Assembly (NCBI GenBank): GCA_036679605.1
Contig: JAZDCZ010000038.1
Span: forward strand, 1 to 52,330
Reading direction: 5' to 3'
From: Gemmatimonadota bacterium
GTDB taxonomy: Bacteria; Gemmatimonadota; Gemmatimonadetes; Gemmatimonadales; GWC2-71-9
Length of the DNA stretch: 52,330 nucleotides
Below are positions 1-52,330 of this stretch, in pieces. Position 1 is the first letter of the stretch, and each line of letters opens with the position of its first letter. Both the position numbers and the translations under genes were made by a program. Below the pieces are notes generated by a model that made no database searches, was not told where the DNA came from, and worked only from the letters and a program-made list of their open reading frames with translations.

Positions 1-48
1 GTAGCGGTCCGCGAGGGCGGTCGAGAGCTTGGACGTGATCTCGGTCAA
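1..48 (-). CDS. 5' fragment of sixth array copy (K6), Ser/Thr kinase-TM-beta-propeller; runs off the window edge
   Basis: TTG at 48 overlaps the K5 stop (TTGA) and reads (M)TEITSKLSTALADRY, matching the N-termini of the other copies. Confidence 0.85.
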   Translation of the reverse strand, partial: MTEITSKLSTALADRY

Positions 49-2675
49 TTCCCCACCTTCGCCTTCAACTCCTCGAAGAAGTTCTCGACCACGATCAACT
101 CGCTCGCCTCCTGCCCTCCGAGATTCCTTATCATCACGAACCGCTGATCGTCCGGTGTCACATCGTAGAACGGATGTCCCAAGGACCTGCGAAACCCTTG
201 TATTGAAAACAGCACCCGCCGTTCGCCAGTCACAAACGTGGCTCCCGGCAATACCTCTACAACCATCAAGCTCCCGCTTCCCTTGTAGAATAGCTCCCGC
301 CCGCTGTGTGCCCACACGGGCTCAGTTCCTCCGTTCGTCGAGACCAGCCACCTCCCATCATTCGTGTTGGGGAACGGGCGCACGTAGACCTCACGGCGGC
401 CTGCCTCGTTAGAGGCGTAAGCCAACCACCGGCCATCCGGTGACACCGCCGGCGAGGTCTCCTCAAACTCCGTCGCCACCAACGGCACCGGCACACTGTC
501 CCCCCCGACGCGGAGCGCGTACAAATCACGGCTCTCCACATTCACCCGGTACACGAGCCACTCCCCATCGGGGGAGTACGTCACCTGCCAAATGGGCTGC
601 TCCTCGTCCAGCAGCAACTCGGCCTGTCCACTCCCGTCCGCCCGCCGCACATAGAGATCACGATTGTCCCCGCGAGTCGACACGAACGCCACCGACCGCC
701 CATCGGGCGTCCACGCTGGCCGGAAATTCTCCGTGCCCGTGAACGTGAGTTTCGGGAGCGGTCCCTGATCCAACTCTTTGATCCAAATCTGTGTCTCGTC
801 GTTCGCATTGATGGTCACCGCCAGTTGCTTCCCGTCCGGCGAGAGCTTCGGAAAACCGAAGTCCTCCGTCCAACCGGGGTCGATTTCCTCCGCCGTCCCG
901 TCCCGCGTCACCCACACCACCTCCGCAAGCCCGCCGCCTACTACGCCGCCGCGAGGTCCATCATACCGGCAAAACTGACCCGCAGACCCTCCACGAGGGC
1001 CACAGCGTCACCCGTCACCGCCAGTGTAGTCTCATCGAACGGCACCACCATCAGCGTCCCGTCCGCTGTCACGTACAAGAGATGGCCCGACGCGGCATAC
1101 CGCGCCCGCACCCCTCGCAGCAACACGGTGTGCGTGCCCGTCGCGAGGTCGGCCACGGCGATGTCCCACTCGGTAAGGTTCGCCAGCCCCCCACGTCGCA
1201 CCGAGAACACGACGCCCCGGCCACCGGGGAGCGCCTCGGGCCACATGTGCTCTAGTTCGCCCTGCGTGGTGTCCCTCATCGTCACGACCTCCGGCGCACC
1301 ACCACCTTCCGCCACACGCACCAACCCGTCACCGGGGAGGCTCCCGTCGAAGTAGAGGTAGCCGTCGGACCCCCATGACCCACCCCAAAATCCAATACCG
1401 GAATCGGCGATGGTGATCGGGGGACCGCCGCCGAGCGATGCCACCCGCCACACACCCTCACCCTCGACGAAGAACCCCACCCGCGATCCATCGGGTGAGA
1501 AGAACGGGTTATTGGCTACCTCCGTGCCCGGCAGCGGGGTGGCGTGGAGTTGATCCAAGTCGCGCACCACCAGCCGGGAGTTCTGTTCACCCGCTCCTTT
1601 ATACACCAATCGTGATCCGTCCGGCGAGACCGCCACTAGTGACCCGCCGCCAGTGGACAGCGCCTCCTCCTCCGGTAACGCGATGCTGTAGCGCGAAACG
1701 GGCTTCGGCACTTCCGGTTGAGGCCGAGAAATCGCCCATACGAACAGCACCGTCATCACCGCCGCGAGCATCGCGACGGCAGCAAACGGCACCGCCAATC
1801 GCTGTCGCCAAATGCCGGCTGGGCCACCCACCATTCCGGCCTGTGTTGTGGGAAGCGAGAACGCGGGATTGGTCAACGCTTCCGCAAACTTGGCAGCACT
1901 CTCGAACCGATCCGCCGCCAGCTTCTCCAACGATTTGGTCGTGGCGGCGGCGACATGGGGCGGGACCGACTTCCGCAACGCCGTCACGGGCTGCACATCT
2001 TCCGCGACGATCTTCATGATGATCTGCTGCGCCGAGTTGCCCATGTGCGGCGGTTCGCCCGTCAACATCTCGTAGAGCACACTGCCGAGGGAGTAAATGT
2101 CCGACCGTGCAGTGAGGTCCTTCTCGGCTGTCGCTTGTTCGGGACTCATGTAATGCGGTGTGCCGAGGGACAGGCCCGTCTCCGTCATACGCCCACCCGC
2201 TGCCGCGCTCACTGCCAAAGCGATCCCGAAGTCCGCCACCATGGGACGGCCCTCGTGGAGTAGGATGTTCTCTGGCTTTATATCTCGATGGATGACGTTC
2301 TGTCGATGGGCGTAGTCGAGGGCGTCCGCGATGGCGGTGGTGATGTTGACCGCTTCCTCGATGCCGAGTTGCGTTTCGCGGTTCAGCTTGTCGCGCAGTG
2401 TCTCGCCGTCGATGAACGGCATCACGTAATACAGGAAGCCATCGGCTTCCCCCGAATCGAACAGGGGCAAAATGTGCGGGTGTTGGAGATTGGCGGTGGT
2501 CGTGATCTCCTGCACGAATCTTTCAGCGCCAAGCACCGCCGCGAGTTCGGGCCGCAGCACTTTGACCGCTACCTTGCGCTTGTGCTTGAGGTCCTCGGCG
2601 AGGTAGACGGTCGCCATGCCGCCTTCGCCCAAGTGGCGTTCGATCTTGTAGCGGTCCGCGAGGGCGGTCGAGAGC
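45..2675 (-). pseudogene. Array copy K5: Ser/Thr kinase-TM-TolB/PD40-like propeller, broken as assembled (ORFs 941-2632 and 45-920)
   Basis: Kinase motifs are intact (GEGGMATVY, VAVK, HRDIKPEN, DFG, GTPHYMSPEQ). The start codon is lost in a 28-bp deletion at 2675/2676, and a ~34-bp deletion near 951 relative to K4 shifts the frame. Both could be assembly artefacts. Confidence 0.75.
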
Positions 2676-5333
2676 CTTCGCCTTCAATTCCTCGAAGAAG
2701 TTCTCGACCACGATCAACTCGACTGCTTCCTGCGAACCGGGATTCCGTATCATTACGAACCGTTGATCGTCGGGCGTCACGTCGTACCGTTGATGGTTGC
2801 GGCTCGTGCGAAACCCTTGTGTTGAAAACAGCACCCGCCGTTCTCCGGTCACAAAGGTGGCTCCCGGTAAAACCTCCACCGACATCAGGCTCTGGCCTCC
2901 CCGGTAGAACAACTCACGCCCGCTGTGCGCCCACACGGGCTCCAGCCCTCCATCGGTCGAGACCTGCCACTTGCCATCATTCGTGTTGGGAAACGGGCGC
3001 ACGTACACCTCCCGCTGGCCCGATTCGTTCGAGACATAGGCCAACCACCGGCCATCTGGAGACACCCGAGGGGCGGTTTCAAGGAACTCCGTCGCCACCA
3101 ACGGCACCGGCACACTGTCCACCCCGATGCGTAGCGCGTACAGATCAGGGCTCTCTGCGTTCACCCGATACACCAGCCACTCCCCATCGGGGGAGTACGT
3201 CAGCATCCCAATGGACTGCTCCTCGTCCAGGAGCAACTCGGCCTGACCCGTCCCGTCCGCCCGCCGCAGATAGAGGTCCTCATTGTCCCCGCGATTCGAC
3301 GAGTAGGCCACCGACCGCCCATCGGGCGTCCACGCTGGCCGAAAATTCTCCGTGCCCGTGAACGTGAGTTTCGGGAGCGGCCCCTGATCCAACTGTTTGA
3401 TCCAAATCTGTTCCTCGTCGTTCGCACGGATGCTCACGGCCAGTTGCATCCCGTCCGGCGAGAGCCTCTGAGAACCGAAGTCCCCCGTCCATCCGGGGTC
3501 GATCTCCTCGGCGGTCCCGTCCCGCGTCACCCACACCAACTCCGCAAGCCCGCTTCCTGTTACGCCGCCGGTCGTGTAGAACAGCGTCCCCGTCGCGGAG
3601 ACAGCGAGGTCCATCATACCGGCGAACCTGACCTGCAGATCCTCCACGAGGGCCACCGCGTCACCCGTGAGCGCCAGCGTCGTTTCATCGAATGGCACCA
3701 CCATCAGCGTCCCGTCCGCCGTCACGTACAAGAGATGGCCCGACGCGGCATACCGCGCCCGGACCCCTCGCACCAGCACAGTGTGCGAGCCCGTCGCATG
3801 GTCAGCCACGGCAATGTCCCACTCGGTGAGGTTCGCAAACCCCCCACGCACCACCGAGAACACGACGCCCCGGCCACCGGGCAGCGCCTCGGGCCAAATG
3901 TGTCCTTGTTCGCCCTGCGTGGTGTCCCTCATCGTCACCGCCTCCGGCGCACCGCCACTTTCCGCTACACGCACCAGCCCGTTGCCGGGGAGGTCCCCGT
4001 CGAAGTATAGGTAGCCGTCGGACCCCCATGACCCACCCCAAAATCCAATACCGGAATCGGCGATGGTGATCGGGGGGCCACCGCCGAGCGATGCCACTCG
4101 CCACACACCCTCACCCCTGGCGAAGAACCCCACCCGTGATCCATCGGGTGAGAAGAACGGGTTAGACGCTCCCTCCGTGCCCGGCAGCGGGGTCGCGTGG
4201 AGTTGATCCAAGTCGCGTACCAACAGCCGGGAGTTCTGTCCACCCTCTCCGAGATACACCAATCGTGATCCGTCCGGCGAGACCGCCACTAGTGACCCGC
4301 CGCCAGTGGACAGCGCCTCCTCCTCCGGTATCGCGACGCTGTAGCGCGAGACGGGCTTCGGGATCGGGCGTAGCCAGCCCCACAGCGTGGTGATCAGGAA
4401 CAGCGCCATGCCAGCGGCGAACCCGACGGTCCAGCGATTCCACGGACCGCTTGCTGGTGCACCCGCCATCGCTGTCCCCGGTGCGGTAGGCAACGTGAAC
4501 GCCGGGTTCGTCAGCGCCTCGGCAAACTTGGCCGCACTCTCGAAACGATCCGCCGCCAACTTCTCCAATGACTTCGCAACGGCAGCAGCCACGTTGGGCG
4601 GCACCGACTTCCGCAAGGCCGTCACCGGCTGCACATCTTCCGCTACGATCTTCATGATGATCTGTTGCGCTGACGAACCGACGTGCGGTGGGCTCCCGGT
4701 CAACATCTCGTAGAGCACACTGCCCAGCGAGTAGATGTCCGAGCGGTTAGTGAGATCCTTCTCGGCGGTCGCTTGCTCCGGCGACATATAGTGTGGTGTG
4801 CCGAGCGAGAGCCCCGTCTCCGTCATCCGCCCTCCCGCTGCCGCGCTCACTGCTAAGGCGATCCCAAAGTCGGCCACCATCGGTCGGCCATTATGGATCA
4901 GGATGTTTTCGGGCTTGATGTCCCGGTGAATCACGCCTTGGCTGTGAGCATAGTCTAGCGCGTCTGCAACGTCGGTGGTGATGTTGACCGCTTTCTCGAT
5001 GCCGAGTTGGGTTTCCCGATTCAGCTTGTCGCGCAGTGTCTCGCCGTCGATGAACGGCATCACGTAATAAAGGAAAGAGTCCGCCTCTCCCGAATCGAAC
5101 AATGGCAAAATGTGCGGGTGTTGTAGATTGGCGGTGGTCGTGATCTCCTGCACGAACCGTTCGGCCCCGAGCACCGCTGCGAGTTCGGGTCGCAGCACTT
5201 TGACGGCGACCTTGCGCTTGTGCTTGAGATCTTCAGCGAGGTAGACGGTCGCCATACCACCTTCGCCCAGATGGCGTTCGATCTTGTAGCGGTCGGCGAG
5301 GGCGGTCGAGAGCTTGGACGTGATCTCGGTCAA
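2523..5333 (-). CDS. Array copy K4: Ser/Thr kinase-TM-TolB/PD40-like propeller; native stop missing, reads through to 2523
   Basis: TTG start at 5333 overlaps the K3 stop. Full kinase, TM (WTVGFAAGMALFLITTLWGWL) and repeated SPDG/TPDG blades. Homology ends at EELKAK near 2676, followed by an out-of-frame tail. Confidence 0.85.
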   Translation of the reverse strand: MTEITSKLSTALADRYKIERHLGEGGMATVYLAEDLKHKRKVAVKVLRPELAAVLGAERFVQEITTTANLQHPHILPLFDSGEADSFLYYVMPFIDGETLRDKLNRETQLGIEKAVNITTDVADALDYAHSQGVIHRDIKPENILIHNGRPMVADFGIALAVSAAAGGRMTETGLSLGTPHYMSPEQATAEKDLTNRSDIYSLGSVLYEMLTGSPPHVGSSAQQIIMKIVAEDVQPVTALRKSVPPNVAAAVAKSLEKLAADRFESAAKFAEALTNPAFTLPTAPGTAMAGAPASGPWNRWTVGFAAGMALFLITTLWGWLRPIPKPVSRYSVAIPEEEALSTGGGSLVAVSPDGSRLVYLGEGGQNSRLLVRDLDQLHATPLPGTEGASNPFFSPDGSRVGFFARGEGVWRVASLGGGPPITIADSGIGFWGGSWGSDGYLYFDGDLPGNGLVRVAESGGAPEAVTMRDTTQGEQGHIWPEALPGGRGVVFSVVRGGFANLTEWDIAVADHATGSHTVLVRGVRARYAASGHLLYVTADGTLMVVPFDETTLALTGDAVALVEDLQVRFAGMMDLAVSATGTLFYTTGGVTGSGLAELVWVTRDGTAEEIDPGWTGDFGSQRLSPDGMQLAVSIRANDEEQIWIKQLDQGPLPKLTFTGTENFRPAWTPDGRSVAYSSNRGDNEDLYLRRADGTGQAELLLDEEQSIGMLTYSPDGEWLVYRVNAESPDLYALRIGVDSVPVPLVATEFLETAPRVSPDGRWLAYVSNESGQREVYVRPFPNTNDGKWQVSTDGGLEPVWAHSGRELFYRGGQSLMSVEVLPGATFVTGERRVLFSTQGFRTSRNHQRYDVTPDDQRFVMIRNPGSQEAVELIVVENFFEELKAKALDRPRGPLQDRTPLGRRRHGDRLPRRGPQAQAQGSGQSAAARTRGGAWR

Positions 5334-8042
5334 TTCCCCACCTTCGCCTTCAACTCCTCGAAGAGGTTCTGGACCACGATCAACTCGCTCGCTTCCTGCC
5401 CTCCGAGATTCCTTATCATCACGAACCGCTGATCGTCGGGTGTCACGTCGTATTGCTGATGGACGTTGTTTGAGCGGTAACCCTGAGCCGAAAACAGCAC
5501 CCGCCGCTCGCCGGTCACAAAGGTGGCTCCCTGCAATACATCCACCGACATCAGGCTCTGCCCTCCCCGGTAGAACAACTCCCGCCCGCTGTGCGCCCAC
5601 ACGGGCTCCTGCCCTCCATCGGTCGAGACCTGCCACCTGCCATCATTCGTGTTGGGAAACGGGCGCACGTACACCTCCCGCTGGCCCGACAAGTTCGAGA
5701 CATAGGCCAACCACCGCCCATCTGGAGACACCCGAGGGGCGGTTTCAAAGAATTCCGTCGCCACCAACGCCACCGGCACACTGTCCACCCCGACGCGGAC
5801 CGCGTACAGAAAATTGTCGCCTACTTCGCCCCACCGATAGATCAGCCACTTCCCATCAGGGGAGTACGTCACCTCCCAAATAGGCAGTTCCTCGTCCAGC
5901 AGCAACTCGGCCTGTCCAGTCCCGTCCGCCCGCCGCACATAGAGATCACGATTGTCCCCGCGATTCGACGAGAAGGCCACCGACCGCCCATCGGGCGTCC
6001 ACGCGGGCCGGAAGTTCCCCGTGCCCGTGAACGTGAGTTTCGGGAGCGGCCCCTGATCCAACTGTTTGATCCAAATCTGTTCCTCGTCGTTCGCACGGAT
6101 GCTCACTGCCAGTTGCTTCCCGTCAGGCGAGAGCTTCGGAAAACCGAAGTCCTCCGTCCAACCGGGGTCGATTTCCTCCGCCGTCCCGTCCCGCGTCACC
6201 CACACCACCTCCGCAAGCCCGCCGCCTACTACGCCGCCGCACCCACACCACCTCCGCAAGCCCGCCGCCTACTACGCCGCCGGTCGTATAAAACAGCGTG
6301 CCCGTCGCGGAGACAGCAAGGTCCATGGTACCGGCAAACCCGACCCGCAGACCCTCCACGAGGGCCACCGCGTCACCCGTGAGCGCCAGTGTAGTCTCAT
6401 CAAACGGCACCACCATCAGCGTTCCGTCCGCCGTCACGTACAAGAGGTGCCCCGATGCGGCATACCGCGCCCGCACCCCACGCAGCAACACGGTGTGCGT
6501 GCCCGTCGCGAGGTCGGCCACGGCGATGTCCCACTCCGTGAGGTTCGCAGGCCCCCCACGTCGCACCGTGAACACTACGCCCCGGCCACCGGGGAGCGCC
6601 TCGGGCCACACGTGCCGTCCTTCGTTCTGCGTGGTGTCCCTCATCGTCACGGCCTCCGGCGCACCACCACCTTCCGCCACGCGCACCAGCCCGTTGCCGG
6701 GAAGGTTGCCGTCGAAGTACAGGTAGCCGTCGGACCCCCATGAGCCTCCCCCACGCCCTGTACCAGAATCCGCGATGGTGATCGGGGGGCCGCCGCCGAG
6801 CGATGCCGCCCGCCACACACGCTCACCCACAGAGTAGAACCCCACCTTCGATCCATCGGGTGAGAAGAACGGGTTGTTCGCTCCGTCCGTGCCCGGCAGC
6901 GGCGTGGCGTGGAGTTGATCCAAGTCGCGCACCAACAGCCGGGAACCCTGTTCACTCACTCCGAGATACACCAATCGTGATCCGTCCGGCGAAACCGCCA
7001 CTCGTGACTGGTCTTGAAACAGCGCCTCGCCCTCTGGTAGAGCGATGCTGTACCGCGAGACGGGTTTCGGGATCGGGCGCAGCCAACCCCACAGCGTGGT
7101 GATCAGGAACAGCGCCATGCCAATTGCAAGGACGACACTCACGAGCTTCCATGGACCACTCGCTGGTGCACCCGCCACCACTCTCCCCGGCGCGGTGGGC
7201 AGCGTGAACGCCGGGTTCATCAACGCTTCCGCGAACTTCGCTGCACTCTCAAACCGATCCGCCGCCAACTTCTCCAGCGACTTGGTCGTGGCTGCGGCGA
7301 CATGGGGCGGGACCGACTTTCGCAACGCAGTCACAGGCCGCACATCTTCTGCCACTATCTTCATGATGATCTGCTGCGCTGAGTTGCCCATGTGCGGCGG
7401 TTCGCCCGTCAACATCTCATACAGCACACTGCCGAGGGAGTAAATGTCCGACCGCGCAGTGAGGTCTTTCTCGGCGGTCGCTTGTTCTGGCGACATGTAA
7501 TGTGGGGTGCCCAACGACAGACCAGTCTCCGTCATCCGCCCACCCGCTGCCGCGCTCACGGCCAAGGCAATGCCAAAGTCCGCCACCATCGGGCGGCCTT
7601 TGTGGATCAGGATGTTTTCTGGTTTGATGTCACGGTGAATGACGCCTTCGCCGTGGGCGTAATGCAATGCATCGGCCACGTCTGTCGTGATGGAGACAGC
7701 CTCCTCGATGCCGAGTTGGGTTTCGCGGTTCAGCTTGTCGCGGAGCGTCTCGCCGTCGATGAACGGCATGACGTAATAAAGGAAAGACTCCGCCTCGCCG
7801 GAGTCGAACAGCGGCAAGATGTGGGGGTGTTGGAGATTGGCGGTGGTCGTGATCTCCTGTACAAAACGCTCGGCGCCGAGCACGGCAGCGAGTTCGGGCC
7901 GCAGCACCTTCACTGCCACCTTGCGCTTGTGCTTCAAGTCCTCGGCGAGGTAAACCGTCGCCATGCCGCCTTCGCCTAAGTGGCGTTCGATCTTGTAGCG
8001 GTCCCCGAGGGCCGTGGAGAGCTTGGACGTGATCTCGGTCAA
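5330..8042 (-). pseudogene. Array copy K3: Ser/Thr kinase-TM-propeller, frameshifted by a 43-bp tandem duplication as assembled
   Basis: TTG start at 8042. ORFs 6123-8423 and 5330-6259 join into a full copy if one unit of the 6197-6282 duplication is removed. Confidence 0.75.
6197..6282. repeat. Exact 43-bp tandem duplication
   Basis: cacccacaccacctccgcaagcccgccgcctactacgccgccg occurs at 6197-6239 and again at 6240-6282. Confidence 0.95.
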
Positions 8043-10711
8043 TTCCCCACCTTCGCCTTCAACTCCTCGAAGAAGTTCTCGACCACGATCAAGTCGGTCG
8101 CCTTCTGCTCCCCGACAATCCGAATCATCACGAACCGCTGATCGTCCGGCGTCACGTCGTATTGCTGATGCACGTCGCCCGAGCGATAACCGCGAGCCGA
8201 AAACAGCACGCGCCGTTCGCCGGTCACAAACGTGGCTTCCGCTAAGACTTCCACCACCATCAAGTTCACGCTTCCCTTGTAGAACAACTCTCGCCCGCTG
8301 TGCGCCCATACGGGTTGATTGCCCCCATCGGTCGAGACCTGCAACTTCCCATCGTTCGTGTTCGGAAACGGGCGCACATACACTTCGTACCGGCCCGATT
8401 CGTTCGAGGCGTAGGCCAGCCACCGGCCATCCGGTGACACCGCAGGCGAGGTCTCGTCGAACCCTGTCGCTACGAGCGCCACCACGCTGTCAGCTCCCAT
8501 CCGCCGCGCATAGAGGTCACGCTCACCGGCCTGCCCGCCAACGCGGTACACCAGCCACTCCCCATCGGGGGAGTACGTCACCTCCTCCACTGTCCGCCCC
8601 TCATCTCGCAGCAACTCCGCCTGTGCACTCCCGTCAGCCCGTCGCACGTAGAGGTCGGGATTGTCCCCGCGTTCCGACACGAAGGCCACTGCTCGCCCAT
8701 CCGGCGTCCACGCGGGCCGGTAGTTCAAGGTGCCTGCGAACGTGAGGTTCGACAGCGGTCCCTGATCCAACTGTTTGATCCAAATCTGTTCCTCGTCGTT
8801 CGCACGGATGCTCACGGCCAGTTGCATCCCGTCCGGCGAGAGCCTCAGAGAACCGAAGTCCCCCTTCCAACCGGGGTGAATCTCCTCCTCCGTCCCGTCC
8901 CGCGTCACCCACACCAGCTCCGCAAGTCCGCCTTCTTCCGCACGCCCGGTCGTGTAGAACAGCGTACCAGTGGCGGAGACGGCAAGGTCGATATTGCCAA
9001 AGACCCCGACCCGCAGACCTTGCACCAGCGACACCGCGTCACCCGTGAGCGCCAGTGTCGTCTCATCAAACGGCACCACCATCAGCGTCCCGTCCGCCGT
9101 CACGTACAAGAGGTGACCGGACGCGGCATACCGCGCCCGCACCCCTCGCAGCAACACGGTGTGCGTGCCCGTCGCAAGGTCGGCCACGGCGATGTCCCAC
9201 TCGGTGAGGTTCACATCCCCCCCACGTCGCACGGAGAACACGACGCCCCGTCCACCGGGGAGCGCCTCGGGCCACAAGTGCGCTTGTTCACCCTGCGTGG
9301 TGTCCCTCATCGTCACGACATCAGGCGCACCACCACCTTCCGCCACACGCACCAGCCCGTTGCCGCGAAGGTTGCCGTCAACGTAGATGTAGCCGTCCGA
9401 CCCCCATGAGCCTCCACCACGCCCTGTACCGGAATCGGCGATGGTGATCGGGGGACCGCCGCCGAGCGATGCCGCCCGCCACACATTCTCACCTACGACG
9501 AAGAACCCCACCCGCGATCCATCGGGTGAGAAGAACAGGGACTCCGCGTCGTCCGTGCCCGGCAACGGCGTAGCGTGGAGCTGATCCAAGTCGCGCACCA
9601 ACATCCGGGAGTTCTGTTCACCCTGTCCGAGATACACCAATCGTGATCCGTCCGGCGAGACCGCAATACGTGACCCGAAGCCAGTGAACAGCGCCTCCTC
9701 CTCCGGTAACGCGACGCTGTACCGTGAGACGGGTTTCGGGATCGGACGGAGCCAGCCCCACACTGTGGTAAATAGCAGCACTGCCGCGAGCACTGCGAAC
9801 GGAACGGCCAACCGCTGTTTCCAACCACTTCCCGCTGCCGGAGTAACCGCTGTCCCCTGCGCAGTGGGCAGCGTGAATGCTGGATTGGTCAATGCCTCCC
9901 CGAACTTGGCCGCACTCTCGAAACGATCGGCCGGCAACTTCTCCAACGACTTCGCAACAGCCGCCGCCACATTCGGTGGCACCGACTTCCGTGCCTTCGT
10001 TACCGGCGCTACTTCCTCCGTCACGATCTTCATGATGATCTGTTGCGCCGTGCCCCCGATATGTGGCGGCTCGCCCGTCAACATTTCGTACAACACGCTA
10101 CCCAGCGAGTAGATGTCCGACCGAGCAGTGATGTCTTTCTCCGCAGTCGCCTGTTCGGGACTCATGTAATGCGGTGTGCCGAGCGAAAGCCCCGTCTCGG
10201 TCATCCGTCCACCTGCCGCCGCGCTCACCGCAAGCGCAATCCCAAAGTCCGCTACCACCGGGCGACCCTCGTGAAGCAGAATATTCTCTGGTTTTATATC
10301 TCGATGGATGACGTTGTTTCGATGCGCGTAGTCGAGGGCGTCGGCAATGGCGGTGGTGATGCTGATCGCTTCCTCGATGCCGAGTTGGGTCTCGCGGTTG
10401 AGCTTGTCCCGCAAGGTTTCGCCGTCGATAAACGGCATGACGTAATAGAGGAAAGAGTGCGCTTCCCCCGAATCGAACAGGGGCAGGATGTGCGGGTGTT
10501 GAAGATTCGCGGTGGTGGTGATCTCCTGCACGAACCGCTCGGCGCCCAACACCGCTGCGAGTTCGGGCCGTAACACTTTAACCGCCACCTTGCGCTTGTG
10601 CTTCAAGTCCTCGGCGAGGTAGACGGTCGCCATGCCGCCTTCGCCCAAGTGGCGTTCGATCTTGTAGCGGTCCGCGAGGGCGGTCGAGAGCTTGGCGGTG
10701 ATCTCTGTCAA
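8039..10711 (-). CDS. Array copy K2: intact Ser/Thr kinase-TM-TolB/PD40-like propeller (890 aa)
   Basis: TTG start overlaps the K1 stop. All Hanks kinase motifs, TM LAVPFAVLAAVLLFTTVWGWL, multiple SPDG blade repeats. Confidence 0.92.
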   Translation of the reverse strand: MTEITAKLSTALADRYKIERHLGEGGMATVYLAEDLKHKRKVAVKVLRPELAAVLGAERFVQEITTTANLQHPHILPLFDSGEAHSFLYYVMPFIDGETLRDKLNRETQLGIEEAISITTAIADALDYAHRNNVIHRDIKPENILLHEGRPVVADFGIALAVSAAAGGRMTETGLSLGTPHYMSPEQATAEKDITARSDIYSLGSVLYEMLTGEPPHIGGTAQQIIMKIVTEEVAPVTKARKSVPPNVAAAVAKSLEKLPADRFESAAKFGEALTNPAFTLPTAQGTAVTPAAGSGWKQRLAVPFAVLAAVLLFTTVWGWLRPIPKPVSRYSVALPEEEALFTGFGSRIAVSPDGSRLVYLGQGEQNSRMLVRDLDQLHATPLPGTDDAESLFFSPDGSRVGFFVVGENVWRAASLGGGPPITIADSGTGRGGGSWGSDGYIYVDGNLRGNGLVRVAEGGGAPDVVTMRDTTQGEQAHLWPEALPGGRGVVFSVRRGGDVNLTEWDIAVADLATGTHTVLLRGVRARYAASGHLLYVTADGTLMVVPFDETTLALTGDAVSLVQGLRVGVFGNIDLAVSATGTLFYTTGRAEEGGLAELVWVTRDGTEEEIHPGWKGDFGSLRLSPDGMQLAVSIRANDEEQIWIKQLDQGPLSNLTFAGTLNYRPAWTPDGRAVAFVSERGDNPDLYVRRADGSAQAELLRDEGRTVEEVTYSPDGEWLVYRVGGQAGERDLYARRMGADSVVALVATGFDETSPAVSPDGRWLAYASNESGRYEVYVRPFPNTNDGKLQVSTDGGNQPVWAHSGRELFYKGSVNLMVVEVLAEATFVTGERRVLFSARGYRSGDVHQQYDVTPDDQRFVMIRIVGEQKATDLIVVENFFEELKAKVGN

Positions 10712-13377
10712 TTCTCCACCTTCGCCTTCAACTCCTCAAACAAGTTCTCGACCACGATCAACTCGACTGCTTCCTCTGCACCGAGATTCCGTATCATCAC
10801 GAACCGCTGATCGTCCGGCGTCACATCGTATTGTTGATGATTGCGGTTCGCGCGAAACCCTTGGGTAGAGAACAGCACTCGGCGTTCGCCGGTCACAAAG
10901 GTGGCTCCCGGCAAAACCTCCACCGACATCAGGCTCTGGCCTCCCCGGTAGAACAATTCCCGCCCGCTGTGCGCCCACACGGGCTCCTGCCCTCCATCGG
11001 TCGAGATCTGCCACTTCCCATCATTCGTGTTGGGAAACGGGCGCACGTACACCTCCCGCTGGCCCGACAAGTTCGAGACATAGGCCAGCCACCGCCCATC
11101 TGGAGACACCGCAGGGACGAACTCATCGAACTCCGTCGCCACCAACGGCACCGGCACACTGTCCACCCCGACGCGGACGGCGTACAGATCACGGCTCTCT
11201 GCGATCACCCAGTACACGAGCCATTCTCCATCGGGGGAGTACGTCACTTGCCAAATGGGCTGCTCCTCGTCCAGGAGCAAGTCGGCCTGACCCGTCCCGT
11301 CCGCCCGTCGCAGATAGAGGTCCTGATTGTCCCCGCGATTCGACGAGTAGGCCACCGACCGCCCATCGGGCGTCCACGCCGGCCGGAAATTCACCGTGCC
11401 CGTGAACGTGAGTTTCGGGAGCGGCCCCTGATCCAACTGTCTGATCCAAATCTGTTCCTCGTCGTTCGCTCGGATGCTCACTGCAAGTTGCTTTCCGTCA
11501 GGCGAGAGCTTCGGAAAACGGAAGTCCCCCGTCCATCCGGGGTTGATCTCCTCAGCCGTCCCGTCACGCGTCACCCACACCAACTCCGCAAGTCCACTTC
11601 CAACGCTCCCGGTCGTGTAGAACAGCGTCCCCGTCGCCGAGATGGCCAGGTCCATAATACCGGCAAACCCGACCCGCAGACCCTCCACTAGGGCCACCGC
11701 GTCACCTGTCACCGCCAGCGCGGTTTCATCAAACGGCACCACCATGAGCGTCCCGTCCGCCGTCACGTACAAGAGATGGCCTGACGCTGCATACCACGCC
11801 CGCACCCCTCGCACCAACACGGTGTGCGTGCCCGTCGCAAGGTCGGCCACGGCGATGTCCCACTCGGTAAGGTTCGCCAGCCCCCCACGCGCCACCGAGA
11901 ACACGACACCCCGGCCACCGGGGAGCGCCTCGGGCCAGATGTGTCCTTGTTCGCCCTGCGCGGTATCGATCATCGTCACCGCCTCCGGCGCACCGCCACT
12001 TTCCGCCACACGCGCCAGCCCGTTGCCTGGGAGTTCACTATCGAAGTACAGGTAGCCTTCCGACCCCCATGAGCCGCCCCAGAATCCAATACCGGAATCG
12101 GCGACGGTGATCGGGGGGCCGCCGCCGAGCGACGCCACCCGCCATGTGTCCTGAGCCCAAAACCCCACCCGCGATCCATCGGGTGAGAAGAACGGGTGGT
12201 TCGCTCCGTCCGTGCCCGGCAGCGGTGTGGCGTGGAGTTGATCCAAGTCGCGCACCCAAAGCCGGGAGTTCTGTTCACGCGCTCCCATATACACCAGTCG
12301 TGATCCGTCCGGCGAGACCGTCACCCGTGACCCAAAGCCCGTGAAAAGCGCCTCCTCCTCCGGTATCGCGACACTGTACCGCGAGACGGGCTTCGGTGGT
12401 TCCGGTTGGGGCCGCAGCCAACCCCACAGGCTCGTGATCGTCATCACAACCGCGACGACCGCGAGCGGAACGGCGAACCGTCGTTTCCAGTCACCACCCG
12501 CTGGCAAAATTGCGGTTGCCCCCGGCACTGTTGGCAGCGTGAACGCCGGGTTCGTCAATGCCTCGGCGAACTTTGCTGCACTCTCAAACCGATCCGCCGC
12601 CAACCTCTCCAACGACTTGGCGGTGGCGGCTGCGACATGGGGTGGCACTGACTTCCGCAACTCAGTGACCGGGCGTGCGTCATCGGTCACGATCTTCATG
12701 ATGATCGCCTGCGCTGACCCACCGACATGTGGCGGTTCGCCCGTCAACATCTCGTAGAGCACGCTGCCCAACGAGTAGATGTCCGACCGATGTGTGAGGT
12801 CTTTCTCCGCCGTCGCTTGTTCGGGTGACATGTAGTGCGGTGTGCCGAGGCTTAATCCGGTCTCCGTCATCCTCCCCCCCGCCGCCGCACTCACCGCTAA
12901 GGCAATACCGAAGTCGGCGACCATCGGACGGCCATTGTGGATCAGGATGTTCTCGGGCTTGATGTCGCGGTGGATCACGCCTTGGCCGTGAGCGTAGTCT
13001 AGCGCGCCCGCAATGTCGGTGGTGATGTCTACCGCTTCCTCGATACCGAGCTGTGTTTCCCGATTCAGCTTGTCGCGCAGCGTCTCGCCGTCGATGAACG
13101 GCATGACGTAATAAAGGAAAGAGTCAGCCTCGCCCGAGTCGAACAACGGCAGGATGTGCGGATGTTGGAGATTTGCGGTGGTCGTGATCTCCTGCACGAA
13201 ACGCTCGGCGCCCAAGACCGCCGCGAGTTCGGGTCGCAGAACCTTGACCGCCACCTTGCGCTTGTGCTTGAGATCCTCGGCGAGGTAGACGGTCGCCATG
13301 CCACCTTCGCCAAGATGGCGTTCGATCTTGTAGCGGTCGGCGAGGGCGGTCGAGAGCTTGGACGTGATCTCGGTCAT
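10708..13377 (-). CDS. Array copy K1 (first gene): intact Ser/Thr kinase-TM-TolB/PD40-like propeller (889 aa)
   Basis: ATG at 13377 (MTEITSKLS) aligns with the other copies' starts; same domain motifs. Confidence 0.92.
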   Translation of the reverse strand: MTEITSKLSTALADRYKIERHLGEGGMATVYLAEDLKHKRKVAVKVLRPELAAVLGAERFVQEITTTANLQHPHILPLFDSGEADSFLYYVMPFIDGETLRDKLNRETQLGIEEAVDITTDIAGALDYAHGQGVIHRDIKPENILIHNGRPMVADFGIALAVSAAAGGRMTETGLSLGTPHYMSPEQATAEKDLTHRSDIYSLGSVLYEMLTGEPPHVGGSAQAIIMKIVTDDARPVTELRKSVPPHVAAATAKSLERLAADRFESAAKFAEALTNPAFTLPTVPGATAILPAGGDWKRRFAVPLAVVAVVMTITSLWGWLRPQPEPPKPVSRYSVAIPEEEALFTGFGSRVTVSPDGSRLVYMGAREQNSRLWVRDLDQLHATPLPGTDGANHPFFSPDGSRVGFWAQDTWRVASLGGGPPITVADSGIGFWGGSWGSEGYLYFDSELPGNGLARVAESGGAPEAVTMIDTAQGEQGHIWPEALPGGRGVVFSVARGGLANLTEWDIAVADLATGTHTVLVRGVRAWYAASGHLLYVTADGTLMVVPFDETALAVTGDAVALVEGLRVGFAGIMDLAISATGTLFYTTGSVGSGLAELVWVTRDGTAEEINPGWTGDFRFPKLSPDGKQLAVSIRANDEEQIWIRQLDQGPLPKLTFTGTVNFRPAWTPDGRSVAYSSNRGDNQDLYLRRADGTGQADLLLDEEQPIWQVTYSPDGEWLVYWVIAESRDLYAVRVGVDSVPVPLVATEFDEFVPAVSPDGRWLAYVSNLSGQREVYVRPFPNTNDGKWQISTDGGQEPVWAHSGRELFYRGGQSLMSVEVLPGATFVTGERRVLFSTQGFRANRNHQQYDVTPDDQRFVMIRNLGAEEAVELIVVENLFEELKAKVEN

Positions 13378-13564
13378 GGGGCAATAAGATGCAGTGCCGA
13401 GGCTCAGGTGGCCAGCTATACCCCCGGAACGGTGCTTCCATTCCGAGAGGGACAATTACGTGGACAATCGGCCAAAACGGCCTGATCGTTAGGCCAGGCG
13501 AAAAATAGCCCTGACGACTTAAACGGTTTCGGGGCTACGCCTTACTTGCTACTTTCAAACCCCC

Positions 13565-13646
13565 GCGACCGTGGCGGAATTGGCATACGCGCAGGATTTA
13601 GGATCCTGTGGGGAAACTCATGAGGGTTCGAGTCCCTCCGGTCGCA
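13565..13646 (+). tRNA. tRNA-Leu(TAG)
   Basis: Acceptor stem GCGACCG/CGGTCGC plus discriminator A; D-loop GGAATTGGCATAC; anticodon arm CAGGA-TTTAGGA-TCCTG; long variable arm; T-arm GAGGG-TTCGAGT-CCCTC. CCA is not encoded. Position upstream of tig is typical. Confidence 0.95.
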
Positions 13647-13692
13647 TTAACAACCCTTTCACAAGCTGTGCAGGTTAAATTAACCCTGAACT

Positions 13693-14946
13693 ATGACGGA
13701 AATTCTCATTACAACGGCAAGCGAAGAGCCCGGCGCCCGGAACCTCAAGATAGAAGTTCCCGTTGAGCGGGTCGAGGCGGCCCAAACCAAAGCTGCCCGC
13801 TACTACGCCAAGAAGGTGAAGCTCCCCGGCTTCAGAAAGGGCAAGGTTCCGCTCGGCGTTATCCGCAAGAAGTTCCGCGATGCGATCCGCGAGACGGTAG
13901 TACGGGAACTGATAGGCGAGAGCTGGAAGGCGGCCATCGAAAAGGACGACTTCCAGCCCATAGCTGAACCGCGGGTATCAGACCTCAAGTTCGAAGACGG
14001 CAACCCCATGACGTTCGAGTTCGCGGTCGCCGTGAAGCCAGAGATGAACCTGGAGCGCCTAGGAGGGTTCGAACTCACTCGCAAGGTCCCGCGTGTGACT
14101 GACGAAACCATCGACGCCCAACTCGAGGAACTACGAAGGCAACGCGCCCCATGGGTACCGGTCGAGAGTGGCAATCCGAAGGACGGGGAACTTGCCTCGG
14201 TTACCATAACGCAGCTCGAAGACGCCGAGTCCGAGGACGGGCAGCAGTACCAACTGCTCCTAGGGCAAGGCCAAGCACTACCTGACATCGAAAACAAGTT
14301 GAAAACAATGGAGACTGGCCAGAGTGTCGAGACGACGGTCACATTCCCCGAAGATTTTAGTGATGAGTCGAAGCGTGGCCAGACTCGGCAGGTTCGAATA
14401 GAGCTTCATGAGATCAAACGCCAGGATCTGCCGGACCTTGACGATTCCTTCGCCGGTGAGATCGGCGATTACGACTCGATCGACGCCCTAAAGGTGGCGA
14501 TCCGAGAGGACATGGAAGCCGAGGCCGGACGCGAGGCCGACGCGGCGCTCCGCAGCCGTCTGCTCGAGGAAATAGTCGAGGCCAACTCAGTCGAAGCTCC
14601 GCGACCCATGGTACACCGCGTGTTGAGCGCGTTCGCCAAGGCCTATGAAGTGCCGGACGATCAGGTCGAAAAATTCACGTCAGAATTCACGCCCGTTGCT
14701 GAAGCCCAGGTAAAGCGAGACCTTATCATCAACCATGTTGCCGAGACAAACAAACTCAAGGCCACGGAAGAAGATGTCGATGATCGTATAGCAGAGATCG
14801 CAAAGAAACGAAAGGCCGAACCCGGCCAGGTATACGCCTCACTTCAAAAGGCGAACCGGCTGAACGAAATTGAGCAAAGCATCACCGAAGAAAAAGTGTT
14901 CGCGCACCTATTGGAGCAGTCAACTATCAACGAGGAAACGGACTAA
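13693..14946 (+). CDS. tig: Trigger factor
   Basis: LPGFRKGKVP ribosome-binding signature; lies before clpP-clpX. Confidence 0.95.
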   Translation: MTEILITTASEEPGARNLKIEVPVERVEAAQTKAARYYAKKVKLPGFRKGKVPLGVIRKKFRDAIRETVVRELIGESWKAAIEKDDFQPIAEPRVSDLKFEDGNPMTFEFAVAVKPEMNLERLGGFELTRKVPRVTDETIDAQLEELRRQRAPWVPVESGNPKDGELASVTITQLEDAESEDGQQYQLLLGQGQALPDIENKLKTMETGQSVETTVTFPEDFSDESKRGQTRQVRIELHEIKRQDLPDLDDSFAGEIGDYDSIDALKVAIREDMEAEAGREADAALRSRLLEEIVEANSVEAPRPMVHRVLSAFAKAYEVPDDQVEKFTSEFTPVAEAQVKRDLIINHVAETNKLKATEEDVDDRIAEIAKKRKAEPGQVYASLQKANRLNEIEQSITEEKVFAHLLEQSTINEETD

Positions 14947-14954
14947 ACTAGACC

Positions 14955-15566
14955 ATGGCCAGCATTTTCCCACCGTATGTTATAGAACGGTCCTCCCGCG
15001 GCGAGCGGAGCTACGACATCTTTTCTCGGCTGTTGATGGACCGCATAGTTTTCTTGGGTACGCCCATCAGTGACGACGTATCGAACATAATCATCGCTCA
15101 ACTTCTTTTCCTAGAGGCGGACAACCCCGAACGCGATATCTACATCTATATCAACTCACCAGGTGGTGTTATTTCTAGCGCGCTCGCGATCTATGATACG
15201 ATGCAGCATATCCAGGCCCCTGTTAATACAATCTGCATGGGAATGGCAGCCTCGGCTGGGTCTTTCCTGTTGGTCGCAGGCGAGAAGGGCAAGCGGGCCG
15301 CACTGCCGAATGCTCGAATCATGATGCACCAGCCTTCGGGCGGTGCTCAGGGAACTGCGGCCGACATCGAGATCGTGGCCAAGGAAATCCTCTATGCCCG
15401 CAACCGATTGAACGAGCTATACGCAAAGCACACCGGCCAGTCTATCGAGACGATAGCGCGAGACATGGATCGAGACACCTTCATGTCGGCCGAAGAGGCC
15501 AAGGAATACGGCATAATCGACAAGGTCATTCAACAGAGGAGTGAGCTGCAAGAAGAATCTGCTTGA
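14955..15566 (+). CDS. clpP: ATP-dependent Clp protease proteolytic subunit
   Basis: [26 protein letters not shown] (catalytic Ser), MMHQP (His). Confidence 0.97.
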
Positions 15567-15615
15567 CGCCGAGACGGCCAGAACGCATACTAGGCGCCAA
15601 CTAGAGCATCATTTC

Positions 15616-16866
15616 ATGCCTCAAGACAAACACCTCCGTTGCTCGTTCTGCGGCAAGTCCAAGGACGCCGTCCGGAAATTCATCTCCGGTCCGTCGGTCT
15701 ATATCTGCAACGAATGCATCGCGCTGTGCAATGAGATCCTCGCTGAAGACGAGGAACGCGAGGTCGCGGAGGCGATTACGCATGTCCCAACACCATCTGA
15801 AATCAAAGAGGTGCTGGACGAATACGTCATCGGGCAAGAGAAAGCCAAGAAAACTCTCGCCGTCGCAGTCTACAGCCACTACAAACGCATAAATTCCCAC
15901 ACAACCGGTAGTAGCGAAGTTGAATTGGAGAAATCCAACATACTTCTGCTCGGCCCTACAGGCGTTGGAAAAACCCTGCTGGCTGAGACTCTGGCTCGAA
16001 TTCTCGACGTACCGTTCACGATCGCAGATGCCACGACTCTCACCGAGGCAGGCTACGTCGGCGAAGACGTCGAAAATATTCTCGTTAGGCTCTTGCAGGC
16101 GGGTGAATTCAACGTCAGCGAATGCGAACACGGAATAGTCTACATCGACGAACTCGACAAGGTCGCGCGCAAGAGCGAGAACCCAAGCATCACACGAGAC
16201 GTTTCAGGCGAGGGCGTACAACAGGCCCTGCTAAAGATCTTGGAGGGAACAATTGCGTCGGTACCCCCACAGGGGGGGCGCAAACATCCGCAACAAGAGT
16301 ACATACAGATTGACACGAAGAATATTCTCTTCTTATGCGGCGGCGCCTTTGACGGCTTGGAGAAAATTATCGAGGCCAGAACTGGAAGACGCCGTATCGG
16401 ATTCAGCAAGGAAGAGTTGGAGGCCGGCAAGGCCAAGGAGTTGCAGCAGAATCCTTACCATGATGTCGAGCCCGACGACTTGCTGCGGTACGGATTGATT
16501 CCCGAACTCGTGGGACGACTCCCCTTAACGGTTGCGCTTGAGACGCTGGACGACGCTGCTCTCGTACGAATTCTCCTTGAGCCAAAGAACGCGTTGACCA
16601 AACAGTACAAGAAGTTGTTTGACTTGGAGGATGTCGGCATCACGTTCGATCCGGAAGCACTTCGCGCCGTAGCAGAACGAGCGGTCAAGCGGGGTACCGG
16701 AGCGCGTGGTCTGCGGGCCATCCTCGAGGAAATAATGATCGATATCATGTTCGATATCCCAGACCGAGATGACGTCCGTGAGGTGGTGATAACGAAGGAA
16801 TGTGTAACGGAAGGGCGCCAGCCGATGTTGGTGACTGCACGCGCACGCACGAAGAAGAAAGCCTGA
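15616..16866 (+). CDS. clpX: ClpX ATPase
   Basis: CSFCGK...ICNECI zinc finger, [33 protein letters not shown] loop. ATG at 15616 chosen as start. Confidence 0.97.
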
Positions 16867-17435
16867 ACCCCACAACCTTTATCGGCAGTTTCCCAGCGGC
16901 CGATTTCGATGTTCCCCAGAAGCTACCCGAGATCGCATTCCTAGGTAGATCCAATGTTGGGAAATCTTCCTTAATCAACCGTCTGGTAAACCGCCGATCA
17001 CTGGCACACACCAGTAAGACCCCGGGTAAGACCCGTATGTGCAACGTGTACGATGCAAACGGACGATTTTACTTGGTTGACCTTCCGGGATACGGCTACG
17101 CAAGGGTGTCTAAGACATTGAAGCGGGGTTTCACCCTACTGCTACGCGACTATATCTCCAATAGATCGAGACTTGCCGGCATAGTGTGGTTGATGGATCT
17201 GCGTCGAGATCCGTCGTCGCTAGACCTTGAAATGGCAGACCTACTCGAGGCTCGGGGAGTCCCTGTGCTATTGGCGGCCACGAAAGCCGACAAGGTAGGC
17301 CGGGGATCCCACCGTGAGCGACAAGCGATCATCCTGGAGGCACTGGCCGCAACCGAGGATCAGTTGGTGCTGACTAGCTCCAAGACCTCGGAGGGTATCG
17401 ATACGTTGAGAGATTCGGTGAACGCGCTGGTTTAG
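16863..17435 (+). CDS. engB: Ribosome biogenesis GTPase YihA/YsxC
   Basis: [28 protein letters not shown]. Start is uncertain (CTG at 16863 or ATG at 16800). Confidence 0.92.
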
Positions 17436-18361
17436 CGACCGGCGCTGGTCGTAACTGTACGATACGCGGCGACCTCCCTCAAGACCCAACGCTCCAAGGC
17501 TGCATGCGGTAGCAGCGGGGCGCCGGTGTATTCAATCGGCAGACCCGCCAGGTCGCGAGGTATCTTGTCGTTGTTGATGCCGCCCCGCGAAACCAAGACC
17601 GGCACAACGATCACGGGTTGGTTCGTAACACGGTGCTGTAACTCGATGATTTCCCTTATTCGACGCACTGCCTCCGCCCGCACCTCCTTCGGGGCGTCGT
17701 CTTGCAGCAAACCCACCCTTACGTCGGCAAAACCTACATCATACTTCACCCCACTCGCGATCAGGCGAAGGTTCTTCATCCACCGCGTGGCATCTTCGGC
17801 ATCGGACGGACCGTGCGCCACCAGGAAAAGGCCTTGTTCCCGAGGCGTAGCTGCGATCGCTCTTGCTCGCTCCGCCAGGGCTTCGGCAAGTTCCGGAGCG
17901 TCATCCAAAGCCGATGTCACACTCAATTCGATATCCAGTTCGGGCCGACTTTGTCCCATTGCCACCAAAGCATCTCGCTGTGGCACCGACAGCGAGTCGA
18001 TCACACCAGCCAGATATCTGATCTGCCGGGTGTGCGCGCCGTACGACGATACCATGAGGGGCACGACGACGATGCGACCGACACCGCCCTCGGCGAGGCG
18101 CGTCGCGGCCGCTTGAAAGGAAGACGTTTGACCCTCTTCCCCCATCAAGAATGCCACCTCGACCGGGTACGATAGAGCAAGGCGTTCCGCAAATTCGTGA
18201 ATGGCGGAATTCCAATCCTTACCGGCACCGTGGGCAACAAGTAACACTCCCAATTGCCCCTCGGAACGTGCTCCTGGGAAGATCGCACCGTCGACATGAG
18301 CTACCGGAAAAGCTAGAAAGACTAGCCCAACGCCAATAAATGTCCTAATTCCGAGCTTCAT
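17432..18361 (-). CDS. CbiX/SirB-family class II chelatase-like protein with predicted signal peptide
   Basis: Two LLVAHG/FLVAHG half-domains, VVVPLMVSSYGAH, VVPVLVS. Hydrophobic N-terminus MKLGIRTFIGVGLVFLAFPVA. Confidence 0.7.
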   Translation of the reverse strand: MKLGIRTFIGVGLVFLAFPVAHVDGAIFPGARSEGQLGVLLVAHGAGKDWNSAIHEFAERLALSYPVEVAFLMGEEGQTSSFQAAATRLAEGGVGRIVVVPLMVSSYGAHTRQIRYLAGVIDSLSVPQRDALVAMGQSRPELDIELSVTSALDDAPELAEALAERARAIAATPREQGLFLVAHGPSDAEDATRWMKNLRLIASGVKYDVGFADVRVGLLQDDAPKEVRAEAVRRIREIIELQHRVTNQPVIVVPVLVSRGGINNDKIPRDLAGLPIEYTGAPLLPHAALERWVLREVAAYRTVTTSAGR

Positions 18362-18634
18362 CCTCGTCCTTTGCAATAATTTTGTGCCAGTCGGTATTCA
18401 ATGAAACGCTGCCGCGGATTGTCTACTTGGACAGGGATTCACCTCTTGCGAGGCCCAGATCCGCATTCTTGACGATCATCCGTGGCGGGTCCATCCGACA
18501 CTATCAATAGTCGCCCCGCAGTCCCCTACTCCCCATCCCGGGGAGACAAGGCCACGTTTTTTCATTACCATATCACTTGGGGGAACACTGACCCTAAGCG
18601 AGCAAAATCCGGACCTGGACCAAGCTCCGGATAC

Positions 18635-18651
18635 ATGAGATCAATTCTCAA
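18635..18651. promoter_or_regulatory. Fur-box-like palindrome aTGAGAtcaatTCTCAa
   Basis: Imperfect 7-1-7 inverted repeat in the divergent intergenic region upstream of the chelatase-like gene. Confidence 0.3.
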
Positions 18652-18730
18652 CTAGTGTTTGAACCCGGGGCCGAATTTACGCACGGAGGATTTTCATGTC
18701 AACCATTGATACCCGGATCCAAAAAAGAGC

Positions 18731-19552
18731 ATGACACTTCGACCGCTTCGACAGGTTTCGGTGCCTGACAGCGCCAGCAAAATTTATGACTCATGGCTCG
18801 AGGAGATTCAAGATCGTCTGGACCATCAGGACTGCGACAGATATCGACTTTGCCGTGACATCCTGTTCGACCTCTACTACCCAGGGTTGGGCGACTACGA
18901 CGAATTGGTCGAGGATCCTGTCACGCCTCTGGCTACCAAGGGAGCGCTGCTCGCACTTGATCCGCACAATATTACGCTCGAGCCCGAATACTATCGGGAC
19001 ATAGACGCCGACCGTTACCTAACCACCAAGCCGCTACTCTGGCTCTGGCAGAGCTTCGACCGCTCGCCCTTGGGAGGAGGTAACATCGATATAGCGGTAC
19101 GACTTCGGCGGATACTCGCGCGTCACATCTTTGCAAGATGTGGCGACAACTTCAAGTGTTTCCAGTTTGTCGAGTTCTCCTACGGGTACAACATGGAGGT
19201 GGGCGACGGAGTGGTGGTGCACAGACATGTACTTCTCGACGATAGGGGAGGGATAACGCTAGGTAACCGTGTGTCGATAGCAGATTATGCAAACGTGTAT
19301 AGCCATACTCACGCGTTGGCAGAGCAAGCGGACATAACCAATGTGAGGACCGTGCTGGATGATGGCGTGAGAATCACTTACCACGCTACCGTTCTGGCGG
19401 GAGTCCACATAGGTGAGGAAGCCATGGTAGGCACTGGAGCGGTCGTGACCAAGGACCTGAAGCCGTGGCACCTGTACCTTGGTGTACCGGCTAGGCCCGT
19501 ACGAGTGAAACCCAATGCGCCACCGGAAATTACCGATAGGGCTGCTAAGTAA
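18731..19552 (+). CDS. Hexapeptide-repeat (left-handed beta-helix) acyltransferase
   Basis: YGYNMEVGDGVVV, ITLGNRVSI, VLAGVHIGEEAMVGTGAVVTKD, GVPARPVR. Confidence 0.85.
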   Translation: MTLRPLRQVSVPDSASKIYDSWLEEIQDRLDHQDCDRYRLCRDILFDLYYPGLGDYDELVEDPVTPLATKGALLALDPHNITLEPEYYRDIDADRYLTTKPLLWLWQSFDRSPLGGGNIDIAVRLRRILARHIFARCGDNFKCFQFVEFSYGYNMEVGDGVVVHRHVLLDDRGGITLGNRVSIADYANVYSHTHALAEQADITNVRTVLDDGVRITYHATVLAGVHIGEEAMVGTGAVVTKDLKPWHLYLGVPARPVRVKPNAPPEITDRAAK

Positions 19553-21246
19553 TGATGGGCTGGGTGATCTTCGGCATCACGCTGATCGCTGCGGCCGGCT
19601 GGATCGGTTGGCGGATCAACGCCCGTCGGCACCTGTCCACAGCAGCCGAGCGAACACGAAGAGAACTGACAACGCGTACCAACGAGCTGTTTTCTTTTCA
19701 AGAACTCTCCTACGCCCTCTTTGAGTCACTTGAACAGGACGCAATTGCCCAACCGGCCGTCCAGTACTTAACACGATTCCTGAATGCAGATGGAGCCCTG
19801 CTGGCATTGACGTTGGATGAGGAGTCACCCCTGAGGATCGTGGCAGCCGAAGGCACTCTCGAGCTGCTGAGGGAAAAGGAGTTTTCGAGAGAAGGGGCTG
19901 GTCTCATCACGGTGGCGATGAGACAGAAACACGTTGAGATCGCCCACACCGAAGGCATGGACCGGCCCGAACTGGTCAGCGGGGTTCCTGTGGAAGTAGC
20001 GGCAGTGGTACCGCTCCGCACACATGGAACTACGTTCGGCGTCCTGGCAGCGGTACGTGACACCGCCGTTCCGTTCTCCTCTGAAGAGTTGAAACAGATC
20101 ACCACGGTCGCAACACACGCGTCCAATGCAATCGAGAATTCTCGGCTATTTGAGCTGGTCAAGACCGGCAAGGAGCAATGGGAGGCAACAGTCGATGCCT
20201 TGGCCAACGGTATGGCAGTGCTGGATGGAGAGGGCCGCATTCGCAGGGCAAATCGTGCGTTGGCTGAAATGGTAGACCAGTCGATTCCAGAAGTCATGGG
20301 CACGCAGTTGTGTGGGACACTATTCGCTGGTTCTGCTGCACTCGAGGAGCATTTCGCCTGCGCCCGACGGCACGAGGCTTGTCAGCCAATAACAGTGCGT
20401 TCGCCCCTCAAGGGACGCACTCTGAGGATTAGCGCAGCGGGAATGCCGGGCACCGGAGACGGGTGGCTAGTAGTGCAGATCGAGGACGTGACCGAAAGAG
20501 ATGCACTTGAGGCACAACTAATCCAGCAGGAGAAAATGGCCGCCGTTGGCCAACTCGTTTCCGGGGTAGCCCACGAACTCAACAACCCATTGTCCTCCAT
20601 CTCCGGATTGGCGGAGTTCTTACTGCAACACGAGGGGCCCATCGAAGCCAAAAGCAAGCACCTCAAGCTGATTCACGAACAAGCGGAGAGAGCTGGACGG
20701 ATCGTTCGCAACCTTCTCGCATTTGCCAGAAGAGGACCTGCGGAAGCCGATTATCTGGATCTCAATGAGATTGTGCGGCAAACCACACAACTCATAGACT
20801 ACGAACTCAAGCTGAGGGAGATCAAACTGGAAACTGACCTGGCAAGCGAACTGCCAACGGTACTCGGCGACCGCCACGAACTCCAACAGGTCGTCCTAAA
20901 TCTCCTCACCAACGCAATCCAGGCCGTAGACGGAAATCAGGCGGAAGAACCCAGAACCGTTCGTCTGGTCACAATGGAGGATGATGGCAGTACGGTACTA
21001 GTGGTGTCGGACACCGGCCCGGGCGTCCCCGCGGATCTGTCCTCACAGATTTTCACGCCCTTTTTCACGACCAAGAGTCAGGATCAAGGAACCGGTCTTG
21101 GTCTTTCAATCAGCTATCGGATTGTAACCAGCCACGGTGGACAACTCGAACTGTCAGAGACCGGACCGGATGGAGCCACTTTCCAGCTACGTTTGCCCGC
21201 CCGGTCGGCGGCAGAACTGCTGGAGCGCAATTCACCAGGATCTTGA
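19552..21246 (+). CDS. TM-GAF-PAS sensor histidine kinase
   Basis: H-box GVAHELNNPL, N-box QVVLNLLTNA, DTGPG, FTPFFTTK, GTGLGL. Confidence 0.92.
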   Translation: MMGWVIFGITLIAAAGWIGWRINARRHLSTAAERTRRELTTRTNELFSFQELSYALFESLEQDAIAQPAVQYLTRFLNADGALLALTLDEESPLRIVAAEGTLELLREKEFSREGAGLITVAMRQKHVEIAHTEGMDRPELVSGVPVEVAAVVPLRTHGTTFGVLAAVRDTAVPFSSEELKQITTVATHASNAIENSRLFELVKTGKEQWEATVDALANGMAVLDGEGRIRRANRALAEMVDQSIPEVMGTQLCGTLFAGSAALEEHFACARRHEACQPITVRSPLKGRTLRISAAGMPGTGDGWLVVQIEDVTERDALEAQLIQQEKMAAVGQLVSGVAHELNNPLSSISGLAEFLLQHEGPIEAKSKHLKLIHEQAERAGRIVRNLLAFARRGPAEADYLDLNEIVRQTTQLIDYELKLREIKLETDLASELPTVLGDRHELQQVVLNLLTNAIQAVDGNQAEEPRTVRLVTMEDDGSTVLVVSDTGPGVPADLSSQIFTPFFTTKSQDQGTGLGLSISYRIVTSHGGQLELSETGPDGATFQLRLPARSAAELLERNSPGS

Positions 21247-21250
21247 CGAC

Positions 21251-23506
21251 TTAAGTATCTCGCCGAACAGTGCCTCGGTTGCTCTTGCTTAGCACTCGCT
21301 GAAGCCTTGCTGACAGCGCCCGCGCCCGAAACGGCTTCGACAGAAAATCGTCTGCTCCCATCTCGAACACACGGACTTCATTTTCTTCATCCCCTTGAGC
21401 CGTGAGGACCACCACCGGAATGTCTGCGGTAGCCGGCCTCGAGCGCAGGTGTGACAGGACCCCGTAGCCGTCTAGCCCGGGGAGGTTGAGGTCCAGGACA
21501 ATGACGTCGGGAGCGTGCCGGTCGATCTGATCCAGAGCTTCGACGCCATCGCGGGCTTCCGTCACAGCGTAGCCGTCTCGCTCCAGCAGGTCGCGCATAA
21601 CTCGTCGGAGTTGGTCCTCATCGTCAACCAGCAAAACTTTAGCATCAATAATCCGCGTGGTTGGAGTCGGCTCCACCGGGTCCAGCAGCTCGAAAGACTC
21701 TCCTCCTAGGGCCACCCTACCTTCGCCCGAAACTCTCTTGTCCTGCGCGACGGCAGCAGATCCATCTTCACGCGGGGTCCCATCACCTGATGCGGCCACA
21801 CCGTGCTCGGCTTCATCGTCTTCTTGCGGAACATCCACGACGCGGAGCAATTCGTCCACAGTGGATTCGCCGCGCAGGACGTGAGACAGGCCGCTGTCCC
21901 ACAACCCGAGCATCCCGTCCGCTTTGGCCGCGTCGGCTATCCGGTCTGCTGTCGCACTAGCGCCGATTAGCCGCTCCACCTCCGGCGTCACCTTGAGAAT
22001 TTCCATTATCGAGAATCGGCCACGATAGCCGGTCATCGCGCACTCCGGACATCCCACCGCCCGATACAGCGGCGACCCTTCCGGTATCCATTTCTGGAGC
22101 TTGCGAGCAATGGGCTCGACCCAAACTTCCTTGCAAGTACCACAAAGAGTCCGCATCAGACGCTGCGCTATCACTCCCCTCAGCGCCGACGCGATCTTGA
22201 AACCCTCCAAACCGATATCGATCAGGCGTGTTACGGCATTTGCTGCATCATTTGTGTGGAGTGTCGAAAGTACCAGGTGACCCGTGAGGGATGCTTGGAT
22301 AGCGACCTGAGCGGTCTCGTTATCTCGAATCTCGCCCACCAAGACCACATCAGGGTCCTGTCGCAAGATCGACCGCAACGCTGACGCGAAAGTGAGCCCC
22401 GCTTTCGGATTTACCTGGACCTGCACAATCCCGGCCATCCGATACTCCACCGGATCCTCAACCGTTACGATGTTTACGCCCTCACTCTGGACGTGACTGA
22501 TCGCCGAATATAGGGTCGTCGTTTTGCCCGAACCCGTCGGGCCCGTCACGAGGATCACACCGTCTCGGAAATCGAGCAATTCCTTAATGCTGTCTGTCTC
22601 AGAGGTAGCAAGGCCGAGGGAGTCTAGGCTCAGAACCGATCGGGAGGAGTCGAGAATACGCACCACGATCTTCTCACCCAAAGCGGCCGGAAGAGTGGAC
22701 ACACGCAGGTCTACCGCAACTCCATTTACCGCAACTCGCGCCCGGCCGTCCTGCGGGCGTCGTCTGTCCGCGATGTCGAGTCCGGAGATAATCTTGATGC
22801 GTGAAATGAGAGGGAGTCCAGCCGCCCGAGGGATCTTCATATGCTCTCGCAGCACACCGTCTATACGATAACGGACCGAGATTCCGCCTTCTTCCGGCTC
22901 AATATGGATGTCGCTTGCTCTGGCCAGAATTCCTTCGGAGAAAATCAGGTCGACCAACCGTACGACCGGTCGCTGCGAGGCTTCTTCCTCTGATATTGAT
23001 AGTTCGTCTGCAAGATCCTGCGCGTCATCCAGTTGAGTTATCTCCGCATCCGACCCCATACCCTCAATGAGCTGCTCCAGGACATTCTCAGGTCGGTACA
23101 GTTCGTCGATTCTTTCTTGGATCTTCGACGGACTTGCGAGAACGACTCGTACCTCGCGACCGGTTGCGAATGCGAGAGTTTTCTCACAATCGAGATCGAA
23201 TGGATTAGCCGAGGCAATCTCGAGATACGAATCGGTGATTCTGAGAGGCAGGATATGATACTGGCGCGCTGCTTCTTCAGGGACCGTTTCCAAGGCGGCC
23301 CTTTCCGAGCGTCCGACATCACCCAACTTGAGACCGAATCTGCGGGAAAGCGCACTCAATAATTCTTCGTCTGTCGCGGCTTCCGCCTCTACCACTGTGT
23401 TCCACAGAGACTCGCTAGCCTGATCGCCCGTGCGAAGCTCCTCCAGCTTCTCCTCCCCGATCAATTCTTCAACCGTTGTCGCTAGCCATTCATCCCTAAA
23501 CTCCAT
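21251..23506 (-). CDS. PilB/GspE-family secretion ATPase fused to a C-terminal receiver domain
   Basis: ASDIHIEP, GPTGSGKTTT, TVEDPVEY, LRQDPDVVLVGEIRD, TGHLVLSTLHTND, CxxC pairs. C-terminal LLVDDE...VLDLNLPGLDG...LTA...KPF. Confidence 0.9.
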   Translation of the reverse strand: MEFRDEWLATTVEELIGEEKLEELRTGDQASESLWNTVVEAEAATDEELLSALSRRFGLKLGDVGRSERAALETVPEEAARQYHILPLRITDSYLEIASANPFDLDCEKTLAFATGREVRVVLASPSKIQERIDELYRPENVLEQLIEGMGSDAEITQLDDAQDLADELSISEEEASQRPVVRLVDLIFSEGILARASDIHIEPEEGGISVRYRIDGVLREHMKIPRAAGLPLISRIKIISGLDIADRRRPQDGRARVAVNGVAVDLRVSTLPAALGEKIVVRILDSSRSVLSLDSLGLATSETDSIKELLDFRDGVILVTGPTGSGKTTTLYSAISHVQSEGVNIVTVEDPVEYRMAGIVQVQVNPKAGLTFASALRSILRQDPDVVLVGEIRDNETAQVAIQASLTGHLVLSTLHTNDAANAVTRLIDIGLEGFKIASALRGVIAQRLMRTLCGTCKEVWVEPIARKLQKWIPEGSPLYRAVGCPECAMTGYRGRFSIMEILKVTPEVERLIGASATADRIADAAKADGMLGLWDSGLSHVLRGESTVDELLRVVDVPQEDDEAEHGVAASGDGTPREDGSAAVAQDKRVSGEGRVALGGESFELLDPVEPTPTTRIIDAKVLLVDDEDQLRRVMRDLLERDGYAVTEARDGVEALDQIDRHAPDVIVLDLNLPGLDGYGVLSHLRSRPATADIPVVVLTAQGDEENEVRVFEMGADDFLSKPFRARALSARLQRVLSKSNRGTVRRDT

Positions 23507-23619
23507 GTGCCCTACTCCCCTTGAGCCGATATGAGGTAACCGGAAGTAACACGGTAAGATACGGCTCTTCCCATCGGGCCGCCACCGGGCCTAACCGGCA
23601 ATCGTATCGACCGCTCGGA

Positions 23620-25668
23620 CTATAGAATGCCCCATAAGTCGCGGCGGATATCCAACGTCACTCCGAAGCTCCCGTCCCTGGGACTACTGCCAAGTTCCGA
23701 CCGTAACAATCCATGCAACCATTCCACGGCCAGGCCCAATTCCGGTCTAATCCCATTACTCGACCGCCAAGGAACGTAGTGGGAGAGCCTACCACCAGCC
23801 CAAGCCAGTTTCGCAAAGGGTGCGATGACAATCTCATCTCCGGTGGTCGCCCAGGCTCCCATGGGAACACTCACGAATGGTACTGGGATCCGCCACTCCA
23901 GGGAGCCCATGGCCATGCGACGCCCTCCCCAGATCCGAAACTGTTGGCTCACTAGGGTGCCCCTGCCGCCCAGTACGAAACTCCGATGAGCGGGCAGATC
24001 GTCGGACCCCCACCCTCCCGTGCCGCTCAAGACCGCACTCGTCATACCCAACCTCTTGCTCGCCGTCACAGAACCCACGACCCGCAGATAACTCGTTGCC
24101 TCTCCCGCACCTCCCTCCACGGTCAAACCGGCCCGGAATTTTTGACCGGCCCTGTGATCGGGTGTTCGGTGCCAGAAACTCAGGATTACCTTTCCCAAGG
24201 TTCCGTCTCCCAAGGGTGGGTTGATCCTGAACCGACCGGTGGCCGGCGACGCTCTTGTTGACACGCCGACACTGTGTTCGATCCCAAACGACAGCGCAGC
24301 CGATTGCCTCGATCCGGCATCCAACTTCAACGACACGCTGGCGGCTTCGCTCAGATAGTAGTCACCGTAATCGTTTCCCACCTCTTGAGCCAAGAGCGAG
24401 TTGAGCGCAGGAGCTATTACCGGATCATCTCCCACATCCTTGATCTCTCGTGCTGCATCAATTCCCAAAGTCACGCGGCGCACCCGCCACACGGCGGACA
24501 ATCTCGTCTTGATCCTACGGTCACTGACACCGTATCCACCCCAAAAACGAATCTCTGCCGTACCCCCTCCGGGTCTAACCACTCCTCCTCCGCCTAACGC
24601 GAGACCTTCTACCCGATTGACGTGGACGAGATCAGAGATGGACGCGGCTCCGGGACGCGCCGTCGCAAGGCCTGACAGCACCCGATCAGGGGCCAACCGT
24701 CTCACTTGGGCCCTAACTTCTGACAGATCGAACCGGGCGCTGGGGGCCATGACCGATTCGACAGCGTCCCCAATGGACTCGCCCCACTGAAACGAGTCTC
24801 GCACGGCACCGGGAGCCTCAATAATGGCGGGTCCAAGAAATGTTCTGTCTGAGATTCCGGTGTTGAACCGATAGTCGTCTATTTCCCAAGTTCCCCGTAT
24901 TATTCCCCGTGCGGGAATGTCGAGAAAGGGTGTGCGCCTGCGGATTTCTATTTCCTGCCGTCGCGGCAGCCAGAACCGGCCTTCCCAAAGCCCATTCTCC
25001 AATACAATCGTGATATCTTCAATTGTTTCATCCACATAGGAACTTCCCGTAAAGTTGAACCGAAATTGAACGAGTTCTGCTGTGTTTACGTCGATGTAGA
25101 GAGTGCCGATAATACCTGGCGCTTCTGGGTTTCTTGGCAGTGCGCGCACCTCGAACACGCGTACCGTTCGCAGTGGTAGTCGAACGGTGAGCGAGTCAAC
25201 CAGCTTGTACTCGTACAGTTCCGGCCCCAACTCAGAAAGCGGGTGCGGCACATCCCTCACTTCGCTGTTGTGACCCAGTCCGATGCGGTCACCGAAGTCA
25301 TTGGTCACGATGCCGAGGTGATCACGGTGGTAACGGATGTCGGTGGGCAAGTCTCTGCGATCGCGCCGACCGATAATCCGCTGCTTGCTCCTGTCCGGAG
25401 CCTTCCAGTAGACTTCCAGCTCCAGTTGATCGGTTTTGACCAACTTCGGCGGTTCAGAAAGTCGATCACCGAGTTGTCCCAGAAAGAATACGAACCCGTG
25501 TGCACGAGCCCGATAATCCCTGAGACCAGTGTCAGCCTGTATGGACGCACGCTGTGCGATGGCCCGCCGCACCAACGTCATCGTGACATCACTATTCCAC
25601 TCCTGTGCAGGCAAAGCCGTGGGAGTCACGACTGCAATCGCAAGAAGTTGCAGGTTGCGCAGTCTCAT
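23620..25668 (-). CDS. Exported hypothetical protein, probably with a C-terminal outer-membrane beta-barrel
   Basis: Signal-like N-terminus and alternating amphipathic strands in the C-terminal half; no family recognised with certainty. Confidence 0.55.
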   Translation of the reverse strand: MRLRNLQLLAIAVVTPTALPAQEWNSDVTMTLVRRAIAQRASIQADTGLRDYRARAHGFVFFLGQLGDRLSEPPKLVKTDQLELEVYWKAPDRSKQRIIGRRDRRDLPTDIRYHRDHLGIVTNDFGDRIGLGHNSEVRDVPHPLSELGPELYEYKLVDSLTVRLPLRTVRVFEVRALPRNPEAPGIIGTLYIDVNTAELVQFRFNFTGSSYVDETIEDITIVLENGLWEGRFWLPRRQEIEIRRRTPFLDIPARGIIRGTWEIDDYRFNTGISDRTFLGPAIIEAPGAVRDSFQWGESIGDAVESVMAPSARFDLSEVRAQVRRLAPDRVLSGLATARPGAASISDLVHVNRVEGLALGGGGVVRPGGGTAEIRFWGGYGVSDRRIKTRLSAVWRVRRVTLGIDAAREIKDVGDDPVIAPALNSLLAQEVGNDYGDYYLSEAASVSLKLDAGSRQSAALSFGIEHSVGVSTRASPATGRFRINPPLGDGTLGKVILSFWHRTPDHRAGQKFRAGLTVEGGAGEATSYLRVVGSVTASKRLGMTSAVLSGTGGWGSDDLPAHRSFVLGGRGTLVSQQFRIWGGRRMAMGSLEWRIPVPFVSVPMGAWATTGDEIVIAPFAKLAWAGGRLSHYVPWRSSNGIRPELGLAVEWLHGLLRSELGSSPRDGSFGVTLDIRRDLWGIL

Positions 25669-25742
25669 CGTCGCCCAATATCGAGGAAGCTCATTCTCAC
25701 GGCAAGCCTCTTCCTCGCACCTTGCTCACCGGCGGCAGTCCA

Positions 25743-27236
25743 ATGATCGAGTCCACGACCTTCTCGCGATACTGCGAACTCGCCAAGGCCGGCGGGATCG
25801 TTCCAGTTGTGCACGAACTAGCGGCAGATACCCTTACACCAGTCACAGCCTACGCGGCCATAGCCCGCCCCCCATTCGGCTTCATCCTAGAATCACTGGT
25901 AGGAGGTGAACGTTGGGCACGCTATACGTTTCTCGGAACAGATCCGCGCGAAGCGTGGAGGTATGGTCACGGTATGAAGGAGCAATGGACTCCTGGCGCC
26001 GGGTGGAAATCCATGGGAGACTGTCCTGATCCTTTGACGCACATCGGGACGATCTTGCGGGGAATGCCGGCTATCAAAGTCGAAGGGCTGCCGCGATTCG
26101 TTGGTGGGGCGGTGGGATACCTGGGGTACGACGTCGTTCGCTCGACCGCCGCACTTCCGGGTGGTCCCGAGGACGATCTGCAACTGCCAGATGCTGCTTT
26201 CATGATCGCAGACAATCTCGTGATAATAGACAATGCGTTCGGTCGCGCGATCGTCGTTGCAAACACCCAAGTCGCGTCCAATCCATCACCAACCGACCTT
26301 CGACATTCCTACCAGGACGCCGAAGACCGTATAGCAGTGCAACTCAAGCGCCTCCGCACCCCGCCCGTGTTGAAGCCTATCTCGCTGGATGACGTTCCTC
26401 TCCTCGACACCGAGAGTGCGTACCCTCGTGAATCATTCATGCGAGATGTTGGCCGCATCAAGGAGCATATTGCCGCGGGTGACGTGTATCAGGCGGTCTT
26501 GTCTCGGCGACAGGACGTGCAGTTTCAGGCTGACCACCTGGACGTGTACCGGGCCCTTCGCGTACTCAATCCGGCACCCTACCTCTATTTCTTGGCGCTC
26601 GATGATATCTCCATTGCAGGGAGTTCGCCGGAAGTGCTGGTACGCGTGGAGGACAACGAGATTACAGTGAGACCGATCGCCGGAACCCGGTCTCGCGGGT
26701 CAACGCCTGACGAAGACACCCGACTCGGGCAAGAGCTTCTTTGCGACGAAAAGGAGCTTGCCGAACACACCATGTTGGTCGACCTTGGGCGCAACGATGT
26801 TGGCAAAGTCGCTACATTTGGATCGGTTCACCTCACTGTAGACAAGGTGATTGAGCGATACTCACATGTCCAGCACATTGTCAGTGAGGTGCGTGGTAGT
26901 CTCAGGCCCGAATGCGACGCCATAGACGCCTTACGCTCATGCTTTCCTGCAGGCACCGTATCGGGCGCACCCAAGCTCAGGTCGATGCAAATTCTTGATG
27001 GCATGGAACCGACACGTCGCGGACCTTATTCCGGTGCGATTTGCCACATTGGCTGGGGAGGCGCAAACCTCGACACCGCAATAACGATTCGCACAGCGGT
27101 GCTGAGAAAACAGACTGCCTACGTGCAGGCGGGAGCCGGTATTGTGGCCGACAGTGACCCAGCCCGAGAGTTCGACGAGACGGAGAAGAAGGCGCGTGCG
27201 GTGCTCCGAGCGCTGGCCCTGGCATCGCGCCGTTAG
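25743..27236 (+). CDS. trpE: Anthranilate synthase component I
   Basis: FILES...ERWARYTF, GDVYQAVLS, NPAPY, SSPEVL, PIAGTRSRG, KELAEHTMLVDLGRND, QAGAGIVADS. Confidence 0.9.
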   Translation: MIESTTFSRYCELAKAGGIVPVVHELAADTLTPVTAYAAIARPPFGFILESLVGGERWARYTFLGTDPREAWRYGHGMKEQWTPGAGWKSMGDCPDPLTHIGTILRGMPAIKVEGLPRFVGGAVGYLGYDVVRSTAALPGGPEDDLQLPDAAFMIADNLVIIDNAFGRAIVVANTQVASNPSPTDLRHSYQDAEDRIAVQLKRLRTPPVLKPISLDDVPLLDTESAYPRESFMRDVGRIKEHIAAGDVYQAVLSRRQDVQFQADHLDVYRALRVLNPAPYLYFLALDDISIAGSSPEVLVRVEDNEITVRPIAGTRSRGSTPDEDTRLGQELLCDEKELAEHTMLVDLGRNDVGKVATFGSVHLTVDKVIERYSHVQHIVSEVRGSLRPECDAIDALRSCFPAGTVSGAPKLRSMQILDGMEPTRRGPYSGAICHIGWGGANLDTAITIRTAVLRKQTAYVQAGAGIVADSDPAREFDETEKKARAVLRALALASRR

Positions 27237-27287
27237 CCAAGGTGCCCTACCGCAGATATATTCTCCTGACTTGCAAGGAACCTTGAC

Positions 27288-28919
27288 TTGAACGCATTCA
27301 AACTGCTGAGCACTACAGGCGACCAGTCGGTCGACCTGAAGGAGGGCAAGACGATACTCGTCGGCCGTGCCGTGACGAGCGATTTGCCCATCTACGATCC
27401 GACGGTCTCTCGGCATCATGCAGAGGTGACGATCAGCGGTAGCGGCGCTGGCATAAAGGATCTCGGGTCGAGCAATGGCACGTTCGTCAACGGGGGCCAA
27501 ATTCAGGAGGCGGTGGCTGAGAACGGTGATATCGTCACGTTCGGGCGGGTCGCTTTCAGGCTCATAGAGGTAACGCCGCAAGCCGTTGCAGCTGTTGCGC
27601 CCGATCCAGAGTTCGAACAACCTCCCCCAGGCGCCACGATAGTGAAGCAGGTCGCGGTTTCGGATTCAGGCGGGATCGAGGAGCAAGTCGCGAAGCGACC
27701 CAGTGTCGGGTCACAACTCAAGGTCGAAGGCGAGACACAGGAGGAGCGACAGGCACGTAAGCTCTCGCTGCTACTGGAAATATCCCAGGCTCTGTCGCGA
27801 CAGCAGGAAGTTGACAAGCTTCTGGAGAAAATTGTCGATATCACATTCAAGGTCATGAATGTCGACAGGGTATCAATTCTGATGGTAGAGGGCGAAACCC
27901 AGGAGTTGATCCCGCGCGTCTCGAAGAACCGGTTGGGCGGAGCCGGAGAACACCGACACGTGCCGCAGTCAATCGCACGACGTGCTGTCTCCGAGCGACT
28001 AGCCATTCTGACCGATAACGCAGCCGCTGACGATCGTTTCAGTGGCAAATCGATCGTTGTTCAGAGTGTCCGAAGTGCGATGTGCACTCCGATGCTCAAG
28101 AGTCGCGAGCATAGCCGTAAGGGTGGCGGAGAAGTGCTCGGCATTATTTACGTCGACAGTCAAACGGCGACAGAAGCGTTCAACGATGAAGATCTCGAGT
28201 TCCTCATTGCGTTCTCCGGGATCGCAGCGGTCGCGATCGAGAACAGCCAGCTGACCGATCAAATCCAACGGGAAGCCGTCGTTCTGTCGAATTTTCAACG
28301 GTATTTTGCTCCGAACCTGGCCGAGCAGATCGCTGGTCAGGAAGGAGCCGTTCAGCTCGGCGGGTCAAAGCGAGCCGTAGTCGTGTTCTTTAGCGACATT
28401 CGCGGGTTCACCTCGATGTCGGAGCGGATGGGTCCAGACGATATTGCGACTTTGCTGAACGAGTACTTCACGGAAATGGTGGAGATCGTATTCGAGCACG
28501 GTGGAACGCTGGACAAATTCATGGGCGACGCGATCATGGCACTTTGGGGCGCTCCACTAGCACAGGAGGACGACGCAGATCGTGCGATGCGGGCTGCCAT
28601 CGACATGCAGAGCGTGTTGGCAAAACTGAACGTGAAGTGGGCGGCGGAGGGCCGTGAGCGCGTAGAAATTGGAATTGGTGTTGACCTGGACGACGTCTTT
28701 GCCGGTAACATCGGTAGCGATTTACGACTGGAGTACACGGTCATCGGCGACGCGGTCAACACGGCGTCTCGACTGTGTTCCAAAGCTGGACCGGGCGAGA
28801 TCATCCTTTCCCAGCGGTTCTTCGACCACCTCAAGAAACCGCCAGCCGTAGAGGAACTGGAAGCCCTGCAACTAAAGGGCAAAGCAAAGGACGTTTCGGT
28901 CTACCGAGTGAAGCGATAA
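27288..28919 (+). CDS. FHA-GAF-class III adenylate/guanylate cyclase
   Basis: FHA: VGR...VSRHHA...DLGSSNGTFVNG. Cyclase: FSDIRGFT, DKFMGDAIMA, EYTVIGDAVNTASRL. Confidence 0.9.
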   Translation: MNAFKLLSTTGDQSVDLKEGKTILVGRAVTSDLPIYDPTVSRHHAEVTISGSGAGIKDLGSSNGTFVNGGQIQEAVAENGDIVTFGRVAFRLIEVTPQAVAAVAPDPEFEQPPPGATIVKQVAVSDSGGIEEQVAKRPSVGSQLKVEGETQEERQARKLSLLLEISQALSRQQEVDKLLEKIVDITFKVMNVDRVSILMVEGETQELIPRVSKNRLGGAGEHRHVPQSIARRAVSERLAILTDNAAADDRFSGKSIVVQSVRSAMCTPMLKSREHSRKGGGEVLGIIYVDSQTATEAFNDEDLEFLIAFSGIAAVAIENSQLTDQIQREAVVLSNFQRYFAPNLAEQIAGQEGAVQLGGSKRAVVVFFSDIRGFTSMSERMGPDDIATLLNEYFTEMVEIVFEHGGTLDKFMGDAIMALWGAPLAQEDDADRAMRAAIDMQSVLAKLNVKWAAEGRERVEIGIGVDLDDVFAGNIGSDLRLEYTVIGDAVNTASRLCSKAGPGEIILSQRFFDHLKKPPAVEELEALQLKGKAKDVSVYRVKR

Positions 28920-29473
28920 GTCAAACCGGCACTGGCCATCAGATCGACAACCAGCCGAAGCGGTAGACCCATCACCCCAAAAAAATCTCCCTCGATTCGT
29001 TCGACCAGAATGGCACCACGCCCCTGCGCGGCGTAACTACCTGCCTTGTCGAGAGGTTCACCGGTAGCCACATAAGCGCTTATCATTTCGCTTGATAATT
29101 CCCTCAGCCAAACTCGGGTAATATCGCAACGCTCGAAGCACTGCTCGTCTTTGACCAAGGCGACCGCCGTGACGACCTTGTGCTCCCTACCTCCGAGCCT
29201 TGCGAGCATCGATTCTGCATCACGCACTGACGTCGGTTTGCCCAAAGTTTCACCGTCCAACACAACCACCGTATCGGCAGCCAGCACATACTCACCCGGC
29301 CTCCTACTCGCTACGATCTCGGCCTTCGCACGGGCCAGTCGCACCACGAGAGATTCGGGAAGTTCCGCCGGTTGGCGGCGCTCATCAACTTCGCTAGCGT
29401 CTACCTGGTGCTCGACACCAAGCATCTCGAGAAGCTCGCGTCGGCGTGGAGACGTGGACGCCAGTACGATCAT
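28901..29473 (-). CDS. maf: Maf-family nucleotide pyrophosphatase
   Basis: LASTSPRRRELL, AADTVV, GKP, DKAGSY, GLPL. Confidence 0.93.
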   Translation of the reverse strand: MIVLASTSPRRRELLEMLGVEHQVDASEVDERRQPAELPESLVVRLARAKAEIVASRRPGEYVLAADTVVVLDGETLGKPTSVRDAESMLARLGGREHKVVTAVALVKDEQCFERCDITRVWLRELSSEMISAYVATGEPLDKAGSYAAQGRGAILVERIEGDFFGVMGLPLRLVVDLMASAGLTYRFTR

Positions 29474-29907
29474 CGTTCCAGAATGAGCGTAACGGGTCCG
29501 TCGTTGACGAGCTGGACGTCCATCATTGCTCCGAAAACCCCAGATGCAACCGAGATATCGTGTCTTTCCAGCGCGCTGATAAACTCCTTGTAGTATTGCT
29601 CGGCCTTGCCGGGTTCTGCCGCATGCACAAAGGATGGGCGCCTTCCCTTGCGGACGTCTCCGTACAACGTGAACTGAGATACCACGAGGACGCCTCCGTC
29701 CACTTCGGCGATGTCTCGATTCATCTTGCCTTCATCGTCTGAAAAAACTCTGAGTCCTACGACTTTGTCGGCCATCCACCCAATTTCAGCTCCGGTATCG
29801 TCGTCGGAAAAACCTACAAGGAGCAACAAGCCTTGCCCTATCGACCCCACCTGCTGCCCGCCAATGGTAACCGACGCGCGTGACACACGTTGCAGCACTA
29901 CTCTCAA
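29470..29907 (-). CDS. dtd: D-aminoacyl-tRNA deacylase
   Basis: MRVVLQRV, SQFTLYG, KGRRPSF, NDGPVT. Confidence 0.96.
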   Translation of the reverse strand: MRVVLQRVSRASVTIGGQQVGSIGQGLLLLVGFSDDDTGAEIGWMADKVVGLRVFSDDEGKMNRDIAEVDGGVLVVSQFTLYGDVRKGRRPSFVHAAEPGKAEQYYKEFISALERHDISVASGVFGAMMDVQLVNDGPVTLILER

Positions 29908-29929
29908 TTCGGCAGTGCCCTTACTGTCA

Positions 29930-31756
29930 TTATTCGACCGTCACAGATTTCGCCAGGTTGCGCGGACGATCAACATCGCATCCACGCTGCAGCGCGATGT
30001 AGTAAGCCAGTAGTTGAAGAGGCAATACGCTGAGCACCGGTGTCAGAGGGTCGATCGTCTCAGGGATTTCGATTACATGATCGGCCAATTCGGCAATCCG
30101 GTCGTCCCCTTCGGTCACCACGGCTATTACCTGCCCTCTGCGGGCCTTCACCTCTTCCAAGTTCGATACGATCTTCTGATGAACCGCGTCCTGCGGGGCT
30201 ACAAAGATCACGGGCATCTCTTCATCAATCAGAGCGATGGGTCCATGCTTCATCTCGGCAGCGGGATAGCCTTCCGCATGGATGTAGGAGATCTCTTTCA
30301 ACTTGAGCGCACCTTCCAATGCTACAGGGAAACTGTATCCCCTCCCCAAGTAGAGAGCGTTTTGGACCCCCGCATATCGACGAGCGAGTTCTTCCACATT
30401 GCCCATTCGCGCCAACACGGATGCCACCTTCTCGGGCAGCGATTTGATCGCAAGCACAAATTTCCGACCCTGCAAAACCGACATCCCTCGAAGCCTACCG
30501 AGTCGCAGGGTGAGCAGAGCGAGCGCTACGAGTTGAGCGGTAAAAGCTTTCGTACTGGCTACACCGATCTCCGGTCCGGCGTGGACATAGATTCCACCAC
30601 CTACCTCGCGCGCTATCGAACTACCCACAACATTGACTATTCCCAGTGTCCGTGCACCACGACGTTTGGCCTCATGTAGTGCGGCCAAGGTATCGGCAGT
30701 CTCACCACTTTGCGAGATGCCGATTACCAGAGTTCGGTCATCCAGAATTGGCTTCCTGTAGCGCAATTCGGATGCGTACTCTACCTCAGACGGCACCTTT
30801 GCGAACTCCTCCAACATGTACTCACCGATTAGGGCAGCGTGCCATGATGTACCACATGCAGTCAGAACGATGCGCTCAATTCTGTTCAGCTCATCATCGC
30901 TCAAGTTGAGGCCGGAGAGCCGCGCACTACCCTCCTCCTCGAGCAGGCGGCCCCGGATCGTATTCTGTATGCTTTCAGGTTGCTCTAATATCTCCTTGAG
31001 CATAAAGTGTGCGTGTCCTGCGCGCTCTATCGTCGGCAAGTCCCAGTCCACCGTGCTTATTATCTTCTCCACTCTCGTCGATTCCAGGTCAGTGACCTGA
31101 TATCCATGCGGAGTCAGAACAGCCATCTCACCGTCATCGAGGTACACAACGGAACGCGTCTGGGCTAGCACACCTGCAACATCCGACGCGACGTACCGCC
31201 CGTCCTCAGCTAAGCCGAGTAACAGGGGAGACCCGTTCCGTGCTGCGACCAACGTCTCGGGCTCGTCCGCCGAAATCACCGCAAAGCCGTACGCACCCTC
31301 AACCTGCCGCACAGCAGCCGCAACGGCTTCCTCCAGCGACCCGTCGTACAACTGCTCGATGAGATGCACCAATACTTCGGAGTCCGTCTGCGAACGCAAC
31401 TTGTGTCGATGCCTCCGAAGGACTGCCTTCAGCGTACCAGCATTCTCAATGATCCCATTATGTACGAGTGCGATCCGGCCCGAGCAGTCTGCGTGTGGAT
31501 GTGCGTTCACATCGGTCGGCTCTCCGTGCGTTGCCCACCTTGTATGGGCTATCGCGATCCGACCGAACGGCAGAGTGGACCCCAAGCGCTCACGAAAATC
31601 ACTGAACCGGCCCGCCGACTTCTCCACTATCAGCTGCCCGTCACAAACGGCCGCGAATCCGGCAGAGTCATAGCCGCGATATTCGAGGCGCTGCAGACCG
31701 TCCAGCACGAGTGCGGTCGCGGATCCGGCACCGACGTAACCGATTATTCCACACAT
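29930..31756 (-). CDS. glmS: Glutamine-fructose-6-phosphate transaminase
   Basis: MCGIIGY, EYRGYDSAG, HTRWATHG, SQSGETADT, PRNLAKSVTVE. Confidence 0.97.
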   Translation of the reverse strand: MCGIIGYVGAGSATALVLDGLQRLEYRGYDSAGFAAVCDGQLIVEKSAGRFSDFRERLGSTLPFGRIAIAHTRWATHGEPTDVNAHPHADCSGRIALVHNGIIENAGTLKAVLRRHRHKLRSQTDSEVLVHLIEQLYDGSLEEAVAAAVRQVEGAYGFAVISADEPETLVAARNGSPLLLGLAEDGRYVASDVAGVLAQTRSVVYLDDGEMAVLTPHGYQVTDLESTRVEKIISTVDWDLPTIERAGHAHFMLKEILEQPESIQNTIRGRLLEEEGSARLSGLNLSDDELNRIERIVLTACGTSWHAALIGEYMLEEFAKVPSEVEYASELRYRKPILDDRTLVIGISQSGETADTLAALHEAKRRGARTLGIVNVVGSSIAREVGGGIYVHAGPEIGVASTKAFTAQLVALALLTLRLGRLRGMSVLQGRKFVLAIKSLPEKVASVLARMGNVEELARRYAGVQNALYLGRGYSFPVALEGALKLKEISYIHAEGYPAAEMKHGPIALIDEEMPVIFVAPQDAVHQKIVSNLEEVKARRGQVIAVVTEGDDRIAELADHVIEIPETIDPLTPVLSVLPLQLLAYYIALQRGCDVDRPRNLAKSVTVE

Positions 31757-31760
31757 AGGA

Positions 31761-33119
31761 TTACGTCCGATCCAGTGTGGCGCGAGCGATCTCGATCAGT
31801 TCTTGCGCGATCTTCTCATCATGCGCTTCTGCAATAAAGCGTACGATGGGCTCCGTTCCCGACGGCCTGACGTGTAGCCAAGACCCCGGCCACGTCAGAC
31901 GGAGTCCATCCTGCAGATCGACTTCAGCATCAGAAAATCTGGTCTTCAGTTGCGCATAGGATTCATCCAATTCACCACTCCGGCTTGCTTTAGCCTTCAC
32001 TATGCAATACTTAGGAGCAGCCGACACCAACTGTGCGACGGACTGGCCAGTCTGTCCCAGCAGATCGAGCACGAGCGCCGCGGCGACCGGCGCGTCACGC
32101 CCCAGATGCAGCTCCGGGAGCATCACGCCGCCATTTCCCTCTCCCCCGATGATCGCGGCACTGGTTTTCATCGCGTGCGCCACGTTTGCTTCGCCGACGG
32201 GCGCTCGCACGAGCCTCGCACCGAACGATTTGGCAGCATCATCTACTACCAGCGACGTGGACAGGTTCGTCGTGACCACGCCCTCGGCTTGCGCCAACAC
32301 CGCTCTTACGGCAAACGCAAGAGTGTAGTCCTCACCGACAGGCCGGCCATCCTCATCCACTAGGGCCAATCGATCGACGTCTGGATCCACAGCCATTCCG
32401 AGGTCGGCTCCGGAGCTATTCACCAACGCACTCAGTGCACCGAGGTTGGCGGGCACGGGCTCAGGCGCCCTAGGAAATCGACCGTCGGTCTCAAGATCCA
32501 TCCCCACTACCTCACAACCCAGTCTCTCCAGTAGCGCTGGCATGATCGTACCGCCGGCCCCGCGCACGCAGTCGAGAGCCACTTTGAAACGGCGGTCACG
32601 AATTCGTTCAGGACTGATCAAACGCAATTGAAGAACTTGATCCAGATGTCGCGACACGGCTCCATCGTCTCGATCCAATCCACCGATGTCGTCCCAAGAG
32701 GATCTTCCTATGTCACCGGACTCGACGCGTTCAAACAGACGGCTGGCCGAGTCGCGATCTAGAAACAGTCCGTCCGATCCGACAAATTTGAGGGCGTTCC
32801 ACTCTACGGGGTTGTGGCTGGCGGTCAGGACAATGCCTCCGGCAGCACCATGATGTTCCACTGCGAGCTGCAGTGTGGGAGTCGGAACTAGACCGCAGTC
32901 TACGACCGAGACTCCCACGGATTGGAGTCCCGCTCCGGCGGCGGCGGCAAGCATTGGTCCTGACGTACGGGAATCTCTACCCAGCAGAACCACACGACCC
33001 TCAGCCTCACGTGCAAGCTGCCCGAACGCAGCAGCGTAGCGAGCAACCAATTCTGGAGTGAGATCCTTTCCCACAATTCCACGAACGCCCGATACGCTTG
33101 CTATCAGGGTATCAGTCAT
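31761..33119 (-). CDS. glmM: Phosphoglucosamine mutase / phosphohexomutase
   Basis: TASHNP, DPDVDR, GEGNGG, RPSGTEP; directly upstream of glmS. Confidence 0.85.
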   Translation of the reverse strand: MTDTLIASVSGVRGIVGKDLTPELVARYAAAFGQLAREAEGRVVLLGRDSRTSGPMLAAAAGAGLQSVGVSVVDCGLVPTPTLQLAVEHHGAAGGIVLTASHNPVEWNALKFVGSDGLFLDRDSASRLFERVESGDIGRSSWDDIGGLDRDDGAVSRHLDQVLQLRLISPERIRDRRFKVALDCVRGAGGTIMPALLERLGCEVVGMDLETDGRFPRAPEPVPANLGALSALVNSSGADLGMAVDPDVDRLALVDEDGRPVGEDYTLAFAVRAVLAQAEGVVTTNLSTSLVVDDAAKSFGARLVRAPVGEANVAHAMKTSAAIIGGEGNGGVMLPELHLGRDAPVAAALVLDLLGQTGQSVAQLVSAAPKYCIVKAKASRSGELDESYAQLKTRFSDAEVDLQDGLRLTWPGSWLHVRPSGTEPIVRFIAEAHDEKIAQELIEIARATLDRT

Positions 33120-33143
33120 GACGGTAGATAATGTAACCGAGCG

Positions 33144-34241
33144 CTACATGCCGGAGGGGACGACATCGCCGGCTGCTAGGCGAACAGGCACGCTTCGCCT
33201 GACCTTCTCGGGAGTCGCTATCGGAAGACTCGATTGGTCCTCGTATGCCCGCAGGAAGGCGTCCAGGACGTCGGGATCGAACTGAGAATTCTGACATCGC
33301 GTGAGTTCGTTTACAGCATTCTTTGTTGCCATCGCCGACCGATAGGGTCGTGCCGATGTCATGGCATCAAAAGAGTCGGCTAGGGACACAATCCGCGCAA
33401 ACATTGGTATTCCTTGTCCGGAAAGGCCGTCCGGCAGCCCCTTACCGTCAACTCGTTCATGATGCGATCTGACGATTGCCAACACCCCCGGAGCATTCTT
33501 TAGAAGGGGGTGCAGAATGTGAGCCCCTATGACAGTGTGTGTCATCAAGTGTTCGTACTCGTCGTCGGTCAGGGCTGCAGGCTTCAATAGAACTTTCTCT
33601 CGCACTCCAATCTTGCCGACGTCGTGCAGCTCGGCGCCGAGTCCCACCAACTGAACCTCTGCTTCAGAGAGGCCGAGTTGTACCGCCACCTCACTGGCGT
33701 ACGCACTAACACGTGCGGAATGACCACGTGTATACGCATCCTTCGCCTCCAAGGCGTCTACCAACGCCTGAATCCCCTCCAGAAACAGCTCTTCGATGCG
33801 GCAGGCCTGTAGCTGTACTAACTCTGCAAGATGGTTCTGATATCGGAGGTTTTCCTCGATCAGCCGGCGTTTATCCAGTGCCTGCCCGACACGCGCACCG
33901 ACTTCCTTGATCTCAAACGGCTTCGTGATGTAATCGAGAGCACCGAGCCGAAGGCACGAAACCGCCAAGTCAACGTCCGCTACTCCAGACACCATGACTA
34001 CTGCGATGTTAGGCCAGTGCTCGCGGATCTGTCGGAGCAGGGCCATCCCATCCATCTCCGGCATTTTAATGTCACTAAGAACGATGGAGATCTCGTGACG
34101 TTCAAGTACCGCAATGGCATCCTTGCCCGAGGCAGCCACCATACATCGATACCCGGCCTGCTCGAGAACCCGACTGAGGGCATCACGCAGGCTTTGTTCG
34201 TCATCTACCACGAGACACGTGAGCGAAGAGGTCGTCATCAT
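33144..34241 (-). CDS. REC-HD-GYP response regulator (putative c-di-GMP phosphodiesterase)
   Basis: LVVDDE, SDIKMPEMDG, KPF; YTRGHS, LHDVGKIG, HHERVDGKGLPDGL (GLP variant of GYP). Confidence 0.88.
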   Translation of the reverse strand: MMTTSSLTCLVVDDEQSLRDALSRVLEQAGYRCMVAASGKDAIAVLERHEISIVLSDIKMPEMDGMALLRQIREHWPNIAVVMVSGVADVDLAVSCLRLGALDYITKPFEIKEVGARVGQALDKRRLIEENLRYQNHLAELVQLQACRIEELFLEGIQALVDALEAKDAYTRGHSARVSAYASEVAVQLGLSEAEVQLVGLGAELHDVGKIGVREKVLLKPAALTDDEYEHLMTHTVIGAHILHPLLKNAPGVLAIVRSHHERVDGKGLPDGLSGQGIPMFARIVSLADSFDAMTSARPYRSAMATKNAVNELTRCQNSQFDPDVLDAFLRAYEDQSSLPIATPEKVRRSVPVRLAAGDVVPSGM

Positions 34242-34351
34242 GGTGCTCAAGGGTAACTTAAGGTGCCGAGGCACCACACATCAAGACAATTGCTTGCCCG
34301 CAAAGAGAGTTTCAAGTTAGCTTCCCGCTCCACATCATAGACTGGGTCTCA

Positions 34352-35527
34352 ATGACGAAAGTGATGCCTCAAGACATCGCGGCCGGATTCGCGACTCGCG
34401 CCGTTCACGCGGGGCAGGAACCGGAAGCAATAACGGGTGCGATCATGACGCCCATCTTCCAGACCTCCACTTACGTGCACCCTAGACTTGGCGAACACAA
34501 GGGCTTCGAGTATGCCCGTACACGAAACCCGACCCGCGACGCACTGGAACGCAACATCGCCGCCCTAGAAGGCGGGAGTTCGGGACACGCCTTCGCGTCC
34601 GGGCTGGCCGCTACCGATGCCATTCTAAAACTGTTTCAGTCGGGCGATCATGTTATCTGCGGCGAGAACGTGTATGGTGGAACTCACCGGCTCATGACTC
34701 AAGTTTTCGAACAACTGGGCCTCAATTTTAGTTTCGTCGATACACGCGATCTTGCGGAGATCGAGTCGGCCTGTACGCCCAGTACCAAGTTGATCTTCAT
34801 TGAAACTCCGACGAACCCCATGATGCATATCACGGACCTGAGAGCGGTAGCCGATCTTGCTCGGGATCGAGGTGCCGTCTTGGCGGTGGATAACACCTTT
34901 GCATCACCGTATTTCCAACGCCCGATCGAACATGGAGCCGAGCTTGTGCTTCATTCGACCACCAAGTATCTCAATGGCCACAGCGATATGGTTGGTGGAA
35001 TTGTGGTAACCAGCCGAGAAGACTTAGCTGAGCGGCTGAGCTTCATTCAGAATGCTGCCGGCGCGGTCCCGGGTCCCCTAGACTGTTGGCTCGCTCTCAG
35101 GGGCATAAAGACACTCGAGATTCGAATGCGTCGGCACGACGCGACCGGCCAAATGATGGCGGAGTGGCTGAGCGATCATCCGGCTGTCCGAAAAATCTAC
35201 TACCCCGGATTACCGAGCCACGAACAGCATGAACTCGCGGCCCGCCAGATGAGCGGTTTCGGCGGCATGATTTCAATAGATTTCGGCTCGCTCGAGAGGG
35301 CCCGTGCCGTGGTGAACAACACTCGAATCTTTGCTCTTGCCGAGTCCCTGGGTGGAGTCGAGAGCCTAATTGGGCACCCCGCGTCGATGACACACGCCAG
35401 CGTGCCTGAGCCGTTGCGTGAAAAGATGGGCCTCACCGATGGGCTGGTCCGTCTGTCGGTCGGGATCGAGGATCCGGACGACCTGAAGCAGGATCTCGAA
35501 CAAGCGATGGCCACCACGGCATCCTAG
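34352..35527 (+). CDS. Cystathionine gamma-synthase/lyase (Cys/Met PLP enzyme)
   Basis: EYARTRNPTR, ETPTNP, VDNTFASP, HSTTKYLNGHSD, AESLGGVESL, RLSVGIE. Confidence 0.92.
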   Translation: MTKVMPQDIAAGFATRAVHAGQEPEAITGAIMTPIFQTSTYVHPRLGEHKGFEYARTRNPTRDALERNIAALEGGSSGHAFASGLAATDAILKLFQSGDHVICGENVYGGTHRLMTQVFEQLGLNFSFVDTRDLAEIESACTPSTKLIFIETPTNPMMHITDLRAVADLARDRGAVLAVDNTFASPYFQRPIEHGAELVLHSTTKYLNGHSDMVGGIVVTSREDLAERLSFIQNAAGAVPGPLDCWLALRGIKTLEIRMRRHDATGQMMAEWLSDHPAVRKIYYPGLPSHEQHELAARQMSGFGGMISIDFGSLERARAVVNNTRIFALAESLGGVESLIGHPASMTHASVPEPLREKMGLTDGLVRLSVGIEDPDDLKQDLEQAMATTAS

Positions 35528-35535
35528 TCACAGGC

Positions 35536-35561
35536 TGAAACTGCGGAGACCCGGTCGCGTA
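35536..35561 (+). promoter_or_regulatory. ECF (SigW-type) promoter TGAAAC-N16-CGTA upstream of the M48 peptidase
   Basis: TGAAAC at 35536-35541, 16-nt spacer, CGTA at 35558-35561; same motif flanks the ECF sigma gene. Confidence 0.7.
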
Positions 35562-35622
35562 CGATATAGCGACCACCAGAAACCTTAGTTATCGCCATAT
35601 TCTCTGAGTATCGGAGGCAGTA

Positions 35623-36630
35623 ATGAGCGACGAAAACGGTTTGCCTTCGGAACGCTCCCGAATCGTTCTGAAGGATATCTCGGCCACCTCCTGGGAGCAC
35701 CCAGCAGACCGAGCGGCACTCCAGACCTTGCGATCCATCCCAGGGTTTGACGAGGTCATAAGACGAGTTTTCGGATTTTTTGGGGAGCGGGGCATACGGC
35801 TGCTGTTCCAGGCAAGCGCAGTCCGCGTGGGGCCGAACCAGTTCCCGCGCCTGCACGGCCTCATGACCGAGGTGACCACGACCCTAGACTGGCCCAATCA
35901 ACCCGAACTGTTTGTGACCCAGACGCCCCTGGTCAATGCGGGCGCGGTCGGAATGGACGAACCATTCATAACCTTGAACTCCGGCACGCTCAGCCTACTC
36001 GATGACGACGAACTGCGCGTCATCCTGGGCCACGAACTAGGGCACGTGATGAGCGGACATTCTCTGTACCGTACAGTGCTATTCATCATCCTGATGTTCG
36101 GATTCAACAATCTTCCATTCTTGGCTGGCTTGGCGCTTCTGCCGATCCAGTTGGCCCTTCTCGAGTGGTCTCGCAAGGCCGAACTCTCGGCCGACCGAGC
36201 CGGCCTGCTGGCAACACAGAATCCCGTGGCATCGATGCAGGTTTTTCTGAGGCTGGCAGGAGGGGGTGATCCAAAAGAGACCAACTTGGACGCCTTCATG
36301 GAACAGGCCCGAGAATACGAAACCCTGGGCGGACCAATGGACTCTGCGTACAAAATCCTGAACACGTTGAGCCTTAGCCACCCGTTCCATACGCTGAGAG
36401 CCGCGGAGCTACAGAACTGGACGTCAGATGGAGGCTACGACAAGATTCTGGCGGGAGAGTACACCCACCGGGGCGAGGAAGAGGAAAAGCGGTCCGTCGT
36501 AGACGACATTGGTGAAGCTGCCTCTCACTACGCACAGTCCGCCAAGGACACTGTCGGCAGCGTGACCGATGCCGCCAAGCGCGCAGCGCAGGCTTTTTCA
36601 GACGCCTTCAAGGACAACGCCGGGGAGTGA
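35623..36630 (+). CDS. M48-family zinc metallopeptidase
   Basis: NAGAVG, GHELGH, SRKAELSADR, SHP; GGAGG Shine-Dalgarno. Confidence 0.9.
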   Translation: MSDENGLPSERSRIVLKDISATSWEHPADRAALQTLRSIPGFDEVIRRVFGFFGERGIRLLFQASAVRVGPNQFPRLHGLMTEVTTTLDWPNQPELFVTQTPLVNAGAVGMDEPFITLNSGTLSLLDDDELRVILGHELGHVMSGHSLYRTVLFIILMFGFNNLPFLAGLALLPIQLALLEWSRKAELSADRAGLLATQNPVASMQVFLRLAGGGDPKETNLDAFMEQAREYETLGGPMDSAYKILNTLSLSHPFHTLRAAELQNWTSDGGYDKILAGEYTHRGEEEEKRSVVDDIGEAASHYAQSAKDTVGSVTDAAKRAAQAFSDAFKDNAGE

Positions 36631-37898
36631 ACATCCTGGTGGTCGGAGGTGGCGGTCGGGAGCACGCGCTCTGTTGGGCGCTCTCTCGTACCGCCACCGT
36701 TCTATGCGCACCCGGGAACCCTGGAACCGCAGCCCTCGGCACAAATCTCCCAGTCAACCCGCTGGACCTCGACGCCGTGGTCTCGACAGTCGCGGACCAC
36801 GATATCGACCTCACTGTCGTCGGGCCGGAAGCTCCTCTTGCGGCGGGCCTCGTAGATCGACTCCAAGAGGCAGGGCGCACCTCCTTCGGTCCTTCCGCCA
36901 GAGCTGCTCGACTCGAAGCATCCAAGGCATATGCGAAGGATGTGATGCTGGCTGCCGGTGTCCCGACCGGCAGTAGCGCGGTATTCACGGATCAAGCGGC
37001 TGCCCTCGACCACATCGGCATTCACGAGGAGCCGCTGGTGATCAAGGCCTCGGGCCTGGCCGCCGGGAAAGGGGCCGTAGTCTGCGACACCAGATCTCAA
37101 GCCACCGATGTCGTTCGCGAGATGTTCGGCGGGAAATTCGGAGAGGCAGGCAAGCAGGTCCTGGTAGAGGAATTCCTCGAGGGCGAGGAGCTGTCCGTGC
37201 TCGCCATGACAGACGGGGAGCATATCATGCTCCTCCCGGCCTCACAGGATCACAAACGCTTGGGTGAGGGAGACAAGGGCCCCAACACGGGTGGCATGGG
37301 AGCATATAGCCCGGTCTCCCTGGCCGATAGCAGTCTTCTGTCACGCGTTACCTCCGAGGTTATCGCCCCAGTGTTAAGGCATATGGCTGATGCGGGAGCA
37401 CCATACAGGGGCGTTCTCTATGCTGGGATCATGGTCGAACCGGGCGGGGGCATCAAGGTATTGGAGTTCAACTGTCGATTCGGTGATCCCGAGGCGCAGG
37501 TGGTGCTCCCAATACTGGAGATAGACCTGGCGGAGCATATGTGGAGCATAGCATCAGGTGATTCTTGGAAACCGGAGCATTGCTCAGCCACGGGCGCAGC
37601 CGTCACCACAGTGCTCGCGTCTCCCGGTTATCCCGAATCTCCTACTACGGGCGCCGAAATCAATATTCCGGAGCTGCTGCCACCAGACACCCTGCTTTTC
37701 CACGCCGGAACTCGCATGGAATACGATGGAGTGCTCCGGACCTCCGGAGGTAGGGTGCTCTGCGCCACCGGGCTGGGGAGCGACGTTCGGGCTGCGTCGG
37801 AAAGCAGCCGCAACCTGGCGGCGGCCATCCACTTCGAGGGGGCAGTCTACCGCCGCGACATTGCCTGGCGCGAGAAGGCCCGTGCCGGAGCTGCCTGA
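36627..37898 (+). CDS. purD: Phosphoribosylamine-glycine ligase
   Basis: GGGGREHAL, GPEAPL, QDHKRL...GPNTGGMGAYSP, EFNCRFGDPE. Confidence 0.97.
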   Translation: MNILVVGGGGREHALCWALSRTATVLCAPGNPGTAALGTNLPVNPLDLDAVVSTVADHDIDLTVVGPEAPLAAGLVDRLQEAGRTSFGPSARAARLEASKAYAKDVMLAAGVPTGSSAVFTDQAAALDHIGIHEEPLVIKASGLAAGKGAVVCDTRSQATDVVREMFGGKFGEAGKQVLVEEFLEGEELSVLAMTDGEHIMLLPASQDHKRLGEGDKGPNTGGMGAYSPVSLADSSLLSRVTSEVIAPVLRHMADAGAPYRGVLYAGIMVEPGGGIKVLEFNCRFGDPEAQVVLPILEIDLAEHMWSIASGDSWKPEHCSATGAAVTTVLASPGYPESPTTGAEINIPELLPPDTLLFHAGTRMEYDGVLRTSGGRVLCATGLGSDVRAASESSRNLAAAIHFEGAVYRRDIAWREKARAGAA

Positions 37899-38727
37899 GG
37901 TCGAGACAATTGTCCGCGACCTGCAACCCCAGCTGGTCGGTCGTACCCTTCACAACCCCAAACTCACCAAGGCCGACGTCCTCCGGGAGGTAACTAGCAG
38001 GAAGTTCCTTGCCGGACTCAGAAACCGCCGCATCGAGTCGGTGACTCGCCGCGCGAAGCACGCCGTGTTTCTGCTCGACACCGGCCGCAGAATGGTTATC
38101 CAGCCTCGTATGACCGGTACCCTGATCGTCCACAACCGAGACCTTTCGAGCACTGAGCTGCGCCATACGGTGCTCCGCATCGGAATAGGCAATGGTCAAA
38201 CCTTCGCATACCGTGACGTGCGGAGGCTCGGCACGATCTGGCTCTTGGACGAGAGCCAGTGGCGGGCCTATACTGACCGCATCGGGCCCGAACCTCTGGA
38301 CGACGAATTCGACCTCGAGCGCTTTCAGATCCAGTTCAAGGGAACGCGGCAGGCAATCAAGAAGACTTTGATGGATCAGAAGCGCGTCGCCGGCGTGGGA
38401 AATATTTATGCAAATGAGGTGCTGTTTCGGGCCGGTATCGACCCATCTTGTCCGACCGGGAAGTTGGGCGTCACAGAGATGAAAACGCTGCTCCGAGAGA
38501 TAAAATGCGTATTGAGTGAGGCAATCGCTTCTCACGGAACTACCTTCCGTGATTACAGGACGGGAAAAGGGGAGAAGGGTTCGTTCCAGAACCGACTTCT
38601 GGTATACGGGCGCGGCGGCATGCCTTGCGTAGAATGCGGTACGCTTCTCACCACGACGCACGCCATCGATGGGCGCGCGACCACATTCTGTTGGAGGTGC
38701 CAGGGCTCCCCAATGAGAAGGCCGTGA
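37882..38727 (+). CDS. mutM: Formamidopyrimidine-DNA glycosylase
   Basis: GTG-PELPEVET start, RRAKH, GPEPL, AGVGNIYANE, C-terminal CxxC...CxxCQ zinc finger. Confidence 0.96.
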   Translation: MPELPEVETIVRDLQPQLVGRTLHNPKLTKADVLREVTSRKFLAGLRNRRIESVTRRAKHAVFLLDTGRRMVIQPRMTGTLIVHNRDLSSTELRHTVLRIGIGNGQTFAYRDVRRLGTIWLLDESQWRAYTDRIGPEPLDDEFDLERFQIQFKGTRQAIKKTLMDQKRVAGVGNIYANEVLFRAGIDPSCPTGKLGVTEMKTLLREIKCVLSEAIASHGTTFRDYRTGKGEKGSFQNRLLVYGRGGMPCVECGTLLTTTHAIDGRATTFCWRCQGSPMRRP

Positions 38728-39218
38728 CATCGCTCGCTCTCCCGCTAACCGATCTCACGCGGCTTCGATACCGCGTGGCGGCGCCCCTGGATCGTGTGAT
38801 CGCAAAGATGACGGCCGCCAGCGAGCGCAACGAATTCGAGAGTGCCGTACTCTGGCGCAATAGACTCGACCAGTTGGAATGGCTCCTGGCTACGGCGGTA
38901 AGAGCGCGAGCAGCTATCGAAGCGCTGAGCTTCGTATATGATGACCCCGGAGTCTACGGCGACGACCGCGTCTATGTTATCCGCCAAGCTACCGTACGTG
39001 CATCGGCTCCCACACCACGAACGCCAATCGAGCGCGAAGCGTTTAGGGCACTCGTCTCGGAGCATGTAGCACTAGAGGCCGTGGCAGGGCCGTTGCCACC
39101 AACTGCAATCGACGAGACGGTGCTGCTCACAAGTTGGTTCCGCCGACATCCTCAGGTATTGCGCCGTACTGTGCCTCTAGGCGACTGGCTCCAAGACAAC
39201 ACATCTCTGCAAGAATGA
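38724..39218 (+). CDS. UvrB/UvrC (UVR) motif protein with no recognisable nuclease domain
   Basis: MTAASERNEFESAVLWRNRL is UVR-like. GTGA overlap with mutM and ATGA overlap with the next gene. Confidence 0.6.
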   Translation: MTSLALPLTDLTRLRYRVAAPLDRVIAKMTAASERNEFESAVLWRNRLDQLEWLLATAVRARAAIEALSFVYDDPGVYGDDRVYVIRQATVRASAPTPRTPIEREAFRALVSEHVALEAVAGPLPPTAIDETVLLTSWFRRHPQVLRRTVPLGDWLQDNTSLQE

Positions 39219-40195
39219 CGATCTCTATCCTTCGATTGATTGGTGGGCTGATCGTCTTGTTCGGCGGTGGTCATTACCTCGTGAAGGGTGCTACGCGGAT
39301 AGCCTTACAGACCCGAATCTCGGCCGGCGTTATCGGCCTTACGGTAGTTGCAATGGGGACGAGTCTGCCGGAACTTGCAGTCAGCGTCGGGGCAGCGTCA
39401 CGCGGAGTCACCGACCTAGCATACGCCAACATCGTCGGATCAACCATCTTCAATATCGGCATGATCCTTGGTATCGCTGCACTGCTTCTTCCGATCAGTG
39501 TCAAGCGACAGACAATAAGAATCGAATACCCTTTCATGCTGGGCGTCGCAGCCCTGGTCGTGCTGCTCTGCCTGAATGGCAAGATCGGTTTCACCGAAGG
39601 CATACTTCTTCTCAGCCTCCTTGTTCTCTTCACGCTGTTCGTGATCTACCTGGCGAGACGGCAAGTAGCTGGAGATGAGGCCCTTCAACTGGAACGGGAC
39701 GTACAGCGAGCGGCAAACCTCGAGACTGGAGCGGCACCATCCTGGAGCCGGAGCTTGTTCTGGGTCGTGTTGGGAATAGTAGCGCTGGTGCTCGGGGCCG
39801 ATCAGGCAGTTCAGGGTGCTGTGACAGCCGCGCAGGTATGGGGTGTCAGCGAGCGAATCATTGGCCTCACGGTAGTGGCTATGGGAACGAGCCTCCCGGA
39901 GTTGGCTACCAGTGTTGTGGCAGCGCGCAGGGGCGAGCAAGAGATCGCGCTCGGCAACGTAATCGGATCCAACATATTCAATCTCTTGGCCGTCTTGGGC
40001 ACTACCGCCATAGTCGTGCCGGTGCAAATCAACCCTCGGGCTCTCGGACTCGACAACTGGGTAATGTTGGCCTTCTGCGCAGCGATGTTTCCCTTAATGT
40101 TCTTCGGTCAGAGAAAACTGAGTCGGGTCGACGGGCTGATACTGCTAACCGGGTTCGGCGCCTACATGTCTTACCTGATTCTAGCTGGCGGTTAG
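39215..40195 (+). CDS. Ca2+/Na+ antiporter (CaCA, YrbG-like)
   Basis: Two IGLTVVAMGTSLPEL alpha-repeats and N(I/V)xGSxIFN motifs. Confidence 0.93.
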   Translation: MTISILRLIGGLIVLFGGGHYLVKGATRIALQTRISAGVIGLTVVAMGTSLPELAVSVGAASRGVTDLAYANIVGSTIFNIGMILGIAALLLPISVKRQTIRIEYPFMLGVAALVVLLCLNGKIGFTEGILLLSLLVLFTLFVIYLARRQVAGDEALQLERDVQRAANLETGAAPSWSRSLFWVVLGIVALVLGADQAVQGAVTAAQVWGVSERIIGLTVVAMGTSLPELATSVVAARRGEQEIALGNVIGSNIFNLLAVLGTTAIVVPVQINPRALGLDNWVMLAFCAAMFPLMFFGQRKLSRVDGLILLTGFGAYMSYLILAGG

Positions 40196-40663
40196 CGGGA
40201 CTATTCTAGCCCTCGGCGGGATACCTGGCTCCAACTCCATGATGCCCACCGACGGGGGGATTCCGAAGCGGGCGGCTCCTGCGGAACCCGGGTTCATTGC
40301 CGTGACAGTTCGGTCCACCAGTTCGAGTAGGGGCCTGTGGGTGTGGCCGAACACGATAATATCGGCCTCGGGAAATTCTTCATGCAGAATCTCGGGGGTC
40401 GGCGATCCGAATTGATCTCCGTGTGTGACGAAAGCAATTAGTCCATCCAGCTCGACGCGGGCTACTTTCGGACAGCGGCCCCGAACGTCGAAACCATCGA
40501 CATTCCCAAAAACAGCCGTCACTGGAGCCAGCGCCTCCAGTTCGTCGAGTATTTCTGCCGGCCCTACATCCCCACCGTGCAATATGTGATCGACTTCGGC
40601 AAAGATGTCGAAGACATCTGGTACCAACTTCCCATGTGTGTCGGAGATTATGCCGAGCCGCAC
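40181..40663 (-). CDS. YfcE-like metallophosphoesterase
   Basis: SDTHG, HGGD, GNVD, THGD, GHTH, NPGS. Confidence 0.9.
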   Translation of the reverse strand: MRLGIISDTHGKLVPDVFDIFAEVDHILHGGDVGPAEILDELEALAPVTAVFGNVDGFDVRGRCPKVARVELDGLIAFVTHGDQFGSPTPEILHEEFPEADIIVFGHTHRPLLELVDRTVTAMNPGSAGAARFGIPPSVGIMELEPGIPPRARIVPLTAS

Positions 40664-41275
40664 CTAAGCTCCGCCGCTCCAGCGCGGAGTCAGGTCGAGG
40701 TCGACTTTCATATGGTCCAGTATCCGCTGCACGACAAAGTCCACCAAATCCGTGACCGCGGCGGGACGGTGATAGAAGCCGGGAGCCGCCGGCAGCACAG
40801 TGGCTCCGGCCTCGGCGACCGCCGTGAGATTCCGCAGGTGAATCAGCGAGAGCGGGGTTTCCCGCGGCACGAGGATCAGGGGACGCCGTTCCTTGAGAGC
40901 TACGTCGCCCGCCCGCTCGATGAGCGAACGGCTGGTTCCGTTAGCAATGGCCGAGACGGTTCCCATCGAGCACGGACAGATCACCATGCCGGCACTCCTG
41001 GCTGAGCCCGAGGCTGGAGCCGCCCCGCGGTCACCATCGTCGAACACCTCAACGTTGGGCCAGTCTCCGCCCGTGGCACCACGCAACTGCTCGAGGGAGG
41101 CCAGGCCGGACTCGGTTTCGAGCAACCGCCAGCCGTGGGCCGACACGATCAATTCGATGGGCACGAGCGCCCCCACCAGCACCTCGAGCAATCGCACCAC
41201 GTATGGTGCTCCCGACGCTCCCGTGATAGCCAAAACCCAGGGTTCATTGCTCGAGCCGTGCGCCGATTTCGTCAT
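40664..41275 (-). CDS. ubiX: Flavin prenyltransferase (UbiX/MqnM family)
   Basis: ITGASGAPY, ASGS, PCSMGT, LKERRPLILVPRETP, PGFYH. Confidence 0.93.
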   Translation of the reverse strand: MTKSAHGSSNEPWVLAITGASGAPYVVRLLEVLVGALVPIELIVSAHGWRLLETESGLASLEQLRGATGGDWPNVEVFDDGDRGAAPASGSARSAGMVICPCSMGTVSAIANGTSRSLIERAGDVALKERRPLILVPRETPLSLIHLRNLTAVAEAGATVLPAAPGFYHRPAAVTDLVDFVVQRILDHMKVDLDLTPRWSGGA

Positions 41276-42171
41276 AGCAATCGATCCCCCAAGGCACCGC
41301 CCAGGACGACGATGCTGATGATCCCGTTCATGCGGAAAAACGCCGCATCCAAGCGGCTCAGGTCACCGGGTCTGACTAGTTGGTGCTCCCACACGAGCAA
41401 TCCTGCTGCAACCGCTATGGCGAGGTAGTACCAGACACCTAGACCGGCACCAAATCCGAACCAGACTAACATTGTTATCGTGATACCATGCAACAGTTTA
41501 GCGAAGATGATGCTCCGGGCCCTGCCCAGGAGCACCACAGCACTCTTGAGGCCATATTCTCGATCGAATGCCTCGTCTTGCAGGGCATAGAATATGTCGA
41601 ATCCGGCCACCCAAGTGAGTACGGAGCATGACAAAACGAGGAGCGTCCACCATGGGTTGCTCCATGAGCCCGCTACAGCCAGATACCCCCCAACGGGAGC
41701 GATGGCCAATGCTCCGCCGAGCCAAAGATGAGCCAAACTGGTAAACCGCTTCGCGTAGCTATAACCCAGGATCCACACCAACGCTATGGGACTGAGCTTG
41801 AGGCAAAGCGGATTCAGCACGGCGGTGGCGGCCACAAACAGGGCCGAGGCGGCGGCCACAGCCAACTTGGCTTGTGTCAGGCTCAGCCGGCCGGTGGGCA
41901 GTTCTCGATTAGCGGTTCTCGGGTTGATCGCGTCGTAGTGGCGGTCGGCGATGCGATTGAAGCCCATCGCGGCGAAGCGGGCGGAGGCAAAGGCTACCAG
42001 GACCAGGAGCCCTTGAACGAGGGTCGCCTGCGTGTGGGCAGACGCGTAAACGACTCCCAGGAAGGCAAACGGAAGCGCAAATACCGTGTGCGGCAATTTG
42101 ACGAAGTCGATGTACCGAACCAGCAGCGACTCCCCACCAAAGGTCTGGCCTTCCAGACGCGACGTGGTCAT
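41272..42171 (-). CDS. ubiA: UbiA-like polyprenyltransferase (MqnP type)
   Basis: HTVFALPFA, NRIADRHYDAINPRT, YSYAKRF, GFDIFYALQD. Confidence 0.88.
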   Translation of the reverse strand: MTTSRLEGQTFGGESLLVRYIDFVKLPHTVFALPFAFLGVVYASAHTQATLVQGLLVLVAFASARFAAMGFNRIADRHYDAINPRTANRELPTGRLSLTQAKLAVAAASALFVAATAVLNPLCLKLSPIALVWILGYSYAKRFTSLAHLWLGGALAIAPVGGYLAVAGSWSNPWWTLLVLSCSVLTWVAGFDIFYALQDEAFDREYGLKSAVVLLGRARSIIFAKLLHGITITMLVWFGFGAGLGVWYYLAIAVAAGLLVWEHQLVRPGDLSRLDAAFFRMNGIISIVVLGGALGDRLL

Positions 42172-43661
42172 CGACTACCACGTGGCTTGAGATCGATTCC
42201 GAGATCCTTCCACATCCTATCTACCCGCTCCTTTGTCTCGCTATCCATCTCAATCCTCCCGGGCCACTCCCGGTCAAACCCCTCCTCCGGCCACTTCTTC
42301 GTGGCATCGATCCCCATCTTCGAGCCATAGGTAAAGGCACGGCTGGCATGGTCCAGCACATCGATCGGGCCCATGGTGAAACGGATGTCGCGCTCCGGGT
42401 CCATATGATTGAGCGCTACCCACCATGCCTCCTCCGGGTTTCGCACATCGACGTCTCGGTCGACAACCACCAACACTTTCGCCAGAGACATGAGACCCAG
42501 CCCCCAAAGGCCGTTCATTACCTTTTGAGCATGCCCGGGAAACTGCTTGTCGATGCTGACGAAGACCAGGTTGTGAAAAATCCCTTCGGCCGGCATGTGG
42601 TAATCCACTATCTCGGGCAAGTTGAGCTTCAAGAGGGGAAGGAAGATCCGCTCGGTGGCGTGCCCTAGATAGTAGTCCTCCATCGGTGGGCGCCCCACGA
42701 TTGTCGTGGGATAGATCGGCTGGCTCCTCATCGTCACCGCCGTAACGTGCACCGCAGGATACTCGTCCGCCAGCGAGTAGAACCCGGTGTGATCGCCGAA
42801 TGGCCCCTCGGTCACCAGCGGTTCGGATGGATCGATGTACCCTTCGATCACCAGTTCCGCTTCGGCCGGGACCAGGAGATCGTTCGTGACTGCCCGCACG
42901 AGACGCACCGGCTTGCGGCGCAGGAATCCTGCGAACACGTACTCGTCGATGTTGGGCGGCAACGGAGCAGACGCACAGTATATCGATGAGGGATCTCCGC
43001 CCAAGACAATTGCAACAGGCATCTTCTTGCCCCGCTCCGCCATCTCACGCCAATGCGCTGCGCCTACCTTGTGACGCTGCCAGTGCATGGCAAGACGATC
43101 TCTCTCCAATACTTGGACGCGGTACATGCCCACATTCCTGATGCCGGTGGACGGATCCCTAGTTACGACCTGGGGCAACGTTATGTAGCTACCACCATCT
43201 TCCGGCCAGCACTTGATGATTGGCATACCGGCCAAGTCTATGTCCGGGCCTTGCTGCACAATTTCCTGACATGGCGCCGAGCCCGATATTATGCGCGGTG
43301 GATACTTGGCGACCTCCGCAACCTTCGACAGCGTGGCCAACTTCTCCCGCCATCCTTCGGGGACCTTCAACTTGATCAATTCCGAAATACGTAACGCAAT
43401 CTCATCGAGACTTCTGACTCCGAAAGCGAGAGAGATTCTCCGCATGGACCCGAACAAGTTGATTGCCACCGGAATGTCGCTCGAGGTACCGCTGGCCAGG
43501 ATCGGGGTTTCGAATACCAGCGCCGGACCACCTCCGCTGCTCTTCATGCAACGGTCCGCCACTTCGGTGATTTCGTGTACCACCGAAACCGGATGGGAGA
43601 TCCTCGTCAGTTCGCCTTGTCGGTCGAGTTCCTGAATAAACTCACGGAGATTGTCAGCCAC
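42168..43661 (-). CDS. ubiD: Menaquinone biosynthesis decarboxylase (UbiD/MqnL family)
   Basis: RNVGMYR, EGPFGDHTGFY, GRPPMED, GSKMGIDAT. Confidence 0.92.
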   Translation of the reverse strand: MADNLREFIQELDRQGELTRISHPVSVVHEITEVADRCMKSSGGGPALVFETPILASGTSSDIPVAINLFGSMRRISLAFGVRSLDEIALRISELIKLKVPEGWREKLATLSKVAEVAKYPPRIISGSAPCQEIVQQGPDIDLAGMPIIKCWPEDGGSYITLPQVVTRDPSTGIRNVGMYRVQVLERDRLAMHWQRHKVGAAHWREMAERGKKMPVAIVLGGDPSSIYCASAPLPPNIDEYVFAGFLRRKPVRLVRAVTNDLLVPAEAELVIEGYIDPSEPLVTEGPFGDHTGFYSLADEYPAVHVTAVTMRSQPIYPTTIVGRPPMEDYYLGHATERIFLPLLKLNLPEIVDYHMPAEGIFHNLVFVSIDKQFPGHAQKVMNGLWGLGLMSLAKVLVVVDRDVDVRNPEEAWWVALNHMDPERDIRFTMGPIDVLDHASRAFTYGSKMGIDATKKWPEEGFDREWPGRIEMDSETKERVDRMWKDLGIDLKPRGSR

Positions 43662-44388
43662 CGGCAGTTCCCCAATAGAGTGTAGCTATCCCCAGCGTCA
43701 GCGTACGGTCACCAACATTGTGAAAACCCTCCGAGGAGAGGTGCTGCTTGAAGTGGCCCGAGTCGGGAAAACCTGCAACGGAATCCGGCAGGTAGCTATA
43801 CGCCGACGAGTGCCTCGATATCATCTGTCCTATCAGGGGCAACAGATGCTTGAAATAGAACAGATAGAGCGATCGAACCGGCCACGTGGTTGGTGTCGAG
43901 AACTCCAAGACCACCAAACGTCCCCCCGGACGGAGTACTCTGGCTATCTCGTGCAGGCCGGCTCGAATATCTGTCAAATTCCTTATTCCGAAACCCACTG
44001 TGCATCCGTCGAAATGGGCGGCGGGAAACGGCAGAGCAAGAGCATCAGCCCCAACAGCCCGGACCCGATCGGCCTTGTCGCGGCCAAGCGCCAGCATCTC
44101 CACCACGAAATCCGCGCCCACCACTTGACCCTCGAATTTCGGACGACTAGCCAGCTCGGCGGCGAGGTCGAGAGTGCCCGCGCAGAGATCAAGGTACACG
44201 CCCGACGGGGCTCGCTCCCAATCCAGCCGCTTGACGGCGGCATGTCTCCAGCGCTTGTCTATGTTAAGACTTAGGAGATGATTCAGTAGGTCGTACCGCG
44301 GCGCGATGGCGGTAAACATCTGCTTCACGTACGTCCGCTTCTCTGCTGCGGTGGCTGAGGAGTGACCCAAGGTGGGGGGGGCGGGCAT
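43654..44388 (-). CDS. ubiE: Demethylmenaquinone methyltransferase (UbiE/MenG)
   Basis: MFTAIAPRYDLLN, LDLCAGT, GFGIRN, RVLRPGG, AYSYLPDSV. ATG at 44388 lies 7 nt after a -10-like TACCTT, so it is probably leaderless. Confidence 0.92.
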   Translation of the reverse strand: MPAPPTLGHSSATAAEKRTYVKQMFTAIAPRYDLLNHLLSLNIDKRWRHAAVKRLDWERAPSGVYLDLCAGTLDLAAELASRPKFEGQVVGADFVVEMLALGRDKADRVRAVGADALALPFPAAHFDGCTVGFGIRNLTDIRAGLHEIARVLRPGGRLVVLEFSTPTTWPVRSLYLFYFKHLLPLIGQMISRHSSAYSYLPDSVAGFPDSGHFKQHLSSEGFHNVGDRTLTLGIATLYWGTAGG

Positions 44389-44437
44389 GGCGCGAAAGGT
44401 ACTGGTACGCTTAAACTTGCCGCAAGATGGTGCAAAT

Positions 44438-44464
44438 TGAAACCCTACTTGAGAGCTGGGCGTA
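44438..44464 (+). promoter_or_regulatory. ECF autoregulatory promoter TGAAAC-N17-CGTA
   Basis: Lies immediately upstream of the ECF sigma ATG at 44480. Confidence 0.7.
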
Positions 44465-44479
44465 GATGCCTGTAGCCAT

Positions 44480-45082
44480 ATGGCGCCCTCCATCGATCTA
44501 GCTACCGCAACCGACCAACAGGTCGTCGAATTAGCTCGGAGCGGCCGGGAAGCGGCTTTCCGCGAACTCGTGCGCCGCTACCAGCGACCGGTTTTCTCGC
44601 TCATCTATCGCATGGTGCGCGATCGCGAACTTGCAGAAGACTTGGCACAGGAAACGTTCATCAAGGTGCTAAACGCGATCGAACGATACCGCTCGGAATT
44701 CAAGTTCTCATCCTGGATCTTCAAGATTGCGAACAATGCGACCATCGACCACCTGCGACGCAAGGAACTCGATACGCTCTCCCTCGAGGGCGGGCCCGAT
44801 GCAACTACGCCAGACCGCATCGAGGCTACGGCACTCAAGATCGGCGATACCACGGAGAGTCCGCTCGAAGAGTTGGAAGCACGCGAGTTGGGATCGGCAA
44901 TAGAACGGGCAATCGCCACCCTCAGACCTGAATACAAGGCATGTATCATATTGCGACACGTCGAGGGACGTCCATACGAAGAAATTTCCGAAATATTGGA
45001 CCTGCCGCTCGGTACTATTAAGACCTACATTCACCGCGCTCGAGCGGAGTTGCGGGAACTCCTGGAACCACTTCGAGACTAG
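44480..45082 (+). CDS. ECF RNA polymerase sigma factor (SigW/RpoE-like)
   Basis: AEDLAQETFIK, FSSWIFKIANN, YEEISEILDLPLGTIKTYIHRAR. Confidence 0.93.
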   Translation: MAPSIDLATATDQQVVELARSGREAAFRELVRRYQRPVFSLIYRMVRDRELAEDLAQETFIKVLNAIERYRSEFKFSSWIFKIANNATIDHLRRKELDTLSLEGGPDATTPDRIEATALKIGDTTESPLEELEARELGSAIERAIATLRPEYKACIILRHVEGRPYEEISEILDLPLGTIKTYIHRARAELRELLEPLRD

Positions 45083-45092
45083 TTAAGGAGAC

Positions 45093-45118
45093 TGAAACTC
45101 TAACGACCAAGGGTCGTA
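45093..45118 (+). promoter_or_regulatory. Second ECF promoter TGAAAC-N16-CGTA between the sigma gene and the putative anti-sigma gene
   Basis: TGAAAC at 45093-45098, CGTA at 45115-45118. Confidence 0.72.
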
Positions 45119-45131
45119 GGATGGCACTAGA

Positions 45132-45659
45132 ATGCAAGACTTTACGATGAACCCGACCGATCAAAACGAACCGGATGATCTTCTGGATCGAGAGTTGGCG
45201 CTCATGGGGCACTTCTCTCCGAGCGCCGACTTTGAAGATTCCATCATGTCACAGGTGATGCTGCCGGCTCCACGCTGGGTGCAGAGTCTAGCGCGACGCC
45301 GCCGCAAATTGATTGAAACCGGCAAGATTTGGTGGCTGCTGGGAGGGTTCGCGGGAACATCTGCAGTATCAATATCCATCGTTGTGACATTAGTCACGGT
45401 CAATTCGGCCGCAGTCGCAGCTTTCGTGGGGACTGCCTTTCAGAATGTGGGCATCCCGGCCTGGCGGGCTACGTTGGGCTTAATCGCTGCAATCGCGCGC
45501 GACATCTACGCTGCAACAGGCAGCGTCGCCGTTTCGTTATCCGCACTTCTGGCATCCGGAGCAATTCTCGCGACCGGAATCGCGATCAATGCGCTGGTGC
45601 TATACAAACTCATGCATCATCATGGTGCCGCGGGGACAGAGCTAAATGCAATTCAATAA
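45132..45659 (+). CDS. Putative membrane anti-sigma factor
   Basis: Follows the ECF sigma; PSADFEDSIMSQV segment and 2-3 hydrophobic helices. Start may be 45147. Confidence 0.55.
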   Translation: MQDFTMNPTDQNEPDDLLDRELALMGHFSPSADFEDSIMSQVMLPAPRWVQSLARRRRKLIETGKIWWLLGGFAGTSAVSISIVVTLVTVNSAAVAAFVGTAFQNVGIPAWRATLGLIAAIARDIYAATGSVAVSLSALLASGAILATGIAINALVLYKLMHHHGAAGTELNAIQ

Positions 45660-46962
45660 GGCACCACGATCCTTGCTCGTGGCCCTGGTGCTTTCACTGA
45701 CGCTACCAGAGGTCGCGCTGGCACAGGCGAGCATACAGGAAAGAAACACCGCGCGGGTTGTAGCACACTCATCTGTTGTCTCTCGTCGTGGCTCCGCGTT
45801 GACATTCGAACTTTCCGATGGCAACTCGATCAAGGTATCGCTCGTGGCCGGAGAAGTTCGGGTCAACGATCGCGAGGTTGCACGCTACGAACGTGGTGGC
45901 GACCTGGAGACGGCCTGGCAAACCGTTGTGAGTAAGGCGAGCCAGATGGATCCAGCCGAGATGTTGGATGCGGTCAAGAACTGGAAAATGAGCGGGTTAC
46001 CGGAGTCCGGCTTACGCGCTTTCAACAGCATGATGGAACCGTTCGCCCAGCTCACACCGGCACCGGTGGCCGAACCCGTGGGGCCCGGACAGCCGTTGCG
46101 CGTGACGGACATATCCCTTGATGGACTCGACAAGGCCCTGGCCGGCGAACTGGTGGGTTTAGAAGCACTCGAAGCGCTTGATTTGGAGGCCTTGCGACAG
46201 CAAATCCGCGAGGAGGTGAGAGTGGCACGCGGAGCCGCAAGAGATGCAGCGCGAGAAACAGCCCGGGCAGAACGACTGATCGCCCCGCGGCCCTCTGGGC
46301 TTATCGAATTCGGCACCGACGTTGCCAGCTTACTCGCGGCGTTCATCGGCCTGGGAGCGATGGGATTTGGCCTGGCTTTCTTTGGACCGCGGCAGTTGGA
46401 AATCGTAGCGGACACAGTCCGCCAATCTTTCTGGCGATCGTTCGTCACTGGGCTGGTAGCCCAACCACTGATCTTTCCGGTACTCGGAGCAATCATTCTA
46501 GGACTGGTCTTGACCGTGATCGGGGTCGTAGCAGTCCCCTTTGCGATCGCCGGTTTCGTAGTTGCTACGGCGATGGCCGTAGTTGCCGGATATCTGGCGG
46601 TCGCGCGGTCGGTTGGCGAAGTGTATCTGCGACGCAAAATGGCGCAGGGCAAAGACGTCGGGGGGTGGCTGTCCTATCGCTACATCGTCTACGGCCTCGC
46701 CGCGCTGCTGGCGATTTGGGTCCCGGCCGTGCTGTTCGGATGGGTTCCAGTGGCCGGTGAGATCGCCGCAGTGAGTGCGCTGATGCTAACGTGGATGATT
46801 GCCACTGCCGGTTTCGGCGCCATGATCCTCTCGCGCGGCGGTATCCGCGGGACGTTCACCAGGCAGCTCGATCAAGCACTTACTGACGAATATCTTTATG
46901 AACCTTCGCAAGAGACACCGGCGATGCGGGTGCCCGCACGTGCAAGGCGGAGGCGCCGATGA
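45646..46962 (+). CDS. Exported/membrane hypothetical protein of the ECF operon
   Basis: Signal peptide (...EVALA/Q) and about five C-terminal TM helices; overlaps both neighbours. Confidence 0.65.
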   Translation: MQFNKAPRSLLVALVLSLTLPEVALAQASIQERNTARVVAHSSVVSRRGSALTFELSDGNSIKVSLVAGEVRVNDREVARYERGGDLETAWQTVVSKASQMDPAEMLDAVKNWKMSGLPESGLRAFNSMMEPFAQLTPAPVAEPVGPGQPLRVTDISLDGLDKALAGELVGLEALEALDLEALRQQIREEVRVARGAARDAARETARAERLIAPRPSGLIEFGTDVASLLAAFIGLGAMGFGLAFFGPRQLEIVADTVRQSFWRSFVTGLVAQPLIFPVLGAIILGLVLTVIGVVAVPFAIAGFVVATAMAVVAGYLAVARSVGEVYLRRKMAQGKDVGGWLSYRYIVYGLAALLAIWVPAVLFGWVPVAGEIAAVSALMLTWMIATAGFGAMILSRGGIRGTFTRQLDQALTDEYLYEPSQETPAMRVPARARRRRR

Positions 46963-47813
46963 GCGCATCGACTATCCGGACCTTCAGCATCACTCTTGGC
47001 TTGGTCTTTCTAGCGACCGGGCTTGTAGACGCCCAGTCGTTCCGAACGGTGACCGCCACTCGGCTGACCCAGAACGAGGAATCTCTGCGAGTAAACGTCG
47101 AGTTCGCGGCCGGCATACTCCAGCTCGTACCGGGAGATGGCCGCACGCTATACCAGGGCGAGATCTACTATGATGAGGACAAGTATCGACCGGTGACGCG
47201 TTACAGACCCGGGTCGCTCAACTTCAGCCTGAAGTCGAGAGGTGACAACATCAGGCTCGGGAAGCTCAAGACCGCCCAGCGATTGGATCTCTCACTGGCT
47301 CCGCAAGTTCCTACTCGTCTCACAATGAGCATGGGAGCCGCCGAGGCACACATCGAACTCGGCGGGTTATCGATCACCCATGCCTCCATCAAAGTGGGCG
47401 CGGCCAAGGTAACTGTCGGCTTCAGTCGTCCTAACCGGACGCCTTGTTCGGAATTGACAATGAATGCTGGAGCGGCTGAGTTCCACGCCGAACACCTAGG
47501 GAACTCCCGGTGCAAGCGCATCGTGTTCGAGGGTGGGGTGGGGGACGTGACACTGGACTTTACCGGAAGCGAACTAGCCGACGACACGGAAGCACAGATC
47601 AAGCTCGGATTGGGACAGCTCGTTCTACGTCTACCCGAAGACCTCGGCGTCACGGTAGATGTAAGCCGCTTCCTCGCCAGCTTCGATGACTCGGGCTTTG
47701 AGAAGCGCGGCTCGGGATACGTGTCAAGGAACTACGGCGGAGCGAGGTCACGGCTTCACATCTCAATCAAGGCAGTGTTGGGAGACATCGACGTGGAGTT
47801 GGTTGGGCGGTAA
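46959..47813 (+). CDS. Exported beta-rich protein (LiaF/DUF2154-like, envelope stress)
   Basis: Signal peptide; repeated xGAAE/GGVGDV/LGLGQL/VLGDI beta motifs. Confidence 0.5.
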   Translation: MSASTIRTFSITLGLVFLATGLVDAQSFRTVTATRLTQNEESLRVNVEFAAGILQLVPGDGRTLYQGEIYYDEDKYRPVTRYRPGSLNFSLKSRGDNIRLGKLKTAQRLDLSLAPQVPTRLTMSMGAAEAHIELGGLSITHASIKVGAAKVTVGFSRPNRTPCSELTMNAGAAEFHAEHLGNSRCKRIVFEGGVGDVTLDFTGSELADDTEAQIKLGLGQLVLRLPEDLGVTVDVSRFLASFDDSGFEKRGSGYVSRNYGGARSRLHISIKAVLGDIDVELVGR

Positions 47814-47825
47814 GGCGCTAGGAGT

Positions 47826-47876
47826 CCCGCCCTAACGAGGGCGGGCTCGGCCAAGACCAGCGTCCTTACAGGACGC
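47826..47876. terminator. Two GC-rich hairpins between convergent genes
   Basis: cccgccct-aacg-agggcggg (47826-47845) and gcgtcct-tac-aggacgc (47860-47876). Confidence 0.5.
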
Positions 47877-47901
47877 ACTTCTTACGTACACAGTTCCTAT
47901 T

Positions 47902-48978
47902 CTACGGTGACCATCGCCACACCCCGGAACCCGCGGTACCAATCACGAGTCGGCCCTGAGAATCAACCGTCGACGCAAGAGCGCCACATACGTCGGGCGG
48001 AACGGGTATCTCGTCCCACACCTCAGCACCTCCCCGCAAGCGATGGAGCGCCAAGGATCCATGATTAAACTCGCCATTCGTATCACCGCACGAGTCATTG
48101 CTGATATCGAGCAAGAATTGCGGGGCCATCAGGTCGGCACCGGCAAAAACCAGCTTTGCGTTACCGATACCCGTCAGAGAGATCTGCCAGCTATCGGCGC
48201 CGTCATCAGAACGAGCGATGAGTCCGCCCATGCTGGCCCACAGGGTCTGCCCACCCGGGCCTAGGACGAGAGTGAATATTGAAATCTCATTGCGTGGGAA
48301 AGGGATCACAAAATCCCATGTGTCACCCCCATCCGTGCTTCGGTACACAAGAAACGTTCCAAGGGGGCTGCCGACCGCAGCAAATATCTGGCCGTCGACG
48401 TCGGCGGATGCTACGATACTGGTGGCATCAGCTCCGCCGTTTTCCTTGGGGTCGCCTAGAACAAAGTCCCATGTGAGACCGGCATCGTCGGATCGCAGGA
48501 TCAAAGACCCAAGTTGCCAGAACAGCCGGCGTGGTCGGCGCGGGTCGACCGCGAGCGATGGGGCCCAGAACATTCCTCCGTTAGCTGCGGCCATGCCACC
48601 GTCGGAGGCAAACCACGTTCTACCGCTGTCTTCGGTTGCGTAGATGGCTGCCTCCGTAATCTGGAAAACCTCTTGCGGGTCTAATCCAACGAGTAACCGG
48701 CTGGGCGTGCCCGGGACGAAGATAATTGACTGGATGATTACGGTACTCAGTCCCAGTGATTCCCAGTCATTGGCTTCTCTAGCCAGGCGAAAAACGCCAC
48801 CAAAACGCGTCCCTGCAAACAGGCCCCAATCTGTCTGGCTCACGGATCTTACTACCTGGCCCTCAAGACCGAGCTGGACCCACTGGCTGGCAGCGTCCGG
48901 TCCAACGCCGCCGCAAGCCCACAATAGGGGACCAAACAGCAGCGCCGCCAACACCCTTCGCAAGCTTTGCAGTGCCAT
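47902..48978 (-). CDS. Lipoprotein with Asp-box/BNR beta-propeller repeats
   Basis: Lipobox LWAC after ATG 48978; TEDSGRTW, SDDAGLTW, STDGGDTW, SDDGADSW. Confidence 0.75.
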   Translation of the reverse strand: MALQSLRRVLAALLFGPLLWACGGVGPDAASQWVQLGLEGQVVRSVSQTDWGLFAGTRFGGVFRLAREANDWESLGLSTVIIQSIIFVPGTPSRLLVGLDPQEVFQITEAAIYATEDSGRTWFASDGGMAAANGGMFWAPSLAVDPRRPRRLFWQLGSLILRSDDAGLTWDFVLGDPKENGGADATSIVASADVDGQIFAAVGSPLGTFLVYRSTDGGDTWDFVIPFPRNEISIFTLVLGPGGQTLWASMGGLIARSDDGADSWQISLTGIGNAKLVFAGADLMAPQFLLDISNDSCGDTNGEFNHGSLALHRLRGGAEVWDEIPVPPDVCGALASTVDSQGRLVIGTAGSGVWRWSP

Positions 48979-49193
48979 TCGGATGAGTGGCAGTCTTGTG
49001 CTACCAAGCAGCGCAAGTAAGTCAACCGGATCAGCTAGCACACCCATACAAGAACCTCCGCCATTGGAAACGTTCGAACCAGCTAAGCGGTGACCGCCAC
49101 ACCGGGACTCAGCACGTGACCTCAACGGAATAACATAATGTCCTACCGTTAGAAGAAACATATCGGACCCGACGGCACCGCGGGCGGGCCGGT

Positions 49194-50802
49194 TCAGTTG
49201 AGACACGGCGGGGCCTGAGAGTTGACGGTAGCAGACAACTGATCGAACCCGTCGGCACCACCGGTATCCGACACATTGAGCCTCAAGGTGTAACGCGACA
49301 GATCTCCCGTCCAGACGGTCACGTAACTGTCGCTCCCTATCTGAACGCCGTTCCTGCGCCACACATATGAGTAGATTCCCGTACCGCCCGATACCGCCGA
49401 GTCATAGAAGCAGGATTCATCCGGCGGAACCATCGTGGGACCAAAGATCGTAACATTCAGGGAAGGGGGCGGCGGTGGCGGAGGTGGTGGCGCACACGAT
49501 ATGCTCGTACAAACGCCATGACCGACACCGAATGGTTCGCGCATTTCGCGCACCCATTCATTGGCCATGCTGAATACGCCGCCGCTTCCCCAGTGTATCC
49601 CTGTGTTTACGAGCGTGCCATCGGGGAAGACCCACACGATCGGTGAGCCGCTGTCACCCCCGCCAGAGTTGTAGTTTCCTCGAACCTGGCAAAGCATCGT
49701 TCGCCCGGTGTCGAAGCCCCCGGAAAATTGGGCCAAGTCAACGCACGTTTCGCTAACTACGCCCGTGGTGTGTCCGGTCGTCCGACCGACCTTGTGAACT
49801 GTCAACCCCACGATGGGATCCCCGCCCCCCGTGATGGTATTGGTGCTGGAGTAGTTGATACTACCGACATTGGGCCATGCTACGATGCCATGATTGAACG
49901 AGGTACCATTGTAGAGGAAGAGGGCTGCATCAGAGTACCGGCACTGCCGGCCAACCGGGCAACGCGGGTCGGATGAGTTGGTAAAGAGTGGCGGATCGAC
50001 ACTCTCAGTTCCAATGATGTCGGACGACACTTGTTGACCCATCGACATATTGAACACCTGTCCGAAGCTCGTAGTGCAGTGCGCGTTCGTTACGAAATGC
50101 TCCTCTTGGAATTCCCCGTTGAACCAGTGGGCAACGTTGTAACCAAACGTGCATGTCCCCACAGTAGAGTTGATTTCCACTCCCGCGACCAGCGGCCTAG
50201 TGCGATCTCTCAGGGACAGCTCTATCTCGACGGGGTCGACTTGCTCCACAACGATGACGTCAGTGGGAACATTCAGCCGCGAAACAGCCGCGCTAACCGA
50301 GCTGATCCGACTGGCATCCGCCACGCCGACCATGATGCGATTATGTAGCTCGTCGATGTCGGTCATCGTTACCCCATCATCCGCCCCGACCGCGGTTACA
50401 ACTTGCTGGTACCACGTATGCAGCTGACGGAAGTCGTACTGAGCTTCCTTGTGCACCTGCGGCGTCCGCTTGTCTCGTGCCCTCGGCTATGAGGGCAGTA
50501 TTTCCCTGAGCGTCTCTTATGAGAAACTCCGTGATTCTTGGCCTGAATGCCTCAAGGCGGCTTAGGTCCGTGAGGCGGAGAATCAGGCGTCCGGTCGAAT
50601 CGAAGAAGAGCCCCCCGAACCCCGGAAGCTCATCAGCGAGACTAGCGAGTTGGTCATCGAAGTTTCTGTGGCGCGCAACGCCAACCTGTATGTTGGTCTG
50701 GTCCAGTTTCAGGTCGGGAGGAGCTGTTGGGGCGTCCGGCTGACAGCTCGCTACGATTGCGATGAACGCGATGGGCCATGGTTTGTGAGATAATCGCAAC
50801 AT
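49194..50802 (-). pseudogene. Lipoprotein S1 (alpha-lytic-like) serine protease with pro-region, poly-Pro linker and C-terminal Ig/PKD-like domain; frameshifted near 50455-50470
   Basis: Lipobox VASC in ORF 50377-50802. Catalytic triad TNAHC, SDAAL, GDSGSP in ORF 49194-50456. The two frames are offset by one base. Confidence 0.75.
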
Positions 50803-50890
50803 ATCACGCGTCCTCCTTTTATGAACTAGCTTGTCGTCCCTGCGGAACGGTTCTTTATCGGTATCCCGTGAACCGCAAGGACTCTCGCGG

Positions 50891-51382
50891 CTACTGGACG
50901 ACGATTGTGCGTTCTACTTCGAGCAATTCGTCTCCGGGCACTCGGCGACCGCGGACTTGCAACGTCGCGACGCCACGCTTCGTAAACTTGATGGTCACCA
51001 CGTGGCTAAGTCGGCGCAGGATGTCCGTGCACGCCGCATCCGGAGGTGGCGCAGTGAAGCGGTCGAACGGCTCTACCACGGCCGACAAGTCCTCCACTGT
51101 AACTCGCGTCTCGCCCTTGCTGACACAACCGCCCCCGTAGGTGGTCACATCAATTGTTGCCGGTGCGCCAAGCACGACGCTATCCGGCGCCGTGATCCGC
51201 ACCGGGTTACCTTCGAACTCAATGATGCCCCGCAGCATTTCGGCCTGCGGTTCAGCTATTTGGCCACGGCCGTCGCAGGCGGTTGTCGTCAGAACGACCG
51301 TGAGCAAGACTTTCGCCGCTTGTCGGCGAGGTGCGATCAGGGCTAGTACACCGGTTGAGTAGCTCGATGATGTAATTGTCAT
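50891..51382 (-). CDS. Hypothetical lipoprotein
   Basis: Hydrophobic VLLTVVLTTTAC lipobox-like segment and a Cys pair (GGCV...ACTD). Confidence 0.6.
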   Translation of the reverse strand: MTITSSSYSTGVLALIAPRRQAAKVLLTVVLTTTACDGRGQIAEPQAEMLRGIIEFEGNPVRITAPDSVVLGAPATIDVTTYGGGCVSKGETRVTVEDLSAVVEPFDRFTAPPPDAACTDILRRLSHVVTIKFTKRGVATLQVRGRRVPGDELLEVERTIVVQ

Positions 51383-51980
51383 GTGGCGATACCCCCACTC
51401 CGGGTTGAGGCTATTCCATATTCTGCTGGCGGATCGTCACCCGGCACAAGACCCAAAACGCGACACCCATGTCCAAGACGAGCCATCGGACTTGGAGTTT
51501 ACCTTGAGATCACGGCTTAGCGATTCCCTCACCCACTAAGTGCTCGTTCGGCTCAAATGGCTACACCCGAATTCGCGTGGGTACGGCGAATGCCAACTAT
51601 CCCACATGTTGCATGAATGCTCGGTGAGATTTGCATTAAGGTCCCGTCAGCCGTGCGACAAGAATATTGCAGTTCTGCAATGAATTGACCGCAGCGGTCA
51701 GAACGTTACACTTTTGCAATATTCTGACCGCCTGCCTCTCGTATTTCGAGTCCGGCCGAAGGTCTGTGCTTGGCTTCCAACGCGCTACTTGACGTAACAC
51801 GCTGTCGGGCCGTAAATCTCAAGGCGACTCGTGAGTCGCCATTGACATTTCTGGGAACCAATCAAGCGGACGCCGTCCTGTTTGCGCTATCAACAGGTGC
51901 GAGGTATTCGGCATGTTGACACAGAGCGACTCTGAGTGCACGCCGCACGCCTCGATCGGCATACTAGTGGACTGTAACAA

Positions 51981-52009
51981 TTGATTCGGTAGTGGTTGTC
52001 GTGTATATT
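51981..52009 (+). promoter_or_regulatory. Sigma70-like leaderless promoter of the transposase
   Basis: TTGATT-N17-TATATT, ending 5 nt before ATG 52015. Confidence 0.55.
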
Positions 52010-52014
52010 GTGCT

Positions 52015-52330
52015 ATGCCAACTCATCGTATTCGGTTGTCGCCGTCGGAGCGGCACACGTTGACCGCGCGAGTACGCTCGCGCAAGGCGCGGGCGGAAGA
52101 TGTCCGTCGTGCGCGATTGATTTTGATGCTTGCGGCAGGTGATTCCTACGCCACGATCAGTCACGCTCTGGGAGTGTATGCGCCGTATGTGCGGCGATGG
52201 AAGGTCCGGTTTCTGTCTGCGAGGGTGGCCGGGTTGGAGTCGTGCTATCGCGGGCGTGTGGCGACGGTCGTGACGCCAAAGCTGGAGGCGCGCATCCTCG
52301 CGCGTACGCGACGGCGGCCGCCCGATGGAT
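52015..52330 (+). CDS. IS630 transposase, N-terminal HTH part
   Basis: Hand translation: MPTHRIRLSPSERHTLTARVRSRKARAEDVRRARLILMLAAGDSYATISHALG...YVRRWKVRF...GL...YRGR...TPKLEARILARTRRRPPDG. Confidence 0.8.
   Translation, partial: MPTHRIRLSPSERHTLTARVRSRKARAEDVRRARLILMLAAGDSYATISHALGVYAPYVRRWKVRFLSARVAGLESCYRGRVATVVTPKLEARILARTRRRPPDG

Follow-up and report, generated by a model that had tools for sequence, protein, structure and literature searches.

On its minus strand, from position 13377 down to base 1, the window carries five receptor-type Ser/Thr kinase genes in head-to-tail order, followed by the first 16 codons of a sixth. The window, the whole stretch of DNA analysed, is the entire 52,330-nt contig C311 of genome G000, from an uncultured Gemmatimonadota bacterium, and the array is thus cut off by the contig end. 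The G000 assembly totals 6.7 Mb in 434 contigs (N50 59.6 kb; completeness 96.5%, contamination 6.3%). We interpret these genes as part of a two-module repertoire of single-pass Hanks receptor kinases, in which a near-constant kinase would be joined to a periplasmic propeller that is varied, transferred and, at this array, amplified and re-tuned; we give this reading a probability of roughly 0.55. It draws on the protein architecture, the paralogy of the units, the uncoupled histories of their two halves, the placement of sensor variation and the low silent divergence across lineages.

Each unit comprises a kinase (residues 1–282), a variable linker, one hydrophobic helix near residue 301 and a 565-aa ectodomain. 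U1 (10708..13377, minus strand; 889 aa; Pfam Pkinase 1.5e-47, PD40 1.4e-25) and U2 (8039..10711, minus strand; 890 aa) are intact and are the only uninterrupted reading frames among the five. U3 (5330..8042, minus strand) is full-length, with a frameshift between its two propellers that splits it into two ORF pieces. U4 (2672..5333, minus strand) is complete except for its last codons and stop, its frame continuing into U5 (45..2675, minus strand), which lacks its first codons and is itself split. U6 (1..48, minus strand) is truncated by the contig end. The sequence-only reading had proposed a tandem array of at least six genes with five full units; the head-to-tail order and the start of a sixth stand, but three units are interrupted and only U1 and U2 are clean. 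The packing without spacers was seen correctly: at four of the five junctions the stop codon and the next TTG start form a 4-nt overlap, and a purine-rich run immediately precedes it. A junction 26-mer is present at four places and absent from the U4/U5 junction.

The leader between U1 and the tRNA gene (13378..13564) is the only sizeable non-coding stretch and is therefore the presumed promoter region. No sigma-70 consensus was found in positions 1–13700 (2.1 expected), and promoter and terminator scans gave no excess over shuffled sequences. Divergent from the array lies tRNA-Leu(TAG) (13565..13646, plus strand), followed by tig-clpP-clpX-engB. There is no substrate gene inside the array. 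A sigma factor gene next to the kinase, which would mark a kinase-activated ECF sigma system (ECF43 type), is absent at the tRNA end and between the units, the other end of the array lying beyond the contig. On C212, a Sigma70_ECF gene directly adjoins another kinase. The GC3 of the array, 0.76, is near the 90–95th percentile of the genome, a weak sign. Among the 34 window proteins scanned there is no reverse transcriptase, and the sensor variation is scattered across many loops with much silent change, which weighs against a diversity-generating retroelement.

Three scars interrupt the array. Scar 1 (6197..6282) is an exact 43-nt tandem duplication that shifts the frame of U3. At scar 2 (2670..2680; near 2675), the U4/U5 junction is 28 nt shorter than the other junctions, so that the U4 stop and the U5 start are gone. 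Scar 3 (945..955) is a loss of 34 nt near position 950 of the window that introduces a frameshift and a stop into U5. After scars 1 and 3 the sequence resumes at one and the same homologous position, where a 114-nt tract shared without differences by U3 and U5 begins, and scar 2 sits in a junction tract common to other junctions. Judged by this placement at repeated tracts, the breaks are probably assembly joins. Beyond them we saw no inactivating changes in U3–U5, and the kinases of the scarred units are still constrained (omega 0.04–0.09). Elsewhere in the G000 assembly there are 18 further near-perfect adjacent duplications of 30–101 nt, and a paralogue on C383 carries a similar short deletion in its kinase. 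Because three units are interrupted, unit order and count beyond U3 are uncertain. The stretch from 13377 to 6282 is unscarred and contains two stop/start overlaps, and two of the three segments past U3 each hold an intact junction of their own.

Among the short contig pieces listed from four sequencing runs, none crosses a scar. Run X1 is possibly the source sample and hence not independent; its listed pieces include five exact matches within U2–U5 at a depth of 10.6–14.1, against a flank depth of 15.4–15.7 (leader and tig region), with the leader piece, 13371–13610, matching exactly at 15.4. A sixth, of 407 nt, is a variant form of the U2 region (8 differences; depth 21.5). None of the listed X1 pieces spans a junction between units or falls within the body of U1. 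A junction pattern search of metagenomes matched one contig, which lacks the array. Many G000 contigs terminate inside these receptor genes.

Silent divergence between the units is high in the kinases (dS 0.69–1.17), and with the X1 depth near that of the flank this identifies the units as paralogues and not strain alleles. Strain alleles stitched together were accordingly rejected: kinase dS is too high, and pieces of four units lie near flank depth in X1, with the reservation on independence given above. This makes unlikely the strain-stitching scenario that the sequence-only reading had named as a possible refutation. At the protein level the units are 90–94% identical in the kinase and 74–89% in the propellers, the linker and TM segment being the most variable part (25–76%). 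The contrast of conserved kinase and variable sensor thus holds for protein but is reversed at silent sites, where propeller dS is only 0.18–0.58, at a GC3 equal to that of the kinases.

All five kinases carry the Gly-loop, VAVK, HRDIKPEN, DFG and GTPHYMSPE motifs, as first noticed from the sequence, and score 162–168 bits against Pkinase (cut-off 31.7). Simple hydropathy gives one peak per unit at residues 300–303 (Kyte–Doolittle 1.7–2.5), and the activation segment bears threonines (RMTETG). On catalytic motifs and a single TM segment the proteins classify as Hanks-type receptor Ser/Thr kinases, with putative autophosphorylation; from this topology the ectodomain is predicted to be periplasmic. 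The U2 ectodomain, modelled from 112 sequences (pLDDT 93.8), forms twelve four-stranded blades. Model residues 267–543 match TolB-like propellers (Z 28.8, rmsd 2.5, 257 aligned), and the rest of the model together with the C-terminus matches six-bladed propellers including the PknD ectodomain 1rwi (Z 21.1, rmsd 2.8, 238 aligned). The model thus describes a double six-bladed TolB-like propeller, and the proposed order of kinase, one TM helix and propeller ectodomain is borne out by Pfam, hydropathy and the model. The top Foldseek rows are tandem-propeller receptors such as LRP6 at a TM score of about 0.33, a likeness of shape only.

Established families do not take in these proteins. The PASTA kinases Stk1/PknB (NF033483) are matched at 302–310 bits against a cut-off of 450, in the kinase part only, with no PASTA match; the whole-protein TolB family (TIGR02800) is matched at 99–105 bits against 343; and the ectodomains reach neither the TolB nor the Pal family cut-off. 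The PknD family has a single six-bladed NHL-type propeller, in place of a 565-aa double propeller with PD40 repeats. The array receptors would work like PknD but do not belong to its family.

The two halves of these receptors evolve uncoupled. Across 351 pairs of 27 genes, kinase identity and ectodomain identity are uncorrelated (rho −0.001; U3 and U5 contributed only the first half of their ectodomains), and in 144 of the 351 pairs kinases at least 85% identical are attached to ectodomains spanning 23–90% identity. The nearest kinase to that of U5 lies on C301 (96%), in a gene whose ectodomain is 50% identical. The ectodomains of U1–U5 form one clade with a single G070 gene (support 1.0); the five kinases come together in none of 200 bootstrap trees. 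Most branches of the kinase tree lack resolution, with 1 of 17 starred, and an AU test does not reject a single clade for the five kinases (p 0.089). Along the units the best-matching paralogue shifts window by window, and a PHI-like test in our own code gives a recombination signal in both halves (0 of 300 and 0 of 1000 permutations as low). Chimeric joins of short reads between repeats can look like recombination and raise selection statistics, and this assembly has scars at repeats.

Sensor variation is concentrated on one side of the propellers. Codons varying among the five units make up 88 of 173 on the top face and 28 of 197 on the bottom face (p 2e-14), in both propellers, with faces taken from the DSSP strands of the model, drawn after the variation had been seen and with two inter-propeller linkers removed. 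The bottom loops carry the structural SPDG motif; the top face of a propeller is its peptide-binding side. Comparing codon models M2a and M1a in our own code for nine ectodomains gave an LRT of 77 on one tree, 60 after masking 59 of 553 gap-adjacent codons, and 39 with six segment trees and masking (omega2 3.9, 3.8% of sites), against 0 for the kinase control in that code. With only the five units the LRT was 20, or 8.8 (p 0.012) with masking and segment trees, no site exceeding 0.9. Nine of the ten selected sites are on the top face (p 2e-4), whose average omega as a class is 0.53, below 1; across 112 homologues the same loops are the least conserved (entropy 2.2 versus 1.1). Positive selection on the sensor surfaces is thus a good lead and not proof, given the class average below 1, our own code and post hoc face classes. 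For the earlier idea of a diversified repertoire, this leaves variation on the probable ligand faces with a selection signal, but in five sensors that are close variants (74–89%) of one type.

Silent divergence further suggests that this sensor type has been shared horizontally with distant genomes. Nine ectodomains of the type, from G000, G070 and G051, differ by a pS of 0.22–0.40, and a tenth, from G072, by 0.52–0.57. U2 is nearer in its ectodomain to a G070 gene (pS 0.22) than to its array neighbours (0.30–0.35). Housekeeping genes diverge at silent sites by 0.64–0.85 overall: 0.69–0.80 between G000 and G070, 0.66–0.81 between G000 and its congener G001, and 0.64 for tig between G000 and G051. 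All eight genes flanking the receptor on a G070 contig are at 0.68–0.74, and misbinning as the cause of the low values was rejected for two G070 contigs, whose flanking genes are saturated; the G051 flanking genes have only distant matches. Of 25 G000 receptors, five, representing three sensor types, have a low-pS partner (0.22–0.35) among the 23 G070 genes compared, with kinases at 0.50–0.56 from those partners, and the remaining 20 are at 0.65–0.79. Recent sharing extends to four accessory genes close to the G070 array, which match G000 at a pS of 0.11–0.33, so transfer is not special to receptors. In G001, a draft genome, the best full-length ectodomain match is 38%.

The array is one of several. 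G000 contains 107 kinase ORFs, 29 of them continuing in frame into 450 aa or more of this propeller and 9 of the 29 on C214; with 6.3% contamination and a size above that of its relatives, such genome-wide counts may be inflated. The broad range of sensors (23–90% identity) belongs to the genome as a whole and not to these five units. Ectodomain matches with E below 1e-40 occur in 62 of 121 genomes of the phylum, and 72 of the 74 loci with the closest named relatives of U2 are Gemmatimonadota by title; the phylum of G000 was assigned from these relatives. Among the best 80 of 624 candidate loci, ranked by likeness to U2, 32 are at least 15 kb long, of which 26 have at least two propellers and 17 at least three; arrays of 4–8 kinases lie on contigs of 0.3–3.5 Mb, and G070 has 13 same-strand kinases within 40 kb. 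The array is thus no one-off, and its layout is common among the relatives examined. The tandem arrangement of paralogous receptor kinases stands. Nor is it fixed or invariant across relatives: copy number and position vary. Upstream of tig in 20 family genomes, a kinase lies directly beside the tRNA in one and within the stretch in three more (11 stretches are shorter than 10 kb), the contig of G001 ends just short of tRNA-Leu, and G070 has no kinase in the 19.9 kb upstream of tig. A fixed locus beside tRNA-Leu/tig was rejected on these grounds. The cultured Gemmatirosa kalamazoonensis has the same kinase–propeller architecture, with one propeller gene and no array in each of the two Gemmatirosa stretches examined. 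Clear plasmid relatives were found only on Gemmatirosa megaplasmids, and none of four candidate relatives on viral contigs was confirmed.

In the mechanism that we propose, purifying selection would hold the kinase near-constant while recombination reshuffles it among paralogues; the double propeller would vary on its top faces and move between lineages by horizontal transfer, and one sensor type would have been amplified and re-tuned at this array. The ligand would be periplasmic, most likely a peptide or protein whose sequence varies, coming from competitors, predators, phages or a damaged envelope. Its binding to a top face would cluster the receptors, and their kinases would dimerise and autophosphorylate the activation loop in the manner of PknB and PknD. 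Since the kinases differ so little, many inputs may converge on shared substrates, such as FHA proteins and possibly ECF sigma factors, and PP2C phosphatases would reset the receptors. Candidate output parts in G000 comprise nine FHA domains, three PP2C and two strong Sigma70_ECF matches; an FHA-GAF-cyclase is encoded at 27288–28919. Expression, topology, ligand and output of the array are predictions.

Part of this evidence would also fit a redundant or dosage amplification, in which one receptor type was duplicated, its loops drifted under relaxed constraint while sensing the same cue, and the selection signal arose from recombination and multi-base changes. Gene conversion is common among paralogues, the top-face omega of 0.53 and the weak five-unit LRT of 8.8 agree with relaxation, and the top-face loops are the least conserved across 112 homologues. 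We nevertheless consider it unlikely: the kinase, likewise recombinant, gives an LRT of 0 under the same code, the nine-sequence signal holds after segment trees and masking (LRT 39, omega2 3.9), and the selected sites exceed the share of the top face (9 of 10, p 2e-4). A conflict would likewise be in keeping with the fast change of one face and the horizontal exchange: toxins or phage proteins might use the propellers as docking sites in the periplasm, and the propellers would diversify to escape them, so that selection would reflect evasion and not sensing. TolB is exploited by colicins, and the fold here is TolB-like. Under evasion one would expect the gene to be lost or one altered copy to be kept, whereas many intact paralogues persist and their kinases are constrained (omega 0.04–0.09; 29 such ORFs), and the TolB and Pal family cut-offs are not reached, which makes it quite improbable.

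The array might instead be largely an assembly construct, in which real paralogues, taken from several loci or from strains occurring together, were linked up through the tracts they share. The three scars at repeated tracts, the many G000 contigs ending inside these genes, the X1 variant of the U2 region (407 nt, depth 21.5, 8 differences) and the lack of a listed X1 piece spanning the array all point that way. It is very improbable all the same, since 13377–6282 is unscarred with two overlaps and two further segments each have an intact junction, kinase dS of 0.7–1.2 exceeds what strain alleles would show, the exact X1 matches within U2–U5 are at a depth of 10.6–14.1 against 15.7 in the flank, and relatives have arrays of 4–8 kinases on contigs of 0.3–3.5 Mb. 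A wider version of the two-module repertoire is doubtful: Gemmatimonadota may run a horizontally shared repertoire for non-self periplasmic molecules, with dozens of double-propeller sensors under arms-race selection, an interchangeable kinase and a common defence or envelope response. If so, a newly acquired sensor would be wired at once to the common response, the system would be a bacterial equivalent of the pattern-recognition receptor clusters of plants, and the array would be a snapshot of a single sensor type undergoing amplification and re-tuning.

To our knowledge, what is known of bacterial Hanks kinases comes mostly from a small number of single genes. A widespread, little-studied phylum here has arrays of receptor kinases whose halves have separate histories, with sensors apparently traded between distant lineages and the likely binding face changing. 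If the sensors differ in ligand, they would amount to a naturally occurring library of matched receptors that feed one output, and the sites under selection could be tested directly; top-face candidates are ectodomain positions 151, 174, 316, 360, 473, 521, 522 and 525. The family can be studied at the bench because the cultured Gemmatirosa kalamazoonensis has the same architecture.

Kinase–propeller receptors and kinase–PD40 fusions as such are already known: the available text of a domain survey places PD40 repeats among the domains most often fused to prokaryotic Ser/Thr kinases, and mentions no arrays, Gemmatimonadota or Acidobacteria cases, module exchange or selection (PMC2877116). Database names of relatives are 'serine/threonine-protein kinase' or 'Tol biopolymer transport component'. 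Our literature search, with subscription journals mostly outside it, found no description of Gemmatimonadota kinase arrays; the architecture file of PMC2877116 could list such proteins. Mycobacterium tuberculosis PknD shares the Hanks kinase, single TM helix and extracytoplasmic six-bladed propeller, and differs in being a single gene with one propeller, as against two PD40/TolB-like propellers in a diderm with arrays of many paralogues; its sequence does not match the ectodomain. The available text describes its activation by N-lobe dimerisation (PMC3601408) and reviews dimerisation and autophosphorylation of PknB and PknD (PMC3601408, PMC6213207). TolB is the best match of the second propeller in sequence (E 4e-17) and fold (Z 25–29), but the array propeller falls far under the TolB cut-off (105 versus 343 bits), is membrane-anchored and is fused to a kinase. 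In Xanthomonas citri PknS–EcfK and Vibrio PknT–EcfP, likewise from diderms, a receptor kinase with periplasmic repeats signals to a sigma factor; the available portions of these reports ascribe anti-predator defence to PknS and treat direct sigma phosphorylation by bacterial kinases as known (PMC13147305, PMC7826278). In those systems one kinase with a TPR sensor lies beside its sigma factor, whereas the array has no sigma gene. Large kinase families in multicellular bacteria are represented by the myxobacterial expansions, as far as the text seen covers them (PMC7159879).

The layout recalls the receptor clusters of plants. Plant receptor-like kinase clusters combine tandem paralogues, a conserved kinase and a diversifying ectodomain. 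The array shares the conserved kinase and diversifying ectodomain by analogy and not by descent; tandem paralogues, a conserved kinase and a positively selected ectodomain surface are all found, the last with the caveats of recombination and our own code. Unlike the plant clusters, it has an operon-like packing with stop/start overlap, and its sensor types appear to be exchanged horizontally between lineages.

Within the genome that carries the array (G000), a further tandem pair of kinase–propeller genes lies on contig C383 (11075–16754). One gene of this pair has the sensor type of the array (78–82%), and its kinase carries a short deletion. Because the start of C383 falls inside a kinase gene, this contig could be a continuation of the array beyond base 1 of the window. 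A cluster of 12 kinase genes was located within 60 kb of contig C214 (30553–90167), 9 of which encode this kind of propeller, with 28–43% identity to the propeller of the intact array unit U2.

The window itself encodes further signalling proteins on the plus strand. An FHA–GAF–adenylate/guanylate cyclase gene (27288–28919), possibly a phosphothreonine reader, is kept in the congener G001 (86%) and in the distant relative G070 (68%). An ECF sigma factor gene is followed by genes for two proteins with no match in Pfam and a LiaF-like/toast-rack protein (44480–47813), probably forming an ordinary anti-sigma operon.

G070 (L131:4586–10284) and G000 (C173) also have four genes in common, with low silent divergence, encoding a short-chain dehydrogenase, an FG-GAP protein, a triple RidA-like protein and a metallo-beta-lactamase-fold protein. 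In two family genomes, G040 and G050 (stretches L104 and L108), tig contains an in-frame TGA inside its matched part, and a search for tRNA-Leu upstream of tig found none.

On G000 contig C357 (125194–129620), repeats of ~30 nt with a period of 61 nt span 4.4 kb, probably representing a CRISPR array. Three tandem kinases of ~1050 aa on contig C162 (474–10282), each with several hydrophobic segments, are a receptor architecture distinct from the array units.
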